Assembly: GCA_963740355.1 (NCBI GenBank)
Contig: CAVUDW010000002.1
Span: 2,112,001-2,176,000 of the forward strand
Source: an uncultured Gemmatimonadaceae bacterium
GTDB lineage: Bacteria > Gemmatimonadota > Gemmatimonadetes > Gemmatimonadales > Gemmatimonadaceae
Length of the DNA: 64,000 nucleotides
Reading direction: 5' to 3'
Positions within the stretch are counted from its first letter, which is position 1. Every line of letters starts with the position of its first letter. Both the position numbers and the translations under genes were made by a program. The notes beneath the pieces were generated by a model, which saw only the letters and a program-made list of their open reading frames with translations, searched no databases and was not told the DNA's origin. Shown piece after piece: positions 1 through 64,000 of this stretch.

Positions 1-1434
1 TTCGATCTCGACCAGGTAGCCCTCGCCGATCAGCTTGGCCTGCACCATCGTGTTCGCCGGCAGGATGGCACCAAACCGCTCGCCGAGGGCACGTGCGATC
101 GGCTCCCAGAGTGAGATGTCATCCACGAAGACGCGCGTGCGAACCACGTCCGCGAGCGTGCCGCCCAGCGAGATCAACGAGCCTTCGATCTTGTCGAGCA
201 CGAAATGTGTCTGGGCTGCCGCATCGTTCCGGCCGATCGGGAGCGAACCATGTGTTGCAGTGGTACCAGCGACATGGATGTGGTTATCGAAGCGCGTGGC
301 GCGGCTGTATCCTGCCAGCGGTTCCCAGACAGTCCCGCTCAAGCAATACGAGCGTCGGTCACTCACCTTGTGCACGGCGTACGGTGCGGGAAATGCATCG
401 ACGTGATGACTCAGGTCCCCTGACGCCGTGAGGTACGGGGGCCGTCGATATTCATCGCCGCAGTCGCCGGGAATCGGCGTCAGTGTTGCCAGCACGTCGC
501 GCAGTGCGCGGCGATCGTCGTCGTCAAAACGGAGCGACGTGATGCGCGCATTGTCGTCGATGTGCGCGCGTTCGCCGAGTCGCGCGCCGATGATCACGCC
601 GGCAACATGCGGGAAGTCGAGGATGTGGCGGCAGGCGACATTCGCCATCGACACATTGTGCTTGGCCGCAATCGCAGCGGTGACCTCGAGCACGCGTTGC
701 AAGGCTGGCCAACCGCCAGCGGCTTGCATGAACCGACCGTACTTCATCAACGACCAGGTCTTCAGGTCGTCCTTCGGCGGCTCGGGCCGCGCCTGCCAGC
801 GCGCCGTGAGGAGCCCGCCTGCCACGGTGCCGTACGCCAGCACCTTCACGCCGTATTGCTCGCAGACCGCGGCCATGCGACCGGCGGCACGTTGGTCGAG
901 CAGCGAGAACGACACCTGGTTCGTCAGGATCTGGATGCCGCTGGCGACAGCGATCCGCAGGTGTGCGGCGTCGAAATTCGTCACCCCGATGTGGCGAATC
1001 AGTCCCTCGGCCTTCAACTCGCCGAGATAGCTCAAGGCATCGAGCCAGTGTGCATCGGCAAACGTCCACGCATGAAACTGCATCAGGTCGATCGGCTTGC
1101 CCTGCAGCCGGTCGGCGGCACGTTCGACGGCCGCGCGAACCTCGTCCTTCGAAATCGGGCCGGGTTTCGGCACCCACTTCGTGAACAGTTGCGTGGGAAT
1201 ATCCCGATGAGCGATGCGGTACTTTCCCGCAATCAGCTCGGCCGACCCGTAGTGATCCGCCATGTCGAACGTGGTGAAGCCGGCCGCAGCGTAGGGATGC
1301 ATCGCCTCGGCGGTCGCATCGAGGTCCAGCACCTGGCCATCGCGTTCCATGTCGGCGATCTGCCAGAGGCCGGTGACGATACGCGAGATCTCGAGGTCCG
1401 GAGCGAGAGACAATCGTTCGACGGATACAGTCAT
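1..1434 (-). CDS. Aldo/keto reductase fused to a C-terminal RidA (YjgF/UK114) domain; runs off the left edge
   Basis: Translated by hand; absent from the ORF track because no stop lies in the window. ATG at 1434 gives MTVSVERLSLAPDLEISRIVTGLWQIAD...GFTTFDMADHYGSAE (AKR), continuing in frame through PGDCGDEYRRPPYLTASGDLSHH into SGTVWEPLAGYSRA...HVAGTTA...DVVRTRVFV...PANTMVQAKLIGEGYLVEIE (RidA). Confidence 0.85.
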   Translation of the reverse strand, partial: MTVSVERLSLAPDLEISRIVTGLWQIADMERDGQVLDLDATAEAMHPYAAAGFTTFDMADHYGSAELIAGKYRIAHRDIPTQLFTKWVPKPGPISKDEVRAAVERAADRLQGKPIDLMQFHAWTFADAHWLDALSYLGELKAEGLIRHIGVTNFDAAHLRIAVASGIQILTNQVSFSLLDQRAAGRMAAVCEQYGVKVLAYGTVAGGLLTARWQARPEPPKDDLKTWSLMKYGRFMQAAGGWPALQRVLEVTAAIAAKHNVSMANVACRHILDFPHVAGVIIGARLGERAHIDDNARITSLRFDDDDRRALRDVLATLTPIPGDCGDEYRRPPYLTASGDLSHHVDAFPAPYAVHKVSDRRSYCLSGTVWEPLAGYSRATRFDNHIHVAGTTATHGSLPIGRNDAAAQTHFVLDKIEGSLISLGGTLADVVRTRVFVDDISLWEPIARALGERFGAILPANTMVQAKLIGEGYLVEIE

Positions 1435-1452
1435 GTGTTGTGCACTCGGGAG

Positions 1453-2962
1453 TCAGTCAGCGGGCAGGGTCGCGAAGATGGCGTCCACATCCACGCCACG
1501 TCGGCGCAGTGCAGCCACTTCACGAAGGTAGATCAGCGTCGCAAGCGCCATCACCAGCACCCAGACGGGAGTCGAGCGGAAATACCATGCCGTGGCGGGC
1601 GCGGACAGATCCTTCCAGATGTGCATGGCCAGGAATGAGCCGATGACGATGATGCCGACGATTGACACCACCAACTGCGCACCCCGATTCGGCAGTACCC
1701 GCACGTCACGTGCGATGGCCGGGTTGCGGCCTGGCAGCGTCAGGACCGACAGGCACATGACCATGTAGTTCGCCAGCATCGCGGTGACGAGAATGTCGAC
1801 GCCGAGAAAGAAGTCGCCCGCCAGATGACAGCCGAGAATCGAGACGGTGGCCATCGAGGCACTGGCGAGGATCGCGACATGAGGCGTGCGGAAACGCGCA
1901 TGCAACGCTGCCACCGATTTCGGAAAGATCCCGTCCTCGGCCCACGCGAACATCAATCGCGACACCGAGAGAATCATCGCCGGCACATCCTTCGCCAGGG
2001 CGACTGCGCCGCCGGCGACGATCGCCACCGTCCATCCATTCGGCAGGACATAACCCAGCAATCCCGGGTGCGTTCACGTCCCGGATATTGGATTGTTCCG
2101 CCACATACTGCCACGGCACGGCGTGATAGACCGCCGCCGTGAACAGGATGTAGAACACACTCGAACAGAGGATCGCGAGGCCGATCGCGAGCGGCAGCGT
2201 GCGGTTCGGGTTCTTCGCCTCGCCTCCTGCCTGCGCGATGGCGTCAAAGCCGATGAAGCCGCTGAACAGCACCGTGGCCGCGGTGAAGAAGATGCGGGCC
2301 GTCATCGGCGTGTCGGCGCGTTGAGGCATCGCGCGCCCCTCCTTGGCCAACACGGCGCGAGCGAAATCGGCCTGGTCGAACATGAAGCCGGCCACGATCA
2401 CGACGCCACCGAGCACGAAGACGAGTCCAAGCAGCGGCACCAGAATCCGCTCGTACGACTTGATACCGAGGATGTTGACCGCCGTGAAGAACCAGAGCAC
2501 GGCCAGCGGAATGCCAAGCCGCATCGTACCGGTCTCGAGTGTGGCAGCGGCTGTCGTCCACTGGGCTGCGGTGGCCACGTCGCGAAGGAAGGGCACCAGC
2601 ACGTACGACACCACGCCGATCGCAACGCAGACGGCAAACCACTGCGAAAAGCTGGCGATGAAGCCGAGGTACGGGTGCAGTGCGCGGGTGGCATAGACGT
2701 AGCTGCCACCGGCGCGAGGCATCGCCGAGGCGAGGATCGCGTAAGCGAGCCCAGCAAAAAGCGCAGGCACGGCGCCAAACAGGAATGCGGGCAGTACCCA
2801 GGGGCCGATGCCCGGGACATTCCGCTGGATCATGAACGGGATGATGTTGATCCCGGCCCCAACCATCGAGGCGATGCCGGTCGCCGTCAGGGCGACCAAA
2901 CCCATCTCGCGGGCAAGTCCTTGGCGGCCCGCGAGCGGGGGTGGCGCAGTTGGCGAAGTCAT
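1453..2962 (-). pseudogene. APC-family amino acid permease split by a 1-nt frameshift (possibly a sequencing error)
   Basis: The 5' part has GIASMVGAGI, SAMPRAGGSYVY and GFDAIAQAGGEAKNPNRTLP. The 3' part (1453..2061) has SRLMFAWAEDGIFPKSVAALHARFRTPHVA. Removing one base from the run at 2063-2065 joins them into a 502-aa ORF (NAPGLLGYVLP). Confidence 0.85.
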
Positions 2963-2970
2963 CGGTCGAC

Positions 2971-2976
2971 ATTCTA
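2971..2976 (-). promoter_or_regulatory. Putative -10 element TAGAAT, 8 nt before the permease ATG (leaderless-type)
   Basis: Minus strand reads TAGAAT-gtcgaccg-ATG with no Shine-Dalgarno. Confidence 0.5.
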
Positions 2977-3101
2977 TCGGGCCGCCACGTTTCCTGCCCG
3001 CCCCTCACGGCGTCTGCTGCAACGGACGGTCAGGTTGCCTGATCTCGCTACCCCCGGTCCGGCCACTCCCGTACGCACCACCCTGCTCGCCGATCCATCA
3101 C

Positions 3102-4799
3102 ATGCGCACCACTTCCACCCGCCTGATTGCGGTCCTGATCCTCGCTGCCTGCTCGAAAGCGCCACAACCGACGCCAGAGAAGGCGCAGGTCGTCGAGTCG
3201 TTCCTGACCGCACCGCTGCCGATCGAAGTCGAGGCGGCGATCGATACCCATACCGTCATGCGGCACATCCGCGTGCTCGCGTCCGATTCGCTCGAAGGGC
3301 GGCTGCCCGGCTCGAACGGCGAGGCGCGCACGGTGGAGTATCTGGAAGCGCAGTTCGCTGCCCTCGGACTGAAGCCCGGCAACACCGATGGCAACTTCGT
3401 GCAGAAAGTGCCGCTGGTGGGAATCACGGTGCAGGGTGCACCCACGTTGACCATCTCCGGCAAGGGCGGATCGCGCGCACTCCGCTGGCGCACCGATTAC
3501 GTCGCCTGGACGAAGCACGTGGCCGAGTCGGCGTCGCTGGCCAACTCCGAACTGGTGTTCGTCGGCTACGGCGTCGAAGCGCCGGAATTCGGCTGGGACG
3601 ACTTCAAGGGTGTCGATGTCGCCGGCAAGACACTGGTCATGCTGGTGAACGATCCACCACTGGCCGACACCGCGCAGTTCGGCGGCCCGCGCATGACCTA
3701 CTACGGCCGCTGGACTTACAAGTACGAACAGGGCATGAAGCACAAGGCGGCCGGCGTGCTGCTGATCCACGAGACGGAGCGCGCGGGTTACCCGTTCGCT
3801 GTCGTGCAGGGGAAGACGGCCGAACAGTTCGACCTCGTGACGCCGGACCGGAACATGAAGCGCAGCAGTGTCGAGGGGTGGCTCACCCTCGAACAGGCGA
3901 CCGCGATTCTTGGTATGGCGGGACAGAACTTCGAAGAGTTGAAAGCCCGCGCGGCGACGCGTGCGTTTCGACCTGTGCCACTCGGTGTCACCGCCAGTGT
4001 GCAGCTGCGGAACCGCCTGCGGAAAGTCGATTCACACAACATTGCCGCGCGTCTCGACGGTAGCGAACCGACGTTGCGCGACCAGTTCGTGGTCTACACG
4101 GCGCACTGGGATCACTTCGGCATCGGCGAAAAGGTCAATGGCGACTCGATCTACAATGGGGCGGCTGACAACGCCAGCGGCGTCGCAGGCATGCTCGCCA
4201 TTGCGAAGGCCTTCGTGGCGCTGCAGGAAGCGCCGCAGCGATCGATCCTCTTCGTGGCCGTGACCGCGGAGGAGCAGGGCCTCCTCGGTTCGCAGTTCTA
4301 CGGCGTGACACCGATCTACCCGCTGGCGCGGACGCTGGCCAACATCAACATCGATGGGCTCAACACCTGGGGGCCAACCAAGGACCTGACGGTGATTGGA
4401 CTCGGCGCCTCGGAGCTGGATGACTACGCGAAGGCGGCAGCCGCGGAGCAATCACGCGTCCTCAAGCCGGATGCGGAGCCCGAAAAGGGATTCTACTACC
4501 GGTCCGACCACTTCAACTTCGCGCGTGTCGGCGTGCCGGCGTTCTTCGCCGAAGGTGGCACGGAGTATCTCGGCAAGCCCGCCGACTTCGGCCGGCAGAC
4601 GCGCGATGCGTACACCGCGAACGACTATCACAAGCCGTCCGACGAGATCAAGCCGAACTGGGACCTGAGCGGCGCGGTGCAGGATCTGAACCTGTTCTTC
4701 GCGATGGGTTATCGCATCGCGAATGCCCCCCGTTTCCCGCAGTGGCGACAGGGCAATGAATTCCGCGCCATTCGCGACGCGCAGCTCGGCACGCGCTGA
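3102..4799 (+). CDS. M28 family metallopeptidase with PA domain, lipoprotein
   Basis: Lipobox LILAAC; VVYTAHWDHFG, YNGAADNASG, VTAEEQGLLGS, YRSDHFNF, YHKPSDE. Confidence 0.9.
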   Translation: MRTTSTRLIAVLILAACSKAPQPTPEKAQVVESFLTAPLPIEVEAAIDTHTVMRHIRVLASDSLEGRLPGSNGEARTVEYLEAQFAALGLKPGNTDGNFVQKVPLVGITVQGAPTLTISGKGGSRALRWRTDYVAWTKHVAESASLANSELVFVGYGVEAPEFGWDDFKGVDVAGKTLVMLVNDPPLADTAQFGGPRMTYYGRWTYKYEQGMKHKAAGVLLIHETERAGYPFAVVQGKTAEQFDLVTPDRNMKRSSVEGWLTLEQATAILGMAGQNFEELKARAATRAFRPVPLGVTASVQLRNRLRKVDSHNIAARLDGSEPTLRDQFVVYTAHWDHFGIGEKVNGDSIYNGAADNASGVAGMLAIAKAFVALQEAPQRSILFVAVTAEEQGLLGSQFYGVTPIYPLARTLANINIDGLNTWGPTKDLTVIGLGASELDDYAKAAAAEQSRVLKPDAEPEKGFYYRSDHFNFARVGVPAFFAEGGTEYLGKPADFGRQTRDAYTANDYHKPSDEIKPNWDLSGAVQDLNLFFAMGYRIANAPRFPQWRQGNEFRAIRDAQLGTR

Positions 4800-4844
4800 G
4801 CGGCGTCGTCGGTCGTGCGTCGAAAGGTCCGCGACGAGGACCGT

Positions 4845-5564
4845 TTAGCGCAGCTCGGCGGGGTCTCGCTCGCGCATCCGCACCGGTTCGAACACCGGTG
4901 CGCCGGCGCCACCGACGTTCGCACGTGACACCGGATCGGTCATGGCCTGCGTGAGGAAGCGCTGGCCTTCGCCGATCCGCTCGACTTCGATGGCCACCGC
5001 CTCGAGCGCGTTTTCCATCTTGTCCATGCGTTCGCGCACCGCCGCTGCCTCCGCCTGCTGCTGGCGATCGAATCTCGCGCTCCGTGGCCCGAAGACCCGA
5101 CGCGCGAACTGAATGGCGAGTGGCATCAGCAACGCAAAGCTGAAGATCGTGATCAGGTTCGGGTTCACGCGGCCGAGAAAGCCGCGATCGCCGCCGCCGC
5201 CCTGCGCCGCCTGCGTGTAATCGCGCGACCGCGCCGGTGCATTGGCCAGCTCGGCCGAGTTGGTGGCCATGTCCTTCTCGATCTGGATCAGCCGCTCGTC
5301 AAGGACACGAAGCCGGCTCTCGAGCCCGGGACGCTCCGATGCCTGCGTCTCCGCGTCACGAAGCTGCTCAGCCACCTCGTCGCGGCGCCCTTGCACCGAT
5401 TCGAGCTGGTTGCTGAGCGCCGAGCGCTTCGCGCGAAGGAATTCGGCCTGCTCGGGCGAAATCGGCCCAATCGGCGCCGTCGGCGCCGTGGTGGCGACCG
5501 GTTGGCCGGGGGCGGGCGTCGCTGAGGCAGGAGCTTGGGCGTCCGCTGCTCTGGTCTGGGGCAT
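4845..5564 (-). CDS. Hypothetical membrane protein (coiled coil - TM helix - coiled coil)
   Basis: 3' part of ORF 4845..6221. Heptad-rich segment, hydrophobic LITIFSFALLMPLAIQFARR, then MENALEAVAIEVERIGEGQRFLT. Start uncertain. Confidence 0.7.
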   Translation of the reverse strand: MPQTRAADAQAPASATPAPGQPVATTAPTAPIGPISPEQAEFLRAKRSALSNQLESVQGRRDEVAEQLRDAETQASERPGLESRLRVLDERLIQIEKDMATNSAELANAPARSRDYTQAAQGGGGDRGFLGRVNPNLITIFSFALLMPLAIQFARRVFGPRSARFDRQQQAEAAAVRERMDKMENALEAVAIEVERIGEGQRFLTQAMTDPVSRANVGGAGAPVFEPVRMRERDPAELR

Positions 5565-5686
5565 ATGCCAGATACGGTCGCCTGTACCGGCCGGTTTCGC
5601 CACCCTCCGGCCGAAACCGATGACCAAGGCGCCGCTGGATCGTCGTGAGCGTGGACGAACAGGGGTTTGCCGGTCGCGGCGTCCCC

Positions 5687-5704
5687 TTGGCATCCCGTGT
5701 TGCA
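5687..5704 (+). promoter_or_regulatory. Sigma54-like -24/-12 sequence upstream of the T2SS operon (spacer 1 nt too long)
   Basis: TTGGCATCCCGTGTTGCA is GG-N11-GC instead of GG-N10-GC. Confidence 0.3.
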
Positions 5705-5775
5705 CCGCTGTCGCTGCACCGCCGCGCGTGTCCCACCCGACCGCATGGCATCGCTGCACCCCTCGCTTGGCCCAT

Positions 5776-6180
5776 ATGCAACGGCTTCCTCCACCCAGGC
5801 GCCGACGCGCCTTCACGCTGCTCGAGCTCCTCGTGGTGCTCGTGCTGCTCGGGCTGTCCGCTGCCTTTGTCCTTCCGTCGCTTCGACTGCCCGCCCGCTC
5901 CACCGAGCCGGCGAGTGCCATCGAGCGTGCGCGAGCCGTCGCCGTGCGTCGCGGCGAAGCCGTGCGCCTGCAGTTCGACAGCCGCGGGGCGTGGACGGTC
6001 CGCGCAACTGCCGACACTACCGGAGCGACCCTCCTCTCCGGAACCGTTCCCACGGCGTCCGGAGAGGCTGTCGCACAGTCCGTTGTGATCTCCGCGCTCG
6101 GGGCCTGCCTGCCCGAGGGCCAGTCCGTCGTCGGTGCCAGCGCGTGGGATCCCACGCGATGTGCCGCGGCCCGGCACTGA
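5776..6180 (+). CDS. gspH: T2SS minor pseudopilin, GspH-like
   Basis: Prepilin motif RRRRA|FTLLELLVVLVLLG; first gene of the gsp cluster. Confidence 0.7.
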   Translation: MQRLPPPRRRRAFTLLELLVVLVLLGLSAAFVLPSLRLPARSTEPASAIERARAVAVRRGEAVRLQFDSRGAWTVRATADTTGATLLSGTVPTASGEAVAQSVVISALGACLPEGQSVVGASAWDPTRCAAARH

Positions 6181-6193
6181 TCGTCGAAAACAG

Positions 6194-6508
6194 ATGACGC
6201 TTCTCGAATCCATCGTCGCACTCGTGATCCTCGGCCTCGCCGCCGTTGGCTTCCTGGAGCTGTTCCAGCGAGCCAGCGTCGCCACGCGCGACACCGCGTC
6301 GTGGTCGCATGCCGTTGCGGTCGCCGAGCTGACGATGGAACGGGCCGTACTCCGCACCGAGGCGTCGCGCGACACGGTTGGCGGCCTGCAGCGTCGCGTC
6401 GAGATCCGTCCGTGGACGCTTGGCCTGCGCGAGATCGTCGTCACTGTCGATGTGCCGCCTCCCGCTGGCGCGACGGTCGTGTTGCATCGCTTGGTGGCGG
6501 CACAATGA
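6194..6508 (+). CDS. gspI: T2SS minor pseudopilin, GspI-like
   Basis: MTLLESIVALVILGLAAVGF; lies between the H- and J-like genes. Alternative GTG starts at 6134 or 6161. Confidence 0.7.
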   Translation: MTLLESIVALVILGLAAVGFLELFQRASVATRDTASWSHAVAVAELTMERAVLRTEASRDTVGGLQRRVEIRPWTLGLREIVVTVDVPPPAGATVVLHRLVAAQ

Positions 6509-7083
6509 GCCTGCGCCGTGGTTTCACGCTGGTCGAGATGATGATTGCGCTGCTGATCGGTAGCGTCGTCGTGCTGCTGGCGTACTCCACGCTTCGCGCC
6601 GGATTGGACGTGCAGGCGCGCGTGACCTCGGCACGCGAGGCGGATGAGACGTCCACCGAGATGCGTGCCATGCTCACCGACGCGCTGCGCCACGCGATCA
6701 CGGCCGACGCGCGCGACGCACGCGGGCTGCACACCGACAGCGATCCATCCGGGCGCGTCTCGCGGTTGGCCTTCGTATCCCGCGGCGTGACCGCGCCGCT
6801 CGGTGGCACGGCGCCATGGGCCGTCGGGCTCTCGTCCGACACGGCCGGCCTCACGCTGGCTGCGACGCCCCTCGATTCGAATCGAACGCCCCTCCGATTC
6901 AGCACGCACCACACCCGCACATTCGCCGTACGATTTCTCGCCCGCGATGATGCCGACTGGCGTGATGACTGGAATGATCCGACGCGGCTTCCGGTTGCCG
7001 TCGAAGTGCGATTCATGGATGGCGCTGGCAAGGAATCAATGCCGACGCTCGTCGCACGCACTGCTCCGGTGAGCGGCCTGTGA
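6505..7083 (+). CDS. gspJ: T2SS minor pseudopilin, GspJ-like
   Basis: RRG|FTLVEMMIALLIG; C-terminal W-x3-W...LPVAVEV, typical of GspJ. Confidence 0.8.
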   Translation: MSLRRGFTLVEMMIALLIGSVVVLLAYSTLRAGLDVQARVTSAREADETSTEMRAMLTDALRHAITADARDARGLHTDSDPSGRVSRLAFVSRGVTAPLGGTAPWAVGLSSDTAGLTLAATPLDSNRTPLRFSTHHTRTFAVRFLARDDADWRDDWNDPTRLPVAVEVRFMDGAGKESMPTLVARTAPVSGL

Positions 7084-7838
7084 CCATCAGGCCTACCGCC
7101 CGCCGCGGCGTGGCGCTGATTCTCGTCCTCTGGATCATCGTGATCCTCGGTGGCGTCGCTGCCGCGGTCACCGCCGGTTCGCGCACCACGGGTGACATCA
7201 CGGCTAACGCCCGCGCCCGCACGATCGCACGGTATGCCGCCGAGAGTGGCATCGTCGCCGCGGTGGCCTCCATGCAGCAGCGCATGGATTCCGCCGGTGA
7301 TGATATCGCGAAGCGCAGGCTGGTACTCAACGATGCCGAGCACGCGCTGGGAGCCGCGGCGAGTTTCGTCATGGGCGACGCCCGCGTGCAGGTCGTGATG
7401 ACGGATGTGAGCGCCCGCATCGACGTCAACTCGGCGCCGGAAGAAGCGCTCTCGGCACTCTTCGCTCGCGCGGGGCATGCGTCGGATGCCGCGACGGCCG
7501 CACGTTCCATTCGCCGATATATCGATGCGACGTCGGGACAAGCAAAACTCTTTCAGTCGCTCGACGACGTTGCGGCCATCCCAGGTGTGGGTGGTGACAT
7601 CATTGGCGACGCAGCGGCGTGGCTGACGGTGGACGGCGATGGCCAGGTCAATCGTGTCACCGCTCCGCCGGTCGTGCTTGGAGTGGCCCGCGGTAGTCTC
7701 ATCGACGAACCATCGCGGGTGCTGTTCATCGCACGCGGGTGGCAGGACGGTCACCCGCTGACGCATGAAGTGCAGGCGGTGTATGCGGTGCAGGGCAATC
7801 AGCTGGCGTTCGTGCGCTGGCGGGAGCGCGACCTGTGA
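7080..7838 (+). CDS. gspK: T2SS pseudopilin GspK
   Basis: RRG|VALILVLWII (no Glu5), ARYAAESG, DVSARIDVNSA, FQSLDDVAAIPGV. Confidence 0.85.
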   Translation: MTIRPTARRGVALILVLWIIVILGGVAAAVTAGSRTTGDITANARARTIARYAAESGIVAAVASMQQRMDSAGDDIAKRRLVLNDAEHALGAAASFVMGDARVQVVMTDVSARIDVNSAPEEALSALFARAGHASDAATAARSIRRYIDATSGQAKLFQSLDDVAAIPGVGGDIIGDAAAWLTVDGDGQVNRVTAPPVVLGVARGSLIDEPSRVLFIARGWQDGHPLTHEVQAVYAVQGNQLAFVRWRERDL

Positions 7839-8989
7839 GCGGCCTCGTCGGAGTGGAGATTGGCGCGGAGCGAGTGCGGGCTGTCGTGCGCTCGCGTACC
7901 GGCACCCTGCGCACGTACGAGATGCCGTTCCTGCGTGATCGCCTCAGTGACATGGTGACACAGTTGTCACTGGCAGCCGGTGATGTCCGTGGAATCGGGC
8001 TCGCGATCGGGCTTGCGCACCTGCATGTGAAGCAGGTCAAGCTGCCACCGGTGGCGCACGGCGCGCGACGCCAGATGCTGGCCGTCGAGCCGGAGCGTTT
8101 CTTCGCGGTGCCGCAGGGCTCCCAGACGGCTGTGGCACTGACGGCGGAAGGCGACATCGCGCTCGGCGCCGATGGTGCGTTCGTCGATGCGCTGGTGAAG
8201 GCGTTCTCCACCTGGAGCGACGTCCGGCGCGTGGAAGCCGCACCGATGGCGCTCGCGCGCGCGTTGAAGGCCGCTGGCACCGGTGCTGCCATCGCTGCGT
8301 TGGACGCTGGCGCGACCGAAGTGGGCTCGATTGAAACGAAGAATGGCGTGTTGTGCAGCGTCCGCCGCGCGCGCGCCAATGACCTCGCCGCGTCGCCGGT
8401 GTCGCCGCCGCTGGCGAAGGATCTCGATGCCGAGTTCAACGTCGCCCTCGGTGCCGCGATCGGCTTCGATGGCGAGATCAGCACCATGCTGCTCACCCCC
8501 GCGCTCGAGCGGGCCTTCGTCGGAGCGCAGCGGCGTCGGTTGACCGTGTGGACGAGTGCGGCCTTGGTTGCCGCATGCGCGGCGGTGATGGCCGCTGGCA
8601 TCTCACGTGATCGCCTGCTGAATGCGATCGAGTCGGAATTGGATGCCGCGCGCAAGACGTCACGCACTGGCGCGACGCTCGCGTTGCAGGCGATGGCCAT
8701 CGATCGCGAACTGGCTGCGATCAGCACCACCACTGCATCGCGCGCTGACGTCGTGGCGGCGATGGCTGCACTCGGCGCACGACTGCCGGTGGACGCGGTG
8801 GCACAACGTGTGCGCGTGGTGGGCAAGGACTGGCAAGTGGAAGGCAATGCGAAGACCGCATCCGCGGTGCTTGCCGCCCTGGCAGCAGAGCCACAATTCG
8901 AGAAGGTGCGATTCCTCGCGCCGAGTAACCGGTTCCGTGATGGAGCCATCGATCGAGAGACCTTTGCCATCGCATTCGCACTCCGCTGA
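7835..8989 (+). CDS. gspL: T2SS GspL / PilM-PilN-like assembly protein
   Basis: Actin-like N-terminus (VGVEIGAERVRAV), one TM helix, PilN-like periplasmic domain (VEGNAKTASAVLAAL...FEKVRF). Confidence 0.7.
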   Translation: MSGLVGVEIGAERVRAVVRSRTGTLRTYEMPFLRDRLSDMVTQLSLAAGDVRGIGLAIGLAHLHVKQVKLPPVAHGARRQMLAVEPERFFAVPQGSQTAVALTAEGDIALGADGAFVDALVKAFSTWSDVRRVEAAPMALARALKAAGTGAAIAALDAGATEVGSIETKNGVLCSVRRARANDLAASPVSPPLAKDLDAEFNVALGAAIGFDGEISTMLLTPALERAFVGAQRRRLTVWTSAALVAACAAVMAAGISRDRLLNAIESELDAARKTSRTGATLALQAMAIDRELAAISTTTASRADVVAAMAALGARLPVDAVAQRVRVVGKDWQVEGNAKTASAVLAALAAEPQFEKVRFLAPSNRFRDGAIDRETFAIAFALR

Positions 8990-9554
8990 CGGCCTGTCGG
9001 CCCGTGATCGCCGCACCCTTGGTTGGGGTGCGGTGGCCGTGGCCTGCGTGTTGTTGATGTCAGCGGCGATCCCGGTGGCGCGCCAATGGATCGATCGCGA
9101 AGCGCTGATTACCGCGCGCCGCGGCGAACTGGCGCGACTGCACGGCGTGAAGGGCGCCGAGTCCATGTTGCGCACGGCGCTCGACACCCGTACTGCCCGC
9201 GCCGCCGAATATCCGCAACGCCCCGTAAGTGCCGCGACTGCCGCATTGGCGGCGGGCGTGCTGCAGGGTGTGCTGCAGCGGTACGCCGACGAGAGCCAAC
9301 TCAGCGTCAGCGAATTGAATGTGTCTGGTGAGCCGGATTCGACCGCGGTTCCACTGGCCGCCCTTCCTGCGACGCTGATCGCACTCGGCGATGTGTACGG
9401 TGTGGCCGACCTGCTCTCGCGTGTGCAGAACGGCAACACCCTGCTCGATGTGCGTGAGCTGACGGTGCAGGTCAATCCGTCGCGCCGTGCCGATGGTGGT
9501 GGTGAACTGCTGCAGGTCACGCTGGTCGTCCGCGCACCATTCGTGATCGAATGA
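8964..9554 (+). CDS. gspM: T2SS GspM-like protein
   Basis: LSARDRRTLGWG followed by a TM helix, coiled coil and a ferredoxin-like C-terminus. Start uncertain. Confidence 0.75.
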   Translation: MPSHSHSADGLSARDRRTLGWGAVAVACVLLMSAAIPVARQWIDREALITARRGELARLHGVKGAESMLRTALDTRTARAAEYPQRPVSAATAALAAGVLQGVLQRYADESQLSVSELNVSGEPDSTAVPLAALPATLIALGDVYGVADLLSRVQNGNTLLDVRELTVQVNPSRRADGGGELLQVTLVVRAPFVIE

Positions 9555-10102
9555 GCACGCCGCGTCGAGTGGTCCCCATGCTGCAAGTATTCACGGTCGT
9601 GGCCTTCGGGCTGGCGGCGGCGCTGTTGGTGTGGCCGCCCAACACCACGGTCGCTCCAATTGCACCGACGCTTCCGGCGCTGGCGGCCGCTGCGCCCGAG
9701 ATACCGTCTTCGTCGACGGCGCTCACCGACAGCATCGTCGATGGCAACATCTTCTCGCTCACTCGCGAGGCGCCGGTCGCACGCACCTTCGCTGCGGCAC
9801 CGGTCGACCCGACCGATGTCGGGCCGGCTTCCGGCGTCACCAGCGCCGACGGTGGCGTGGGCGATTCACTCGCCTCGTCCGACGCCGATCCGGTGCCGTC
9901 GCTGTATGGCGTCGTGAACGGTCCCCTGGGCCCTGCCGCCCTCCTGCGACTCGATAACGCGCGCCGCGGCTCTCGTCTCTTTCATCTCGGCGAAGGCAGT
10001 GGTGGATACAAGGTCCGCAGCATCGGCAAGGACAATGTCGAGCTGGATGGACCGTCCGGCGCTGTCGTTCTCACACTCACGAGCCACGGTGTCACACCAT
10101 GA
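9551..10102 (+). CDS. Bitopic protein preceding the secretin, GspC-like
   Basis: N-terminal TM, GNIFSLTR, PSLYGVV...AALL...LGE...GYKVRSIGKDNVEL (resembles the HR domain); no PDZ. Confidence 0.55.
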   Translation: MSTPRRVVPMLQVFTVVAFGLAAALLVWPPNTTVAPIAPTLPALAAAAPEIPSSSTALTDSIVDGNIFSLTREAPVARTFAAAPVDPTDVGPASGVTSADGGVGDSLASSDADPVPSLYGVVNGPLGPAALLRLDNARRGSRLFHLGEGSGGYKVRSIGKDNVELDGPSGAVVLTLTSHGVTP

Positions 10103-11886
10103 TGCGTCGTAATACAGCGCTGATCGCGCTTCTCGGCGCGCTCGGCGGCGCACTCTGCGCTCCCGCATCGGGGAAGGCGCAGGCGCCCGTCCGAACGCCG
10201 ACCAACACGCTCCGATTCGCCAATGCCCACCTCGAGGATGTGATCGTGGCGATGGGGCAGATGATCGGCCTCACCATCGTGGCCACCGATGTGCCCGACA
10301 AGCGAGTCACGCTCAATACCGCGAATCCCGTTCGTACGGCAGAATTGGGCGCCATCCTCGAGTCGTTGCTGGAGTCGCACGGCCTGGTGATGGTTCGCAA
10401 CGGGTCCGTCGCGCAGGTCGTGCCGGCGACACAGACGCCTGCCGGCAGCCAGCTGGGTGTTGGCTTCGACATGCCGGAGCCGATTCCTGTCGGCGTGATC
10501 TCGCGCCTCGTGCCACTCCAGCACATTCGCGCCGAGGAAGGTGTCTCTGCGCTGCGACCGATCGCCGGGCCGAATGCACGCATCGAGGCGATCTCGCGGT
10601 CGAACACGATCCTGATCACCGATCGCGGTACGAACATCGTACGCTACCTCGACCTGCTCAAGCGACTCGACCTCGCCACGCAGGGCGAGGATGGCCTTCG
10701 CACATACGTGGTGAAGCTGAAGTACGCGTCGTCGGACGACCTGGCCGGTGTGCTCGGGCAGCTGTACGGTGCCACCGTGGCCGGACCACGACGCTCGCTC
10801 GACGATCAGGCGCTCTCGCGCAGCACGACCGCGTTCCGCGAACGCGAGTCGGAAACCATGCGCCAGCGCCGCGATCTGCAGCCGCAGGCGACCGCGCCGT
10901 CACCGACGTACCGCGACTCCTCGCGTGGCCCGGGTTCTCTCGTCGGCCAGACGATCGTGGTGTCCAGCCCACCAAGCAACTCGCTCGTGATCCGCACCGC
11001 GCCGTCCAACATCGCGCTCCTGCGCGAGACCATCGACTCACTCGACCGTCGTCCAGTGCAGGTGCTGATGGAGGTCACGGTTGCGGAGGTGATCCTCGGT
11101 CGTGGCACCGAATTCGGCATCAATTGGGCCGCCGCCACCGGCGGCATCAACAACAATCGCGGCGCACAGTTCGGCCAGCCGATCGTGCCGGACTCCCTCG
11201 ACCCGATCCAGGACTTCGTGGGACGAGTCACGCGTCTCGGCAAGGTGGACGTCCGTGCAGTGCTCCGGACCCTCGCGTCGTCGTCCACCGTGAAGGTGCT
11301 CAGCACGCCGGAAGTGCTGGCGGTCAACAATCGCGAAGCGCGAATCCTCGTCGGCAGCAAGGTGCCATTCATTGCCTCGACGCGTCTCGGTAACGATGTC
11401 GCCATCGATCGTGCTGTGCAGTATCAGGACGTCGGGACGCAGCTCACGCTGATTCCCACCATCAACGACGACGGCTACGTCAGCGTGCAGCTGCTGCAAG
11501 AAGTGAGCAGCCTCTCCAACCAGACCGTGCAGGCTGCCCTCAACGCGCCGGTCATCACGACCCGCGAGGCTTCTACCCGCGCCATCGTGCGCGATGGACA
11601 GACGGTCGTGATCGGCGGACTGATTGGCACATCGACGGAGCTGATCAACAGCGGCGTCCCGCTGCTGAAGGACATTCCGTTGCTTGGCTACCTGTTCAAG
11701 CGACAGACGACCTCCAAGGCACGCACCGAACTGGCGATCTTCATCACGCCGTACATCGTGCGAACCGATGCTGAAGCGGATGCGCTCTACCAGCGCGCTC
11801 GCGAGCGGACGCGTGATCCGGAGCCCGGCGATGCACGCACGCTGAGCCGTCCGGCCACACCACCACCGGCGCGGAAGAAGCCGTGA
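10099..11886 (+). CDS. gspD: T2SS secretin GspD
   Basis: Signal peptide, N domains, LDRRPVQVLMEVTVAEV, VRDGQTVVIGGLI, GVPLLKDIPLLGYLFK, RTELAIFITPYIV. Confidence 0.93.
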   Translation: MMRRNTALIALLGALGGALCAPASGKAQAPVRTPTNTLRFANAHLEDVIVAMGQMIGLTIVATDVPDKRVTLNTANPVRTAELGAILESLLESHGLVMVRNGSVAQVVPATQTPAGSQLGVGFDMPEPIPVGVISRLVPLQHIRAEEGVSALRPIAGPNARIEAISRSNTILITDRGTNIVRYLDLLKRLDLATQGEDGLRTYVVKLKYASSDDLAGVLGQLYGATVAGPRRSLDDQALSRSTTAFRERESETMRQRRDLQPQATAPSPTYRDSSRGPGSLVGQTIVVSSPPSNSLVIRTAPSNIALLRETIDSLDRRPVQVLMEVTVAEVILGRGTEFGINWAAATGGINNNRGAQFGQPIVPDSLDPIQDFVGRVTRLGKVDVRAVLRTLASSSTVKVLSTPEVLAVNNREARILVGSKVPFIASTRLGNDVAIDRAVQYQDVGTQLTLIPTINDDGYVSVQLLQEVSSLSNQTVQAALNAPVITTREASTRAIVRDGQTVVIGGLIGTSTELINSGVPLLKDIPLLGYLFKRQTTSKARTELAIFITPYIVRTDAEADALYQRARERTRDPEPGDARTLSRPATPPPARKKP

Positions 11887-13394
11887 CGATCGTGCACGAC
11901 GAGGCACCACCACCAGCGAAGGACCTGCGCGATGCCGCAACCGGTGTGCTTGCACGCCGGTTATCGCCACGCTACCTGGAGGAGCACAGCCTGCTCCCGC
12001 TCGGCGTCGACGAGGATGGTGCCCTGGTACTGGCCGTTGGTGACACGCCGGATTCGACGGTGCTGGATGAACTCGGCCGACTCTTCGAGCGGTCGATCCG
12101 TCTTGTGTCGCATCCGATCGGCGAAATTCAGGCGGCATTGCTGACGGCAGAACGCGAGGCGCCATCCGATGACGCCACGTCGCTGTCGACCGTGGAGGGC
12201 GACGATGAACCGCTCGATGACCTGCGCGCGCTGGCGGAACAGGAACCGGTCATCCGGCTCGTCAATGTCACGCTGCTCGACGCCCTGCGCGCTGGCGCCA
12301 GTGATGTCCACTTCGAACCGTTGTCGGGCGAGCTGCGCATCCGCTATCGACTCGATGGTGTGTTGCGTGAGATGACTCGTGTCGGACGTCAGTACCAGGC
12401 CGCCGTGGTGAGCCGGATCAAGATCATGGCGGGCCTCGACATCGCCGAGCGACGCAAGCCGCAGGACGGCCGCATCCGGATTCGGTTGGCTGGTCGGGAA
12501 GTCGACCTCCGTGTGTCCACACTCCCGGGTCTGCATGGCGAAGGGATCGTGCTGCGATTGCTCGATCCCGGCGAGACGACGCCAGAGTTGACGGCGCTCG
12601 GCATGCCTGATGGCGTGCGCGTACAAGTCGAGAGCCTGATTGCACGCACCGGTGGCCTGATGCTCGTCACGGGACCGACCGGTTCCGGGAAGACGACCAC
12701 GTTGTACGCGGCACTCGCACGGCTCAACACACAGGCGGTGAAGATCGTCACCGTCGAGGATCCGATCGAATACCGGATCGATGGCGTGACGCAGGTGCCG
12801 GTGAACGTGCGTGCCGGGATGAGTTTCCCGGCGGCGCTGCGCTCGATCCTGCGCCACGATCCCGACATCATCATGGTGGGCGAATTGCGCGATGCCGAGA
12901 CGGCGACGATCGCGATTCAGGCGGCGCTGACGGGGCACCTCGTGCTCAGCACGCTCCACACCACGGATGCCGTCGGTGCGGTGACCCGATTGGTGGACAT
13001 GGGTGTCGAGCCGTATCTCGTGGCCGCGACCCTGCAGGGTGCGCTCGCGCAGCGTCTGGTGCGCGTGTTGTGTGAGGCGTGCGCCACGCCTCGCGACGTC
13101 ACCACACTGGAGCGGATGCGCTGGGGCAGCATGGCAGCACATCCACGTTCGGCGAATGGATGCGAGCAGTGCGCTGGAACCGGGTATCGCGGGCGTCGCG
13201 GCATCTACGAGCTGTTCGTACCGGATGAAATGATGCGCACCGACATCGTCGCCGGTGTGTCGCCCGACACGATGCGGACGCGTGCGGCGGCCAACGGTAC
13301 CGTGGCGCTGCGCGAGGAAGGCTGGCGACTGGTGCGCGAGGGGATCACCACGCCCGAAGAACTGGCCCGTGCCATCGGTGAGGTGGATGCATGA
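11883..13394 (+). CDS. gspE: T2SS ATPase GspE
   Basis: AERRKPQDGR, Walker A GPTGSGKT, TVEDPIE, LRHDPDIIMVGELRD, LSTLHT, tetracysteine CEAC...CEQC. Confidence 0.95.
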   Translation: MTIVHDEAPPPAKDLRDAATGVLARRLSPRYLEEHSLLPLGVDEDGALVLAVGDTPDSTVLDELGRLFERSIRLVSHPIGEIQAALLTAEREAPSDDATSLSTVEGDDEPLDDLRALAEQEPVIRLVNVTLLDALRAGASDVHFEPLSGELRIRYRLDGVLREMTRVGRQYQAAVVSRIKIMAGLDIAERRKPQDGRIRIRLAGREVDLRVSTLPGLHGEGIVLRLLDPGETTPELTALGMPDGVRVQVESLIARTGGLMLVTGPTGSGKTTTLYAALARLNTQAVKIVTVEDPIEYRIDGVTQVPVNVRAGMSFPAALRSILRHDPDIIMVGELRDAETATIAIQAALTGHLVLSTLHTTDAVGAVTRLVDMGVEPYLVAATLQGALAQRLVRVLCEACATPRDVTTLERMRWGSMAAHPRSANGCEQCAGTGYRGRRGIYELFVPDEMMRTDIVAGVSPDTMRTRAAANGTVALREEGWRLVREGITTPEELARAIGEVDA

Positions 13395-14623
13395 CTGCCA
13401 CCGCAGCGCTGCCGGAGGCAGCAACGTCGTTTCGCTATCGTGCCTCGACCGACACGGGTTCGATGGTCGACGGCGTCTTGCGTGCCGCCACGCGCGACGC
13501 GGCCCTCCGCGAACTGCGTCGCCAGCAGTTGTGGCCAGTCACGGTGGAACCGGTTGCGGCGCGTGCGGCATCGACCTTCCGGCTGCCTGGTGGAGCGTCG
13601 TCGCGTCGGCGCGCTGTGTCGCACTGGACTCGAACCCTTGCGACGCTGCTCGATGCCGGTGCGCCGCTCGACCGTGCGCTCGCCGTCGCGCACGGGCAGT
13701 GCACGCAGCCGGATGTCGCAGAAGGCGCGCAGGCCATCCGCAAGGCGGTGCAGGGTGGCGCGTCGCTGGCCGAAGCGATGCGGCTGCAACCGCTGCTATT
13801 CAATTCGCTCCACACCGGCGTGGTGCGTTCCGGAGAGGCGGCAGGCTCGCTCGACAAGGCGCTCGACACTCTGGCCGGATATCTCGAGGAAGATGAATCG
13901 CTTCGTGCACAGCTGACATCCGCGCTGATCTATCCGGCGCTGATGGCCAGTGTTGCGTCGCTTGGCATTCTCGTGCTGCTGCTGTTCGTCGTGCCCCGTT
14001 TTGCCACGCTGCTGGCAGACCTCGGCGGCACCATGCCGATGTCGACGCGCATCCTCGTGTTCGTGGGCGAGGTGGTGACGAGAGGCTGGTGGGTGCTGGC
14101 GCTGGCGGGCGCCGCGGTCGTCGTTGGTGCGCGCGCCGTTCTCGCGTCGCCCGATGCGACACTGGCCTGGCACACCAAGCGGCTCACCTTGCCCATCACC
14201 GGCTCGATTGAGCGGACGCTTGCCACGGCACGCTTCTGCCGGGCGCTTGGATTGATGCTGCAGGGCGGATTGCCGCTGCTGCCAGCGCTCCGCCTGGCGC
14301 GTACCGGCGTCACCAATCGTGCCATGTCCGCCGAGTTGGATCGTGCAACGCAGAACGTCATGCGAGGCAACGGTCTGGCATCGTCATTGCTGGGAATTCT
14401 GTCGCCGATGGCGGTGCAGTTGCTGGCCGTTGGTGAGGAGAGTGGACGTCTCGATGCCCTGGCGCTGCGGGCTGCCGCGTCGCACGACGAAGAGGTTCGT
14501 CGTCGCCTGCGGACGCTCGCCTCGCTGCTCGAGCCTGCGCTCATCCTCGTTTTTGGTGCGGTGGTCGGTTTCGTCGCACTTGCCATGCTCCAGGCGATCT
14601 ACGCCGTCAACGCGGGAATGTGA
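13391..14623 (+). CDS. gspF: T2SS inner-membrane platform protein GspF
   Basis: LATLLDAGAPL, SGEAAGSL, SALIYP, VGEESGRL, LLEPALIL. Confidence 0.93.
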   Translation: MTATAALPEAATSFRYRASTDTGSMVDGVLRAATRDAALRELRRQQLWPVTVEPVAARAASTFRLPGGASSRRRAVSHWTRTLATLLDAGAPLDRALAVAHGQCTQPDVAEGAQAIRKAVQGGASLAEAMRLQPLLFNSLHTGVVRSGEAAGSLDKALDTLAGYLEEDESLRAQLTSALIYPALMASVASLGILVLLLFVVPRFATLLADLGGTMPMSTRILVFVGEVVTRGWWVLALAGAAVVVGARAVLASPDATLAWHTKRLTLPITGSIERTLATARFCRALGLMLQGGLPLLPALRLARTGVTNRAMSAELDRATQNVMRGNGLASSLLGILSPMAVQLLAVGEESGRLDALALRAAASHDEEVRRRLRTLASLLEPALILVFGAVVGFVALAMLQAIYAVNAGM

Positions 14624-15081
14624 TGCGATCTGTTCGAATGCGGGCGATCCGGTCGGGCTTCACCTTGCTCGAGATGCTGGTGGTGCTGGTCGTGCTCGGC
14701 CTGTTGGCTGGCCTGATCGGACCGCAGCTCTTCGGGCGAGTCGGTGAAGCGAAGGCCACCACGGCCAAGACGCAGATGGAGCTTCTCGGCGTGGCACTCG
14801 ACAGCTACCGGCTCGACAACGGGAATTACCCCGTCACGGCACAGGGGCTGGAAGCGCTCTCCAACCGGCCAAGCCGTCAGCCAGCGCCGATGAACTGGCG
14901 CGGTCCCTATCTGCGGAAGGCAGTTCCCCTCGATCCCTGGGGCCGGCCCTATCTGTACCTGGCGCCCTCACGGGGCGGCGAGGGCTACGAACTCCGGTCG
15001 CTTGGACGCGACGGTGTCGAGGGCGGTGCGGGGGAAGACGCTGACCTTGGCGGGCCGCCAGTGGGGCCAAAGGGGAAATAG
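14623..15081 (+). CDS. gspG: T2SS major pseudopilin GspG
   Basis: RSG|FTLLEMLVV, ALDSYRLDNGNYP, QGLEAL, NWRGPYL, DPWGRPY, SLGRDG. Confidence 0.95.
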   Translation: MRSVRMRAIRSGFTLLEMLVVLVVLGLLAGLIGPQLFGRVGEAKATTAKTQMELLGVALDSYRLDNGNYPVTAQGLEALSNRPSRQPAPMNWRGPYLRKAVPLDPWGRPYLYLAPSRGGEGYELRSLGRDGVEGGAGEDADLGGPPVGPKGK

Positions 15082-15101
15082 CCGGCCCCTTCATGAATCG
15101 G

Positions 15102-15117
15102 TGGTAAGAATCTTGCA
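15102..15117 (+). promoter_or_regulatory. Putative sigma54 (-24/-12) promoter of the DUF1800-DUF1501 operon
   Basis: TGGTAAGAATCTTGCA with exact GG-N10-GC spacing, in an intergenic position. Confidence 0.6.
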
Positions 15118-15237
15118 CCGAGCTCATCCAGTGTGACTTCTGCTGAGTTCGCTCGTACTAGGCTCACGGACAGTCAGCCGATCGCGTCAGCGCGCGCGCT
15201 ACCGAAGCGTGCCGCGCACAAAACGACTGGAGGATGG

Positions 15238-16827
15238 ATGGGAGTGACTCTCGAGCACGACGAAGTGCACGGGGCCAATCAGGTGCGCGCAGGAGCAGGG
15301 ACGTCCGCAGAACCCACGGTGTCGTCACGGCGGAAATTCTTCGTGACGGCGGCGGCCGCAGCCATGGTGCTGGGCACCAAGGAGGCAAAGGCGCAGGTTG
15401 TGCGCCGCGCCAAGCGCAAGCTGCCACAACCAGTGAAGGGAGTGTCGCTGGCGCTGGCCAGCGCCGCTGCGCCACCGGATGCACAACTCGCCGTCTGGCG
15501 CGATCCCGTCGGGCGCCTCGTGCGTCGCGTGACGCTCGGCATCACGAAGGATGAACTCGAGCGCGCGCAGAAGCTCGGCTTCAGCAAGTATCTCGAGGAG
15601 CAGCTGAAGCCGTCCGTGATCGATGATCGCGCGGTGGCTGCGTTCGTGAGCACGAACTACACCACGCTGCGCATGACGCCGGAAGAGCTCTACGGCGCCG
15701 ACCAAGGCAAGGTCATCAACGAGATCCAGGAGGCCACGATCTATCGTGCCGCCTTCTCGAAGCGCCAGCTGTACGAACGCATGGTCGAATTCTGGACCGA
15801 CCATTTCAGCATGGATCGCGACAAGGTGGGGTACCTCAAGACCACCGACGATCGTGACGTCGTGCGCCGGCATGCCCTCGGCAAGTTCCCCGAGATGCTG
15901 AAGGCCAGCGCGCACAGTGCCTCGATGATGACGTACCTCGACCAGCCCTCGAGCCGGCGTGGGAACATCAACGAGAACTACGCTCGCGAAATCATGGAGC
16001 TGCATTCGCTCGGCGTGGACGGCGGATACACCCAGCAGGATGTGAACGAGCTGGCCCGCGTGCTCACCGGGTGGACCGTGAGTGGTCGAGGCATCTTCAC
16101 CTACGATGCGCAGATCCACGACTTCGGCCCGAAGCGCGTGCTCGGTGTCACCATTCCCGCGACGGCGGCCGGGAAGGGACTCTCCGGCAAGGCAGAAGCC
16201 GATGCCGTGATCGACCGGCTGGCGCTGCATCCGAAGACGGCACTTTTCATCGCCGGCAAGCTGACCAGGTTCCTGCTCCAGTACGACCCCACCGACGCAC
16301 TCGTCCAGAGTGTCGCGGCGGAGTACACGAAGACGCGTGGCGACATCCCGTCGATGATCCGTGTGATCCTCACGGAAGCGAACGTCATGAACGCGCCAGC
16401 GAAGTACAAGCGGCCGTTCCACTGGGGCGTGTCGGCAATTCGTGCGCTGGGACCGACGGTGACGAACGTGTCGGTCGTGCGCGGCCTGCTCGACAACATG
16501 GGTCAGTCGTTGTTCAACTGGGAGACGCCAGACGGCTATCCAGACAAGATGGAGTTCTGGTCCGGCCTCGTCCTGGCGCGCTGGAATGCGGCGACGTCGA
16601 TCGTGGCGCAGACAGGCGCTGCCTTCAACTTCGATGTCACACCGTTCGTTGGTACGTCGGCGGAAACCGGGGCCGACCTGATCATCGCCCGACTCTTCGG
16701 CGGTGAAGTCCCGGAATCGTACCGCACACGGCTCGCCAACTACCTGCGCACCTCACCGACCAACACGGCGCGTGTCCGTGAAGCCGTCGGCCTTGCGCTC
16801 TCCTCCTCGCAGTTCCAGTGGTATTGA
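15238..16827 (+). CDS. DUF1800 family protein with Tat-type signal
   Basis: SSRRKFF...AKA signal; QLYERMVEFWTDHF, NENYAREIMELHSLGVDGGYTQQDV, ARVLTGW, ETPDGYPD; GGAGGA at 15229. Confidence 0.88.
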   Translation: MGVTLEHDEVHGANQVRAGAGTSAEPTVSSRRKFFVTAAAAAMVLGTKEAKAQVVRRAKRKLPQPVKGVSLALASAAAPPDAQLAVWRDPVGRLVRRVTLGITKDELERAQKLGFSKYLEEQLKPSVIDDRAVAAFVSTNYTTLRMTPEELYGADQGKVINEIQEATIYRAAFSKRQLYERMVEFWTDHFSMDRDKVGYLKTTDDRDVVRRHALGKFPEMLKASAHSASMMTYLDQPSSRRGNINENYAREIMELHSLGVDGGYTQQDVNELARVLTGWTVSGRGIFTYDAQIHDFGPKRVLGVTIPATAAGKGLSGKAEADAVIDRLALHPKTALFIAGKLTRFLLQYDPTDALVQSVAAEYTKTRGDIPSMIRVILTEANVMNAPAKYKRPFHWGVSAIRALGPTVTNVSVVRGLLDNMGQSLFNWETPDGYPDKMEFWSGLVLARWNAATSIVAQTGAAFNFDVTPFVGTSAETGADLIIARLFGGEVPESYRTRLANYLRTSPTNTARVREAVGLALSSSQFQWY

Positions 16828-16861
16828 CGGGCGACGATGCCCTCGATCTCTGAGGTTTCTG

Positions 16862-18151
16862 ATGGCTGAGCACGTACATGACACAGGCTGCGCGGAATAC
16901 AATTCGCTGACGCGACGGGCGTTCGTTGGTGTGGCGGCCGGTGTGGCTGCCGCGGCCACGATGCCGGCATGGTTGCCGAAGGTGGTGCTGGCGCAAAGCG
17001 CCAGCAGTCGCGACATCATCGTCTCGGTCTTCCTGCGCGGTGGCGCAGACGGCCTCTCGATGGTGTATCCGTTCACCGACACGAACTACTACACCGGACG
17101 GCCGACGATCGCGATTCCGCGTCCGGACAGCACCGCTGCCAATCGCGGCACGGCGTTGAACGGCCAGTTCGCGATCTCGAACGCCATGAGTTCCCTGGTG
17201 CCTGCCTTCACGGCCGGCAACCTGCTGGTCGTGCATGGCACCGGCCTGGTGGACAACACCCGGTCGCACTTCGATGCGCAGCGCTTCATTGAAGTCGGCA
17301 AGGCGCGTGACCCGAACCTCGTCACCGGGTGGCTTGGCCGTCACCTCGCGACCTCCACACCGATGCGCAGCAATGCGCCGCTGCGTGCACTCGGCTTGTC
17401 GCAGGGCATGCCGCGCACCCTCGTTGGTGCGCCGAAGTCGCTGCCCATTCCAAACCCGGGTGGCTTCGGCCTTGGCGGCAGCACCACCACCCGCGCCGAA
17501 CGGTCGGCGTGGTTGCGGGCCGACTACGAAACCGTAGACACCTCCATCGGTGCGCCGGCTCTGGACGCGTTGAACACGGTGTCGCTGTTGAACGCGATCA
17601 ACTTCAACAGCTACGCGCCATCGGGTGGAGCAGTGTATCCGACGTCCAGCTTCGGTCGCGGCATGAAGTCGGCTGCGGCACTGATCAAAGCCGACATCGG
17701 CATCGAGGCGATCCAGCTCGACGTCGGTGGGTGGGACACCCACTCGGCGCAGCAGCCGCAGGCCGGCAGCATGGCGCGCACGATGCAGGATCTGGCGTTG
17801 TCGCTGGCCGCATTCCATGCCGATGCACTGACTGGCGGCGTGACGTACAACGTGACGGTGGTCGTGCTCTCCGAGTTCGGACGCAACGTGCGCGAAAACG
17901 GAAGCCAGGGCACCGACCATGGTCGTGGCTCCTGCATGTTCGTGATGGGCCCCGGTATCGCCGGTGGTCGCGTGCTCACCAACAACTGGGTGCCGCTGGC
18001 GCGCGAAAACCTCGAGTCGCAGCAGGATCTCAAGGTGACGATCGACCATCGCGACATCCTCTCCGAGATCGTCTCGCGACGGCTGGGCAACACCAACCTC
18101 GATGTGATCTTCCCGTCGTATGTGCCGACGGTGCGCGGAGTCACGCTATGA
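16862..18151 (+). CDS. DUF1501 family protein with Tat-type signal
   Basis: LTRRAFV signal; FLRGGADGL, RSHFDAQ, GGWDTH, SEFGRNVRENGSQGTDHG. Confidence 0.9.
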   Translation: MAEHVHDTGCAEYNSLTRRAFVGVAAGVAAAATMPAWLPKVVLAQSASSRDIIVSVFLRGGADGLSMVYPFTDTNYYTGRPTIAIPRPDSTAANRGTALNGQFAISNAMSSLVPAFTAGNLLVVHGTGLVDNTRSHFDAQRFIEVGKARDPNLVTGWLGRHLATSTPMRSNAPLRALGLSQGMPRTLVGAPKSLPIPNPGGFGLGGSTTTRAERSAWLRADYETVDTSIGAPALDALNTVSLLNAINFNSYAPSGGAVYPTSSFGRGMKSAAALIKADIGIEAIQLDVGGWDTHSAQQPQAGSMARTMQDLALSLAAFHADALTGGVTYNVTVVVLSEFGRNVRENGSQGTDHGRGSCMFVMGPGIAGGRVLTNNWVPLARENLESQQDLKVTIDHRDILSEIVSRRLGNTNLDVIFPSYVPTVRGVTL

Positions 18152-18762
18152 TCGCGCGGAAGCAGTTCAGCGCCGCGGCGCTCGGCGTGATGCTGCTGCT
18201 CGCCGGCTGCGGCGGTGATGCGGGCGACGGTGGGCCGACCGGCCTGCCGAAGCCCGCCAATGTGCGGATCATCGCGCCGGCCACCGAGTTGTTCGTCGGG
18301 CAGTCGGTGCAGATGTCAGCCACAGCCGTCGACGCGGGTGGCGCTGACCTCGCCGCCGGCGACCCGTCCTGGACGTCCACGAACTCCGCCGTCGCGCAGA
18401 TCAGCGAGACCGGCCTGCTGATTGCGATGGCGCCAGGGAGTGCAACGCTGCGCGCCACCATCGCCGGCAAGAGTGCCAGCATGGGTGTCACCGTTGAAGA
18501 CTTGCCTGGGTACGATGTGACCGTGAACGTGACCGGCCAGTTCGCGCCGGCAACGGTCTCGGTGCGTCAAGGTGGCACGGTTCGCTTCGTGTTCTCCGGC
18601 ATCAACCAGAATGTCACGTTCAGCACGGCGTTCCCTGGGGCACCGGCGAACATCCCGAATACCACCACCGGCACCGTGAATCGTCAGTTCGGTACGGTGG
18701 GCGACTTCCGGTATGAATCAACCGTCAGCGTCGGTCTGGCTGGGCTGGTGCGCGTCCGATAG
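18148..18762 (+). CDS. Lipoprotein with Ig-like (Big_2) domain and C-terminal cupredoxin-like domain
   Basis: Lipobox LLAGC; SWTSTNSAVAQISETGLLIAMAPGSATLRA; FAPATVSVRQGGTVRFVF...GDFRY. Confidence 0.75.
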   Translation: MIARKQFSAAALGVMLLLAGCGGDAGDGGPTGLPKPANVRIIAPATELFVGQSVQMSATAVDAGGADLAAGDPSWTSTNSAVAQISETGLLIAMAPGSATLRATIAGKSASMGVTVEDLPGYDVTVNVTGQFAPATVSVRQGGTVRFVFSGINQNVTFSTAFPGAPANIPNTTTGTVNRQFGTVGDFRYESTVSVGLAGLVRVR

Positions 18763-18972
18763 CCGTAGCGGGACGGCTGTCACCCATGAGGCAGTCGCAT
18801 TCGTTACGGTCGTACACTCTGTGTTCCTTGCGCGCGCAGGGGACACAGGGTGCGGTGCCGGTTCGGGAGGACCACTCAGTCGGCTGCCGATGTAGTGTCG
18901 ATGTTCACGCAGATTGTTGCGGCGGTATCGCCTCGCGCGATGGATAGCTCATCGTCGCTGAAACTGGATCAC

Positions 18973-19023
18973 AACGAAATCGCGCCGGCACCCCGAACAA
19001 TCGGAATGCCGGCGCGGTTCGTT
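18973..19023. terminator. Long hairpin between convergent genes, probable terminator
   Basis: AACGAAATCGCGCCGGCA pairs imperfectly with TGCCGGCGCGGTTCGTT. Confidence 0.55.
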
Positions 19024-19039
19024 TCTGGCGCGTCCAGTG

Positions 19040-19552
19040 TTACGGCGCGCGTGCCACCTGACCGCGGATTTCGCCGGCTGTGAACGTCGACGAATGCACG
19101 TCCACATACACCCGCCCGGCTCGCATCAGCGCCTTCACTGAGTCCATCGCCAGGCGCGGAGTCCCGCGCACCCACGTCGGCGAGATGTCGCCGATGCTGA
19201 TCACGCCGTCCAGCGCCACACTCGGCGCCTGCGCAGCATTGCCATTCACGGGCAGCAACCACACCAGTGTGGTGCCATTGGCGCCCGCCGCCGCCGAGTG
19301 CAGATGTGCCTGTGTCACGCCGGTCATGTTCGTCACCGACAGCGAGTAGCTGAGCGTCGAGTCGGTCATGGCCTCGAAGCTGATGCTGCCTGTCACTGTG
19401 GATGTGGTGGCCGGTACGACACTCGAACCCGCCAGCGTGGCCGTGAAGCGCTCAGGAGCCGGACCCAGTCCGCCGTCGGCAGCAGCGCCGCCGCCGCAAC
19501 CGGCGAGCGAGAGCAGGGCAAGGGCCGGCAGGGTCGTTCGCGAACGGAGCAT
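19040..19552 (-). CDS. CHRD-domain lipoprotein
   Basis: Lipobox LAGC; ATLAGSSVVP, TQAHLH, GRVYVDVHS...GEIRGQV. Confidence 0.88.
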   Translation of the reverse strand: MLRSRTTLPALALLSLAGCGGGAAADGGLGPAPERFTATLAGSSVVPATTSTVTGSISFEAMTDSTLSYSLSVTNMTGVTQAHLHSAAAGANGTTLVWLLPVNGNAAQAPSVALDGVISIGDISPTWVRGTPRLAMDSVKALMRAGRVYVDVHSSTFTAGEIRGQVARAP

Positions 19553-19855
19553 GTCTGTCCTTCCTTCGTCGGAATGGCCGATGTGGTGACGGGTGGTCGC
19601 GCGTGAAGTCGCGCGGCGTCACCTCCGGAATCGTCGGGTCACGGTTCGCAGCTGCAATCCGCTACCACTCCCCGACGAGCATCACCCGGGCGCGTCACAC
19701 CGACGCGCCGTTGCATGGCTCAGGCTTGCACACTCCGTGCCCTACCAGCGCGATTTCTGCCGGTCGGTAGTACCAACACCGGCATTCTGCCGCAAGACTC
19801 GCCATCTTTCCTTTCCGTACTTCGCTCCGCCTCAACGCTCGCTCCCGACCATCGT

Positions 19856-20182
19856 ATGTGCCCCGCCCACGAGCAGTCCAATCCGATGCACGGCGTGACA
19901 CTCGAGCGCATCCTCACGGAGCTCGTCGCACACTACGGATTCTTTGCGATGAGCCAGCGGATCGACATCCGTTGCTTCAGCAGTGATCCGAGCATCGCGT
20001 CGAGCCTGAAGTTCCTGCGCCGGACGCCGTGGGCTCGCGAAAAGGTGGAGCGCATGTACCGCGACCTGCTGCGCGTGAAGGCGCGCGCGGCCGCGGCCGC
20101 GCCGGCGCCGGTGTCGTCGGCAGAGGCGGACGCCGGTCACGCTGAACTCGAGACGCCGCTCCCGCAGGAAGAAACGCCGTAG
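19856..20182 (+). CDS. VF530 (DUF2132) family protein
   Basis: NPMHGVTLERILTELVAHYG, IRCFSSDPSIASSLKFLRRTPWAREKVE. Confidence 0.88.
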   Translation: MCPAHEQSNPMHGVTLERILTELVAHYGFFAMSQRIDIRCFSSDPSIASSLKFLRRTPWAREKVERMYRDLLRVKARAAAAAPAPVSSAEADAGHAELETPLPQEETP

Positions 20183-20262
20183 CGGATACCCGCGGACGGT
20201 CTCGATCGTCCGGAGTGTTGGTGCCTCCATGCATCGCTGCACTCACTCCAGCCCGTGTACTC

Positions 20263-21276
20263 GTGCTCCGCCTGCTCCGATCGAATCGCCTTCGCATCCT
20301 GGCCCTGGCGACCGCCGTGCCATCACTGCTGGCGGCGCAGACGATCGTGCGCTGGGCTGACCTCTCGTCAACGCAACTCGCGCGCCTCGATCGGGCGCAC
20401 ACCGCGGTCATCATTCCCGCCGGCATCGTGGAGGAGCACGGTGCATTGATGCCAAGTGGCGCCGAGTTGATCCACAACGAACGCCTCACGGCAGACCTGG
20501 CTGCGGCCATCGCGGCACGACCGGAATGGACCGTGCTGCTGCTGCCGACGATCCCACTCGGCAGCGGTGCCTTCGATCGGCGTGCAGGTCGTGTTGGCTA
20601 CGGCGGCACCTTGTCGGTCCGTGCATCGACCGTGCAGGCGGTGTTCACGGACCTGGCGGAAAATCTCGGACAACAGGGCTTCCGGAACATCTTCATCGTG
20701 AACGGTCATGCCGACGCCAACCACGATCGTGCGCTCGATCTGGCCGGCGATTTCTTCGCGGCGTCGTATCGCGGATTCATGGTGCACCTGCTTGGTCGGA
20801 ATGGGTGCCAGGCTGACGGCCTCGAGACGCCGCCGATTGCGCTCTTCAACGCCACCGCAATGACCGCCGATACCGATTCGCCGCACGCCGGTGCGCTCGA
20901 GACGTCGCGATTCTGGTGGCTGCGGCCGGATCTCGTCGACTCCAACGCGGTGCGCAGCGCGATCGACGCTCCTGCCAAGGGGTCGCCCGAGTGGGCGCGC
21001 ATCGCACAGCGCAGCGACTGGCCCGGCTATATCGGTGCCCCGCGTTTCGCGTCGCTCGAACTCGGCCAGTTCCTCTACGAATCCGAACGTCGCAACTGCA
21101 CTGAACTCGCCCTCCGCCTGCTGGACGGCCTCGATGAGCGCATGGTCGGGCGCCACGGTGACAAGATGCGCGCCTACCCCGACGTGAAGCTCCTGCTCGA
21201 CGCGCAGGAGAAGCAGGAGGCGGACGAGGCGTTGCGCCAGAAGCGCGCCCTCGCGCGGCTACCCATGCGGCCCTAG
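20263..21276 (+). CDS. Creatininase-family amidohydrolase with apparent signal peptide
   Basis: PAGIVEEHG, IVNGH, HAGALETS. Start uncertain. Confidence 0.8.
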   Translation: MLRLLRSNRLRILALATAVPSLLAAQTIVRWADLSSTQLARLDRAHTAVIIPAGIVEEHGALMPSGAELIHNERLTADLAAAIAARPEWTVLLLPTIPLGSGAFDRRAGRVGYGGTLSVRASTVQAVFTDLAENLGQQGFRNIFIVNGHADANHDRALDLAGDFFAASYRGFMVHLLGRNGCQADGLETPPIALFNATAMTADTDSPHAGALETSRFWWLRPDLVDSNAVRSAIDAPAKGSPEWARIAQRSDWPGYIGAPRFASLELGQFLYESERRNCTELALRLLDGLDERMVGRHGDKMRAYPDVKLLLDAQEKQEADEALRQKRALARLPMRP

Positions 21277-21412
21277 GCGGCCCGCCGGCATCCTCGGGCG
21301 GTTCGGGGCTTTGGCAATGGACTAGCTTGCATCCTCGACGCGCACCGCCACTGGGGTGCGCCAAGCTGCCGCGTCCCAGGCCGGCCGCATCACCGAAGCG
21401 GAGGGTACGCGG

Positions 21413-21604
21413 TTGGCGAAGAAGCCCAATTACGATTTCGAAAAGCGCCGGAAGGAACTCGAGCGCAAGCAGAAGAAGGACGCCAAGCGCGATGAGCGTC
21501 TCCAGCGCAAGCGCAACGGTGGCCCGGATGAAGGCGACGGGGTCGACGGTGAGACTGCCGATGCCGATGCTGCCGACGACACCGAGCCGCCCGCAGTCGC
21601 CTGA
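21413..21604 (+). CDS. Small protein, basic N-terminus and acidic tail
   Basis: GGAGGG then TTG; MAKKPNYDFEKRRKELERKQKKDAKRDERLQRKR. Confidence 0.7.
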   Translation: MAKKPNYDFEKRRKELERKQKKDAKRDERLQRKRNGGPDEGDGVDGETADADAADDTEPPAVA

Positions 21605-21719
21605 TCTGAGATTCCGCCGCGCGCACGACCGCGCGGCACCGCGCCGATGACACCAAACTGGCGGGGCAGGGAGTTCGCGCCGGTCCTGCGCCGTCTGAAC
21701 CCCCAACGCACGCCCCGTC

Positions 21720-22958
21720 ATGCCATCACGCTCGTGGGTTCGCTCGATTGGTTTCGCCGCGCTCGGCGCTGCGCTCTCTCTGCCGTCGGCAGCGACCGCG
21801 CAACGCGCCACGGCCACGCAGAAGCCGTATTTCCCCGACGCCGGCACCTGGGAGCACCGCAGCGCGTCGCAAGTCGGCATCGATTCGACTCGACTGGCGG
21901 CGGCCATCGCCTTCGCCGTCGCGAACGAGGTGAAGAACCCGCGCAGCATGGAGGAAAATCACTACCGCACCTTCGGTCGTGAGCCATACGGCGGCGGCGT
22001 CGGTCCGTTCAAGGATCGTGGCGACCCGACCGGCGTGATCCTGCGCCACGGCTACATCGTGGCCGAGTGGGGCGATCCAGATCGCGTCGACATGACGCAC
22101 AGTGTGACGAAGAGCTTCCTCTCGTCGGTGGTCGGCCTCGCATATGATCGCCGCATGATCCGGAGCCTGAACGACTCGGTGTTCCGCGCGGTCGGTCCGG
22201 TGCCCGCGCTTCCCGATGGCCCGGGGACTTCCAACGTCACGCTGCTCGACCTGTTCAACACGCCGCACAACCGCAGCATCACCTGGGACAGCATGCTCCG
22301 TCAGGTGAGCGACTGGGAAGGCACGTTGTGGGGGAAGCCGGAGTGGGCCGATCGCCCCACCGGTGATCCGAACACCTGGCGCACGCGCCCACGCAACGCT
22401 CCTGGCAGCGTGTACGAGTACAACGATGTGCGCGTCAATGCGCTGGCGCTGGCCACCATGGAAGTCTGGCGGCGTCCGCTTCCGACCGTCCTGCGTGAGT
22501 ACATCATGGAGCCCATCGGTGCATCCACCACCTGGCAGTGGATGGGGTATTCCACGTCATGGGTGCTGATGGATGGGCAGGCCGTGCAATCCGTGTCGGG
22601 CGGTGGGCACTGGGGTGGTGGCCTGTTCATCAATGCACACGACATGGCGCGCTTCGGCTACCTCACCCTGCGTCGCGGCAAGTGGAAGGATCGTCAGCTG
22701 CTGTCGGAGGACTGGGTGAAGATGGCGCTCACGCCGACACCGGCGCAGCCGACGTATGGCTTCATGAACTGGTTCCTCAACACCGATCGAAAGTTCGTGC
22801 CCTCCGCGCCGGCGTCGGTCTTCGTGCACGTCGGCAACGGCACGAACGTCATCATCGTCGATCCTGAGCACGATGTCGTCGCGGTCGTCCGCTGGATCGA
22901 GAACGGCGCGCTGGACGGATTCGTGCAGCGGCTGATGGCCGCACTGCCGGAGCGCTGA
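21720..22958 (+). CDS. Serine hydrolase, beta-lactamase class C-like
   Basis: Signal peptide; SVTK catalytic motif, PGSVYEYND, DMARFGYL. Confidence 0.88.
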   Translation: MPSRSWVRSIGFAALGAALSLPSAATAQRATATQKPYFPDAGTWEHRSASQVGIDSTRLAAAIAFAVANEVKNPRSMEENHYRTFGREPYGGGVGPFKDRGDPTGVILRHGYIVAEWGDPDRVDMTHSVTKSFLSSVVGLAYDRRMIRSLNDSVFRAVGPVPALPDGPGTSNVTLLDLFNTPHNRSITWDSMLRQVSDWEGTLWGKPEWADRPTGDPNTWRTRPRNAPGSVYEYNDVRVNALALATMEVWRRPLPTVLREYIMEPIGASTTWQWMGYSTSWVLMDGQAVQSVSGGGHWGGGLFINAHDMARFGYLTLRRGKWKDRQLLSEDWVKMALTPTPAQPTYGFMNWFLNTDRKFVPSAPASVFVHVGNGTNVIIVDPEHDVVAVVRWIENGALDGFVQRLMAALPER

Positions 22959-22961
22959 ACA

Positions 22962-23399
22962 GTGGATGCGCGTATCCGAGAAGGGTTCGCGCGCCAGGCG
23001 TTCATGGCGACCCTCGGCGCCACGCTCGAACGTGCCGAGCCGGGTGAGGTCGAAATCCGGCTCCCCTGTACCGCCGCACTGACGCAGCACACCGGCGTCG
23101 TGCACGCGGGCGCCGTGACTGCGATCGTCGATTCCGCCTGCGGCTTCGCTGCCCTCACCATGATGACCGAGGGACGCGAGGTCGTGAGCGTCGAGTTCAA
23201 GCTCAACCTGCTCGCGCCGGCCGTCGGTGAATACCTCCGCGCCGTGGGCCGTGTGGTGCGCGCCGGCCGCACGCTGACGGTGTGCACTGGCGAGGTCTGG
23301 GCCGTCACTGGTGACACGTCCCGCATCGTGGCGCTCATGCAAGCGACCATGATGTCCGTTGAGGGAAGCGGACCGCCCGGACTGGCGACGAACCAATAG
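22962..23399 (+). CDS. PaaI family thioesterase
   Basis: QHTGVVHAGAVTAIVDSACG, SVEFKLNLLAPA, VVRAGRTL. Confidence 0.9.
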   Translation: MDARIREGFARQAFMATLGATLERAEPGEVEIRLPCTAALTQHTGVVHAGAVTAIVDSACGFAALTMMTEGREVVSVEFKLNLLAPAVGEYLRAVGRVVRAGRTLTVCTGEVWAVTGDTSRIVALMQATMMSVEGSGPPGLATNQ

Positions 23400-23472
23400 G
23401 ACTGTTCAGTCTATCCGTGCATTATTAGGGAGCATTAAGAAACCTGATTGGCGATTTCTACGCACTTGCCGC

Positions 23473-23502
23473 TTGCCTCGAATCACCAGTCGACGTTAGT
23501 GT
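23473..23502 (+). promoter_or_regulatory. Putative sigma70 promoter, leaderless-type
   Basis: TTGCCT-N18-TAGTGT, 6 nt before GTG 23509. Confidence 0.45.
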
Positions 23503-23508
23503 GACTGC

Positions 23509-23940
23509 GTGAATTCGCCCCAGCTGCACGCCGCTCCGATCACGTTCACCACCGATGCCGCCGCCCGACGTCGCCTCACGACGTTTCGCGGTGCCATTGG
23601 AGACCGCGACTTGCTCGATGCATACGAGTCGCTGCTGAGCGACCCGAATTACGATGCGTCGCTCGACGACCTGATCGATCTCTCCGGCGTCACGCACATG
23701 GGTGTCACCAGCGCCGGACTGCATCGCTTGATCGCGGCGTACGATGAACGCGAGTCGGATGGGTATCGCACCCGCGCGGCACTGGTCGCACCGACCGATG
23801 TGCTGTACGGAGTCTCGCGCATGTTCCAGACGCTGCGTGGCGACGACAAGCCAGACGAGATCGAGGTCTTTCGAAACTACGACGAAGCGCTGGCCTGGCT
23901 CGAGCGTCGAGATATCGCCGCGTCATCCTCGGCGGCCTGA
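23509..23940 (+). CDS. STAS/SEC14 (SpoIIAA-like) fold hypothetical protein
   Basis: LIDLSGV, RAALVAPTDVLYGVSRMFQ, IEVFRNYDEALAWL. Confidence 0.65.
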   Translation: MNSPQLHAAPITFTTDAAARRRLTTFRGAIGDRDLLDAYESLLSDPNYDASLDDLIDLSGVTHMGVTSAGLHRLIAAYDERESDGYRTRAALVAPTDVLYGVSRMFQTLRGDDKPDEIEVFRNYDEALAWLERRDIAASSSAA

Positions 23941-23959
23941 GACACACGCGGCACCAGCG

Positions 23960-25231
23960 TCAGCTCGGACTCTCGCTGCGCTGTCGACGGAAATGCCGCG
24001 CTGCGAGGTACAACGACACCGACTGCAACGCAGCGCAGAAGTAGAACGGCGCGCCGATGCGCCAGTCACCCTTCGGCAGGTGTGACACCATGCCGAGCAG
24101 CGGTGCACCGAACATCGGCGCCAGCACCGCCATCAGGCTGCCAAGCGACGCCACTGCGCCAAGCGTGCGTCCCTGCGTGCTGGGGTCCGCCGCGGACGAG
24201 ATGAGGCTCTGGATCGAGGCACCGACCGTGAAGCCGAGGATGTTCACGAACACGATCGCGTACATCATCCAGCCCTCGGTGGCGAGCCCGTACATCAGGT
24301 TCGCGGCGGTCGCCGACACGAGGCCCCACACCACCAGCTTCTCGGCGCTGAATCGCTTCAGCAATCGGCCCAGCAGGAACCCCTGCACGATCACGGAAAC
24401 GACACCGACGGCCGCCAGTGACCAGCCGTTCTGCATCGGGCCCCAGCCGAACTTGAACGTCGTGTACAGCACCCACGACGAAAACAGGATGTACTGCGCC
24501 AATACCGTGCAGGCGACCACCGAGATCAGCGGGCCGACCTTTCCAAGGTTGGTGAGTGTGGCGAACGACGCGAACGGGCTGGTCGTGCGCCACGCGATGT
24601 CGCGACGCTTTTCAGGCGGCAATGACTCGGGCAGCACGAAGTAGCCGTACAACAGGTTGAGGACCGCCAACCCACCGGCCACGAAGAACGGCAGGCGCAG
24701 GTTGATGGCCCCGAGGAGTCCGCCTGCCACAGGGCCGATGATGAACCCGACGCCGAACATTGCCCCCAGCATCCCGAATCGTTTGGCCCGCTCTTCAGGC
24801 GGCGTGATATCCGCCACGTACGCGTTGCAGACCGCCGCATTCGCCTGCATCGCACCGCCGATCAGGCGCGCCACGATCAGCATCCAGAGCGCGGTGGCCA
24901 GCGCCGTGGCGAAGAACGTCACGGCCAGCCCGCAAAACCCCATCAGCAGCACCGGCCGACGGCCGTACTTGTCCGAGAGCGCCCCGATCACCGGCGCACC
25001 GAAGAAGTTCGCGAAGCCGAACGCCGTGCTCACCGCACCGTACCACCACGCCTGATCACTCTGCGAGGTGGTGAAGCTGCCGACGATCGATGGCAGCACG
25101 GGCACGATCAGGCCGATCGCCGCCATGTCGATCAGGACGGTCAGCATGATGAACGGCATCGCCGCCTTCCGATCCTGCCCCGCCGGTGGGGTGCTCTCGG
25201 AGACGACGTCCAGCACGGCGCCTTCACTCAT
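23960..25231 (-). CDS. MFS transporter, TetA/DHA1-like efflux pump
   Basis: DMAAIGLIVPVLP, motif A GALSDKYGRRPVLL, AYVADIT, GFIIGPVAGG; about 12 TM helices. Confidence 0.9.
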   Translation of the reverse strand: MSEGAVLDVVSESTPPAGQDRKAAMPFIMLTVLIDMAAIGLIVPVLPSIVGSFTTSQSDQAWWYGAVSTAFGFANFFGAPVIGALSDKYGRRPVLLMGFCGLAVTFFATALATALWMLIVARLIGGAMQANAAVCNAYVADITPPEERAKRFGMLGAMFGVGFIIGPVAGGLLGAINLRLPFFVAGGLAVLNLLYGYFVLPESLPPEKRRDIAWRTTSPFASFATLTNLGKVGPLISVVACTVLAQYILFSSWVLYTTFKFGWGPMQNGWSLAAVGVVSVIVQGFLLGRLLKRFSAEKLVVWGLVSATAANLMYGLATEGWMMYAIVFVNILGFTVGASIQSLISSAADPSTQGRTLGAVASLGSLMAVLAPMFGAPLLGMVSHLPKGDWRIGAPFYFCAALQSVSLYLAARHFRRQRSESPS

Positions 25232-25263
25232 ACGACGGGTGATCCGGAAACAGGGGTCGGCAT
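25228..25263 (-). CDS. Possible 11-aa leader peptide MPTPVSGSPVV upstream of the MFS gene
   Basis: TAGAGT-N6-ATG; its TGA overlaps the MFS ATG (ATGA). Confidence 0.3.
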   Translation of the reverse strand: MPTPVSGSPVV

Positions 25264-25431
25264 GCAGGCACTCTACCGACCCCGGCACGGAAACCGAAGC
25301 CCGGGCGCCCGAACGTGGTGACTAGGACCGGCGGTCCGGTGGTGGGCATCTGTACCCGAACGCATTTTGCCTCCGCGCCGTACACAGCCGGGCCCACCAC
25401 CCGCCCGCCTGACCCCTCCACGCACCCGCCG

Positions 25432-28400
25432 ATGATCCGTCGCACGATCGTTCTTGCCTTCGCGCTTGGCCTCGCGCGTCCTGCCAGCGCGCAGGAAACG
25501 CTGCTGCTGCGCCAGCCCAGTGTCAGTGAGCGCCACATTGCGTTCGCCTATGCCAGCAACATCTGGATCGTTGATCGCGCCGGCGGCCAGGCACGCCGCC
25601 TCACCTCGTTCCAGGGCCAGTCGTCGCAGCCCAAGCTGTCACCTGATGGAAAGACCGTCGCCTTCACTGGCACCTATGCCGGGAATGCGGATGTCTACAC
25701 GGTGCCCGTCGATGGCGGTGAACCGACCCGACTCACCTGGCACCCGGGCGCCGATGCGGTCACCGGCTGGACTCCTGACGGTAAGCGCGTGGTCTTCGCC
25801 AGCACCCGCCAGTCGAGCGCGCCGTCGCCCACGCCGCGGTTCTGGACCATCTCGACCGACGGCGGCGCCGAAGAGCCGATGCCCATGCCTCGCGCCTTCC
25901 AGGGGCACATCAAGGCCACTGGCACCCATATCGCCTACCGCATGGCGAGTTCGTGGGACGACGAGCGTCGCAACTATCGCGGCGGCCAGAACAAGCCGAT
26001 CTGGGTCCTCGACCTGAAGTCGTTCGCGCTCGATACGATTCCGCGCCCGATCAACGCGAAGGAACTCGATCCGGCCTGGATCGGCGATGATGTGTTCTTC
26101 ATCTCCGATCGCGACGGCGTGCAGAACGTCTGGAAGTATGACGGTCGCACGAAGGCCGTCACGCAGATGACGAAGTTCACCGACTTCGATGTCAAGACGA
26201 TGGATGCGGGTGCCGGCGTCGTCGTCTTCGAGCAGGCGGGCAAGCTGCACCTGCTCGATCCGCGAACGGGCCGCGCCGCACCGGTGCCGATCACGGTGCG
26301 CGGCGATTTCCCGTGGATGATGCCGCAGTGGAAGGACGTGTCGACGCGCATCTCGGCGCTCGCGTTGTCGCCCACCGGCAAGCGTGCGCTGGTGGAGGCG
26401 CGCGGTGAAATCTTCACCATCCCCGCAGAGAAGGGCGATGTACGAAACCTCACGCACTCCAGTGGCAGTGCGGAACGTGCGCCGTCCTGGTCACCCGATG
26501 GCCGCTCGGTGAGCTGGTTCAGCGACGCATCAGGCGAATACAAGCTGATGATCGCGTCACAGGACGGACTCGGCGAGCCGCGTGCGATCGCATTGCCTGG
26601 CATGAGCTTTCCGTATACACCGGCCTGGTCGCCAGACTCGCGCAAGATCCTCTTCACGGACGTTGGACTCAAGCTGTGGGTCGTGGACGTCACGGCCGGC
26701 ACGGTGAAGAAGTACGATGGCGATCCATTCATGGTGCCGGCACGCACGATGGATCCCGTCTGGAGCCCCGATTCGAAGTGGATCGCGTTTGCGAAGCGCC
26801 TGCCGAGCTACTACCACGTCATCCAGGTGCTCAACACGGAGACGGGTGAGAGCAAGCAGCTCACCGACGGCCTGGCCGACGCGACGTCACCAGCGTGGGA
26901 TGCCAGTGGCAAGTACCTCTGGTTCCTTGCCAGCACCGACTTCGCGCTCCGTTCGCAGTGGCTCGACATGACGTCGTACGAGCGTCCGCGCACCAACGCG
27001 CTGTACGTCGCGGTGTTGAAGAACGGCGAACAGACGCCCTTCACGCCGGAAAGCGACGACGAGCCGTCGACACCGCCGACTCCAGTGCCGGCGGTCTTCG
27101 TGCCCAACAACGGCGCCACCCCTGCGACACCGACACCGGCGGTCACCACGCCGCGGACGCCGACCGTCAGCATCGATTTCGACGGCATTGCACGTCGCAT
27201 CATCGCCGTGCCAGGCGTCGCCGGCCGCGATTACGCACTGCTCAAGAGTGGCGCGAGTGGTACGGTGTTCTTCTGGGAGAACGTCGACGCCACCGGTCCG
27301 GCGGAACAGGCCGCGCCCGGTGGTCCGCTGTACCGCTACACGCTGAAGGATCGCAAGGCGGTACCGTTTGCGTCGGGTGTCGCAGCCTACACGCTCAGCG
27401 CCGATGGACGGAAGCTGCTCTATCGCACCGGTGGTCCGCAGGGCGCTCTGTTCCTTGTCGATGCTGCTGGCCCAACCGCACCGGCGCCGAACACTGGTCG
27501 ACTGGCGGCCACGCTGCGCATGTGGTGGGATCCGAAGCTCGAATACGCACAGATGTTCGAGGAAGCCCGCCGCAAGGTGCGCGACTATTTCTACGTGCCG
27601 AACCTCCATGGCACCGATTGGACGAAGGTCGTGTCGCAGTACCGTCAGTTCGTGCCGTTCGTCGCCAGCCGTGCCGACCTGAATTACCTGCTCGACTGGA
27701 TGGGCAGTGAACTGGCGATCGGTCACTCCTACGTCAACGGTGGCGACTTCCCCGATGTCCCTGCGGCCACCGGTGGCATGCTGGGCGCCGACATGATCGT
27801 GCGTGATGGACGCTACCAGTTCACGCGCATCTACGACGCCGAGAGCTGGAACCCCGATCTGCGTGCGCCGCTGGCAGCACCCGGCATCGACATCAAGCCG
27901 GGTGAATACCTCCTCGCCATCAATGGCGTCGAAGTGCGCGGCACCGACAACGTGTTCCGCTTCCTCGATGGCACCGCCAATCGACAGATCAACATCACCG
28001 TGAATTCGCGCCCCACGATGGAGGGGGCTCGTCGCTACACGATCGTGCCGGTCGCGAACGATCAAGGCCTCCGTACACGGGCGTGGGTCGAGGGGAATCG
28101 GCGCATCGTGGACTCGCTCTCGGGCGGCAAGCTGGCCTATGTGCACCTGCCGAACACAGGGCAGGGCGGCTACACGCAGTTCAATCGCTACTACTTCGCC
28201 CAGCAGAACAAGCAGGGCGCCGTGGTCGATGAGCGCTACAACGGCGGCGGGTCCGCAGCCGACTACATCATCGAGCTGCTCAGCCGTGACTTCGATGGCT
28301 ACTTCAACAACCCGGCCGGTGACCGTACGCCGTTCGCCAGCCCATCGGCTGGCATCTGGGGACCAAAGGTCATGATCATCAACGAGATGGCCGGATCGGG

Positions 28401-28746
28401 CGGTGACCTGATGCCGTACATGTTCCGCCGGCGCAAGATCGGACCGTTGGTGGGGGCACGCACCTGGGGAGGGCTGGTGGCGACGTCGGATCAGGCGCCG
28501 TTCGTGGACGGCGGCGGCATGGTCGCGCCGCGACTTGGCTTCTTCGATCGCGATGGCAAGTGGGCTGTCGAGAACGAAGGCGTCGGTCCAGACATCGATG
28601 TCGAAAACTTCCCGCGCGATGTCATTGCCGGTCGTGACCCGCAGCTCGAACGTGCGGTGCAGGAAGCGTTGCGTCTGCTCGCCGCCAACCCGGTGCGCCT
28701 GATGAAGGAGCCGCCCGGCGCGACGTGGGGCAAGCGCCCGCAGTAA
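25432..28746 (+). CDS. Tricorn-type S41 protease (beta-propellers, PDZ, catalytic domain)
   Basis: Signal peptide; PD40 repeats (WSPDG), DERYNGGG, NEMAGSGGD, GARTWGG, VENEGVGPDIDV, GRDPQLERAV. Confidence 0.93.
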   Translation: MIRRTIVLAFALGLARPASAQETLLLRQPSVSERHIAFAYASNIWIVDRAGGQARRLTSFQGQSSQPKLSPDGKTVAFTGTYAGNADVYTVPVDGGEPTRLTWHPGADAVTGWTPDGKRVVFASTRQSSAPSPTPRFWTISTDGGAEEPMPMPRAFQGHIKATGTHIAYRMASSWDDERRNYRGGQNKPIWVLDLKSFALDTIPRPINAKELDPAWIGDDVFFISDRDGVQNVWKYDGRTKAVTQMTKFTDFDVKTMDAGAGVVVFEQAGKLHLLDPRTGRAAPVPITVRGDFPWMMPQWKDVSTRISALALSPTGKRALVEARGEIFTIPAEKGDVRNLTHSSGSAERAPSWSPDGRSVSWFSDASGEYKLMIASQDGLGEPRAIALPGMSFPYTPAWSPDSRKILFTDVGLKLWVVDVTAGTVKKYDGDPFMVPARTMDPVWSPDSKWIAFAKRLPSYYHVIQVLNTETGESKQLTDGLADATSPAWDASGKYLWFLASTDFALRSQWLDMTSYERPRTNALYVAVLKNGEQTPFTPESDDEPSTPPTPVPAVFVPNNGATPATPTPAVTTPRTPTVSIDFDGIARRIIAVPGVAGRDYALLKSGASGTVFFWENVDATGPAEQAAPGGPLYRYTLKDRKAVPFASGVAAYTLSADGRKLLYRTGGPQGALFLVDAAGPTAPAPNTGRLAATLRMWWDPKLEYAQMFEEARRKVRDYFYVPNLHGTDWTKVVSQYRQFVPFVASRADLNYLLDWMGSELAIGHSYVNGGDFPDVPAATGGMLGADMIVRDGRYQFTRIYDAESWNPDLRAPLAAPGIDIKPGEYLLAINGVEVRGTDNVFRFLDGTANRQINITVNSRPTMEGARRYTIVPVANDQGLRTRAWVEGNRRIVDSLSGGKLAYVHLPNTGQGGYTQFNRYYFAQQNKQGAVVDERYNGGGSAADYIIELLSRDFDGYFNNPAGDRTPFASPSAGIWGPKVMIINEMAGSGGDLMPYMFRRRKIGPLVGARTWGGLVATSDQAPFVDGGGMVAPRLGFFDRDGKWAVENEGVGPDIDVENFPRDVIAGRDPQLERAVQEALRLLAANPVRLMKEPPGATWGKRPQ

Positions 28747-28762
28747 TCAGCACGCAGACTGC

Positions 28763-28807
28763 AGACGCGCGGCGCATGGCCAACGACTGGTCATGCGCCG
28801 CGCGTCT
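28763..28807. terminator. 20-bp hairpin between convergent genes
   Basis: AGACGCGCGGCGCATGGCCA-N5-TGGTCATGCGCCGCGCGTCT (one G-U pair). Confidence 0.7.
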
Positions 28808-28855
28808 CTGCGCACCCCGCGGTCACGCGATGGCGCACATCACTGCACTACCGCA

Positions 28856-29380
28856 TCACCGCCGCTGGTAGCGCACCTGCACCAGCCCGGTGGGATGACT
28901 CTCGGCGCCGGTCAGCAGCCATTGACTGCCCGGCAGGCCGCGGGTGAACAGCGGTCGCCCTGAGCCGAGCAACACCGGTACGATCGAAAGGGTCATGTCG
29001 TCGACAAGCGCCTCGTCGAGTCCCTGGCGGATGGTGGCGCCGCCGTCGAGGTACACTCGCTGCACGCCTTCACTGCCGAGGCGATCCATCAGCGGTGCCA
29101 GCGCGCCTGCGTACGCGGTTTCGCCGAACGCCGGTGTGAGCGGACGGTTCGTCAGCACGATCACTCGTTTGCCATCGAACGGCCAGGTGTCGAATGTTCG
29201 CACGGCGTCGTACGTCCCGCGGCCAAGCACCACGGTATCAACCGTGGCCATGAAGCCGCTGTAGCCATAGTCGCCGCCACCGGCGTCCTGCACGTCAGCG
29301 AGCCAATCGAGGCCCCCATCGTCAGCCGCAATGAAATTGTCGAGACTGGTGGCGATGTACACCGAGACGCGTGGACGCAC
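28856..29380 (-). CDS. Dihydrofolate reductase-like (RibD C-terminal) protein
   Basis: YIATSLDNFIA, LGRGTY, YLDGG, VPVLLGSGRPLF; AGGAGA before GTG. Confidence 0.9.
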   Translation of the reverse strand: MRPRVSVYIATSLDNFIAADDGGLDWLADVQDAGGGDYGYSGFMATVDTVVLGRGTYDAVRTFDTWPFDGKRVIVLTNRPLTPAFGETAYAGALAPLMDRLGSEGVQRVYLDGGATIRQGLDEALVDDMTLSIVPVLLGSGRPLFTRGLPGSQWLLTGAESHPTGLVQVRYQRR

Positions 29381-29538
29381 AGACTTCTCCTGACGAAACG
29401 ACCGCTGACGCAAGACGGTTTACGCGCCATCAAAGCTAATGCGATGTCACGCTCCATTCATCGCCGCTGGTGTGCCCCGGCGTGATGTTCCACCAGATTT
29501 GCAGTCACTTCACCCGTCACCCTCGAGCGTTTCTCCTC

Positions 29539-29892
29539 ATGCAGTTCCTTCTCATCGGGCTTGGCGCCGGCCTGCTCTCCGGCTTGTTCGGCATCGGCGG
29601 TGGCATCGTGATCGTGCCATTGCTCGTCTTCCTCGCACAGATGGCGCAGAAGACTGCCACCGGCACCTCGCTCGCCGCGCTCCTGCTGCCGGTCAGTGCG
29701 CTTGGCGCGTGGCAGTATTACAAGGCCGGTGCGATGGATACGCGAGCCGCACTGCTCATTGCACCGGGGCTCGCGATCGGCGCGCTGCTCGGCGCAAAAA
29801 TCGCGCTGCAACTGCCCTCGCGCGACTTGCAACGTGCCTTTGCCGTGTTCCTCTGCCTCGTGGCGGGCAGGATGTGGATGTCGGCGAAATGA
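29539..29892 (+). CDS. TauE/SafE family membrane protein (half-size)
   Basis: GLLSGLFGIGGGIVIVP, ATGTSLA. Confidence 0.85.
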   Translation: MQFLLIGLGAGLLSGLFGIGGGIVIVPLLVFLAQMAQKTATGTSLAALLLPVSALGAWQYYKAGAMDTRAALLIAPGLAIGALLGAKIALQLPSRDLQRAFAVFLCLVAGRMWMSAK

Positions 29893-29947
29893 TCAGCGGC
29901 GATCGCACGGACCGCTGAGAGTCATCGTCGGACGCTGCGCGACCGCC

Positions 29948-31306
29948 TCAGCTGAGGCGGCGAAGTACTCGACGCACCTTCTCGACGATTTCACTCACCT
30001 GCGACTCGCTCACGATCAGTGGCGGTGACAGCGCAATGATCTCGCCGGTGATGCGCACCAGCAGGTCCTCGTTCCAGAAGCAGGCGTTCATGGCGTCCAT
30101 CGCACGCGCGCCCACCATCCCGTCGCGCGTCGTCATCTCGATCGCGCCGACGATGCCGATGTTGCGGATGTCGATCACGTGCGGTTCTCCCCTGAGGGAG
30201 TGCACCGCGTCTTGCCAGATGGGCGCCAGCGCAGCCGCGCGCTCGAAGATTCCCTCATCCCGATAGAGCTTCAAGGTTGCCAGTGCTGCGGCCGTGGCGA
30301 TCGGATGCCCAGAATACGTGTAGCCGTGGAACAACTCGATCCCACGCTCCGTCGCCGAGACCACCGTCTCGTAGATCTCGCGCCTGACGGCCGTGGCACC
30401 CATCGGAATGGTGGCGTTCGTGAGCCCCTTCGCCATCGTGAGGATGTCCGGTGCCACACCGAAATGCTGCGCCGCGAATGGCGCACCGAGGCGGCCAAAG
30501 CCGGTGATCACTTCATCGAAGATCAACAGGATGCCATGCTGGTCACAGATCGCGCGCAAGCGCTCGAGGTAGCCGACCGGTGGCACCAGCACGCCGGTTG
30601 ATCCTGCCATCGGCTCGATGATCACCGCGGCGATCGACGCCGCGCCAAACTCCGCGATGATCGGCAGCAACGCATCCGCCAGCTCCGCGCCAAACGCGGG
30701 CTGCCCCTGCGAGAACGCATTCCGTGCGAGGTCGTGCGTCGCCGGCATGTGGCTCACGTGTGGCAGTAGCTGCCCCGCGAATGCGTCCTTGTTCGGTGCG
30801 ATGCCGCCGACGGAAATGCCACCGAATCCAACGCCGTGATAGCCACGCATGCGCCCCACGAACCGTGTGCGCTCCGTCTGCCCGCGTGCACGCCAGTAGG
30901 CGAGGGCGATTTTCAGCGCGGTATCGACCGCTTCCGAGCCGGAATTCGAGAAGAAGACGCGATCCATCCCGCTCGGCAGCAACTGCGCGAGTTCGTTCGC
31001 CAGCGTGAAGGTCGCGGGATGCCCCATCTGGAAGGCCGGCGCGAAGTCGATCGTCGCCACCGACTTCTGCACCGCCTCGACGATCGGCGCCCGGCAGTGA
31101 CCTGCGTTCACGCACCAGAGCCCCGCCGCGCCGTCAAGGATCTGGCGGCCGTCATCGGCGGTGTAGTGCATGTCTTTTGCACTCACCAGCAACCGAGGCT
31201 TGGCCTTGAACGCCTTGTTGGCGGTGAAGGGCATCCACAGTGCGTCCAGTGCGTCATCGTGCGCTGGCGTGGTGGCAGCAGTCGGCAGCGGAGCGGTCGC
31301 GGTCAT
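29948..31306 (-). CDS. Class III aminotransferase, omega-amino acid/beta-alanine:pyruvate type
   Basis: LWMPFTAN, AGLWCVNAGH, NSGSEAVDTALK, LIFDEVITGFGRLG, MAKGLT, HGYTYSGHP. Confidence 0.92.
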   Translation of the reverse strand: MTATAPLPTAATTPAHDDALDALWMPFTANKAFKAKPRLLVSAKDMHYTADDGRQILDGAAGLWCVNAGHCRAPIVEAVQKSVATIDFAPAFQMGHPATFTLANELAQLLPSGMDRVFFSNSGSEAVDTALKIALAYWRARGQTERTRFVGRMRGYHGVGFGGISVGGIAPNKDAFAGQLLPHVSHMPATHDLARNAFSQGQPAFGAELADALLPIIAEFGAASIAAVIIEPMAGSTGVLVPPVGYLERLRAICDQHGILLIFDEVITGFGRLGAPFAAQHFGVAPDILTMAKGLTNATIPMGATAVRREIYETVVSATERGIELFHGYTYSGHPIATAAALATLKLYRDEGIFERAAALAPIWQDAVHSLRGEPHVIDIRNIGIVGAIEMTTRDGMVGARAMDAMNACFWNEDLLVRITGEIIALSPPLIVSESQVSEIVEKVRRVLRRLS

Positions 31307-31431
31307 CGGCAAGTCCGGGAAGGGGAGGCCCCCAAAGATCACTCAGGTATCGCCGCACTGCTACCTGATCGACCACCTGCTGCCCAGGTGTCGACAGTCC
31401 GCCCCGCGCTCCCCGAGCTGCCTCGCCTGCG

Positions 31432-32973
31432 CTAGAGCTTCGTGACGCCGGCGCGACCCTGTTCGCATCGCCATGACGACGCCGTGACCTTCGGCGCCCC
31501 AGGTCGCGACACGTAGTCCACGATCTGGTAGTCAGCGCGCCACGCGTCCGGCGTCACGGTGCACGACACGTAGCCACGGCGGTTGTTGTGCCACCGGACC
31601 TCAGGCTTCTTCGCTGCGGCCGCTTCGCTGAAGTACGGTGAACGTTCGCTCCCGTCACCTTCTGACGAAATCGACGTGCCCACGAACTCGGTGGCGATCA
31701 CGGGACGGTCGGGCCGATCGAATCCCCGGCGGACATCCTGCACATAGTTGCTGTGAATGTCGCCCGTGATGACGACCGTGCGGCCGGCCGCGCGCTCCGC
31801 AATCGCCGTCAGCAGGCGGTCGCGTGCCTTCGGGTAGCCACTCCACACGTCCATGTAGACCGGATCGCCTTTCTTCGGTGCCGTCGTCTCCGGCGCGAAC
31901 ATGATCTGCTGAGCCAGCACCTGCCACTTCGCCCGTGACGCCGCGAGGCCATCCACCAGCCAGCGCTCCTGTGCACTGCCCAGCATCGTGGCCGTCGGTG
32001 AGCCCCAGTCTCCGCAGGGAATTGGCTTCGTACCATCCTCACACGGCTGGTCGCTGCGGAACTGGCGTGTGTCCATCACCCAGAATCGGGCAAGGGCGCC
32101 CCAGTTGATCGAACGGCGAATCGACAAGTCGGCCCACGACGCGGCCCGCGGTACGCGAACGGGCTGATGCTCCCACCACGCCTGGTAGGCGGCAGCGCGA
32201 CGAGCGCGCATCTGCTCCGCCGACTCGTACACGTTTTCGCCGATGTCACCGGCGTAGTTGTTGTCCACTTCGTGGTCGTCCCACGTAAGCACCCACGGCG
32301 CCCGTGCGTGCGCGGCCTGGAGCAGCGGGTCCAGCTTGTACTGCGCATAGCGACGACGGTATTCCTCGAGCGATCGACACTCGAAGCCTTCGTGTTTGCG
32401 CGGCCGCCCGTTGATGCCGGCGTATTCGTAGATGTAGTCGCCAAGGTGCGCCACCAGATCCAGTTCCTCCGCCGCCATGTGTTCGTAGGCCGTGAAGAAC
32501 CCTGTCTCATAGTGCTGACACGATGCAAACGCGAACCGGAGTGGCGTCAGCGCGCCAGCCGCCGGCGTCGTTCGCAGGCGACCGACCGGGCTGACGAAGT
32601 CGCCGACGCGGAAGCGGTAGAAGTACCAGCGATCCGCTGCCAGGCCGTCCACGTCGGCGTGCACCGAGAAGCCGAGTTCAGGCGCCGCCGTGTACATCCC
32701 CTTCTGCACGACCTTCGTGAATCCCTCGTCGTCGGCCACCTCCCACGCGACCCGTGTGCGCACCCCATCCATGCCCCAGTCCGGGTCCAGCGGGCGTGGT
32801 GCAAGGCGGGTCCAGATCACGCCACCGGAGGGGTGGGGATCGCCGGAAGCGACACCGAGCGCGAATGGGTTCTCCGCGAATCGGTACCGGCGCGACAGGC
32901 GCTCGAGCGAAGGTGTCGCGGCGCCAATCGCGGCGTACCGGGTCAGGTCACTGAGGAAGTTTCGACGGTCCAT
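31432..32973 (-). CDS. phoD: Alkaline phosphatase D family
   Basis: DRRNFL, FALGVASGDP, FASCQ, HLGDYIYE, WDDHEVDNN, ITGDIH. Confidence 0.92.
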   Translation of the reverse strand: MDRRNFLSDLTRYAAIGAATPSLERLSRRYRFAENPFALGVASGDPHPSGGVIWTRLAPRPLDPDWGMDGVRTRVAWEVADDEGFTKVVQKGMYTAAPELGFSVHADVDGLAADRWYFYRFRVGDFVSPVGRLRTTPAAGALTPLRFAFASCQHYETGFFTAYEHMAAEELDLVAHLGDYIYEYAGINGRPRKHEGFECRSLEEYRRRYAQYKLDPLLQAAHARAPWVLTWDDHEVDNNYAGDIGENVYESAEQMRARRAAAYQAWWEHQPVRVPRAASWADLSIRRSINWGALARFWVMDTRQFRSDQPCEDGTKPIPCGDWGSPTATMLGSAQERWLVDGLAASRAKWQVLAQQIMFAPETTAPKKGDPVYMDVWSGYPKARDRLLTAIAERAAGRTVVITGDIHSNYVQDVRRGFDRPDRPVIATEFVGTSISSEGDGSERSPYFSEAAAAKKPEVRWHNNRRGYVSCTVTPDAWRADYQIVDYVSRPGAPKVTASSWRCEQGRAGVTKL

Positions 32974-33070
32974 CGCATTATCCTGTAGCCGGAACGTGTC
33001 CGGCGAAAGTCGGCGCCGTCACGACGATGCCACAAACGCAGCCTGCTGAAACCCTCCCGTGGAGACCGCG

Positions 33071-33931
33071 GTGATCTCGTACGACCCGAAGAACTGGATT
33101 CGCCTGTTGCTCGATGTGCCGCGCAGCCGCGTCTTCCGCACGCTGGCGCTCGACATGTTGGCGGCTGGTGCCTACGCCGCAGGTGTCGTCTGGCTCGAGA
33201 CGGAAGTGATCGGCTCACTGCTGCCACTCGGTCCGTCGTTCCTCTCGATCCTCGGGATCATCCTCGGCCTGCTGCTCGTCTTCCGCACCAACACCGCCTA
33301 CGATCGCTGGTGGGAAGGACGCAAGTTGTGGGGCCAGTTGGTGAACGTCTCGCGTGGTCTGGCGCACCATCTGGACGCCATGTTCGGCGCCTCGGCCGCA
33401 CGCGCTGAGGACCGCGCGCGTTACGCGAGGATTCTGTCGACCTTCCCGGTCTCGCTTTCGCGTCACCTTCGGGCGCTGGGCAGCGTGCCCGGGGCAGATG
33501 CACCCATCGCACTGATCTCGTCGCTGCACCGCGCTGTTCATGCGGACATTCTCGCAGGTCGGCTAGCCGCCGATGCGCGCATCGCGCTGGCACCACTGCT
33601 GCAACAGTTCGACGATGTGCTCGGCGCCTGTGAACGAATCCGCAAGACGCCGATTCCGTACAGTTATTCCTCGTATGTGAAGCAGTTCGTGCTGCTCTAC
33701 GCGGTGGTGATGCCATTCGGACTGGCGAAAGACTTCGGCTACGGCGCCGTGGTGGCCTCGATGCTCACCTTCTTCGCCACCATGGGTCTCGAGCTCCTCG
33801 CCGAGGAAGTCGAGGAACCGTTCGGCGGCGATAGCAACGACTTGCCGCTCGACGACATCGCCGAGACGATCGGGCGCGACGTCCATCGCATACTCGGTGT
33901 GCCACTGCCGCCAGACGACAGCGCCCCTTGA
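33071..33931 (+). CDS. Bestrophin-family (YneE-like) channel
   Basis: LLVFRTNTAYDRWWEGRKLWG, CERIRKTPIP, EEPFGGDSNDLPLD. Confidence 0.92.
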   Translation: MISYDPKNWIRLLLDVPRSRVFRTLALDMLAAGAYAAGVVWLETEVIGSLLPLGPSFLSILGIILGLLLVFRTNTAYDRWWEGRKLWGQLVNVSRGLAHHLDAMFGASAARAEDRARYARILSTFPVSLSRHLRALGSVPGADAPIALISSLHRAVHADILAGRLAADARIALAPLLQQFDDVLGACERIRKTPIPYSYSSYVKQFVLLYAVVMPFGLAKDFGYGAVVASMLTFFATMGLELLAEEVEEPFGGDSNDLPLDDIAETIGRDVHRILGVPLPPDDSAP

Positions 33932-35895
33932 TGGACCACTCACGTCAAGCACGGCACGCGGGGCTGCTGGTGTGTGCGCTGCTGCTGGTGGTGTATGTCG
34001 CGACTGCGGCACCGTCGATCACCTTCTGGGACGCCAGCGAATTCGCCACGGCGATTGGAACGTTCGGCATCCCGCATCCGCCCGGCACGCCACTCTACGT
34101 GGCGCTCGGCGCGGCGCTCTGGCATCTCGTGCCTGGCCTCTCGCCGGCGCAGGCAGGGACGCTGCTCTCGGCGCTCGCGACGGCGCTCGCGTGTGGTATC
34201 GCCGCGTGGCTGATCGTGCGCGTGAGTGGCAATCGCGCGCTGGGCATCGTTGCCGGGGTCTCTGCCGGCGCGATGGGAACGGTGTGGACCAATGCGACAG
34301 AGACGGAGGTGTATGCGGTGTCGCTGCTTTCGGTCGCGATCCAGATCGCTGCCGCCTGGCGCGCGCACTCGCGCAATGACGATCGCGCCCGAATCCTCCT
34401 CTGCTTCGTCGCGGCGCTCTCCATTCCGCTGCACCTCAGTGCACTGGTCGCCACGCCCGCAGCGTTGCTGCTCGCGATGACTGAGCGTGATGGGGCGGTG
34501 CAATGGCGCATCCTGGTCGATGCCGCGGTGCTGGTAGTGGCCACGGTGCTGCTGAGTCACGGCTCGTGGTATCTGGCATTCGCCTGCGTCGCATATGTTG
34601 CCCTCGACTCCCAGTTGCACGGTCCCCGCGCGCATTGGTGCCTTCGTGCCGCGGCCGTGACGCTGCTCGGCTGGAGTGCGGTGGCGATCATGTTGATTCG
34701 CGCGCGACAGGCACCGTTTCTCAATCAGGGCGATCCCGACACGTTCGTGAAGTTGCTGAATGTCATGTCACGTGCGCAGTACGATGTGGCTGGACTCTGG
34801 CCACGTCGTGCACCGTTCTGGCTGCAGGTCGGCAACATCGGCCAGTACGCCGACTGGCAGGTAGCGCTCGGCCTCTGGAACGACGTCACGCCGTCATGGT
34901 TTCGTACGCCGTTCACCGTGCTGGCAGCGGGCCTTGGCGTGCGCGGCGCCGTGGCACACTGGCGGTCGCATCGCGTGACCGCGACGGCCATGCTCTGCCT
35001 GATGCTGTTGGCCACACTCGGTGTGTGTGTGCAGCTCAACCTGCTGTCCGGTCCGTCGTTCGGATTCGGCATTCTCGCTGATTCGGCGCCGCGTGAGGCA
35101 CGTGATCGCGAGTACTTCTTCGCCCTCGCGTTCTGGTGCTGGGGCCTCTGGATCGGAGCAGGGGCGTGGGTGCTGGCGCGGCGCACGCGCCGACCAATGC
35201 TGCTCGCCGCCGTTGCGCCGCTCCTGATGATCGCGGGGAACTGGCGCGCGATGCGTCGCGACGTGATGCCCGACAAGCAGATCGCGGCCACCATGGCTTC
35301 GGAGTTTCTCACCGACACGCCATTCGGCGCTCTGCTCTTCACGGCCGGTGACAACGATTCGTATCCGCTCTGGTACCGTCAGGCGGTGGACTCGGTACGG
35401 CGCGATGTGCAGGTCGTCGTCACATCGCTGCTCCCGGCGAACTGGTACTTCCGGGAGGCGGCGTCCCGCGGTGTTCACCTCGTCGCAGATACCGCGATCG
35501 CGCCGGTGGCGGTCCTCCGGGCTGGCGCGCTGGCGCAAAGGCAGCTGGACCTCCGGGGCACGATTGCGGTCAGCATTGCGCTCCCCTCGTACTTTCGCGC
35601 CGAGCTCGGCCGGTTGTCCGGCGTGACCTGTTGGCGCCGGGAGGGGCTGGTGGACGTCGGAACGCGTCGCGAGGTCTGCCCACCGCGGATCGACGCCGAG
35701 CGCAATTTTGCCAGCGCTCAGCGGATGGGACCGCTCGTGCGAGCCCGGACGCGCTCGTCTCTCGATGGAATGGTCGGCGCATTTCAGGAATTGGCGCGCT
35801 GCCCCGAACTGGCGACGACGGTGGTGCTGCAGGGCGTCGCATCCCTCGATTCCGCCTCGCGCCGATTGCTTGATATCACGTGTAACCTCCGGTAA
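33931..35895 (+). CDS. DUF2723 polytopic membrane protein (GT-C-like glycosyltransferase)
   Basis: APSITFWDASEF, GIPHPPGTPLY, NATETEVY, FTAGDNDSYPLWY. Confidence 0.85.
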   Translation: MDHSRQARHAGLLVCALLLVVYVATAAPSITFWDASEFATAIGTFGIPHPPGTPLYVALGAALWHLVPGLSPAQAGTLLSALATALACGIAAWLIVRVSGNRALGIVAGVSAGAMGTVWTNATETEVYAVSLLSVAIQIAAAWRAHSRNDDRARILLCFVAALSIPLHLSALVATPAALLLAMTERDGAVQWRILVDAAVLVVATVLLSHGSWYLAFACVAYVALDSQLHGPRAHWCLRAAAVTLLGWSAVAIMLIRARQAPFLNQGDPDTFVKLLNVMSRAQYDVAGLWPRRAPFWLQVGNIGQYADWQVALGLWNDVTPSWFRTPFTVLAAGLGVRGAVAHWRSHRVTATAMLCLMLLATLGVCVQLNLLSGPSFGFGILADSAPREARDREYFFALAFWCWGLWIGAGAWVLARRTRRPMLLAAVAPLLMIAGNWRAMRRDVMPDKQIAATMASEFLTDTPFGALLFTAGDNDSYPLWYRQAVDSVRRDVQVVVTSLLPANWYFREAASRGVHLVADTAIAPVAVLRAGALAQRQLDLRGTIAVSIALPSYFRAELGRLSGVTCWRREGLVDVGTRREVCPPRIDAERNFASAQRMGPLVRARTRSSLDGMVGAFQELARCPELATTVVLQGVASLDSASRRLLDITCNLR

Positions 35896-35898
35896 ATT
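35870..35898 (+). promoter_or_regulatory. Sigma70-type promoter for yggS-divIVA, embedded in the end of the upstream gene
   Basis: TTGATA-N17-TAAATT, 8 nt before ATG 35907. Confidence 0.65.
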
Positions 35899-35906
35899 CA
35901 CAGCTT

Positions 35907-36590
35907 ATGGCGTTTTCGGACCTCGGTCTGCGGGTGCAGGAAGTACGGGATCGGATCGAGGCTGCGCGCGCGCGTGGTGGGCACGGTCAGACAGTACGCC
36001 TGATTGCAGTGACAAAGACACATGGCGCCGACGCGGTCGACGCGGCTGCCGCCTGCGGAATATCGGACGTCGGTGAAAACAAGGTGCAGGAGGCGCTCGA
36101 CAAGATGCGGGCCACCCAGGCTGCGGTTCGCTGGCATCTGATCGGACATCTGCAGCGCAACAAGGCGAAGGCGGCACCGCATTTCGCCATGGTTCACTCG
36201 CTCGACAGTCCGCGATTGGCCGATGCTCTGCAACAGGCGGCCTCGCAGGCTGATCGTGTGCTCGATGTGCTGGTGCAGGTGAACGTCGCCGGTGAAGCAC
36301 AGAAGAGCGGCATTGCACCGTCCGAGGTCGAGGGGCTGGCCACGCACGTGGCCGCACTGCCGTCGTTGCGCGTGTGCGGCGTGATGTGCCTTGCACCGTT
36401 CACGGATGACGAGCGCATCATGCGCACTGCATTCCGTGGGGCACGTGAGGCGCTGGCGCAGGTGCGGGCGGCGGGACATGCTGGCGCACACGAGCTGTCG
36501 ATGGGAATGTCGAATGACTACGAGGTTGCGGTGGAGGAGGGGGCCACACTGGTCCGCTTGGGCACCGTACTGTTCGGAGCGAGGAACTGA
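35907..36590 (+). CDS. yggS: PLP homeostasis protein YggS
   Basis: LIAVTKTH, GENKVQE, WHLIGHLQRNK, LSMGMSNDYEVAVEEGATLVRLG. Confidence 0.95.
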   Translation: MAFSDLGLRVQEVRDRIEAARARGGHGQTVRLIAVTKTHGADAVDAAAACGISDVGENKVQEALDKMRATQAAVRWHLIGHLQRNKAKAAPHFAMVHSLDSPRLADALQQAASQADRVLDVLVQVNVAGEAQKSGIAPSEVEGLATHVAALPSLRVCGVMCLAPFTDDERIMRTAFRGAREALAQVRAAGHAGAHELSMGMSNDYEVAVEEGATLVRLGTVLFGARN

Positions 36591-37414
36591 TGTCTGACGA
36601 ACAATTTCGATTGACGCCGCTGGATGTGCGGCGCTGGGAATTCGGGTCGGCGCTGCGCGGCTATGACCGCGTGCGTGTCGATGAGTTCAAGGCGCGCGTG
36701 GCCGATGAAATCGAGGAGCTGGCGCGGCGCATCAACGATCTCGACACGAAGGCTCGCGGCTTCCACGAGCAGATCCGGTCCTTCCGCGAGCGTGACCGCG
36801 CCATCAACGACGCCCTCGTCAGCGCGCAGCAGTTGCGCACGGACATCCGCGAACAGGCCGAGAAGGAAGGGTCGCTGGTCCTGCAGGAGGCGCGCAGCGA
36901 GGCCGACAAGGCGCTCGGCGAAGCCAAGCTCGAGGCCGACCGGCTGACGCAGGATTCCCGGGCAGAAGCCGACAAGGTCCTCACCGATGCCAAGGTGCGG
37001 TCCGAGGAGATGCTCCGCGACTCTCGCGACGAATGTGAGCGCATGCTGCGCGAGGCCAAGGCGGAAGCGCGCTCACTGGTCGAGGATTCGCGCAACACCG
37101 CGAAGCGGATCGCCAGCGACCTCGATCAGCTCAACCGCTCACGCACCTCGTACCTCTCGCAGATGAAGGCGCTGGCCGAACGTCACTTGCAGGACGTCGA
37201 GGCATCGCGCACCGCCGCCCCGATCCTGCCGGCGTCCGTCGACATGTACCTCCACGAGACCGATGACGTCGTCGACGCGCGCATCAAGCCGCGCCCGACG
37301 CCGCTTATGAGCGCGATCGTGCCCGCCAAGGAAACGATCACCGATCCCGACACCGTTCGTGCGCTGACCGATGGCATCATCCCCCGTGGCGTGATGCCGG
37401 AGAAGCAATCGTGA
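36590..37414 (+). CDS. divIVA: DivIVA domain protein
   Basis: LTPLDVRRWEFGSALRGYDRVRVDEF followed by a long coiled coil. Confidence 0.9.
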   Translation: MSDEQFRLTPLDVRRWEFGSALRGYDRVRVDEFKARVADEIEELARRINDLDTKARGFHEQIRSFRERDRAINDALVSAQQLRTDIREQAEKEGSLVLQEARSEADKALGEAKLEADRLTQDSRAEADKVLTDAKVRSEEMLRDSRDECERMLREAKAEARSLVEDSRNTAKRIASDLDQLNRSRTSYLSQMKALAERHLQDVEASRTAAPILPASVDMYLHETDDVVDARIKPRPTPLMSAIVPAKETITDPDTVRALTDGIIPRGVMPEKQS

Positions 37415-38304
37415 CCGGCACCACGCCTTCGCTCAACGCGACCGTCGAGCTCAGGGCGTACCGCAAGGTGTCGCCGATGCCCATGCCGCACAGCGTGGAG
37501 CGCATCACGGCGGCGGCACAGGCGATTCAGGCGCACTTCGCGAAGGTGCCCACCGAAGCCATCATCCTTGGCACCGGTCTGGGACAACTCGCGGACCAGA
37601 TCGAGATCGAGGCCACGATCGACTACGCGGACATCCCGGGATTTCCGCTGTCCACCGTCGAGAGCCACGCTGGTCGACTGCTGTGCGGCACCCTTGGCGG
37701 TCGCACGATCATCGCCATGCAGGGGCGTTTCCATCGCTACGAAGGGTACAGCATGCACGAGGTCACCTTCCCGGTGCGCGTGCTGCGGGCCCTCGGCGCG
37801 ACGACGCTGATCGTGTCGAACGCCTGCGGTGGCATGCACCCATTGTGGGAACGAGGAGACCTGATGCTGATCGCCGATCACATCAACCTGCTCGGTGACA
37901 ATCCGCTCGTCGGCCCCAACGATCCGTCGCTCGGCCCGCGATTCCCCGACATGTCGGTGGCCTACGACGCCGAACTCCGTGCGCTCACGCGGCAGGTCGC
38001 GGCAGAGCAGGGCATGACGCTGCGGGAAGGGATCTACATCGCGGTCGTCGGGCCCAACCTCGAAACACGTGCCGAGTACCGCATGCTGCGCGCACTCGGC
38101 GCCGATGTGGTGGGCATGTCGACCGTACCAGAAGTGATCGTCGCCCGCCACGGCGGAATGCGAGTGCTTGGACTTTCCATCATCACTGACATGTGTCTGC
38201 CGGATTCGCTGCAGGAAGCGACGCTGGACGAGATCGTCGCGACCGCGAACGCCGCGCAGCCGAAGTTGACGGCTCTCGTGCGCGGAGTGCTGGAGAAGCT
38301 GTGA
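37411..38304 (+). CDS. punA: Purine nucleoside phosphorylase (trimeric type)
   Basis: ILGTGLG, QGRFHRYEGY, GPNLETRAE, GADVVGMSTVPE. Confidence 0.93.
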   Translation: MTGTTPSLNATVELRAYRKVSPMPMPHSVERITAAAQAIQAHFAKVPTEAIILGTGLGQLADQIEIEATIDYADIPGFPLSTVESHAGRLLCGTLGGRTIIAMQGRFHRYEGYSMHEVTFPVRVLRALGATTLIVSNACGGMHPLWERGDLMLIADHINLLGDNPLVGPNDPSLGPRFPDMSVAYDAELRALTRQVAAEQGMTLREGIYIAVVGPNLETRAEYRMLRALGADVVGMSTVPEVIVARHGGMRVLGLSIITDMCLPDSLQEATLDEIVATANAAQPKLTALVRGVLEKL

Positions 38305-41300
38305 CCGACGGCACACCGAAGAAGTATCAGGCGCTGACGGCTGAGGACACGCCCGACGCCCTCGAAAGCGCATTGCTCGAAACGTGGGAAGCCGAAGGCC
38401 TGTTCGATCCGTCGTTCCGGCCCAAGCCTGGTCAGTCGTCCTTCGTGTTCTACGAAGGGCCGCCAACGGCCAACGGCCGGCCCGGCATCCATCACGTCTT
38501 TGCGCGCACACTGAAGGACCTCATCCCGCGACACCGCGCGATGAAGGGCTTTCACATCACGCGCAAGGCCGGGTGGGACACCCATGGCCTGCCGGTCGAG
38601 ATCGAAGTCGAGAAGGCCCTCGGCATCAGTGGCAAGCGAGACATCGAAGCCATCGGTGTCGCGGAGTTCAACCGTCGCTGCCGCGAGAGTGTGTTCACCT
38701 ATCGCGGGGACTGGGAGAAGCTCAGCCGGCGCATGGCGTACTGGCTCGATTACGAGCGCCCGTACGTCACGTACACCAACGACTATGTGGAGAGCGTGTG
38801 GTGGGCATTGGCCACCATGCACGCCAAGGGCCTGCTGGTGCAGGGGCACAAGATCCTGCCCTATTGCCCACGCTGCGAAACGGCGCTCTCGAGCCACGAA
38901 GTCGCGCAGGGTTACAAGGACGTCGAGGATCCGAGCACGTACATCGCGCTCGACCTCGTGGATGCATCGACCACCATGCGCCGCCGCATCCTCGTCTGGA
39001 CCACCACGCCGTGGACGCTGGTGTCGAACGCCGCGCTCGCGGTGCATCCCGAGCTCGTCTACGTCGAGCTGCAGAAGAAGACCGGCGCCGAATTCACCAT
39101 CATCCTCGCGGAATCGCGCGTGGCCGCGGTGCTTGGTGGCGACTGGGCCGATCGGTGGACGAACGTCCGGACGCTGCAAGGCGCCGACCTCGTCGGCATG
39201 CGGTACGCGCGCCCGCTCGATTGGGTTGCATATCCGGAAGGCACGCAGTCGGAAATCATCGTCGGTGAAACGTTCGTCTCCGCGGATGATGGTACGGGCG
39301 TCGTGCACATGGCGCCGGCGTTCGGCGCTGATGACTATGGTGCCGGCCAGCGGCACAACCTCGCCTTCATCCAGCCGGTTGATGCGCGCGGACGCTTCCC
39401 GGAGGGCATGCCGGTCATCGGCGGGCGCTTCATCAAGGATGCCGATCCGCTGATCATCGATGAGCTCAAGCGCCGCGACGTGCTCTGGAAGGACGGGCGC
39501 TTCGTGCACTCGTATCCGCACTGCTGGCGTTGCGGCACACCGCTGCTCTATTACGCACGCGGCTCCTGGTTCGTGAAGACCACCGCGATCAAGGACGACA
39601 TGATCGCGCGCAACAACCAGGTGGCATGGCAGCCACCTGAAGTTGGCGCTGGTCGCTTCGGCCAATGGCTGGAGAACAACGTCGACTGGGCGATCTCGCG
39701 TGACCGGTACTGGGGCACGCCGCTCCCGGTCTGGATCAACGACGAAGATCCCACCGAGATGGAAGTCATCGGCAGCTTCGCGCAGCTCGCCGAGCGTTGT
39801 GGCGCGCCGCTGCCAGCCGATTTCGATCCGCACAAGCCGTTCATCGATCAGTACACCTGGCCTGCGAAAAGCGGGACGGGAACGATGCGTCGCGTGTCGG
39901 AAGTGATCGACACCTGGTTCGATTCCGGCAGCATGCCGTTCGCGCAGTGGCACTATCCATTCGAGAACACGGATGTCGTCGCCGAGCATTTCCCGGCCGA
40001 CTACATCTGCGAAGGGGTCGATCAGACCCGCGGGTGGTTCTACTCGTTGCTCGCCGTGGCCACCGCACTCGGCGATGCATTGCCGAACAACGCGGCGGGG
40101 TCTGCGGCACCGTTCCGTCATGTGCTCGTGAACGATCTCGTGCTCGATGCGAACGGCTTGAAGATGTCGAAGAGCAAGGGCAACGCCGTCGATCCGTGGC
40201 GCGTGATTGCCACGCATGGTGTCGATGCCGTGCGACTCTTCCTGATCAGCACCAGTCAGGTGTGGATTCCGCGTCGCTTCGACGAGGACGTGCTGCGCCA
40301 GACGGCAGGGCGATTCCTCGTCACGCTGCGCAACACCTACAGCGGCATCTTTGCGCAGTACGCAAACTTCGGCTGGTCGCCGAGTGACCGGGATCCAGCC
40401 GTCGCGGATCGACCGGCGCTCGACCGGTGGGTGTTGTCACGGCTGACGGCGGTCGAGGCGGAAGCGGATCGCTTGCTCGAGTCGTACGAACCGACACTCG
40501 CGGCGCGTGCGATCATGGAATTCGTCGACGAAGATGTCTCGAATTGGTATGTGCGCCTCAGTCGCCCGCGCTTCTGGGAGACCGACAACGATGACAGTCG
40601 TGCCGCCTTCGCCACCTTGCATGAAGTGCTCACGATCGTCTGTCGCCTGCTGGCACCGTTGGCACCCTACCTGACGGACTGGATGCATCGGCAACTCGTG
40701 GGCAGCTCGGTGCACACGGCGGCCTACGTGCGAACCACCGGGGCCTCGCGCGATGAGGGGCTGGAGCGCGAGATGGCCGCGGTGCGGACGCTGTCGCGGC
40801 TCGGGCGCGCCGCACGGGAAGAGGCGGGCATCAAGGTGCGCCAGCCGCTGTCGCGCCTCGTTTGCGTCGTCCCCAGGGACGAAGCCAGCGGTGTCACGGC
40901 CCTTGCCGGGCTCATCCGTGCTGAACTGAACATCAAGGACGTGGTGCTGGCGGGATCGGCAGACGATCTCGTGAAGGTGAGCGCCAAGGGCAATTTCCGG
41001 GTGCTTGGCAAGCGCTTCGGGAAGTCGACGCCTGCGGCGGCGGCCGTCATCGAGGCGCTGTCGTCGGCCCAACTTCTCGCGTTCGAACGTGGCGAGACGG
41101 TCACGATTTCTGTCGATGGGGTGGAGCACGCCCTCGAGCCAGCCGATGTGATCCTCACCCGGTCAGCCGCTGGCGATCTCGTCGTGGCTGGCGATGGTGT
41201 GTATGTTGCCGCGGTCGATCCCGCGATCACCGACTCCCTCCGCCGCGAGGGAATCGCACGGGAGCTGGTCAGCCGGGTGCAGCGGGCCCGGAAGGATGCC

Positions 41301-41513
41301 GGACTGGCCGTCAGCGATCGGATTCGTGTGGTCGTCGGCGGTGTACAGCAGGTGCAAGAGGCGGCGCGTGAGCACTCTGCCTGGATTGCGGGCGAGGTTC
41401 TCGCGTCGGCGTTCGACGTGTCAAGCAGCGAGGCGGCGCCACCCGTAAGCACCGCCGTGGACCTGGACGGTACCGCTGCGTGGTTCACCCTGGAACGGGA
41501 CGATACGAGATGA
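38301..41513 (+). CDS. ileS: Isoleucine--tRNA ligase, type 2
   Basis: FYEGPPTANGRPGIHH, GWDTHGLP, WTTTPWTL, DWAISRDRYWGTP, KMSKS, C-terminal EGIARELVSRVQRARK. Confidence 0.97.
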   Translation: MTDGTPKKYQALTAEDTPDALESALLETWEAEGLFDPSFRPKPGQSSFVFYEGPPTANGRPGIHHVFARTLKDLIPRHRAMKGFHITRKAGWDTHGLPVEIEVEKALGISGKRDIEAIGVAEFNRRCRESVFTYRGDWEKLSRRMAYWLDYERPYVTYTNDYVESVWWALATMHAKGLLVQGHKILPYCPRCETALSSHEVAQGYKDVEDPSTYIALDLVDASTTMRRRILVWTTTPWTLVSNAALAVHPELVYVELQKKTGAEFTIILAESRVAAVLGGDWADRWTNVRTLQGADLVGMRYARPLDWVAYPEGTQSEIIVGETFVSADDGTGVVHMAPAFGADDYGAGQRHNLAFIQPVDARGRFPEGMPVIGGRFIKDADPLIIDELKRRDVLWKDGRFVHSYPHCWRCGTPLLYYARGSWFVKTTAIKDDMIARNNQVAWQPPEVGAGRFGQWLENNVDWAISRDRYWGTPLPVWINDEDPTEMEVIGSFAQLAERCGAPLPADFDPHKPFIDQYTWPAKSGTGTMRRVSEVIDTWFDSGSMPFAQWHYPFENTDVVAEHFPADYICEGVDQTRGWFYSLLAVATALGDALPNNAAGSAAPFRHVLVNDLVLDANGLKMSKSKGNAVDPWRVIATHGVDAVRLFLISTSQVWIPRRFDEDVLRQTAGRFLVTLRNTYSGIFAQYANFGWSPSDRDPAVADRPALDRWVLSRLTAVEAEADRLLESYEPTLAARAIMEFVDEDVSNWYVRLSRPRFWETDNDDSRAAFATLHEVLTIVCRLLAPLAPYLTDWMHRQLVGSSVHTAAYVRTTGASRDEGLEREMAAVRTLSRLGRAAREEAGIKVRQPLSRLVCVVPRDEASGVTALAGLIRAELNIKDVVLAGSADDLVKVSAKGNFRVLGKRFGKSTPAAAAVIEALSSAQLLAFERGETVTISVDGVEHALEPADVILTRSAAGDLVVAGDGVYVAAVDPAITDSLRREGIARELVSRVQRARKDAGLAVSDRIRVVVGGVQQVQEAAREHSAWIAGEVLASAFDVSSSEAAPPVSTAVDLDGTAAWFTLERDDTR

Positions 41514-41923
41514 GCTCTTCAGCCAGCGCACCGAAGCCCACCGTGAAGGGCTTCAGCAAGAAGGACATCACGCACTTCGAAAAGCGCCTCATGGAGGAGC
41601 GCAAGCGTGTACTGAAAGAGCTCGGGCATCATGGCAATCGGTTTGGCGCCGAGGGAGATGGCGACCTCAGCGCATACTCGTTCCACATGGCTGATCAGGG
41701 CACCGATGCCATGGAGCGTGAGAAGGCGTTTCTGTTTGCGAGCCAGGAAGGTCGGTTCCTGTGGCATCTCGACCAGGCCCTGCGCCGCCTCTATCGGGCC
41801 CCGGAGAAGTTCGGGCTCTGTCATGAGTGCGGCAACCTGATCGCGTTCGAGCGGCTCGACGCCCTGCCGCACGCGCGGTACTGCATCAATTGCAAGCAAA
41901 AAGAGGAAGATGGAAAGAAGTAA
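41510..41923 (+). CDS. TraR/DksA family C4 zinc-finger protein
   Basis: HMADQGTD, CHEC, ERLDALPHARYCINC. Confidence 0.9.
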   Translation: MSSSASAPKPTVKGFSKKDITHFEKRLMEERKRVLKELGHHGNRFGAEGDGDLSAYSFHMADQGTDAMEREKAFLFASQEGRFLWHLDQALRRLYRAPEKFGLCHECGNLIAFERLDALPHARYCINCKQKEEDGKK

Positions 41924-42443
41924 CCAAAACGGCCGGCTTTTCTGGCCGGTCGCCGCTGGGTTTCTCGTCGCGGATTTTTTCACGAAGATGTGGGCGGTCG
42001 CCGCACTGGCGCCTGCCCATACGCGTCATGAAGTGTTCGGCGAGTGGCTGACGTTCACGCTCCTGTACAACCCGGGTGCGGCCTTTGGGCTGCACCTGGG
42101 CGAGTGGTCGCGCTGGATCTTCACGGCGCTCACCATCGGGGCGGTGTTCATCCTCACGCGCATGTATCAGGGTACGGCCGAAGGGGATCGCATCAAGCTG
42201 ACCTCCCTCGGCATGATCCTCGGCGGCGCCTGTGGCAACCTGATCGACCGCCTGCGGTCGGGGCAGGGTGTGGTGGACTTCATCGATGTCGGCATCGGCG
42301 AGATGCGGTGGCCGACCTTCAACGTGGCCGATATTGGCGTCAGCTGCGGTGCACTACTCCTGGCCTGGGTTCTCTGGCGTGAGGATCGGGCCGCCGCGCA
42401 TGCTGCGAGCACGACTGCAAGCGACACCACATCGGCGCGCTGA
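41910..42443 (+). CDS. lspA: Lipoprotein signal peptidase II
   Basis: DFFTK, NPGAAFG, GGACGNLIDR, VVDFI, FNVAD. Confidence 0.95.
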   Translation: MERSNQNGRLFWPVAAGFLVADFFTKMWAVAALAPAHTRHEVFGEWLTFTLLYNPGAAFGLHLGEWSRWIFTALTIGAVFILTRMYQGTAEGDRIKLTSLGMILGGACGNLIDRLRSGQGVVDFIDVGIGEMRWPTFNVADIGVSCGALLLAWVLWREDRAAAHAASTTASDTTSAR

Positions 42444-42451
42444 GCGCCTCC

Positions 42452-43510
42452 ATGACAAGTTCCCGAGAAGTAGCACGATCGCTGACGCTCGATGCCGTTG
42501 GCGATGGGCAGCGCCTTGACCTGATCGTGGCCGCGGCCACCGATCTCTCCCGGACGCAGGCGGCGACGCTGATCGCGACCGGGATGGTGCAGGTTGACGG
42601 CAAGCTGCAGAAGGCGGGGTATCGCCCGACACCTTCCCAACAAATCAACGTCACCATCCCGGCACCACGCGGGATCGACATCGTCGGCGAATCCCTCCCG
42701 GTTGCCGTCGTCTTCGAGGACGAACACCTGCTCGTCGTCGACAAGGCCGCCGGAATGGTCGTCCATCCCGCGCCCGGCAACTGGACCGGCACCCTTGTCC
42801 ACGCGCTCGTCGGGCGAGGCGGTGAGCTCTCCTCCGAAGCCGGCGACGAACGCGCCGGAATCGTGCACCGACTCGACAAGGAAACCTCGGGCCTGCTGAT
42901 CGTGGCGAAGACCGATCGGGCCCACCGACTGCTCTCCGCCGCGCTGGCGGCACGCCGGATCAGTCGCCGCTATGCGGCGCTCGCGTGGGGCCACCTCCGT
43001 GAGGATCGGCAGACCGTCGAGGGCAACATCGGACGCGATCCGAACAATCGGCATCGCATGGCGCTGGTCACGACCGGCAAGCCGGCCCGCACCGACATCG
43101 ACCGCCTCGCGCGCTTCGACGGCGGCGACCTGCTGCGCTGCAAGCTGCACACGGGCCGCACCCACCAGATCCGTGTGCACCTGTCCTCGATCGGCCATCC
43201 CGTGATGGGAGACGATACCTACGGCGGTGGCGGTGGACGGCGTGTGACCGGGCTTCCAGCGGGGCGTCATGCTTTGCACGCTGCGGCGCTGCGGTTCCTG
43301 CACCCGATCACCGGGGAATGGCTGGCCCTGCGGTCGCCCCTTCCCGCCGATTTCGATGCGGCCGTGCGCGCCGTGGCCGGGGCGCACCAGCCCCCCGCCG
43401 ACGCCAACCTCCTCGAATTCTACGGTTTCTGGACCGACGAAGCGGATGATCAGCTCGCCACCGCCAACCAGCACGCAAACCAGCACGCCGACGAGCTCGC
43501 CGACGAGTGA
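42452..43510 (+). CDS. rluD: RluA-family pseudouridine synthase with S4 domain
   Basis: VDKAAGMVVHP, GIVHRLDKETSG, TGRTHQIRVH, HALHA. Confidence 0.92.
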   Translation: MTSSREVARSLTLDAVGDGQRLDLIVAAATDLSRTQAATLIATGMVQVDGKLQKAGYRPTPSQQINVTIPAPRGIDIVGESLPVAVVFEDEHLLVVDKAAGMVVHPAPGNWTGTLVHALVGRGGELSSEAGDERAGIVHRLDKETSGLLIVAKTDRAHRLLSAALAARRISRRYAALAWGHLREDRQTVEGNIGRDPNNRHRMALVTTGKPARTDIDRLARFDGGDLLRCKLHTGRTHQIRVHLSSIGHPVMGDDTYGGGGGRRVTGLPAGRHALHAAALRFLHPITGEWLALRSPLPADFDAAVRAVAGAHQPPADANLLEFYGFWTDEADDQLATANQHANQHADELADE

Positions 43511-43547
43511 CGCGGCCCGGGCCGAGCCAACGCGCGGCCCGCGCGTC

Positions 43548-43940
43548 ATGCTGCTCACCGCCGGTGGGCACACGGTGGCGATGGCGGCGACATCCGCGCG
43601 CGAAGTGCTGCCGCTGACGGCGGCGATTCGGTTGCCCGCTGCGCCTGAGTTCGTCTGCGGGGTAGTCAATGTGCGGGGCACCCTCGTCCCGCTCGTCGAT
43701 CTCGGTCGCCTCCTGCAGGCGGAGCCCGCCAACCCGGCTGGATGGGTGGTGACGCTCGACCTCGGAGGCCGACGGTGCGCCCTGGCGGTGGACTCGCTGC
43801 CGGTGCTGCGCGCCGCCGATGCGCCCCCCGGCGCACGCCCGACCAGTCATGCCTACCTGCAAGCCGAGGTGCGTGTGGCGGGAACCGCGCTGCCGCTGCT
43901 CGATGTGGATGCGCTGGCCGACGACATCCTGCTCCAGTAA
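43548..43940 (+). CDS. cheW: CheW domain protein
   Basis: REVLP...RLPAAPEFVCGVVNVRGTLVPLVDL, ALAVD, LLDV. Alternative start at 43446. Confidence 0.88.
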   Translation: MLLTAGGHTVAMAATSAREVLPLTAAIRLPAAPEFVCGVVNVRGTLVPLVDLGRLLQAEPANPAGWVVTLDLGGRRCALAVDSLPVLRAADAPPGARPTSHAYLQAEVRVAGTALPLLDVDALADDILLQ

Positions 43941-43941
43941 G

Positions 43942-43961
43942 TCCACGCGACGACGCGTGGA
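43942..43961 (+). other. Intergenic hairpin between cheW and cheY
   Basis: TCCACGCG-ACGA-CGCGTGGA, no U-tract. Confidence 0.45.
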
Positions 43962-43979
43962 GTCCCCAAGGATCACCAC

Positions 43980-44342
43980 ATGAGTCATCGCGTTCTGGTG
44001 TGTGACGACGCTCTCTTCATGCGTACGCTCGTCGGCGACATCCTGCAGCAGGCAGGCTTCTCCGTCTGTGGCCAGGCCGAAACCGGTGCACAGGCCGTCG
44101 CACAGTACAAGGCGCTCAAGCCTGACCTCGTGACCATGGACATCGTCATGCCCGACATGGGTGGCATCGACGCCGTCAAGGAGATCACGAGCTGGGACCC
44201 GAACGCGAAGGTCGTGATGTGCAGCGCGATGGGCCAGCAGGCGCTCGTCAACGAAGCGCTGCAGGCCGGTGCCTCCGATTTCGTCGTCAAGCCGTTCCAG
44301 CCGAACCGCGTCATCGAGGCAGTGCAGCGCGTGCTGGGCTGA
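43980..44342 (+). CDS. cheY: CheY response regulator (Bacillus/Thermotoga-like)
   Basis: CDDALFMR, PDLVTMDIVMP, MCSAMGQ, DFVVKPF. Confidence 0.95.
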   Translation: MSHRVLVCDDALFMRTLVGDILQQAGFSVCGQAETGAQAVAQYKALKPDLVTMDIVMPDMGGIDAVKEITSWDPNAKVVMCSAMGQQALVNEALQAGASDFVVKPFQPNRVIEAVQRVLG

Positions 44343-44381
44343 GTCGCCTGCGGCGACATCACCGCCTGAGGACCGCTCCCG

Positions 44382-46283
44382 ATGGAGCCGCATCGAATGC
44401 TCACGCTCTTCCTCGCGGAAGGGCGTGAGCTGTTGAATCGGATGGACGCCGAGCTGCTGGTGCTCGAGCGATCACCCGATGCGCGTGGTGCGCTCGATGC
44501 CGTGTTTCGTGCGGCGCATTCGCTCAAGGGCATGAGCGCCACCGTCGCGCTCAACGACACCGCTGCCGCGCTGCATGCCGGCGAGTCACTTCTCGCTGCA
44601 GCCCGTGACAGTGGCCAGCTCGATGCGGGGCAACTCCGCGCATTGCTAGCGCTGATCGACGGCACGCGACGAGCGCTCGACGATGCTGAGCAGGGCTCGA
44701 TGCAGTCACCGTCGATGCGAGAACTCGCGGCTGAACTGGAGGCGCTCGTGCCCCGAGTGCCGGCCACGGGTGCGCCGGATCGGCTCCGTGCCTCACGCGT
44801 CGTGCAGCGTGCGACAACCGCCGTTGGCGCACGCTGGAGGGTCGACGTCGTGATCGACGCCGATGCCGCCATTCCGCAGGCGCGCGCCACCATCGTGCTG
44901 CGCAAGCTCTCGGCGCTGGCCTCGGTCGTCGCGGTGGTACCGGATGCCGACACACGCGCAGCCGACGATTGGGATCGGGCGTTCACCGTCTGGCTTGGCG
45001 ATGCGACCGCGGGATCGCCGGCGCCCCTCGATGCGGCAGCACTCGAAAACGCGACCCGCAGCGCGGGGGACATCGCCGAGTGCCACGTGGCGCGCGAGGT
45101 TGCAGCGGCGGCGGACGTCGGTGAGGCGACTGCCGCGCGCACGGTACGCATTCCGGCACAGCGCCTCGACGACCTGCTGGACCTGGTTGGAGAACTCGTG
45201 CTCGCGCGTGATCGACTGCTCCGAACCGTGGCACCGACCGCCGACGACGCCGGACAGCGCGCGCTGGACGACACCTCGCGCCTGATCATGCAGCTGCGCG
45301 ATGCCATCCTCACCAGTCGCATGGTGCCGTTGGCGCAGGTCTTCGATCGATTCCCGCGGCATGTTCGCGACACTGCGCATGCACTCGGCAAGGAGATCGA
45401 CCTCGTGCTCGAGGGTCGCGAGCTGGAAGTTGATCGATCACTGCTCGATGAACTGAGCGATCCGATCCTCCATCTGCTGCGTAATGCAGTCGATCATGGA
45501 CTCGAATCCCCAGATGACCGCCGGCTGGCGGGCAAGAGCGCGCGCGGCCGACTGGTCGTGCGTGCCGTGCGCGATGGATCGATGGTCGCGGTGACCGTGG
45601 CGGACGATGGCCGCGGTGTGGATCGCGATCGTGTCGCGGCGTCGGCTGCGGCGCAGGGCGTCGCCGGCGCAGCGGCACTGGCGCAGGATGACGGGGGCCT
45701 GCTGCAACTGCTGGCGCGTCCTGGCCTCAGCACCGCAGCCACCGTCACCGCGCTCTCGGGCCGCGGTGTGGGTGTGGACGCGGTGCTCAGTCGCGTGCAG
45801 GCGCTCGGTGGCCGCCTGGAACTCGCGACTGCGGCGGGTGAGGGCACCGCGATCACCATCCGACTTCCGCTGAGCGTCGCGATGCTGCGGGCACTGCTGG
45901 TGCGTGTTGCCGACGAGACGTACGCCATCCCGCTCACGATGGTGCAGGCGACGCACCTCGGCGACACGCTCCACGCGACAGATCGGCATGACCCGCGCGC
46001 GCCGCTTCCAGAGGATGTGGAGATCGCTGGAACGCGACTGCGCTTGGTGAGCTTGCGCTCACATCTTGGCCTGCCCCCGCGGGATGACGTTTCGGGTCAT
46101 CTGGTCGTCCTTGATGGTGCCACAGGTCGTGTGGCCTTGCTCGTGGACACCTGTGTGTCCCAGCAGGAGATCGTCGTCAAGCCGCTGCAACGCGTCCGCG
46201 GCTCGGCCTCGATGTTCAGCGGGGGCACGATCCTTCCCGACGGAACACCGTCGCTCATTCTGGACATCAACACGCTGCCCTGA
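44382..46283 (+). CDS. cheA: CheA histidine kinase
   Basis: Hpt FRAAHSLKG, P2-like region, LDDLLDLVGELV, HLLRNAVDHG, DDGRG, SGRGVG, C-terminal CheW domain. Confidence 0.95.
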   Translation: MEPHRMLTLFLAEGRELLNRMDAELLVLERSPDARGALDAVFRAAHSLKGMSATVALNDTAAALHAGESLLAAARDSGQLDAGQLRALLALIDGTRRALDDAEQGSMQSPSMRELAAELEALVPRVPATGAPDRLRASRVVQRATTAVGARWRVDVVIDADAAIPQARATIVLRKLSALASVVAVVPDADTRAADDWDRAFTVWLGDATAGSPAPLDAAALENATRSAGDIAECHVAREVAAAADVGEATAARTVRIPAQRLDDLLDLVGELVLARDRLLRTVAPTADDAGQRALDDTSRLIMQLRDAILTSRMVPLAQVFDRFPRHVRDTAHALGKEIDLVLEGRELEVDRSLLDELSDPILHLLRNAVDHGLESPDDRRLAGKSARGRLVVRAVRDGSMVAVTVADDGRGVDRDRVAASAAAQGVAGAAALAQDDGGLLQLLARPGLSTAATVTALSGRGVGVDAVLSRVQALGGRLELATAAGEGTAITIRLPLSVAMLRALLVRVADETYAIPLTMVQATHLGDTLHATDRHDPRAPLPEDVEIAGTRLRLVSLRSHLGLPPRDDVSGHLVVLDGATGRVALLVDTCVSQQEIVVKPLQRVRGSASMFSGGTILPDGTPSLILDINTLP

Positions 46284-46915
46284 TGCTGGCTATCCGCGAT
46301 GTGCGTAGTCTGAACGCCGAGCAGCTCGACGCGTTGCGTGAAGTGGCCAACATCGGCGCCGGTCACGCTGCCACTGCGCTCTCGACCATGACCGGGCAAT
46401 CGATCATGATCAAGGTGCCCACGGTCACCATCGCGCGACTGGATGAGGTGCCCGGGCACGTGGTGGCGAATCCTGAGGATGCCGTCGCCGTGGTGCTGCT
46501 GCAGATGCTGGGCGACCTCACCGGTCGCGCCTTGCTCGTCTTTCCCGAGTACACGGCCTGTCGCCTCGCGGAAATGATGTTGCAGCGGCCGCGTGGTTCA
46601 TCGCCGACGATCGCGCTCCTCGAGCAGAGTGCGCTGAAGGAGTGCGGCAACATTCTCAGCGGCGCCTACCTCAATGCGCTCGCAGATTTCATGCACCTGA
46701 TGCTGCTGCCGTCACCGCCGACGCTGGCCGTCGACATGGCCAGCGCCGTGCTCAGCTCCGCTTTCCTGCAGTTCGGCGATGGTCGTGACGTCGTGTTCTG
46801 CGTCGAGAGCGAATTCCAGATGCGCGACGATGGCGAGTCGCTGCGCGGCTACTTCCTGCTCCTGCCCGACATCGGATCGCTGCAGAAGATCCTGCACGCG
46901 GTCAACCGCGCCTGA
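46283..46915 (+). CDS. cheC: CheC phosphatase
   Basis: Two active-site motifs, DALREVANI and SALKECGNI. Confidence 0.93.
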   Translation: MLAIRDVRSLNAEQLDALREVANIGAGHAATALSTMTGQSIMIKVPTVTIARLDEVPGHVVANPEDAVAVVLLQMLGDLTGRALLVFPEYTACRLAEMMLQRPRGSSPTIALLEQSALKECGNILSGAYLNALADFMHLMLLPSPPTLAVDMASAVLSSAFLQFGDGRDVVFCVESEFQMRDDGESLRGYFLLLPDIGSLQKILHAVNRA

Positions 46916-46937
46916 TTTTCGCAGTCCAGAGATTCCT

Positions 46938-49415
46938 ATGTCGGTGACCCCGCAGTCGGTGCCAGTGTTGTCGATCCGTGAGACGGATCGGCTGCGCGCG
47001 ATCGCGCGCCGGGTGCCTGCGGGCAACGCCGGCGCGCAGAACAACTGCGGTGTCATGCTCGCCCGTCGCAGCCTGGCGCATGAAGCCGCGGCCTGCTTCG
47101 AGCGCGCACTCGATGTCGATGCGCGCATGACGCTGGCGGCGCAGAACCTGCAGCAGCTGGCCGCGCGCACCACCGTCGATGCCGAACGCGTCAAGCTGCT
47201 CACGGACACGCTTCGGCAGCAGCCGCACGATGTCGGCACGGCGTTGGCGCTTGGCAAGTGGCACGCGCGCCTCGGTCGACCGGCCGATGCCGCCACCGTC
47301 CTTGGGGAGCTGCTCGACCGGTCACCGGATGACCTGACCGCGCTGCGCGAGATCGCCCTCGTCGAACAGGCGCTGGGCTACCCCGACCGTGCATCGGCGT
47401 GGCTCGACCGCGCGCTTGCGCTCGCGCCGAACGACGTCTCGCTGCACGCACTCTCCGGCGAAATTCTCTATCGCCGCGGCAAGACCGAGGCCGCCAAGCG
47501 CGCGCTCGAGCGTGCACTCGAGATCGACGAGTCGGCCGCCTGGCCGCAGCACCTGCTGGCGTTCGTGCTCGGTGACATGGGGCAGCTGGAGGAGGCGCAG
47601 GCCGCAGCGCAGCGTGCGTTGCAGCTCGATCCCAACCTCGCGCGCGTCGACATGAACCTGACGCTCGACGCGCGGCCGCTGAAGCCAGTGCCGCGCGCCG
47701 CCGGCGACAGCGATGGCCGCGCTCACCTCACCCTCGGCGTGGCCTACCGCAACACCGGCTACTTCGATCAGGCCCTCGCCGAGTTCGAGACGGCACTCAA
47801 TCGCGGTGAACCGGCCTCGCAGGTGTGGACGGCGGTGGCAGAGACGCGGTTGATGCGCGACGAGTGGGCACTGGCCGCCGCGGCATATGCCGACGCGGCC
47901 CGCGCCACGCCAGGCGCCAGCGCACCGCTCGTGGCGCGCGCGGCGGTGTTGGTGCGGAATGGCGATCTCGCGGATGCGCGCCAGGCAATCGAGCAGGCGC
48001 TCGGCTGTGACGGCGACACCGGCAGCGCACAACTGGTGCTCGGCGTGCTCGAGGCGCTCGAACAGCATCCCGTCGAGGCCCTCACGGCATTCCAGCGTGT
48101 GCGCGGGACGTCACGCGTGGAACTCGCTGCACGACTGAACGCGGCCTGGGTGATGCGACAGCTCGGCAGGCATGCGGAGTGCCTCGAAGGATTCCGTCGC
48201 GTTACGGAGGCCGATCCCCAAAATGCGCGCGCGTGGATCGGTGTCGGTGTTGCATTCAGCGAGCTGCGTCGCCTGCACGAAGCCTGCAGTGCCTTCGAGC
48301 GAGCCGTGACGCTGGCGCCGGAAAGTGCTGATGCGGCGTACCACCTCGCCTTCACGCTCTCGCAGCTCGGTCGGTATCAGGATGGTGTGCGTGCGATGAA
48401 GCGTGCCATGAGCTTCGAGGATGAGTTCGCGCCATTCCGGTTCCTGCTCGTACTCGAACCGGAACTGCCGGATTTTGTGCTCGAAGTCGTCGCCAACGAC
48501 GCCGTCACCGGTGACGCCATGGCGCTCATGATGCTCAGTGGAGCGCCGCGTCCGAACGTGACATCCGAGCAGAGCGTCGTGCTCGCGGAGCAGACGCCCG
48601 CACACCCGATGCGTGCCGCACTCGCGCCGATCGCTGACGCGGACAAGAAACGCACGCCACTGGGTGCGTGGGTCGCGCTCCGTCGCGGAGGCACGCCGGT
48701 GTCGCAGACCGGTGTCAATCATCGCGTCACTCGCCGCACGCCGGCGATCCCCTTCGTTCGTGTCACCGGATCCAGCTTGCCGCCGGTGAGTGCACCACGT
48801 GACACCGCGCCGATGCGCGCCGTTGGGCCGTCACCGATCGCACCTGCCATCGTGCGGAGTGCGGAAAGTGCGCTCCGAACCGCGCTGGCCGGCGATCCCG
48901 ATCTGGCACAGGTCCGCGTCGGCCTCGCGGCGTTGCTGCGTGAGGATGGTCGTGTGCAGGACGCGGAGCAGGAGTTGATCCGCGCTTTGGAGAGTGTGCC
49001 GACGTTCCATGATGCCGCACGTGCACTCGCCGAACTGCGCGTCGACATGGGCCGGCCGAGCGACGCCATGCAGGCCTTGGTGCGTCCGCTCCGCGCCAAC
49101 CCGCGTGATGCCGACCTGCTGGTGGCACTGGCGGAAGCGTTGCTCGCGCTTGGCCGCGAAGAGCAGGCGATGTCCGCCATCTCGCGCGGCGCCGCGGTGT
49201 CGCCGGATCACGCCGGTGTACGCACCTTGCAGGGCTATCTCGCGCTGCGTGCGGGACGTGAAGCCGAGGCGATGCAGCACTGGCGCGTGGCTGCAGTCTG
49301 CGCCACTGATGATCGCTGGGGCACACGGGCGCGACTCGCGCTGGCGGAACATGACGACATCGATGTGCCGCAGACGCCGGTCACGCTGGATTCCGTGCGA
49401 CTGGTGAAGGGCTGA
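46938..49415 (+). CDS. Large multi-TPR protein
   Basis: Many TPR signatures (AQNNCGV, AHLTLGVAY, AWIGVGVAF, AAYHLAFTL) separated by a Pro/Arg/Thr-rich linker. Confidence 0.85.
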   Translation: MSVTPQSVPVLSIRETDRLRAIARRVPAGNAGAQNNCGVMLARRSLAHEAAACFERALDVDARMTLAAQNLQQLAARTTVDAERVKLLTDTLRQQPHDVGTALALGKWHARLGRPADAATVLGELLDRSPDDLTALREIALVEQALGYPDRASAWLDRALALAPNDVSLHALSGEILYRRGKTEAAKRALERALEIDESAAWPQHLLAFVLGDMGQLEEAQAAAQRALQLDPNLARVDMNLTLDARPLKPVPRAAGDSDGRAHLTLGVAYRNTGYFDQALAEFETALNRGEPASQVWTAVAETRLMRDEWALAAAAYADAARATPGASAPLVARAAVLVRNGDLADARQAIEQALGCDGDTGSAQLVLGVLEALEQHPVEALTAFQRVRGTSRVELAARLNAAWVMRQLGRHAECLEGFRRVTEADPQNARAWIGVGVAFSELRRLHEACSAFERAVTLAPESADAAYHLAFTLSQLGRYQDGVRAMKRAMSFEDEFAPFRFLLVLEPELPDFVLEVVANDAVTGDAMALMMLSGAPRPNVTSEQSVVLAEQTPAHPMRAALAPIADADKKRTPLGAWVALRRGGTPVSQTGVNHRVTRRTPAIPFVRVTGSSLPPVSAPRDTAPMRAVGPSPIAPAIVRSAESALRTALAGDPDLAQVRVGLAALLREDGRVQDAEQELIRALESVPTFHDAARALAELRVDMGRPSDAMQALVRPLRANPRDADLLVALAEALLALGREEQAMSAISRGAAVSPDHAGVRTLQGYLALRAGREAEAMQHWRVAAVCATDDRWGTRARLALAEHDDIDVPQTPVTLDSVRLVKG

Positions 49416-50557
49416 TGGCACTCGAGGGCGCACTCCGCGATCTGGGCCTCGCTGAAGTGATTCAGCTGCTGGCTGGCGGACGACGCACGGGCGCACTGCG
49501 CGTCTCCGGCGGTGCTGGCGCGCGCGGCGCCATCCTGCGCTTCGTCGATGGCGCGATCGCGGCAGCGCGGTGGGATGATGAGCCCGAACCGTTGCTCAGC
49601 GCCTTGTCGCAGTCAGGCCAGATCGACGCCGATGATCGCAGTGCGGCGGCGCGGTGGGCCAGCGAGCAGTCGCCGCCACGATCCTTGGTCGATGGGCTGG
49701 TCGAAACCGGGTGCATCACCACGCGCACACGCGACACGGTTGCACGACGGCTCATCGATGATCTCTGCTTCGAGCTCACCACGTTCGCCGAAGGCACCTT
49801 CTCGTTCAACGACGGCGAGAAGGCGAGTGCATTGGAACCCACCACCAATCTCAACCTCTCCGGCGAAGAACTCTTCCTCGATGCCGCTCGCCGGCGCGAT
49901 GAATGGCCGGCGATCGAATCGCGAATCGGGTCGCTCGGCGCCGTGCCGGTGGTCTGTGATTGTGATGCCGACGGTGAGCTGGCGGTGCCGGCCGACGGGT
50001 GGCGCGTGCTGTCGTGTGTGGATGGCTGTCGCACCGTGCGCCAGGTGGCCTCTGCCGCCGGCATGCGGGTGTTCGAGACCGCGCGCTGGATATCGCGCTG
50101 GACTGCACTCGGCGCACTCACCACCGACGCGCGCGCCACCACGGCCGAGGATGGCGATGCGATGGCTGGCGTGGCGCAACTCACCGCGCAGGCGCGCCGT
50201 GCCTTGGCGGAGTCGCGGTTCGAGGTGGCCCTCGCTGCGGCCCGAACCGCGATTGGTCATGCGCCGCGCAGCGCCGCCGCCCACGTCCTCGCGGGTCGCG
50301 CACTGCTCGGCCTCGGGCGCACCGAGGACTGGGCCGAGGAGGTCCGCGTCGCGGTGCAGCTGGACCCGCTCCTTCCCGAGGCGCAGGAGCAGTATGGGTA
50401 CGTGGCGGCACGGAAGGGCGAATACGCTGCCGCACTGAACGCGTGGGAGCACTATCTTGAGGCAGCACCGACTGCGCCGGACGCGGCCAGGGTGCGAATC
50501 GCTCGCGATGCTGCGGCGCAACTCCAGGAACTGATCTCCGCACATGCCGGCAGCTGA
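49415..50557 (+). CDS. DUF4388 (PATAN-like) domain plus TPR protein
   Basis: MALEGALRDLGLAEVIQLLAGGRRTGALRV, EGTFSF, LDAARRRDEW, VDGCRTV, C-terminal TPRs. Confidence 0.82.
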   Translation: MALEGALRDLGLAEVIQLLAGGRRTGALRVSGGAGARGAILRFVDGAIAAARWDDEPEPLLSALSQSGQIDADDRSAAARWASEQSPPRSLVDGLVETGCITTRTRDTVARRLIDDLCFELTTFAEGTFSFNDGEKASALEPTTNLNLSGEELFLDAARRRDEWPAIESRIGSLGAVPVVCDCDADGELAVPADGWRVLSCVDGCRTVRQVASAAGMRVFETARWISRWTALGALTTDARATTAEDGDAMAGVAQLTAQARRALAESRFEVALAAARTAIGHAPRSAAAHVLAGRALLGLGRTEDWAEEVRVAVQLDPLLPEAQEQYGYVAARKGEYAAALNAWEHYLEAAPTAPDAARVRIARDAAAQLQELISAHAGS

Positions 50558-51287
50558 CGACATTCGCCGTTGGAGCAACGAACTCGCCACCGACCCGCAA
50601 AGCCTTGCCTTTGCGGACCTCGCCGAGGCGTTGCGCCAGCAGGGAGACCTCGAAACCGCCGAGCGATTGGCGATCCGGGGACTCGAGCGGCACCCCACCC
50701 ACGGTCCGGCGCTCAACGTGCTCGCGCGCATCGCCGAGGCGCGTGGTGATCTGAACGCGGCCGCGGCGTATTGGGAGCGCTCGCGTCAGCACAATCCGAC
50801 GCCTACCTCCGGCGCCGCCAATGGCAGCGCGCCGTCACCACGCACGAACGGGTTCGGTGAGGCCGCCGCCACCGGAGCCAGCCGCGTGACCGGTGCCGCC
50901 TATCCAACGGCCAGTTACGCGGCCGTGCCGAGTTTTTCTGCGACGCTCGCCACCCCTGTCAGCCGACCGGAAGTGGTGCGCTCGCTCGTTGCCGACGCCG
51001 ATGGCCTGCTGCTCGCCAGCCCACAGCCGAGCGATGACATGGCCGTGCTCGAGGCGATGGCGGCCGCAGTCGCCGGCGTGGGGGACGACGCCGCCAGAGC
51101 GATGAAGCACCTCAACCTCGGAACCTGGCACGCGCTGGTGCTGGAAACGGCGGGTGACTCACTCGCCCTCGCTCCGGCACCGGCAGGATCGCTGACGGTC
51201 CTCAGCGTGGCGCCGCATGTGCCGATCGGGCGCGTGCGCGCATTGCTTCGCGTGGCAACGGCGAGAGCCGCTGCCGACGGCTTCTGA
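50544..51287 (+). CDS. TPR plus roadblock/LC7 domain protein
   Basis: DPQSLAFADLAEALRQQGD...GLERHP; C-terminal VRSLVADADGLLLAS...EAMAAAV...LNLG...PIGRVR. Confidence 0.75.
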   Translation: MPAADDIRRWSNELATDPQSLAFADLAEALRQQGDLETAERLAIRGLERHPTHGPALNVLARIAEARGDLNAAAAYWERSRQHNPTPTSGAANGSAPSPRTNGFGEAAATGASRVTGAAYPTASYAAVPSFSATLATPVSRPEVVRSLVADADGLLLASPQPSDDMAVLEAMAAAVAGVGDDAARAMKHLNLGTWHALVLETAGDSLALAPAPAGSLTVLSVAPHVPIGRVRALLRVATARAAADGF

Positions 51288-51298
51288 GAGACCACGCC

Positions 51299-51643
51299 AT
51301 GGCGCAATACGACCTCGTGGTCGATGAACTGATGCACACCGCCGGTGTGCACGCCGCACTGATCGTCTCGCGTGCAGACGGCATCGTGGTGGATGGAAAC
51401 GTGCACATCGGGACCGACGCCGATGCCATCGCTGCCCTCGCCGCTCGCCTCTACGGCCGCGCGGCGCAGGCGGCGACCGCAGCAGACGGGACCGAGCCGG
51501 GATTTCTGCACCTCGAAGGCGAGCGGGGCAGGGTCTGCTGTGTGCCGCAAGGCGACCTGCTGCTGGTCACGGTGGCAGAACCATGGGCGAACCTCGGCCT
51601 GCTCCGCCTCACCATGCGGCGGCTCGCGCAGAGCCTCGGCTGA
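51299..51643 (+). CDS. Roadblock/LC7 (MglB-like) protein
   Basis: GVHAALIVSRADGIVV, DAIAALAA, LEGERG, ANLGLLRL. Confidence 0.85.
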   Translation: MAQYDLVVDELMHTAGVHAALIVSRADGIVVDGNVHIGTDADAIAALAARLYGRAAQAATAADGTEPGFLHLEGERGRVCCVPQGDLLLVTVAEPWANLGLLRLTMRRLAQSLG

Positions 51644-51833
51644 GCTCGGTTTCTGGCTCGTAGATGAGGTCGGCAAAGGGCTCGTGGCTGAGCTCGGCGC
51701 GATGTATACGGAAGTCTGCACGACGACGCGGCTGAGGCGTGCCGCGCGGAATCGTTCGGGATCGATCTGTGGCAAGCAGCCTCAAGTGCCCAATCCGGTA
51801 GGCCAGTCGTCGTTGGCTGGACACCGCAGACTC

Positions 51834-53753
51834 ATGAAACTCGATCAACGCCTCCGCTTCGATACCTTCGTCACAGGCTCGTCCAATCGCCTCGCTGTCG
51901 CCGCTGCCAAAGCGGTGGCCGATGCGCCAGGCGTCCTGTACAACCCGCTGTTTGTGTACGGCGCGTCTGGCCTCGGCAAGACGCACCTGATGCATGCGGT
52001 GGGCCACTCCGCCAAGGACAAGCAACCGTCCCTTGGCGTCGAGTACGTCGCGCTCGACGACTACATGGAGGAATTCCATCAGGCGTTGCAGGGCGGTCGA
52101 CTGGACACCTTCAAGAAGCGATACGAGTCCGCCGGCGTCCTGCTCCTCGACGACGTGCAGTTCCTTACGGGGCGCGCAGAGGTGCAGGGTGAATTGCTGC
52201 GCCTGTTCAACGTGCTCCAGGGACGCGGCACGCAGATCGTGATGACCAGTGATCGGCCACCCGATGAGATCACCGATGTCGCCGACCGATTGCTCACGCG
52301 CCTCACCGGCGGGCTGATCGTCGATGTCGGCATCCCGGACTACGAAACGCGTGTGGCCATCCTGCAGAAACTGCAGGGAGAGCGTGCGTCGCGATTCCGC
52401 GATGGTGTGCTCGAGGAACTCGCGCGTGTCGACTTCTCGAACATCCGTGAATTGCAGGGCGGTCTCAATCGGCTGCTCGCGCATCAGGGATTGAGCGACT
52501 CGGCGATCGGCGTCTCCGATGTCCGTCGCCTCGTCGGTGCCCGCGCCACGCCGCTCGCCAACGCGGCCATCTACGGCGAGATCGAGCAACACGAACGCGA
52601 CAACGACACGATCGACTACGACACCTTCGTGCAGGAAGTCGCGACGGCCGTCGTCGAACAGGTCGAGGAGTGGCGCGTTCGACTCGCCGATGCCGCCGCA
52701 CGGTGGCGCGCCGAGGGCATCAGTGTTGCCGTCCTCGATCGTGCGCTGCAACTGCGCGAGGCGCCGGACGTGGAGGGATTGCTGGCGACGTTCGGTGCTG
52801 CCGTCGAATACCTGCGCGATCTCGAGCGCCAGGGTTCCGCCGCCGATACCACGCTGTCTGGGCATGCGATCTTCCGTGATCCGGAGCGTGTGAAGGAAGC
52901 GCATGCACTGGTGCAGCAGGCCGTCTCGTCGATCGAGCCGCCACCACGCCCAGATCCGGCCTTCATCTTCGGCACCCTGCACGAGGGACGGGCCAACCAG
53001 CTCGCACTCCGCGCAGCACGCGCCGTTGTCGAGGCGCCGGGTACGCAGTACGTCCCCCTCGTCATCACCGGCCCATCGGGCAGCGGCCGTACGCACTTGC
53101 TGCATGCCATCGGCAATGCACTGATCGACGCTGGAGTGCAGACGGTCGCCTGTGTCTCCGCGGCCACGTTCGCCGAACAGCTCATCACCGCGCTGCGCGA
53201 AGGTGCGGTCGAGAAGTGGCGCGCGCGGTACCGCAATGCTGGCGCACTGCTTCTCGATGACATCGAGGCGGTGGCGGGCAAGGAACGCACGCAAGACGAA
53301 CTCTTCCACCTGTTCAATGCGTTGCAGAGCGCAGGACGACAGGTGGTGCTGACGTCGAGTGTCCCACCGAACCAGCTCGCAACGCTCGAGGACCGACTGC
53401 GGACACGATTCGCGCAGGGCCTGATCGTGGAGCTTGGCAGCCCGGACACCGCACAGCGCGTGGCCGTCATCACCAGCGTCTTCCACGCCCATCATGCGCG
53501 CGTCGATGACGCCGTGGTGGCCCAGCTCTCGGATCGTCCCGCGCGGTCGATTGGCGACGTGATTGCCACCGCACGTCGATTGCACGCTGCCGCGACACTT
53601 GCCAACGCGCCCATTACCGCAGCCTTCGTGGCAGCGGAGTTGGACGGTGCCGTCGCACCGCGCCGCGGACTGAAACACCTCATGGGTGACCCGGAGAATT
53701 TCGTGCATCGCTGGCCCGACCTCACGGCGCGTCTCAGCGAGGACGCTGACTGA
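51834..53753 (+). CDS. Tandem DnaA/Hda-type AAA+ ATPase without DNA-binding domain
   Basis: Domain 1: FDTFVTGSSNRLA, YNPLFVYGASGLGKTHL, LLLDDVQF, TSDRPP, PDYETRVAIL, SNIRELQG. Domain 2: GRANQLA, YVPLVITGPSGSGRTHL, LLLDDIE, TQDELFHLFNAL, LEDRLRTRF. Confidence 0.88.
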   Translation: MKLDQRLRFDTFVTGSSNRLAVAAAKAVADAPGVLYNPLFVYGASGLGKTHLMHAVGHSAKDKQPSLGVEYVALDDYMEEFHQALQGGRLDTFKKRYESAGVLLLDDVQFLTGRAEVQGELLRLFNVLQGRGTQIVMTSDRPPDEITDVADRLLTRLTGGLIVDVGIPDYETRVAILQKLQGERASRFRDGVLEELARVDFSNIRELQGGLNRLLAHQGLSDSAIGVSDVRRLVGARATPLANAAIYGEIEQHERDNDTIDYDTFVQEVATAVVEQVEEWRVRLADAAARWRAEGISVAVLDRALQLREAPDVEGLLATFGAAVEYLRDLERQGSAADTTLSGHAIFRDPERVKEAHALVQQAVSSIEPPPRPDPAFIFGTLHEGRANQLALRAARAVVEAPGTQYVPLVITGPSGSGRTHLLHAIGNALIDAGVQTVACVSAATFAEQLITALREGAVEKWRARYRNAGALLLDDIEAVAGKERTQDELFHLFNALQSAGRQVVLTSSVPPNQLATLEDRLRTRFAQGLIVELGSPDTAQRVAVITSVFHAHHARVDDAVVAQLSDRPARSIGDVIATARRLHAAATLANAPITAAFVAAELDGAVAPRRGLKHLMGDPENFVHRWPDLTARLSEDAD

Positions 53754-55378
53754 TGGCGATTCGTGGTAGCCTCAAGGAAGCGAGCTTTCCCGATGTGCTC
53801 CAACTGCTGGCACTGGGACAAAAATCCGGGTGTCTCAGCATCGTGGACGGCACGAAGTTCGGCTCGGTGTTCTTCCAGAACGGCAAGATCTCCTTTGCGG
53901 CGATCGTCAATCGACGCGATCGACTTGGCGACTCGCTCGTCAAGCGCGGGCACATCACCAAGGACCAGCTCGAGGATGCACTTCGTGCGCAGCTGACACA
54001 CCCGGGCCGCCGCGTGGGCGAGTTGCTGGTGGAGCTGGGCTTCGTGGCGCGCGAAGTGGTCGAGAAGGAACTGCGATCACTGGTGGAGGACGCGGTGTTC
54101 TCGCTCTTCACCTGGACGCAGGGAATCTGGACCTTCGAGCCCGACGTCCATCCCGATGGTCGTCAGCTCATGACGGCCATCAACCCTGAGTCGCTGCTGA
54201 TGGAAGGCGCGCGACGCACCGACGAGTGGGCGCTCGTCGAGCGACGGTTCCCGACCTTCGATCTCGTCTTCGAGATGGACGCGGCACGTGCAGGCCAGTC
54301 CACGCCGCTGAGCGGCGAGCTGGCCGAGGTCGCGCACCTGCTCGACGGCCGGCGCACCATTCGCGCCGTGATCGAACGCTCCGGCCTCGGTGAGTTCACG
54401 GTCGGCAAGGCGCTCTACGAGTTGGCGATGCAAGGGTTGCTGGTGCAGGTCACCAACGCCGAGACGGTGCGCAGCGACGACTCTGACATCGGCGGCACGA
54501 CGGCCGAGAAGGCGCTCAAGATGGGACTCGCGCTTGCCAAGGCCGGCATGATCGAGGACTCCGCCCGCGAATTCCGTCGTGTCGTCGAAGCCTCGCCCAA
54601 CGATCCGATTGCGCGGCACCAGCTCGGGCTGCTGGCGCTCAAGCAGGGGGAGTGGGACGATGCAGTGGGCTGGCTGGAACCGTTGGCGCAGCTGGACGAT
54701 GCGTCGTCGACGATGCTCCATCATCTGGCTCTCGCGTACGAGGGGCTGGGTCGCGAGCTTGATTCCGCACGCACGCTCGAGCGCGCCGCACGGTCGGGTG
54801 GGATGTCATCGCCGCAAGTCGAACTGTCGCGCGCGTTGCACGCCTTCCAACTCGGCGACTACGTGCGCGCCGACGCGATGCTCGCTTCCGCCCGCACCCG
54901 GTTCGACGGCGATGCGCCACCGGCCGTCTGGTTTCACTACGCGTCTCTGGTGGCCGCGGCGCGCGATGATGCCGATCAGGCGCAAGCGCTGCTCGAGGAA
55001 GGGATTCGCACACATCCCTCGGTCGGTGTGCTGCACGCCAACTACGCGGCACTGTTGCTCACACGCGGCGCGCTGACGGCGGCTGCGGCAGCTGTGGAGC
55101 GCGGGATGCTGCACGCCGCCAATCTCGCGCCGTTCCAGAAGACGGTCGGCGACCTCGCGTATCGTGTCGCGCGTTTCGACGATGCCATGGAAGCGTATCA
55201 GCGCGCCGTGCGGCTCGAACCGTCACTCGGTCCAGATGTGTACCTGAAGCTCGGTGAATTGCGGTACCAGCGCGGTGAGACACTTGAATCGCAGCGTTGC
55301 TGGCAACGCGTGCTCGAACTCGATCCAGGCAATCGTCAGGCGCAAGTCAGCCTCGATGCCATTCGACGTGCCTCATGA
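53753..55378 (+). CDS. DUF4388 (PATAN-like) domain with MshEN-type insert plus TPR repeats
   Basis: MAIRGSLKEASFPDVLQLL, RLGDSLVKRGHITKDQLEDALRAQ, LLMEGARRTDEW, LDGRRTI, TPRs. Confidence 0.85.
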   Translation: MAIRGSLKEASFPDVLQLLALGQKSGCLSIVDGTKFGSVFFQNGKISFAAIVNRRDRLGDSLVKRGHITKDQLEDALRAQLTHPGRRVGELLVELGFVAREVVEKELRSLVEDAVFSLFTWTQGIWTFEPDVHPDGRQLMTAINPESLLMEGARRTDEWALVERRFPTFDLVFEMDAARAGQSTPLSGELAEVAHLLDGRRTIRAVIERSGLGEFTVGKALYELAMQGLLVQVTNAETVRSDDSDIGGTTAEKALKMGLALAKAGMIEDSAREFRRVVEASPNDPIARHQLGLLALKQGEWDDAVGWLEPLAQLDDASSTMLHHLALAYEGLGRELDSARTLERAARSGGMSSPQVELSRALHAFQLGDYVRADAMLASARTRFDGDAPPAVWFHYASLVAAARDDADQAQALLEEGIRTHPSVGVLHANYAALLLTRGALTAAAAAVERGMLHAANLAPFQKTVGDLAYRVARFDDAMEAYQRAVRLEPSLGPDVYLKLGELRYQRGETLESQRCWQRVLELDPGNRQAQVSLDAIRRAS

Positions 55379-55903
55379 CCGCGCTGGCGGCGCCGCCGTA
55401 CGCGCCTGACTCGCGCGCGACAGTCGAGGCCGACGTGCTGACTGTCGTGATGGGCAAGGCTGGTGTCGCGCATGAAGGCACGCTGTTGCGAACCGTTGGC
55501 CTGGGATCATGCGTCGCCGTGATCATCTTCGCGCCGCAGCAGCGCCTTGCTGGCCTCGCGCACTGCATGTTGCCTGATCGCGAGGACGCGGATGACCCGC
55601 CGTCGCGATTCGTCGACACCGCCGTGCCCGCGCTGATCGACGAACTGCAGGCCGCAGGGAGCATCCGCGCCGTACGCTGCGGCACTGGTCGGCGGCGCCT
55701 CGATGTTTCCCGGCGTGTCCACCGGGTTCGTGCGCGACATCGCCGGAAGCAATCTCGAACGTGCGCGTGCCGCGCTGGCCGCCGCCGCCGTGCCGGTTCG
55801 TGTCGAAGACGTCGGTGGCAGCGAGGGACGCTCGGTGCTCGTCGATCCCGCCACCCAACGCGTCCGGGTGCATACGATGCGCGGTGGCGACCGGTGGCTG
55901 TGA
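55375..55903 (+). pseudogene. cheD: CheD deamidase with a 1-nt frameshift (possibly a sequencing error)
   Basis: LRTVGLGSCVAV, GLAHCMLP, RFVDTAV, then in another frame LVGGASMF, EDVGGSEGRSV. Deleting one G at 55657-55659 gives 175 aa. Confidence 0.85.
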
Positions 55904-56003
55904 TGACCGCCCTCCGTCCGATACTCTTCATCTCGATGTCTTCGGCCGCGCTCGACAGGGCGACGGTAGTGCCGCCCCGTGGCGGTAGTCCTCTGGAGCG
56001 TTC

Positions 56004-57104
56004 GTGACGATCCTGCCCCCCTCAGCGGAAGACGTGCTGAGCCCCCTGCGTGCGCAGGTGGACGATCTCGCGCGCGACCTCACCACCGACGCCGCAGCGG
56101 CGGACCACGGTGTCCTGCTCAAGCAGCGCATCTTCCTGCTCCACCGCGCCGTGGAACAGCACGCACAGCTGATCGAGCAGTTGCAGGGTGAAGTCCGCTC
56201 GCTCGTCGATGGCTGGAAGGGGCGGTTTGCGTCGGGCGGCGGCTCGTCGCTCACCCCGCTCAGTTCGGCGGCCATTTCGTCGACGCCAAGGGCGCCGGCA
56301 GCACCCGCCGCCGCGCCGACCCAGAGCCGGACCGCAGCGCCGTCGGCCACCGCTGTCGTCGCGGTGCCGGAGCCCCCTCCGACCGCTGTCGCTGCCACCG
56401 TACCCGCGCCAACGCCGGCCGTCGAACACACCAACGGATTCGCGACCGGGGCCTCGCGTACGCAGATGCCCATGGCCGTGCCAGGCCAGCCGCGCGTGAT
56501 CGACGAGTTGAACGCATCGACCTTCGTGGAGCGCGGCTGGAGTCGGATCGCGACCGGCGACTACATCGGCGCCGAGGAGGCCCTCGAAAAGGCCCTTGCC
56601 CTCAACCCGGGTGACGCGCATGCGGAGACGCTGCTCGGGTGGGCCCAGATGTCGCAAGGGAAGTTCGACTCCGCGATGGCGCTCTTTCAGCAGGTGCTCG
56701 ATCGGGTGCCCGACCACGCCCTCGCGCACATCAACGTCGGCTACGTCCTTTTTCGCCGTCGACAGTTCGATGAGGCCGAAGAGCATCTCGATCGCGCCAT
56801 CGCCCTCGATTCGGATCGAAAGGCGACGTTATACGCGCACTACTATCTGGGGCTGGTGCATTTCGAGCAGCAGCGGTACGCCGAGTCGATCGGTGCCCTG
56901 CTGCGGGCGATCGAGCTGGGTCCGAACCTGATCGAGGCCCGATTCGAGCTGGGCCGGGTACTCTGGTTTGCTGACCGCACCGACGACGCGATCGCCGCGT
57001 GGCGCAAGGGCGCGGAGGTGAACAAGTTCAACCCATGGAGTGCTCGCTGTCGCGATATGCTGGCGACCATCGCCGACGGGGGCGCGCCGACGCGCGTGGC
57101 CTGA
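56004..57104 (+). CDS. Coiled-coil plus TPR protein
   Basis: N-terminal coiled coil, Pro/Ala linker, TPRs (AETLLGWA, AHINVGYV, AHYYLGLV, ARFELGRV). Confidence 0.85.
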   Translation: MTILPPSAEDVLSPLRAQVDDLARDLTTDAAAADHGVLLKQRIFLLHRAVEQHAQLIEQLQGEVRSLVDGWKGRFASGGGSSLTPLSSAAISSTPRAPAAPAAAPTQSRTAAPSATAVVAVPEPPPTAVAATVPAPTPAVEHTNGFATGASRTQMPMAVPGQPRVIDELNASTFVERGWSRIATGDYIGAEEALEKALALNPGDAHAETLLGWAQMSQGKFDSAMALFQQVLDRVPDHALAHINVGYVLFRRRQFDEAEEHLDRAIALDSDRKATLYAHYYLGLVHFEQQRYAESIGALLRAIELGPNLIEARFELGRVLWFADRTDDAIAAWRKGAEVNKFNPWSARCRDMLATIADGGAPTRVA

Positions 57105-58084
57105 GCAGTTTCTGGTGGGCACTGCTGTGGTGCGCGTCGGTACTCGTGGCGTGGGCATCACCGGTCACTGCGGCACCACCCGGTGCCCTCCGTCTCGATC
57201 GCGGCCGCTTCACGGTGGTCCACTACAGTGACGATGCCACGCTGGCGCATGCTGCGCTGAACGCCGCGGCGTCACGCGACACCTTTCCCTGGTTGCCGCG
57301 GGCGTCGACACGGATCGTGATCATGGTCGCGCCCGACGCCGCCACCTTTCGCGAGTGGGCGGGACAGAGTGCGGCCAGCTGGGCGGCAGCGGTCGCGTTT
57401 CCCGACCAGCACCGCGTGGTCGTGCAAGGCGGGAAGGCACCCGCCGACGCCGGAGATCCGACCCAGGTGCTGCGACATGAACTCGCGCACGTCGCCTTGC
57501 ACGACTATCTCGGTGATCTCCCACCGCGATGGTTCGACGAGGGCTACGCCAGCTTTGCTGCGGGCGAGGAGCGCATGGATGGCTTCGTCTCGACGAACCT
57601 CGCGCTGGTGTTCAGAGGGATGCCAGCACTGGCTACGCTCGACACGATGATCGGCAGCCCGCGTCCCACGGAGGCGCGCGCCGGCTACGCGCTCGCCCTG
57701 CGCGCCGTCTCCGACCTCGCCGCCATCGACACGCAGCGCGGTCTCGGGCCGATGTTCGTCGCGTGGAAGGAGCGCGGCAGTCTCGACCTCGCCATGCGAC
57801 GCGCGTTCGCGCTCACCTCGGATGATTTCCAGCGCGGTTGGCAGCAGCGCGCGCGGTGGCAGTTCGCGTTTCTCGCGCTGGCGGCCGACTCGGCGATCAC
57901 CGGGAGCGTGCTCCTGCTTGGGCTATGGCCGATGTACCGCCGCCGACGGCAGGCCCAGCGAGATCGCCTGGAGGCGATGCGCGAGCGGGAAGCCATCACC
58001 GAGAGCGCTGCCCGGAGTGCTGCCCTCGACGTCCTGCTGCACGCGATCGGGCCTGAGCGACCCCGAGCTGGCCCCGATGCTTGA
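57101..58084 (+). CDS. Peptidase MA-like zinc metalloprotease with C-terminal membrane anchor
   Basis: HELAH...PRWFDEG gluzincin-type motif, hydrophobic N-terminus. Start codon uncertain. Confidence 0.78.
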   Translation: MSSFWWALLWCASVLVAWASPVTAAPPGALRLDRGRFTVVHYSDDATLAHAALNAAASRDTFPWLPRASTRIVIMVAPDAATFREWAGQSAASWAAAVAFPDQHRVVVQGGKAPADAGDPTQVLRHELAHVALHDYLGDLPPRWFDEGYASFAAGEERMDGFVSTNLALVFRGMPALATLDTMIGSPRPTEARAGYALALRAVSDLAAIDTQRGLGPMFVAWKERGSLDLAMRRAFALTSDDFQRGWQQRARWQFAFLALAADSAITGSVLLLGLWPMYRRRRQAQRDRLEAMREREAITESAARSAALDVLLHAIGPERPRAGPDA

Positions 58085-58109
58085 CCCGCTTCGATAGGTC
58101 GCGTACCGT
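58081..58109 (+). promoter_or_regulatory. Putative sigma70 promoter, leaderless-type
   Basis: TTGACC-N17-TACCGT, 7 nt before ATG 58117. Confidence 0.55.
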
Positions 58110-58116
58110 GAACCCT

Positions 58117-58287
58117 ATGGCTCTCTCAGAAACAGAAACTCCGCGCCGCCCTTTGCTCTGGTGGGGATTGGCCGCTGCCGCGCTCGCGCTCGGTTACGCT
58201 GACCTCGCGCGCGGCGGGACAACGTTTGCCCCCGTGCTGCTCGTAATCGGATATTGCGTGCTGGTCCCGATCGCGATCCTGAAGTAG
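58117..58287 (+). CDS. Small two-helix membrane protein
   Basis: LLWWGLAAAALALGY...TFAPVLLVIGYCVLVPIAILK. Confidence 0.7.
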   Translation: MALSETETPRRPLLWWGLAAAALALGYADLARGGTTFAPVLLVIGYCVLVPIAILK

Positions 58288-58481
58288 TTCCGCCTGTCCA
58301 TGAGCCCGCCGACGTCGGCGGGCGAACGTTACGATCCGGTTAAGTGCATGTGCGGCGGTCACTTCGTCGTGCTTTGGTGCTTGCCCTCGTTACTCATGGA
58401 CGGCACTTTTCCGCCCGGGGGGCGCTACTACCTGCATGCAGGGCTTGGTGTAGTCGAATGCAGAGAGGTAGGCAGTCCGTC

Positions 58482-58555
58482 GGGCGAATAGCTCAGCTGG
58501 TTAGAGCACCTGTCTTACACACAGGGGGTCGGGGGTTCGAATCCCTCTTCGCCCA
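58482..58555 (+). tRNA. tRNA-Val (anticodon TAC)
   Basis: Acceptor stem GGGCGAA/TTCGCCC, D arm GCTC/GAGC, anticodon stem CCTGT/ACAGG with TAC at 58516-58518, TTCGAAT loop; full CCA not encoded. Confidence 0.97.
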
Positions 58556-58622
58556 CCTGCAGATCTCGGGGCTGCGGCACGACGCGGCAGCTCAATTGGC
58601 ATCACCATCGTGGAGGTCGTAA

Positions 58623-60350
58623 GTGAGCGTTCGGATTCCTCAGATCGCGTGGCTCGGTCTCGTCGCCGGTAGCATGTCCTGTGCGCTTGAAGCACAGGTG
58701 GCCCGTGCGCCAGACCCCAATACGCCGCGCATGATGGTGCTGACGTTCCGCACTGCCACGCCGGGCAACTCCGGCGTTCAGGCAGCGGACGCACTGCGCT
58801 CGCGTATGGGCTCTGAAGTCCCGTACAAGCAACTCTGGCAGATCCCGAACACGGAAATCAACGCCGTGCTCGAGGCCTCCGGCTACAAGAAGGACGAACC
58901 ACTCTCGTCCAACGATGCCCGCGAACTCGGCCGTCAGCTCCGTGCGGATGAGTTCGTTCAGGGCTTTGTCCGCCGTGACGGCGAAGCCTGGCGCATCGAA
59001 GCCACGCTGCACCTCGTTCGCGACCCGTCGCTGGCACAGCCGCTGACACTCCAGTCTGCCGCCAAGGCTGGTGACGCTGCCAAGCTCATCGCGGCCGAGC
59101 TCGTCGAGGCCCGCAAGCAGCTGGTGCCGGAACGCGCCTGCGTGAATGCCGCCCGGGACAAGAACTGGGACAAGGCCATGGCGTCGGCGCGCGAAGGGAT
59201 TGCCCTCTTCCCGAAGGCCGTCATCGCCCGTACCTGCCTGCTCAACGCGATGGTCGAGACCAAGGCCACCGACGAAGCACAGCTCGCCATGGCAGAAGAA
59301 ATTCTCGCCATCGATTCGCGCAGCCGCCGTGCATTGTCGATTGCCGGTGACATCTATCGTCGCCGCAACCTCGCCAACCCGAAGGACACCACGAACGCGA
59401 ACAAGATGATTCAGGCCTACACCGGCCTGATCGCTGCCGACCCGACGAACACCCGCCTCGTCGACGACGTCACGAAGGCCATTGCCGGCGCCGGTAACCC
59501 GGGCGTGGCACTGCCGATCATCCGCAAGGCCGTTGAAGAGAATCCGGGCGATGCATCGCTGATGCGCACGCAGTTCCTCGTCGAGCTCGCTGCTCGCGAT
59601 ACCAAGAATGCCATCCGCACGGGCACCGAACTGGCCGCGCTCGACACGGCCATGGCCGACACGAATTACTTCTTCCGCATGGCTGCGGCGTACCAGCAGG
59701 ACAGCCAGCCGGCCAAGGCCGCCGAAGTGATCGCGCAGGGTGTTGCCAAGTTCCCGGAGAGCGCCAGTCTCCTCGTCGTCTCGGCCCAGGCGCAGCGCGC
59801 CGCTGGTCAGACGCAGCAGGCTGTCGAGACCCTGAAGAAGGCACTCACGCTCGATGCCAACGTCGAGCGCGGACAGCTGCAGCTCGCACAGCTGTACAAC
59901 GACCTCAAGCAGCCGGACAGTGCTTACGCCGCGCTGGTTCGTGCCGACAAGGGCGCTGACAGCGTACTCGTGGGTGACGTCGCACTCGACCTTGGCAACA
60001 AGGCGCAGCGTGAAGTCGCAGCGAAGCCCGACGCGACCGACGTCGACTGGACCAACGTCGTCAACTTCCTCACGCTGGCCGACAACAACGCCACCAGCCC
60101 CGAGCGCAAGCAGCAGGCGAAGTTCCTCCTCGGCACCGTGGCGCTGCGTCGTGGTCAGGCGTTGCTCAAGGCGGGCGTCGATGGCAAGAACTGCGCGATG
60201 GTCAAGTCCGCAGGCGAACAGCTGGCGATCGCCCAGGTCAACGTGCCTGCCGGTGGACGTTTCGCTCCGCAGGCCGCTGGCCAGCTGATGCAGGCGCTCG
60301 GCCAGTTGCTGCCGGCGTCGGCCCAGGCCGAAAAGGCGATCTGCAAGTAA
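58623..60350 (+). CDS. Exported TPR-rich protein
   Basis: GGAGG then GTG; signal peptide ending ALEA|Q; helical repeats. Confidence 0.8.
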   Translation: MSVRIPQIAWLGLVAGSMSCALEAQVARAPDPNTPRMMVLTFRTATPGNSGVQAADALRSRMGSEVPYKQLWQIPNTEINAVLEASGYKKDEPLSSNDARELGRQLRADEFVQGFVRRDGEAWRIEATLHLVRDPSLAQPLTLQSAAKAGDAAKLIAAELVEARKQLVPERACVNAARDKNWDKAMASAREGIALFPKAVIARTCLLNAMVETKATDEAQLAMAEEILAIDSRSRRALSIAGDIYRRRNLANPKDTTNANKMIQAYTGLIAADPTNTRLVDDVTKAIAGAGNPGVALPIIRKAVEENPGDASLMRTQFLVELAARDTKNAIRTGTELAALDTAMADTNYFFRMAAAYQQDSQPAKAAEVIAQGVAKFPESASLLVVSAQAQRAAGQTQQAVETLKKALTLDANVERGQLQLAQLYNDLKQPDSAYAALVRADKGADSVLVGDVALDLGNKAQREVAAKPDATDVDWTNVVNFLTLADNNATSPERKQQAKFLLGTVALRRGQALLKAGVDGKNCAMVKSAGEQLAIAQVNVPAGGRFAPQAAGQLMQALGQLLPASAQAEKAICK

Positions 60351-60414
60351 GCCGTGCCGGAATGATCGCTCGAGCGTGGGCGGCGTTGTCTCGCCTCGCT
60401 TGAAGTCGGTGTCG

Positions 60415-60452
60415 AAGCGCCCACTGTCTCCGGACAGTGGGCGCTTTGCCTT
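60415..60452 (+). terminator. Intrinsic terminator
   Basis: AAGCGCCCACTGTC-TCCG-GACAGTGGGCGCTT followed by TGCCTT. Confidence 0.75.
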
Positions 60453-60538
60453 GCCCCATCGTCGTCGCGCGTGGCGTTCACGCCAACGCCCGGTGTTTCG
60501 CTAGATTGCGCTCGCTGGCCCACCCACAAACCGACGGA

Positions 60539-61495
60539 ATGATCGCTGCACCCGACCCGAAGGCCGCCGCGCAGGCTTTCGCCACGCCGTATCACGCACC
60601 CGTGCTCGTCGACGCGGTGCTCTCGGCGTGTGTGAATGCGACCACGGTGCTGGATGGTACGCTGGGTGGTGGTGGACACACCGCCGCATTGCTCAACGCG
60701 GGCAAGCAGGTCACCGCACTTGATCGCGATCCGGCCGCAATTGCAGTGGCAGGTGAGCGACTCGCGGACGCCGTGGCGAGTGGCGCACTCGAAATCGTGC
60801 AATGCAACTATGCCGACGTCGACACCACGCCTGCACTTGCCGGTCGCACCTTCGACGCCATCCTGCTCGACCTCGGCGTCTCGTCACGTCAGCTCGACGA
60901 TGATTCACGTGGCTTCTCCTTCCGCGTCGGTGCACCACTCGACATGCGCATGGAAGCGCGTGGCCTCAGTGCGGCGGATTGGCTCAACACGGCCGACGAC
61001 GAAACGCTCGTGCATGCTTTTCGCGCCTATGGCGACGAGCCGCGCGCGCCGCGCCTTGCCAAGCAGGTGCAGGAGCGTCGCGTATTGCGCCCATTCACTG
61101 TCAGCGACGATTTTGTGAATGCCATTCGCGCCACGCTTGGCGCGCGCTCCGGTCCCTCGGATTTCGCGCGGCTTTTCCAGGCGTTGCGCATCGCCGTCAA
61201 CGATGAACTTGCCGGTCTCACGCGCGCCCTTCCCGCGCTGCGCGATCGGCTTACCCCAGGCGGACTCTTTCTGGTGATGGCTTACCACTCGGGTGAGGAC
61301 CGTCTCGTGAAGCACGCATTCCGGGACTGGAGCACCGCATGCACCTGTCCACCCCGCGCGCCGTTCTGCCAGTGTGATGGCGTCGCGCTTGGCACGCTGC
61401 ACACACGCAAGGCCATTGTCGCCGACGCCGGCGAGATTGCGCTCAACCCTCGCGCCCGCAGCGCGCATCTTCGCATATGGCAGCGCGCCGAGTAA
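60539..61495 (+). CDS. rsmH: 16S rRNA m4C1402 methyltransferase
   Basis: YHAPVL, DGTLGGGGH, LDLGVSSRQLD, FQALRIAVNDEL, YHSGEDRLVK, NPRARSA. Confidence 0.96.
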   Translation: MIAAPDPKAAAQAFATPYHAPVLVDAVLSACVNATTVLDGTLGGGGHTAALLNAGKQVTALDRDPAAIAVAGERLADAVASGALEIVQCNYADVDTTPALAGRTFDAILLDLGVSSRQLDDDSRGFSFRVGAPLDMRMEARGLSAADWLNTADDETLVHAFRAYGDEPRAPRLAKQVQERRVLRPFTVSDDFVNAIRATLGARSGPSDFARLFQALRIAVNDELAGLTRALPALRDRLTPGGLFLVMAYHSGEDRLVKHAFRDWSTACTCPPRAPFCQCDGVALGTLHTRKAIVADAGEIALNPRARSAHLRIWQRAE

Positions 61496-61797
61496 CCCCG
61501 CCGCGGCGCAAGGGCCGCACCACCGTCGCGTTGGTATTGCTCGGCGCGTTCGTCGTCGCCTTTTGCATCATCGCTCGTCGCGCCTACGGGCGCGCCCTGC
61601 AGCGTGACCTTGCCGGTATCGAGCGCACACGCACGCAGTTGAGTGGTGAAGTGATTCGTCTCGAAGGAGAGATTCGCACCGCATCCAGCCGCAACCGACT
61701 CGCGCCGCTGGTCGAGTCGACGCTCGGCATGCGTGTCCCGTCCGACACCCAGGTCATCGACCTCCCGCCTGAGGAGGCACCACGTGTCGCTCCGTGA
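61477..61797 (+). CDS. ftsL: Cell division protein FtsL-like
   Basis: Basic N-terminus, TM helix, leucine-zipper, LGMRVP; lies between rsmH and ftsI. Confidence 0.75.
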   Translation: MAARRVTPPRRKGRTTVALVLLGAFVVAFCIIARRAYGRALQRDLAGIERTRTQLSGEVIRLEGEIRTASSRNRLAPLVESTLGMRVPSDTQVIDLPPEEAPRVAP

Positions 61798-63811
61798 ACG
61801 GCTCAGTGGCCTGCGTGATCGGTTCAGCCTCGTCGAGTGGGGCGTCGCGGTGTTCGCCGTCGCCATCCTCGCCAAGGCGGCGTATGTCCAGCTGCTGCAC
61901 GGATCCGAGTGGGCCGTGCTGGCAACGAAGCAGCAGACGCGGCTCGAGCGGTTGCCGGCGCCGCGCGGCCGCATGGTCGACGCCACCGGTATTCCGCTGG
62001 TGGAGAGTCGCGAATTGGTGTCATTCAGCATCGCACCGCGTGAAATCCGAAGGAACGACCGCGCGGTGCTCGATCACACGCTCCGCAGCCTGAAGGCGCC
62101 GCAAGCCTATGTGCGTCGCAGCCTCGACACGACCCGCATCTGGGTGAACCTGCCCGGCCAGTATGCGATGGGTGACGCCGCGAACATGATCGGCATGCGC
62201 GGCGTGTATGCCACATACCAGATGGTGCGCATGGGTTCGCGCTCGCGCGGTGTGCGCGCCGTCGTCGGCGGCCTTGACGGTGATCGGCCGATCAGTGGGC
62301 TCGAGCTTGCGCTCGACAGCGTCCTGCAGGGCGTGACCGGCACGCGGCAGTTGATCAAGACCGGACGTGGTGACCGGCTCGAGTCGCCGGATGCGCCGAT
62401 GGTCGCACCCGTGCGCGGCAACGATCTCACGCTCACCATCAACTACGGCGTGCAGGACATCGCCGAGCAGGCGCTCGAGAGTGCCGTTGCCGCGAACGAC
62501 GCCGATGGTGGTGATGTCGTGGTGCTCAATCCGCGCACCGGCGAAATCATTGCGCTCGCTAGCCGTACGCGAACGGGTGTGGCCACCAAGCTGACGGCCG
62601 TCACCGATCCGTACGAGCCGGGGTCCACGCTCAAGCCGTTCGTCGTGGCGCAACTGATCGCCGATGGCCTGACGCGACCCGACGAGATGATCAACACCTA
62701 CAACGGTACGCTCAAGTACAAGGGCATTCGCACCATCACGGATGCACACATCGCGCCGCGAATGAGTGTGACGGAGGTGTTGGCACAGTCGAGCAACATC
62801 GGCATCGTGACGCTGCGTGATCGCATGAAGGATCGGGAGCACTACCAGCTGTTGCGCAACCTCGGCTTCGGGTCGCCCACAGGGTTGTCGTACCCCGGCG
62901 AGTCATCGGGACGACTGCCGGCACTCGGTCGGTGGGATCGCTACACACCGTCATCGCTCGCGATGGGGTATGAGCTCACCGTCACGCCACTGCAACTCGC
63001 GCTGGCCTATGGCGCGATTGCGAACGATGGCTTGCTCATGGAGCCGACGTTGATCCGTGAGATCCGCAACGCCGACAACACGGTGCGCTGGCGGCACCAG
63101 AAGCGAGTGGTTCGGCGGGTATTTACGCCGGAGGTCGCGCGAGCGATGCGTGAAGTGCTCAAGCACACGATCACCGAGGGTACCGGCAAGAGCGCGTCGC
63201 TCACCAAGTTTTCGCTCGCAGGAAAGTCCGGTACCACCAAGCTGTTGCGTGACGGGAGCTACAACTCCGGTGACTACACCGCCAGCTTCGTCGGCCTCTT
63301 TCCGGCTGACGACCCGCAGTTCGTGATCCTCGCCAAGCTCGATCGGCCGCGGCGCGGCGTAGTGTACGGCGGCCTGGTGGCTGCGCCGATCCTCAAGGCC
63401 ATCATCGAAGGCACCTTCGCGTCGACGCAGACTGCCATCGATCGGCGTGCCCTCGCCGCACAGTCGATTCCCACGCCAGTGCCGACCGACTCCAGCGCTG
63501 ATGCGGGTGACACAGTTCCTGCGGTGCCCGTTGCGCCGCGGCCGCTGCGGCGTGTTCGGCTGGAGTCGAATGAAGGCGCCGTGCCGTACCTGATGGCGAT
63601 CGCACCTGCAAAGCGTGCCGCACCGGCGCCGCCGGTCAGTGCCCGCGCCATTCCCACCGTCGCGGGACTCACGCTGCGCGAGGCGCTCCTGACCCTGCAT
63701 GAGAAGGGTTTCCGTGTCGTGGTCGACTCGCTCGGTGGTGGTGGAACATCGCCCGCTGCCGGAGAAACGGCGTTGCCCGGTTCGATCGTCCGACTGCATC
63801 GCGCGCCATGA
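61784..63811 (+). CDS. ftsI: Class B penicillin-binding protein FtsI with PASTA-like C-terminus
   Basis: PAPRGRMVDATG, YEPGSTLK, SSN, KSG; GAGGAGG before GTG. Confidence 0.92.
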   Translation: MSLRERLSGLRDRFSLVEWGVAVFAVAILAKAAYVQLLHGSEWAVLATKQQTRLERLPAPRGRMVDATGIPLVESRELVSFSIAPREIRRNDRAVLDHTLRSLKAPQAYVRRSLDTTRIWVNLPGQYAMGDAANMIGMRGVYATYQMVRMGSRSRGVRAVVGGLDGDRPISGLELALDSVLQGVTGTRQLIKTGRGDRLESPDAPMVAPVRGNDLTLTINYGVQDIAEQALESAVAANDADGGDVVVLNPRTGEIIALASRTRTGVATKLTAVTDPYEPGSTLKPFVVAQLIADGLTRPDEMINTYNGTLKYKGIRTITDAHIAPRMSVTEVLAQSSNIGIVTLRDRMKDREHYQLLRNLGFGSPTGLSYPGESSGRLPALGRWDRYTPSSLAMGYELTVTPLQLALAYGAIANDGLLMEPTLIREIRNADNTVRWRHQKRVVRRVFTPEVARAMREVLKHTITEGTGKSASLTKFSLAGKSGTTKLLRDGSYNSGDYTASFVGLFPADDPQFVILAKLDRPRRGVVYGGLVAAPILKAIIEGTFASTQTAIDRRALAAQSIPTPVPTDSSADAGDTVPAVPVAPRPLRRVRLESNEGAVPYLMAIAPAKRAAPAPPVSARAIPTVAGLTLREALLTLHEKGFRVVVDSLGGGGTSPAAGETALPGSIVRLHRAP

Positions 63812-64000
63812 CGGCTCACGTTCGGACTACGGTCATCATGGAGGCACTGCAACGCGCCGGACTGTTCACCGGTGTGCGTGGTGCCTTGCCTGAGTCGCTG
63901 GCAACCATCACCGCGGACAGTCGCTCTGCGAGCCCGGGTAGCCTGTTCGTCGCCGTGCGCGGCAGCGTGCGCGATGGGCACAGCTTCCTGCCACAAGTCG
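63808..64000 (+). CDS. murE: MurE ligase, N-terminal part (truncated by window)
   Basis: ITADSRSASPGSLFVAVRGSVRDGHSF directly after ftsI. Confidence 0.85.
   Translation, partial: MTAHVRTTVIMEALQRAGLFTGVRGALPESLATITADSRSASPGSLFVAVRGSVRDGHSFLPQV

Follow-up and report, generated by a model that had tools for sequence, protein, structure and literature searches.

In the accessible text of the reports on Myxococcus xanthus, the Frz chemosensory system acts on the MglA/MglB(/MglC)/RomR polarity module, and the TPR effector SgmX activates type IV pili (PMC3441718, PMC7519303, PMC7668184, PMC4316618). For the cyanobacterial Tax/Pix systems, the available portion of a preprint describes PatA-type (PATAN-REC) regulators with PATAN as the output, binding of the Synechocystis PATAN domain to PilB1 and PilC, and a relationship between the alpha-helical insertion of cyanobacterial PATAN and the MshEN/GspE N-terminus (bioRxiv 10.1101/2021.06.11.447907). 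Literature searches found neither a description of a chemosensory system with a DnaA-derived ATPase, in agreement with the first-pass annotation of this DNA, nor a published description of the gene cluster presented here. This cluster is conserved but undescribed, and joins Che-type signalling and polarity-type scaffolds to a DnaA-derived double ATPase; that it is a trimmed chemosensory-polarity supercluster acting as a switch for polarity or type IV pilus control is our prediction, for which we see about an even chance.

The window (the whole 64,000-nucleotide stretch of DNA analysed) contains 12 cluster genes, all on the + strand, and ORF calls, start codons, Pfam and NCBIfam matches bore out the gene string, coordinates and named domains of the first-pass annotation. 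The host genome is that of a soil-type Gemmatimonadaceae bacterium. The features, with two further genes downstream, are as follows.

43548..43940, + strand: cheW (130 aa); Pfam CheW 1.7e-20
43980..44342, + strand: cheY, single receiver domain; Response_reg 1.4e-30
44382..46283, + strand: cheA, classical P1-P5 without receiver domain; Hpt, P2, H-kinase_dim, HATPase_c, CheW
46283..46915, + strand: cheC (CheY-P phosphatase family); CheC 1.2e-21, CheX 1.4e-10
46938..49415, + strand: large TPR protein (~825 aa); many TPR families, TPR_2 6.5e-42
49415..50557, + strand: PATAN1, DUF4388/PATAN with C-terminal TPR; DUF4388 9.3e-21, residues 4-164
50544..51287, + strand: TPR-Roadblock fusion, N-terminal TPR; Robl_LC7 1.6e-08, residues 141-220
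51299..51643, + strand: Roadblock/LC7 protein (114 aa); Robl_LC7 3.3e-12
51644..51833, no strand: 190-nt gap, occupied in relatives by third Roadblock and MglA-type GTPase genes
51834..53753, + strand: tandem DnaA-domain-III AAA+ ATPase (639 aa); Bac_DnaA 2.6e-100, 2 stretches
53753..55378, + strand: PATAN2, PATAN with MshEN-type insertion, and TPR; DUF4388 3.5e-36
55447..55903, + strand: cheD, frameshifted in the assembly; CheD models match the N-half of the ORF only
56004..57104, + strand: TPR protein, N-terminal 160 residues non-TPR; TPR_2 7.1e-30
56999..58084, + strand: membrane protein, Peptidase_MA-like domain with HELAH motif; Peptidase_MA_2 2e-05, below cut-off
58623..60350, + strand: TPR protein, signal-peptide-like N-terminus; TPR_14 3e-09; neighbour position conserved

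The cheW gene starts with the ATG at 43548, 37 nt past rluD; the genome has three CheA genes, this cheA included. No MCP gene was found within the window (10 lie elsewhere in the same genome) or in the cluster of the three relatives checked. The cheC product matched the NCBIfam model CheC_Thtogales at 1.8e-49, under the model cut-off, and PATAN1 matched no NCBIfam c-di-GMP motif model. The large TPR gene keeps its place behind cheC in relatives; the TPR protein at 56004..57104 aligns with distant relatives over its C-terminal 53–60% alone.

The suggestion that these genes form one unit was upheld by neighbourhood comparison, since the order was retained in every Gemmatimonadota locus with enough flanking sequence (53 of the 53 with at least three placed hits; the 74 fetched loci also included 19 from Patescibacteria with single-module DnaA and 2 that were too short). 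Gene order was conserved across Gemmatimonadales, down to 32–50% protein identity, and the full cluster was present in eight more loci from other families. By the author's reading of the search output, matches to the two-module ATPase occurred in 27/39 genomes of the window's family, at least 93/96 of f2, 3/3 of f3 and 4/4 of f4, and were scarce or nil in f7 (2/23), f6 (0/11) and f10-f12 (0/19). Among the cluster genes, conservation was highest for cheY, with 88–99% identity in the clade and 71–80% in distant genera. Two loci, L113 and L114, represent a minimal form consisting of ATPase, PATAN2 and peptidase genes without Che or GTPase genes.

PATAN2 carries the MshEN-type insertion (residues 51-108) in its PATAN domain, followed by a TPR domain at about 250-541. 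The c-di-GMP motif that had been read from the sequence was recovered by NF053729 (50.4 bits, cut-off 38; residues 57-105), and PATAN2 also matched MshE (5htl, 1.2e-06) and PilF (6f8l, 8.3e-07) in the PDB. Of the 34 cluster-bearing genomes covered by both the ATPase and the FlhA searches, 8 had an FlhA match and 26 had none; the output is therefore taken not to be flagellar. The window's genome has both PilB and PilT, and PilT scored above its cut-off almost throughout the phylum sample (194/201 genomes), so that its co-occurrence is uninformative; the cluster holds no pilus genes, and nothing directly ties it to pili. We infer a scheme in which the CheA-CheW-CheY-CheC phosphorelay would be co-expressed with the TPR, PATAN and Roadblock scaffolds and the double ATPase, and PATAN2 would contribute a predicted MshEN-type c-di-GMP site. 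The ATPase and its partners would most likely act together as a switch or scaffold driven by nucleotide, through which phosphorelay and c-di-GMP input may control a polar machine other than the flagellum, with the type IV pilus as the most probable candidate.

An envelope or surface output other than the pilus (exopolysaccharide, adhesion, gliding or secretion), exerted through the downstream HExxH membrane protein and exported TPR protein, appears unlikely. Surface polymers are commonly under c-di-GMP control, the TPR protein at 58623-60350 begins with a signal-peptide-like segment, and the Peptidase_MA-like gene, whose product has hydrophobic segments at its N-terminal and C-terminal ends, lies behind ATPase-PATAN2 in every relative, including L113 and L114. 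However, the Peptidase_MA_2 hit is weak and under the cut-off (2e-05), the gene evolves faster than the core (dN/dS 0.18–0.27, a rough value with dS near 1), and polysaccharide and gliding genes are absent from the cluster.

The ATPase consists of module 1 (residues 1-235), a disordered linker, a helical middle domain (261-365), module 2 (375-605) and a conserved C-terminal tail (606-639). Its derivation from DnaA, claimed in the first-pass annotation, was corroborated by Bac_DnaA matches in two stretches and by a match to the fold of DnaA domain III: in an AlphaFold2 model (mean pLDDT 83.7), the best single-module Foldseek match was B. subtilis DnaA domain III (8bv3_A; TM 0.94, rmsd 1.5 A, 44% identity). 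ATP-site motifs of module 1 were invariant in 45/45 sequences. The module-2 Walker residue was Lys in 29/29 loci that have the GTPase and Arg in 16/16 that lack it. In L113 and L114, a second lineage free of the GTPase, module 2 has no Walker A or B motif left; the association of decay with GTPase absence comes from two lineages only. Module 2 of the window's clade has also lost the sensor-2 arginine. No Pfam match to the DnaA C-terminal DNA-binding domain was obtained.

Coupling to replication or the cell cycle, by which the double ATPase would act on the initiator DnaA via Hda-like mixed AAA+ contacts and so let chemosensory or c-di-GMP input adjust the initiation of replication or asymmetric division, seems to us quite unlikely. 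It is favoured by the 43% identity of module 1 to domain III of the genome's own DnaA, close to that with B. subtilis, by box VII arginines that are both invariant in both modules (45/45), and by the position of the cluster between yggS-divIVA-ileS-lspA-rluD upstream and a PBP2-like gene downstream. Nevertheless, the ATPase lacks domains I and IV as well as any N-terminal extension able to hold a clamp-binding motif, hhalign gave no resemblance between its middle domain and DnaA (probability 0.1%), and the genes that constantly accompany it encode PATAN, Roadblock and MglA-type proteins, with replication genes not among them. Housekeeping genes share the place behind rluD, which may have no functional meaning; apart from the location in the genome, nothing supports a role in division symmetry.

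For the polarity or pilus switch, the modelled contact is that of the ATPase, devoid of a DNA-binding domain, docking via its C-terminal tail in the TPR groove of PATAN2. Complex prediction, a kind of check that the first-pass annotation had proposed, was applied to this pair and placed the tail in a groove formed by PATAN2 residues 293-496, with a score of 0.73 (runs 0.75, 0.69 and 0.73) against 0.00 for the best control; the docking mark is one reached by 116/157 solved complexes and 2/215 mismatched pairs. At least 50% of contacts agreed between runs, and partner pLDDT was at least 75. Interface columns of PATAN2 had a conservation of 0.70 versus 0.62 in the rest of the TPR domain, a level reached by only 158 of 10000 random subsets. 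TPR domains are well known for docking peptides, so the high score could stem from general likeness; the tail could instead belong with one of five other TPR proteins in the cluster.

The claim of large-scale translational coupling held in part. Genes overlap at five junctions (cheA/cheC, TPR/PATAN1, PATAN1/TPR-Roadblock, ATPase/PATAN2 and last TPR/peptidase gene), or at six if cheD starts at ATG 55375 and so overlaps PATAN2; four intergenic gaps measure 11–39 nt, and two longer ones are 190 nt ahead of the ATPase gene and ~100 nt behind cheD. A consensus scan of 43000-61000 returned 0 promoter-like and 4 terminator-like sites (shuffle means 0.8 and 6.7), none above chance. It is very unlikely that Che and scaffold/ATPase genes are separable operons, adjacent without functional link: the modules did split in evolution, L113 and L114 retaining just the minimal form and the window's clade shedding cheR, cheB and two cheW with the rest retained, but the interleaved order, with Che genes flanking the scaffold block, persists in at least four families down to 32–37% ATPase identity, and both the overlaps and the lack of internal signals above chance argue against separate units.

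The window's copy is a reduced derivative of a fuller cluster. Relatives outside the genus-level clade additionally possess a third Roadblock, an MglA-type GTPase, cheR, cheB and two more cheW, all absent from the window's clade, and their non-Che block is followed by cheR-cheD-cheB-cheW-cheW, not by cheD alone. In L057, Roadblock (8896-9360) and Ras/Arf-like GTPase (9375-9992) genes stand at the position of the window's 190-nt gap, where tblastn detected no remnant of either (best E-value 0.048 or worse). A GTPase gene lay immediately upstream of the ATPase gene in 34/34 distant loci with upstream sequence and in 0/16 loci of the window's clade. Two MglA paralogues were present in 5/5 other genomes and one in the window's genome, where it adjoins a Roadblock gene in the interval from recR to pgsA; the window's copy may borrow this single housekeeping MglA/MglB pair in trans. 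The annotated cheD is present but not intact, its N-half and C-half lying in different frames through one extra base near 55656. This base is missing from 7/7 aligned close relatives and from a contig of run X1 with 98.5% identity, and the frameshift may be an assembly error; cheD is absent from two close relatives, L039 and L045. The clade would run a simpler relay without adaptation, with a decaying cheD and an ATPase weakened at its second ATP site.

The remaining cluster genes are under purifying selection: with dS near 1 making the values rough, dN/dS was 0.03–0.15 for the cheC, both PATAN, both Roadblock (51299..51643: 0.03–0.09) and ATPase genes, 0.00–0.13 for cheY and 0.07–0.13 for the TPR gene 58623..60350, compared with 0.07–0.16 for housekeeping lspA and rluD. 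A decaying relic, non-functional in the window's clade after loss of the GTPase and adaptation genes, is most improbable, since the deleted genes, the damaged or missing cheD and the two module-2 changes (Walker K to R, sensor-2 arginine lost) are set against retained genes that are intact in 16 relatives and constrained like lspA and rluD.

As far as the accessible text of the Myxococcus reports goes, the cluster resembles Frz/Mgl in its Che-type phosphorelay and TPR effectors, in the Ras-like GTPase with Roadblock partners of the window's relatives, and in the non-flagellar, pole-related output that we infer. Within the same limits it differs in forming one gene string where the Myxococcus parts are scattered in the genome, in showing no RomR-, FrzZ- or FrzS-like receiver proteins, in adding the double DnaA-like ATPase and two PATAN proteins, and, in the window's copy, in lacking any cluster GTPase. 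Judged by the available part of the preprint, it shares with Tax/Pix the encoding of PATAN alongside CheA, CheW and CheY genes, whereas PATAN is fused here to TPR and not to a receiver, CheY is separate and the cluster is without MCP. Like the MshEN receptors (Vibrio MshE 5htl, Thermus PilF 6f8l), PATAN2 has an aligning tandem RLGxxL..G pair (residues 54-101); unlike in MshE and PilF, the motif, a predicted c-di-GMP site, is inserted in the PATAN domain of a scaffold and not at a secretion-ATPase N-terminus. With DnaA/Hda the ATPase shares the initiator-clade AAA+ fold and, in module 1, conserved Walker A and B, sensor 1, box VII arginines and sensor 2; it departs from them in having two modules per chain, a new helical middle domain and a putative docking tail, and signalling genes as its neighbours.

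The first-pass annotation had described a string of chemosensory, TPR, Roadblock, PATAN and tandem DnaA-type genes, and analysis of open reading frames, start codons, and Pfam and NCBIfam matches confirmed twelve co-directional genes at 43548–57104 with the domains named for them. The cluster CheA comprises Hpt, dimerisation, kinase and CheW-like domains and is encoded alongside CheW and CheY; cheC is intact, the Roadblock/LC7 proteins match Robl_LC7 at 1.6e-08 and 3.3e-12, and PF14332 (PATAN, DUF4388) is present in both PATAN proteins at 9.3e-21 and 3.5e-36 (all Pfam). The translational coupling proposed for the string held in part: stop and start codons overlap at five junctions, whereas four others have gaps of 11–39 nt and two have longer ones (190 and ~100 nt). 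A consensus scan across the cluster revealed no promoter-like or terminator-like signals above chance. The window spans C2:2112001–2176000 of the 5.45-Mb assembly, which has 5 contigs; the features referred to below are as follows.

35907–43510, directly upstream of cheW: yggS-divIVA-phosphorylase-ileS-dksA-like-lspA-rluD, a conserved division-cluster tail
43548–57104, + strand: the cluster, cheW through the last TPR gene
49415–50557, + strand: PATAN1, a DUF4388-TPR protein
51834–53753, + strand: the ATPase, a tandem DnaA-domain-III AAA+ protein of 639 aa
53753–55378, + strand: PATAN2, a DUF4388-MshEN-TPR protein
56999–58084: Peptidase_MA-like protein; two hydrophobic segments flank its HELAH motif, and its cytoplasmic tail is ~55 residues long
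downstream of the cluster: genes for this Peptidase_MA-like membrane protein and an exported-looking TPR protein, and a PBP2-like gene (Pfam)
G000:C2:1409886–1411082 (L107 9886–11082), elsewhere in the genome: its only MglA-type GTPase (MglA-like gene at C2:1410396) and an MglB-like Roadblock gene

The 521-aa open frame that runs antisense to rluD and cheW (42167–43732, − strand) is most probably an artefact of high GC content, as the + strand genes at that place match known families. Elsewhere in the window, a type II secretion set (secretin GspD, a GspE ATPase with an MshEN domain, GspF and pseudopilin GspG) at 10099–15081 is followed by a DUF1800/DUF1501 pair at 15133–18151, and a Tricorn-like protease of 1143 aa with PD40 repeats, Tricorn PDZ and C1 domains and Peptidase_S41 is encoded at 25315–28746.

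The ATPase matches Bac_DnaA in two stretches and has no Pfam match outside both AAA+ modules. An AlphaFold2 model (mean pLDDT 83.7, pTM 0.47) contained confident AAA+ modules at residues 1–235 (module 1) and 375–605 (module 2), a helical middle domain at 261–365, and predicted disorder in the linker (236–265) and the tail (606–639); owing to the low pTM, the model does not fix the relative placement of the modules. The best single-module Foldseek match was domain III of B. subtilis DnaA (8bv3_A; TM 0.94, rmsd 1.5 Å, 44% identity). The ATPase thus has in common with DnaA an AAA+ domain III with initiator-clade motifs, whereas DnaA domains I and IV were not found in it by Pfam; it has a DnaA-type fold without the DNA-binding parts. 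A middle domain derived by decay from DnaA domain IV was rejected, as residues 255–372 aligned with the genome's own DnaA (C2:18684) at an hhalign probability of 0.1%. Hda has one AAA+ module and, at its N-terminus, a clamp-binding motif; the cluster ATPase differs in having two modules, and it begins 8 residues ahead of the conserved F9 of domain III.

We compared 74 related loci with the window by mapping its proteins on them; 19 of the loci were Patescibacteria with an ordinary single-module DnaA and nothing else of the cluster. Gene-neighbourhood conservation, by which the first-pass annotation proposed to judge its candidate system, was found throughout: all 53 Gemmatimonadota loci with at least three placed hits kept the order rluD, cheW, cheY, cheA, cheC, TPR, PATAN1, TPR-Roadblock, Roadblock, ATPase, PATAN2, cheD, TPR, peptidase, TPR, and eight more loci from other families, with ATPase identities of 32–43%, likewise kept it. 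The distribution of the two-module ATPase, defined as a match with E ≤1e-60 and coverage past residue 260 or as two hits in one frame, was surveyed in 201 genomes of the phylum, the tallies taking in four flagged unpublished ones (G057, G097, G157 and G182). Within the window's family it was detected in 27 of 39 genomes. Family f2 had it in at least 93 of 96, f3 in 3/3 and f4 in 4/4, and it was sparse or not matched in f7 (2/23), f6 (0/11) and f10–f12 (0/19). Two f7 loci, L113 and L114, have a minimal form retaining only rluD, the ATPase, PATAN2, the peptidase and a receiver-like gene; here, too, rluD is the upstream neighbour of the ATPase, and the Peptidase_MA-like gene accompanies the ATPase–PATAN2 pair even where every Che and GTPase gene is missing. 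Natural deletion variants such as this lineage, with its ATPase, PATAN2 and membrane peptidase-like protein, and the window's genus-level clade reveal which parts travel together.

Comparison with a distant relative, L057 (ATPase 49% identical), revealed what the window's clade is missing. The fuller cluster of L057 runs, by Pfam, cheY, cheA, cheC, TPR, PATAN1-TPR, TPR-Roadblock, Roadblock, third Roadblock, GTPase, ATPase, PATAN2-TPR, cheR, cheD, cheB, cheW, cheW, TPR, peptidase, TPR, and its small Ras/Arf-like GTPase gene overlaps the ATPase start. A GTPase gene lies immediately 5′ of the ATPase in 34/34 distant loci with upstream sequence (three further loci, which start at or within the ATPase gene, are outside this count) and in 0/16 loci of the window's clade, whose ATPases are 86–92% identical. 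An MglA/MglB module, in the sense of a GTPase encoded with a Roadblock partner, is therefore present in all 34 of those distant loci and absent from the window's cluster. Also missing from the clade are the third Roadblock, cheR, cheB and two extra cheW genes. When the gaps at 51600–51860, 55340–55470 and 55840–56500 were searched by tblastn (word size 2) for traces of these genes or of the GTPase, none was detected (best E 0.048). Five of five other Gemmatimonadaceae genomes contain two MglA paralogues; relative to the sole MglA of the window's genome, one paralogue is 80–84% identical and the cluster copy 55–63%. The sole MglA and its Roadblock gene sit in a dnaX-ybaB-recR ... pgsA-cinA context. 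This MglA is the equivalent of the 80–84% identical copy in the five relatives, so the dedicated paralogue of the cluster was lost rather than relocated.

Loss of the GTPase coincides with a change in the second ATP site. In a motif alignment of 45 sequences (the window and 44 loci with a best tblastn segment from query residue ≤12 to ≥560, including L028 from an unpublished genome and leaving out split, truncated and Patescibacteria loci), module 1 was invariant in the Walker A lysine, Walker B DD, SDR, both box VII arginines and the sensor-2 arginine, and the arginine pair was invariant in module 2 as well. The module-2 Walker residue was Lys in 29/29 loci with the GTPase and Arg in 16/16 without it; in module 2 of the window's clade, SDR is moreover replaced by SSV and the sensor-2 arginine by glycine. 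L113 and L114, which have no cluster GTPase, have wholly lost module-2 Walker A and B and kept the arginine pair and the tail motif. Judged by these motifs, the second ATP site is degenerate in both GTPase-free lineages, two events being too few for a test. Four full clusters of f2 genera (L108, L109, L110 and L112) show the reverse of the window's clade, with degenerate arginine-finger and sensor-1 motifs in module 1 and an intact module 2.

The adaptation genes cheR and cheB are absent from the window and 16 close relatives; distant relatives have them in the cluster. Two further che loci of the genome, C2:226198–231430 and C3:144234–151363, contain cheR and cheB, and the first lies ~40 kb from FlhA (C2:186288). 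No MCP gene was found in the window, nor inside the cluster of three relatives checked; 10 MCPsignal matches are located elsewhere in the genome, the nearest ~75 kb off. Pil-Chp (Tfp-class) systems, recognised here by a PilJ receptor and a ChpA-type kinase that combines a receiver domain with several Hpt domains, differ from the cluster, in which CheA carries a single Hpt and lacks a receiver domain and for which no MCP is present in the window.

The cheD gene reported by the first-pass annotation is present and carries a +1 frameshift in this assembly: CheD models cover only the first half of the ORF, the second half being in the next frame, and DNA alignment located an extra base near 55656 relative to 7/7 close relatives with open cheD frames. 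A contig from the public sequencing run X1, 98.5% identical and at a depth of ~3, also lacks one base at 55656, whereas runs X2, X3 and X4 yielded short or unlike fragments over cheD that are uninformative on the frameshift. Since neither the X1 contig nor the relatives have the extra base, the frameshift would be either an assembly error or a very recent lesion. L039 and L045 have no cheD and L043 has only part of it, and the gene's dN of 0.19–0.39 (window versus six clade members) is the highest in the cluster; cheD is under relaxed constraint in the window's clade. In the Gemmatimonas-like loci L064, L067, L070, L076 and L099, cheB was detected after PATAN2 and cheD was not, indicating that cheD loss happened more than once.

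Comparison of dN/dS between the window and six clade members, at dS values of ~0.4–1.9 that are near saturation, revealed low ratios for cheY (0.00–0.13), cheC (0.05–0.23), both PATAN genes (0.06–0.12), both Roadblock genes (0.03–0.11) and the ATPase (0.07–0.10), with 0.07–0.16 for the housekeeping genes lspA and rluD; cheW, cheA, the last TPR gene and the peptidase gene ranged from 0.13 to 0.53. The low ratios indicate that the trimmed cluster is maintained by selection.

The MshEN assignment in PATAN2 was borne out by NF053729 (50.4 bits, cut-off 38), and the motif aligned with MshE 5htl (1.2e-06) and PilF 6f8l (8.3e-07); PATAN2 therefore has the tandem 24-residue motif of MshEN c-di-GMP receptors and is a putative c-di-GMP binder. 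In the ATPase tail, E621, W627, R633 and E636 are invariant and P628 is present in 90% of sequences, while the preceding stretch is unconserved, a pattern typical of a docking peptide. A complex of full-length PATAN2 and ATPase residues 260–639 (module 1 left out), modelled with separate alignments, scored 0.73 (runs 0.75, 0.69 and 0.73) against 0.00 for the best control; the score mark applied was reached by 116/157 solved complexes and 2/215 mismatched pairs. The runs share at least 50% of contacts, with partner pLDDT of at least 75, and the modelled interface places tail residues 615–637 within the PATAN2 TPR groove (293–496). Conservation of the groove columns was 0.70 versus 0.62 in the rest of the TPR domain, a value reached by 158 of 10000 random subsets. 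TPR–peptide docking is a familiar binding mode. The model supports binding of the tail to the PATAN2 TPR domain; the tail's real partner could be a different TPR protein of the cluster.

A flagellar output of the cluster was ruled out by the distribution of FlhA, which was found in 11/61 genomes of the order. Among the 44 genomes in both the ATPase and FlhA surveys, 34 carry the ATPase, of which 8 had a FlhA match and 26 had none, so the cluster does not depend on flagella; 3 had FlhA and no ATPase and 7 had neither, counts that are descriptive only because the genomes are related. PilT was above cut-off in 194/201 genomes of the phylum sample and is thus so nearly universal that pilus gene presence is not discriminating; PilB was above cut-off in the window's genome and 3 relatives. 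The pilus reading draws instead on known properties of the PATAN and MglA/MglB parts: PATAN domains bind PilB1 and PilC in Synechocystis (bioRxiv 10.1101/2021.06.11.447907), and PATAN genes are often adjoined by MglA/MglB genes (bioRxiv 10.1101/2021.06.11.447907; PMC4316618).

A possible scheme for the cluster begins with CheA phosphorylating CheY and CheC resetting it; phosphorylated CheY and c-di-GMP would then act on the PATAN/TPR/Roadblock assembly. Tethered to PATAN2 through its C-terminal tail, as modelled, the ATPase would cycle between states, or oligomerise via its arginine fingers, and so determine where a polar machine (most likely the type IV pilus) sits or how active it is. In full clusters, gating of the second ATP site would fall to the dedicated GTPase and its Roadblock partners; in the window's clade this GTPase layer has been dropped, as has receptor adaptation. 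We tentatively propose, as one possibility that is less probable than its alternatives taken together, that the initiator-derived double AAA+ protein was co-opted as the nucleotide-driven core of a polarity or motility switch, tail-tethered to a c-di-GMP-sensing PATAN-TPR scaffold; that a dedicated MglA-type GTPase acts in concert with its second ATP site, so that ATP, GTP, c-di-GMP and a phosphorelay are integrated in one machine; and that the window's clade has a natural GTPase-free minimal version. If true, this would be the first signalling role of an initiator-clade AAA+ module outside replication and transposition.

In the literature searched (subscription journals being outside its coverage), no description of the cluster was found, nor of any DnaA-derived ATPase associated with chemosensory systems or with MglA, in keeping with the first-pass view of the system as uncharacterised; among the matches listed for DnaA/AAA+ together with Roadblock/MglB, all concerned replication or dynein. 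New in this analysis are a variant with neither the GTPase nor the adaptation genes, the condition of the second ATP site where the GTPase is missing, the tail–TPR model and the FlhA cross-tabulation. The deletion variants, together with a specific predicted tail–groove contact, can be followed up directly at the bench in those Gemmatimonas species that grow in culture. Among described systems, the nearest is that of Myxococcus, in which Frz acts on MglA/MglB; the cyanobacterial PatA-type systems come second, and the cluster departs from both in defining features. PatA-type regulators have PATAN fused to a receiver, whereas both PATAN proteins here end in TPR and have no Response_reg match. 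To our knowledge, Myxococcus is the one case understood in depth of chemosensory control of polarity through a Ras-like GTPase, and its wiring is still debated. The Myxococcus polarity parts are scattered in the genome, whereas in Gemmatimonadales the presumed partners lie in one conserved gene string together with a DnaA-derived double ATPase.

Follow-up and report, generated by a model that had tools for sequence, protein, structure and literature searches.

Domain III is the engine with which DnaA opens the origin and with which Hda inactivates the initiator. What is the role of a protein that carries this engine twice and is encoded within a signalling operon? The question is raised by a gene of an uncultured Gemmatimonadaceae bacterium, which lies in a window of 64,000 nucleotides (the whole stretch of DNA analysed here). 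Its open reading frame, 51834-53753 on the forward strand, gives a stop-free translation of 639 residues. A longer frame starting at GTG 51372 was rejected, since Pfam (Robl_LC7, E 3e-12) supports a genuine Roadblock gene at 51299-51643, with which it overlaps in another frame. As the orthologues of the genus also begin at the same ATG, position 51834 was taken as the start. The gene consists of the following parts:

51834..53753, forward strand: twin DnaA-type AAA+ gene, 639 aa (P0001), overlapping the next gene by one base (TGATG, composed of stop codon TGA and start codon ATG)
51834..52541, forward strand: module 1 (residues 1-236), a DnaA domain III with all canonical motifs, among them Walker B DD, box VII RLLTR and sensor II NIRELQG
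52542..52619, forward strand: disordered linker (residues 237-262), pLDDT <50
52620..52949, forward strand: family-specific helical insert (residues 263-372), in which DEFxxFL..WR..RW..EG..LE and FRDPD are conserved (alignments A1 and A4)
52950..53648, forward strand: module 2 (residues 373-605), a DnaA domain III that keeps Walker B DD and the box VII arginines
53649..53750, forward strand: C-terminal tail (residues 606-639) with the family motif, here PENFVHRWPDLTARLSEDAD (consensus EKxVWxWPxxxxRLIEE)

In agreement with the initial annotation, which had been made from the sequence alone, Pfam found Bac_DnaA (PF00308) twice in the 639 residues (E 1.2e-100; best stretch 3-164, second copy at about 375-540). 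Neither Bac_DnaA_C (PF08299) nor the DnaA N-terminal domain gave a Pfam match at E<=0.01, which confirms that domains I and IV are missing; the protein begins two residues ahead of domain III, and only positions 103-333 of the 437 of profile TIGR00362 could be aligned. All motifs that had been quoted for the two copies are present. Module 1 contains GASGLGKT (residues 43-50, nucleotides 51960-51983), LLLDD (103-107), DRLLTRL (151-157) and NIRELQG (203-209), so that the motif set of initiator-clade AAA+ proteins (Walker A, Walker B, sensor I, box VII arginine, sensor II) is complete. Module 2 has LLLDD (472-476) and DRLRTRF (520-526); its Walker A motif is GPSGSGRT (413-420, nucleotides 53070-53093), where arginine replaces lysine, and in sensor II glycine replaces arginine (RSIGDV, 571-576, nucleotides 53544-53561). 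Both modules match DnaA structures of the PDB with E-values of 1e-57 to 1e-38, B. subtilis DnaA (8bv3, E 1e-56) being closest to module 1. The protein shares with DnaA (PF00308, TIGR00362; PDB codes 8bv3, 8btg, 2z4r, 1l8q/3r8f) Walker A and B, sensor I and box VII, and in module 1 also sensor II. Unlike DnaA, it possesses two modules per chain, lacks domains I, II and IV, and adds the helical insert and a C-terminal peptide with a predicted function in docking. DnaA-like oligomerisation motifs are retained in both modules; module 2 also retains GKERTQ where A. aeolicus DnaA has K188-R190-T191, residues which we take to be contacts to single-stranded DNA. Given these motifs, a contact of the twin ATPase with DnaA or single-stranded DNA may be conceivable.

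The segment between the modules had been described as a helical linker. This description holds for residues 263-365, which structure prediction confidently folds into a helical domain (pLDDT >90), but not for the preceding stretch 237-262, which is disordered. Modelled alone (pLDDT 85.7), the insert domain had no Foldseek match in the PDB at E<=0.001. With VIA-align, the best Z among 48,161 chains was 5.8 (EzrA, rmsd 7.7), a value in the range common for helical models, and no fold was assigned. The full-length model reached a pTM of only 0.51 and does not predict the mutual placement of the modules. The tail of the window protein reads ENFVHRWPDLTARLSED, the family motif being EKxVWxWP..RLIEE.

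Is this gene an initiator of replication? A separate dnaA with Bac_DnaA_C was found at G000:C2:18.3-19.7 kb, directly followed by dnaN at 20.0 kb; this canonical dnaA-dnaN locus (C2:18.3-21 kb) is 2.14 Mb away from the window. Genome-wide, PF08299 has a single match, which belongs to the canonical dnaA (C2:19443-19640), and PF00308 matches only this dnaA and the two modules of the twin ATPase. Scanning the whole window for DnaA-box-like sites (<=1 mismatch) gave one site, at 20468 and 31 kb from the gene, where 3.0 are expected by chance, and none near the twin ATPase gene. The earlier remark that dnaN and DnaA boxes are not nearby was thus correct, and the gene differs from dnaA in that it is beside neither dnaN nor the origin. 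With the DnaA equivalog model, the twin ATPase scores 470 bits, which is above the cut-off of 343.9 and explains a false second dnaA in pipeline annotation of these genomes; it bears the name 'chromosomal replication initiator protein' in the source annotations. The identity to DnaA of the same genome is 43% for module 1 and 34% for module 2. A quick tree (unrooted, 80 rows, several of them long-branched) has the module 2 sequences as one side of a branch (SH-aLRT 93) and the Gemmatimonadota module 1 sequences as a clade (SH-aLRT 97), and the Gemmatimonadota DnaA group with other DnaA. Because the branches of both modules lie outside the DnaA radiation that was sampled, we regard the modules as old paralogues and not as recent host-DnaA copies; a recent duplication of the host dnaA is not favoured. 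The protein probably belongs to the DnaA family of initiator-clade AAA+ proteins without being an initiator.

Hda and HdaA (TIGR03420) likewise consist of domain III without a DNA-binding domain, and module 2 aligns to the structures 5x06, 3bos and 3sc3 with E-values of ~1e-19 to 1e-20. It had accordingly been proposed that the protein is an Hda-like regulator, which would join DnaA-ATP oligomers via the AAA+ interface and the box VII arginines and in this way inactivate or block DnaA. The identity of both modules to domain III of the host DnaA is in line with this proposal, as are the box VII arginines, retained in 160/182 and 163/182 family members, and a genome whose PF00308 matches leave it without any other Hda-like gene. 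However, the twin ATPase scores 186.1 bits with the Hda model and remains below its cut-off of 194.8, and the position of the modules outside the sampled DnaA radiation in the quick tree also speaks against it. Hda is a single domain-III protein of ~230-250 aa with an N-terminal beta-clamp-binding motif and, together with the loaded clamp, stimulates the hydrolysis of DnaA-ATP, whereas the twin ATPase is a tandem protein of 639 aa; on reading its N-terminus MKLDQRLRFDTF, we saw no clamp-binding-type motif but the usual lead-in to domain III. The capping of DnaA filaments is unsupported by these results, and we consider an Hda-like function rather improbable.

The second line of evidence is the genomic environment, which in the window comprises these genes:

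43980..44342, forward strand: cheY
44382..46283, forward strand: cheA with its own CheW domain
46283..46915, forward strand: cheC/cheX
46779..49415, forward strand: large TPR protein, 878 aa (Pfam)
49415..50557, forward strand: PATAN1, a DUF4388 and TPR protein (Pfam)
50544..51287, forward strand: TPR and Roadblock protein (Pfam)
51299..51643, forward strand: Roadblock/LC7 (MglB-like) gene, directly upstream of the twin ATPase
53753..55378, forward strand: PATAN2, 541 aa, DUF4388 (PATAN) with an MshEN-like helical insertion, then TPR repeats
55483..55900, forward strand: cheD remnant in two frames, shift near 55661, weak CheD Pfam match
56004..57104, forward strand: TPR protein, conserved downstream end of the cluster
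56999..58084, forward strand: Peptidase_MA-like protein, conserved downstream end of the cluster
58623..60350, forward strand: TPR protein, conserved downstream end of the cluster, just before rsmH and ftsI

This is a Che cluster without an MCP, which is located between divIVA-ileS-lspA-rluD and the division genes rsmH-ftsI in the window as well as in relatives. The insertion of PATAN2 contains two copies resembling the motif RLGxxLVxxG...LxxxLxxQ, as defined for MshEN (PMC5013675); the copies deviate from the consensus at H67, V88, V103 and L110, the last being the point at which motif 2 ends with Leu, not Gln. With its DUF4388/PATAN domain and MshEN-like motif copies, PATAN2 resembles both the PATAN regulators PatA and PixG and the MshEN c-di-GMP receptors; unlike the PATAN regulators it has no receiver domain, and its c-di-GMP binding is putative. 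Among the PADLOC defence models, neither PATAN protein had a match, and the twin ATPase had only weak generic P-loop matches.

Full-length relatives of the twin ATPase are numerous, have ~640 aa, and reach down to ~30% identity. Twin-type matches occur in 70/82 sampled genomes of the same order, in 3/19 from other orders of the class and in 0/19 from other classes. A search with the single protein P0158 returned 80 loci, one of which is a twin ATPase and 79 of which are ordinary dnaA. We compared 70 loci outside the window genus. In 69/70, a cluster-specific mglA paralogue lies directly upstream of the ATPase gene (the alignment ends are 0-111 bp apart); a PATAN-TPR gene lies directly downstream, also in 69/70, the sole miss being a locus that ends at a contig edge; and the order mglA paralogue, twin ATPase, PATAN-TPR gene, within an MCP-less Che cluster, is likewise conserved in 69/70. 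In a typical relative (L019), the genes read cheY-cheA-cheC-TPR-PATAN/TPR-TPR/Roadblock-Roadblock-Roadblock-mglA-twin ATPase-PATAN/TPR-cheR-cheD-cheB-AAA_22-cheW-cheW-TPR-peptidase. Outside the phylum, a Cloacimonetes-labelled MAG has the order AAA_22-CheW-CheC-TPR-PATAN-twin ATPase, and variants of ~1900 aa fuse an MshEN domain (c-di-GMP-binding type) to the same twin architecture. Among 182 family members, the tail residues W627 and P628 are found in 166 and 161, respectively. Judged by its two modules, helical insert, tail and downstream PATAN-TPR gene, the window protein is a member of this family, and the missing upstream mglA is a loss at the level of the genus.

A published description of the family was not found in a literature search, outside of which lay the mglA-neighbourhood table S2 of PMC4316618. 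This paper reports MglA group 1 in Gemmatimonadetes and PATAN genes as occasional mglA neighbours; in the parts of it that the search covered, no DnaA-type ATPase is named among these neighbours.

The gene order bears on the Hda-like alternative in two ways. The flanking division genes would suit a regulator which couples the signalling cluster and these genes to replication initiation. In none of the 70 loci, however, do replication genes adjoin the twin ATPase; its flanks are mglA and the PATAN-TPR gene, and the comparative signals as a whole name MglA, PATAN, TPR and Che partners. Such a coupling is also doubtful in our view.

Another possible partner is the MglA paralogue of the cluster. 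The twin ATPase could act as its effector, sense its nucleotide state or promote exchange or assembly; in the window genus, the ATPase would then be a remnant whose role has shrunk or changed. Besides the close linkage of the two genes in 69/70 loci, the state of module 2 points in this direction. The genus lacks the upstream mglA paralogue in the window and in 16/16 orthologous loci, and the only mglB-mglA pair left in the window genome is the housekeeping one, 750 kb away. In the same 16/16 orthologues, the Walker A motif of module 2 is GxxGSGR[ST], whereas its lysine is present in 69/69 two-module loci that have the mglA paralogue. G116, which also lacks the paralogue, has the degenerate motif SEEPGSAQ; both Gemmatimonadota lineages without the mglA paralogue thus have a degenerate module 2 site, an association which amounts to two independent losses only. 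There are exceptions: the Cloacimonetes-labelled locus keeps the module 2 lysine although no mglA occurs within 6 kb, and G084 retains mglA yet has no module 2. As the ATPase gene is not a relic in the mglA-less genus (see below), and as this proposal overlaps the signalling reading preferred below rather than replacing it, we judge a role centred on MglA to be unlikely.

These comparisons also qualify the initial annotation. One canonical and one altered module, i.e. a pseudo-dimer with one dead module, is an adequate description for this genus; for the rest of the family it is not, as 118/182 members have lysine in the second Walker A motif.

The trimming of the cluster raises the question of whether the gene is in decay. 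In this genus the mglA paralogue, one Roadblock gene, cheR, cheB, AAA_22 and both cheW are absent, and cheD is frameshifted; the missing Roadblock gene and the mglA paralogue are those that in relatives stand between the Roadblock gene at 51299..51643 and the ATPase gene. Together with the Lys to Arg and Arg to Gly exchanges of module 2, this could signal a non-functional gene in a degenerating operon, the altered module being part of the decay. The selection analysis contradicts such a view. The frame is intact in 16/16 genus orthologues, which are 86-92% identical, and dN/dS, determined from 16 pairs within the genus, is 0.07 overall. Module 1 and the insert have 0.03 each and module 2 has 0.08, as opposed to 0.69 for the disordered linker. 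Within this genus, purifying selection acts strongly on the gene. Walker A and sensor II of module 2 carry the same substitutions throughout the genus, and this uniformity suggests that the state is settled rather than still drifting. Decay is therefore a highly improbable explanation.

If the gene is maintained, with which protein does its product interact? Because the tail is conserved and has a low pLDDT in the single-chain model, binding of the tail to a TPR domain was anticipated beforehand. The complex of PATAN2 with residues 255-639 was predicted with a score of 0.75 in 3/3 runs, the best of 3 controls being 0.00; according to a calibration which is rough, since custom alignments were used here, this mark is reached by 116/157 solved complexes and 2/215 mismatched pairs. 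The partner had a pLDDT of 77, and the contacts agreed between runs to at least 66%. In the predicted interface, tail residues 615-637 face TPR residues 293-496 of PATAN2, whose contact residues K463, N464, D467, L492 and D495 are invariant or nearly so in 38 PATAN2 sequences. PATAN2 is encoded directly downstream, by a gene that is translationally coupled to that of the ATPase, and its TPR groove is the predicted seat of the tail peptide. Since short peptides in TPR grooves make up many solved complexes, likeness to such structures could account for part of the score. The EEVD tail of Hsp70 and Hsp90 is held by TPR domains of Hop or CHIP. By analogy only, the ATPase tail is similarly flexible and acidic, and conserved Lys, Asn and Asp line the TPR groove that is predicted to hold it; unlike the chaperone tails, to which it has no sequence relationship, it carries the longer motif EKxVWxWP..RLIEE, and its partner is a PATAN-TPR signalling protein. 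The tie to the neighbouring signalling cluster, put forward at the outset, gains from both the conserved gene order and this docking.

Lineages without the ATPase offer another view on PATAN2. Genera g5 and g18 (G036, G047, G052, G114) retain the mglA paralogue and the PATAN-TPR gene and have lost the ATPase; genus g10 (G072, G074) retains the PATAN-TPR gene and has lost the ATPase, G072 being without the mglA paralogue as well. In these six ATPase-less genomes of three genera, the open frames of PATAN2 comprise 438-496 aa, as compared to 537-573 aa in 68 ATPase-bearing loci. G084, whose ATPase consists of module 1, insert and tail only, has a full PATAN2 of 543 aa. As several lineages keep the cluster without it, the ATPase can be lost, which counts against an Hda-like regulator and also against the signalling reading preferred below. 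In these lineages no sign of a replacement was seen, a further argument against an Hda-like regulator.

In summary, the twin ATPase most likely acts in signalling and not in the start of replication. To the reading that a chemosensory, polarity-type signalling module uses it as an ATP-dependent switch or scaffold subunit, we assign a probability of roughly 60%. Its partners in this module would be the Che proteins, the Roadblock/MglB-like proteins, the PATAN-TPR scaffolds and, in most relatives, the MglA paralogue. By analogy with other initiator-clade ATPases, the modules would pair head to tail around ATP, such that the box VII arginine of one module completes the site of the other. The bound nucleotide would in that case determine which shape or oligomeric state the tethered complex adopts, and through this the complex would gate what the PATAN-TPR scaffold puts out. 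In this genus, module 1 probably provides the one active site, and module 2 would be a structural partner or donate an arginine. The more general idea of an initiator ATPase that was repurposed beyond origin binding as a covalent two-module unit is supported by our results. The cluster may act on the polarity of pili or of motility, on polar growth or division, or on replication. PATAN regulators have been described to contact the type IV pilus motor (preprint 10.1101/2021.06.11.447907). The twin ATPase might even bridge the polarity and chemosensory hub and the replication initiator, its tail being held by the (possibly c-di-GMP-sensing) PATAN-TPR scaffold and its domain III modules co-assembling with DnaA-ATP. 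We consider this bridge quite unlikely; if it existed, signals from the cell pole or surface could gate replication initiation, or the reverse, and the protein would be a replication-polarity coupling device of a previously undescribed kind.

Among known systems, a close counterpart of the signalling module is the polarity control of Myxococcus xanthus, where the Frz chemosensory system acts on MglA and MglB (Roadblock) and where response regulators and TPR effectors take part; in both cases a Che-type pathway is combined with an MglA-type GTPase and Roadblock proteins. Here, unlike in M. xanthus, the parts are united in one operon, which includes the twin DnaA-type ATPase and two PATAN-TPR proteins, the window genus being without the operon's mglA. 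Doubled DnaA engines without DNA-recognition parts constitute a large, conserved family within a GTPase/PATAN/TPR/Che operon, which is spread across the order and occurs in at least one other phylum. The natural variants, with two active modules, one dead module, a single module or no ATPase, provide a series for its dissection. If the signalling reading is true, initiator-type AAA+ switches have been reused for signalling, and the tail peptide in the TPR groove would be a testable docking mechanism.

The 639-codon open reading frame at window positions 51834-53753 (forward strand) encodes a protein, the twin ATPase, which we regard as probably (at about 60%) an ATP-dependent switch or scaffold subunit of a polarity-type chemosensory module, held by its tail on a PATAN-TPR scaffold. 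Pfam matches Bac_DnaA twice (residues 3-164 and about 375-540); neither Bac_DnaA_C nor the N-terminal DnaA domain was found by Pfam. The initial annotation had foreseen this combination of two Bac_DnaA and no Bac_DnaA_C, and all motifs quoted there were located at their positions. A longer frame starting with GTG at 51372 was rejected as gene start: the ATG at 51834 was preferred because a Roadblock/LC7 gene (51299-51643) overlaps the longer frame in another frame and the orthologues of the genus begin at the same ATG. The DnaA equivalog TIGR00362 (NCBIfam) aligns only with its central part (profile positions 103-333 of 437). Both modules together score 470 bits, above the cut-off of 343.9, because the scores of the two modules add up; therefore, automatic annotation calls the protein a replication initiator, a name found in several sources.

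An AlphaFold model based on 34 members of the family (mean pLDDT 87.4, pTM 0.51) divides the protein into five regions.

Regions of the twin ATPase in the AlphaFold model, with dN/dS of the window sequence versus 16 genus orthologues (whole gene: 0.07)
residues 1-236: module 1; dN/dS 0.03
residues 237-262: disordered stretch (linker); dN/dS 0.69
residues 263-365: confident helical domain (insert); dN/dS 0.03
residues about 373-605: module 2; dN/dS 0.08
residues 606-639: flexible tail; dN/dS 0.11

The helical linker proposed initially corresponds to the disordered stretch 237-262 followed by the folded helical domain 263-365. Modelled alone, the insert reached a pLDDT of 85.7; Foldseek matched it to no known structure at E ≤ 0.001, and the best VIA-align Z of 5.8 is uninformative for a helical model. 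Decay of the gene, a very improbable explanation, is contradicted by the whole-gene value of 0.07; given these dN/dS values, the gene is not decaying.

The separate dnaA-dnaN locus, which the initial annotation had left to be confirmed, was found on contig C2 of the same genome (five contigs, 94% complete) at 18.3-19.7 kb, 2.14 Mb from the window: dnaA encodes 466 aa including the DNA-binding domain, and dnaN directly follows it. When up to one mismatch is allowed, the window contains a single DnaA-box-like site, as compared to 3.0 expected by chance, and this site is far from the twin ATPase gene, in agreement with the lack of nearby DnaA boxes noted initially. Module 1 and module 2 are 43% and 34% identical to the DnaA of this genome, and 38% identical to each other. 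In an unrooted tree of 80 rows, obtained by a quick search, a branch with SH-aLRT 93 sets the module 2 sequences apart, the module 1 sequences of Gemmatimonadota form a clade (support 97), and the DnaA proteins of Gemmatimonadota fall among other bacterial DnaA proteins. Due to these three groupings, the modules look like old paralogues and not like a recent copy of the host dnaA. The twin ATPase is not the initiator. An Hda-like link to DnaA, as considered in the initial annotation, is unlikely: the Hda model yields 186.1 bits, which is below its cut-off of 194.8. Module 2 has GKERTQ where the DnaA of A. aeolicus has K188-R190-T191 in the alignment, residues we take to be contacts to single-stranded DNA; the twin ATPase could conceivably touch nucleic acid or DnaA.

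The gene belongs to a co-directional string reaching from cheY to a TPR gene, which is flanked by divIVA-PNP-ileS-lspA-rluD on one side and by rsmH-ftsI on the other.

Genes of the string (window positions, forward strand)
43980 (start): cheY
44382 (start): cheA
46283 (start): cheC
46779 (start): TPR protein
49415 (start): PATAN/TPR protein
50544 (start): TPR/Roadblock protein
51299-51643: Roadblock protein (Roadblock/LC7)
51834 (start): twin ATPase
53753 (start): PATAN/TPR protein, PATAN2
55483-55900: cheD remnant, between PATAN2 and the following TPR gene
56004 (start): TPR protein
56999 (start): Peptidase_MA-like protein
58623 (start): TPR protein

An FtsI-type penicillin-binding protein encoded downstream (61733-63811) shows a weak C-terminal PASTA match (19.3 bits, below the Pfam cut-off of 23.2; E 0.0011).

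A survey of 120 sampled genomes of the phylum, including the unpublished G057 and G097, gave a twin-type match in 70 of 82 genomes of the same order (family f1 18/28, f2 51/53, f3 1/1), in three of 19 from other orders of the class and in none of 19 from other classes. Loci were compared in 70 other genomes, i.e. in all with a match except G007 (gene split between two contig ends), G057 and G097. According to tblastn, a cluster-specific mglA paralogue is directly upstream of the twin ATPase in 69 of the 70 loci, the exception being the reduced cluster of G116; a PATAN-TPR gene is directly downstream, again in 69 loci, the remaining one ending at a contig edge. The mglA neighbour favours a dedicated MglA partner, working in this genus without its GTPase, an alternative which overlaps with the switch or scaffold reading and seems quite unlikely to us. 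A typical relative (L019) has the order cheY-cheA-cheC-TPR-PATAN/TPR-TPR/Roadblock-Roadblock-Roadblock-mglA-twin ATPase-PATAN/TPR-cheR-cheD-cheB-AAA_22-cheW-cheW-TPR-peptidase; no MCP gene was seen in this string, and all ten MCP genes of the window's genome lie outside the window. Beyond the phylum, a scan of species genomes for relatives of P0158, a divergent member, yielded 80 loci: 79 were ordinary dnaA, and one (L105, from a MAG labelled Candidatus Cloacimonetes) was a twin ATPase in the order AAA_22-CheW-CheC-TPR-PATAN-twin ATPase. Because of these neighbours, the tie to Che, TPR and PATAN genes holds across phyla. A pilus is a possible output of the cluster. A T2SSE-type (PilB/PilT-like) ATPase gene, one of seven such matches in the genome, is located at about 12234-13370 (G000:C2:2124234-2125370), some 40 kb upstream of the cluster.

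The cluster in the window is trimmed. mglA and the second Roadblock gene are absent, the remaining Roadblock gene being separated from the twin ATPase gene by only 190 bp. Of the genes in the relatives' cluster, cheR, cheB, AAA_22 and the two cheW genes could not be located in the window either. The cheD remnant matches the CheD of a relative in two frames, with residues 23-84 at 55483-55662 and 86-165 at 55661-55900; the change near 55661 is either a frameshift or a sequencing error. The sole MglA gene of the genome belongs to an mglB-mglA pair near recR, 750 kb from the window, and its product is 44-53% identical to the cluster-specific paralogues of other genomes. At this locus (L029, G000:C2:1408896-1412360), ORFs 991-1485 and 1501-2187, an MglB-like Roadblock gene and the gene of the 228-aa MglA, follow recR.

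Within the genus, 16 orthologous loci were retrieved (86-92% identity); each of them is arranged without mglA, and module 2 has the Walker A GxxGSGR[ST] in every one. Among 182 family members, the residue at the R of this motif is lysine in 118 and arginine in 53, 50 of the latter being accounted for by the window's clade; 49 members carry an Arg-to-Gly change in sensor II. Hence, the pairing of one canonical with one altered module, as claimed initially, is a feature of this genus but not of the family, whose sites are mostly canonical in both modules. Among the loci surveyed, 69 have mglA followed by a two-module gene, and the module 2 lysine is encoded in each; the two mglA-less lineages lack it and have arginine (the genus) or SEEPGSAQ with a Walker B HG (G116). 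This distribution suggests that the nucleotide cycle of module 2 is tied to the GTPase. Note that the link is based on two independent losses only, and that two cases depart from it: the protein from the Cloacimonetes-labelled MAG retains the lysine with no mglA within 6 kb, and G084 has mglA yet no module 2. One genus genome contains on a short contig (L103, G138:C273) a second twin ATPase with 54% identity, mglA upstream and the module 2 lysine, which might derive from contamination (reported at about 5%) or represent a second cluster.

The C-terminal motif EKxVWxWPxxxxRLIEE is conserved across the family (W627 in 166 and P628 in 161 of 182 members). In the single-chain model, the tail follows a low-confidence linker and is unpacked against its own domains; moreover, the genes of twin ATPase and PATAN2 (541 aa, 53753-55378) overlap as TGATG. 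For these reasons, binding of the tail to the TPRs was expected beforehand. A controlled complex prediction paired residues 255-639 of the twin ATPase with PATAN2 (alignment of 38 rows). It gave a score of 0.75 in each of three runs, against 0.00 for the best among three controls; the pLDDT of the partner was 77, and at least 66% of contacts agreed between runs. In the calibration of the tool, 116 of 157 solved complexes attained this mark, as did 2 of 215 mismatched pairs; these counts apply only approximately here because self-made alignments were used. The score expresses the confidence of a model and is no measured quantity, and peptides bound to TPRs occur frequently in solved structures. 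The confident interface pairs tail residues 615-625, 627-628 and 630-637 with PATAN2 TPR residues 293-496; several predicted contacts (K463, N464, D467, L492 and D495) are invariant or nearly so in 38 PATAN2 sequences. According to this model, the tail would hold the twin ATPase on the PATAN-TPR scaffold.

Natural variants agree with this prediction. In the same family, ten genomes lack a twin-type match; six of these, from three genera, still have a PATAN2 gene, but its matches stop at model positions 462-488 and its open frames measure only 438-496 aa, as compared to 537-573 aa in 68 loci with the ATPase. The G084 variant (L195:6542-7765; 407 aa) has a module 1 that lacks a clear lid, followed by the helical insert, an acidic spacer and a tail whose motif is intact (DDEKVVWDWPDAQGRVIEEFR), and its gene sits between mglA and a full PATAN2 of 543 aa. 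Clusters without the twin ATPase (L196, L197 and L198 of G114, G072 and G036) keep a shorter PATAN-TPR gene; mglA is directly 5' of it in G114 and G036, whereas in G072 mglA, the Roadblock genes and the large TPR gene are gone as well.

A helical insertion of PATAN2 (residues 57-110) contains two tandem copies of a motif resembling the c-di-GMP-binding MshEN motif, described as RLGxx(L/V/I)(L/V/I)xxG(L/V/I)(L/V/I)xxxxLxxxLxxQ (PMC5013675). The window protein deviates from it at H67, V88, V103 and L110, the last of these ending the second copy in Leu instead of Gln. PATAN2 may thus plausibly sense c-di-GMP.

A word-indexed search found more than 100 full-length relatives of about 640 aa from Gemmatimonadota, annotated, if at all, as 'chromosomal replication initiator protein', 'DnaA/Hda family protein' or 'ATP-binding protein', and in an exhaustive search many 50%-identity cluster representatives matched over the full length, down to about 30% identity. 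In the family alignment, the insert is conserved, with the motifs DEFxxFL..WR..RW..EG..LE and FRDPD. Two giant metagenomic variants (P0166, P0167; about 1900-2000 aa) have an MshEN domain N-terminal to a first DnaA module at about 185-345, then some 1250 residues without Pfam match and a second module near the C-terminus. Our literature searches yielded no description of the family. A survey of prokaryotic small GTPases (PMC4316618) reports MglA in Gemmatimonadetes and PATAN as an occasional neighbour of mglA; in the passages covered here, no DnaA-type ATPase is named among these neighbours. New here are the form typical of the genus, which lacks mglA and has a degenerate module 2, the data on selection, the predicted docking of the tail on the TPRs and its co-variation, and the natural single-module and ATPase-less variants. 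In the genus, the twin ATPase would act with one active site.
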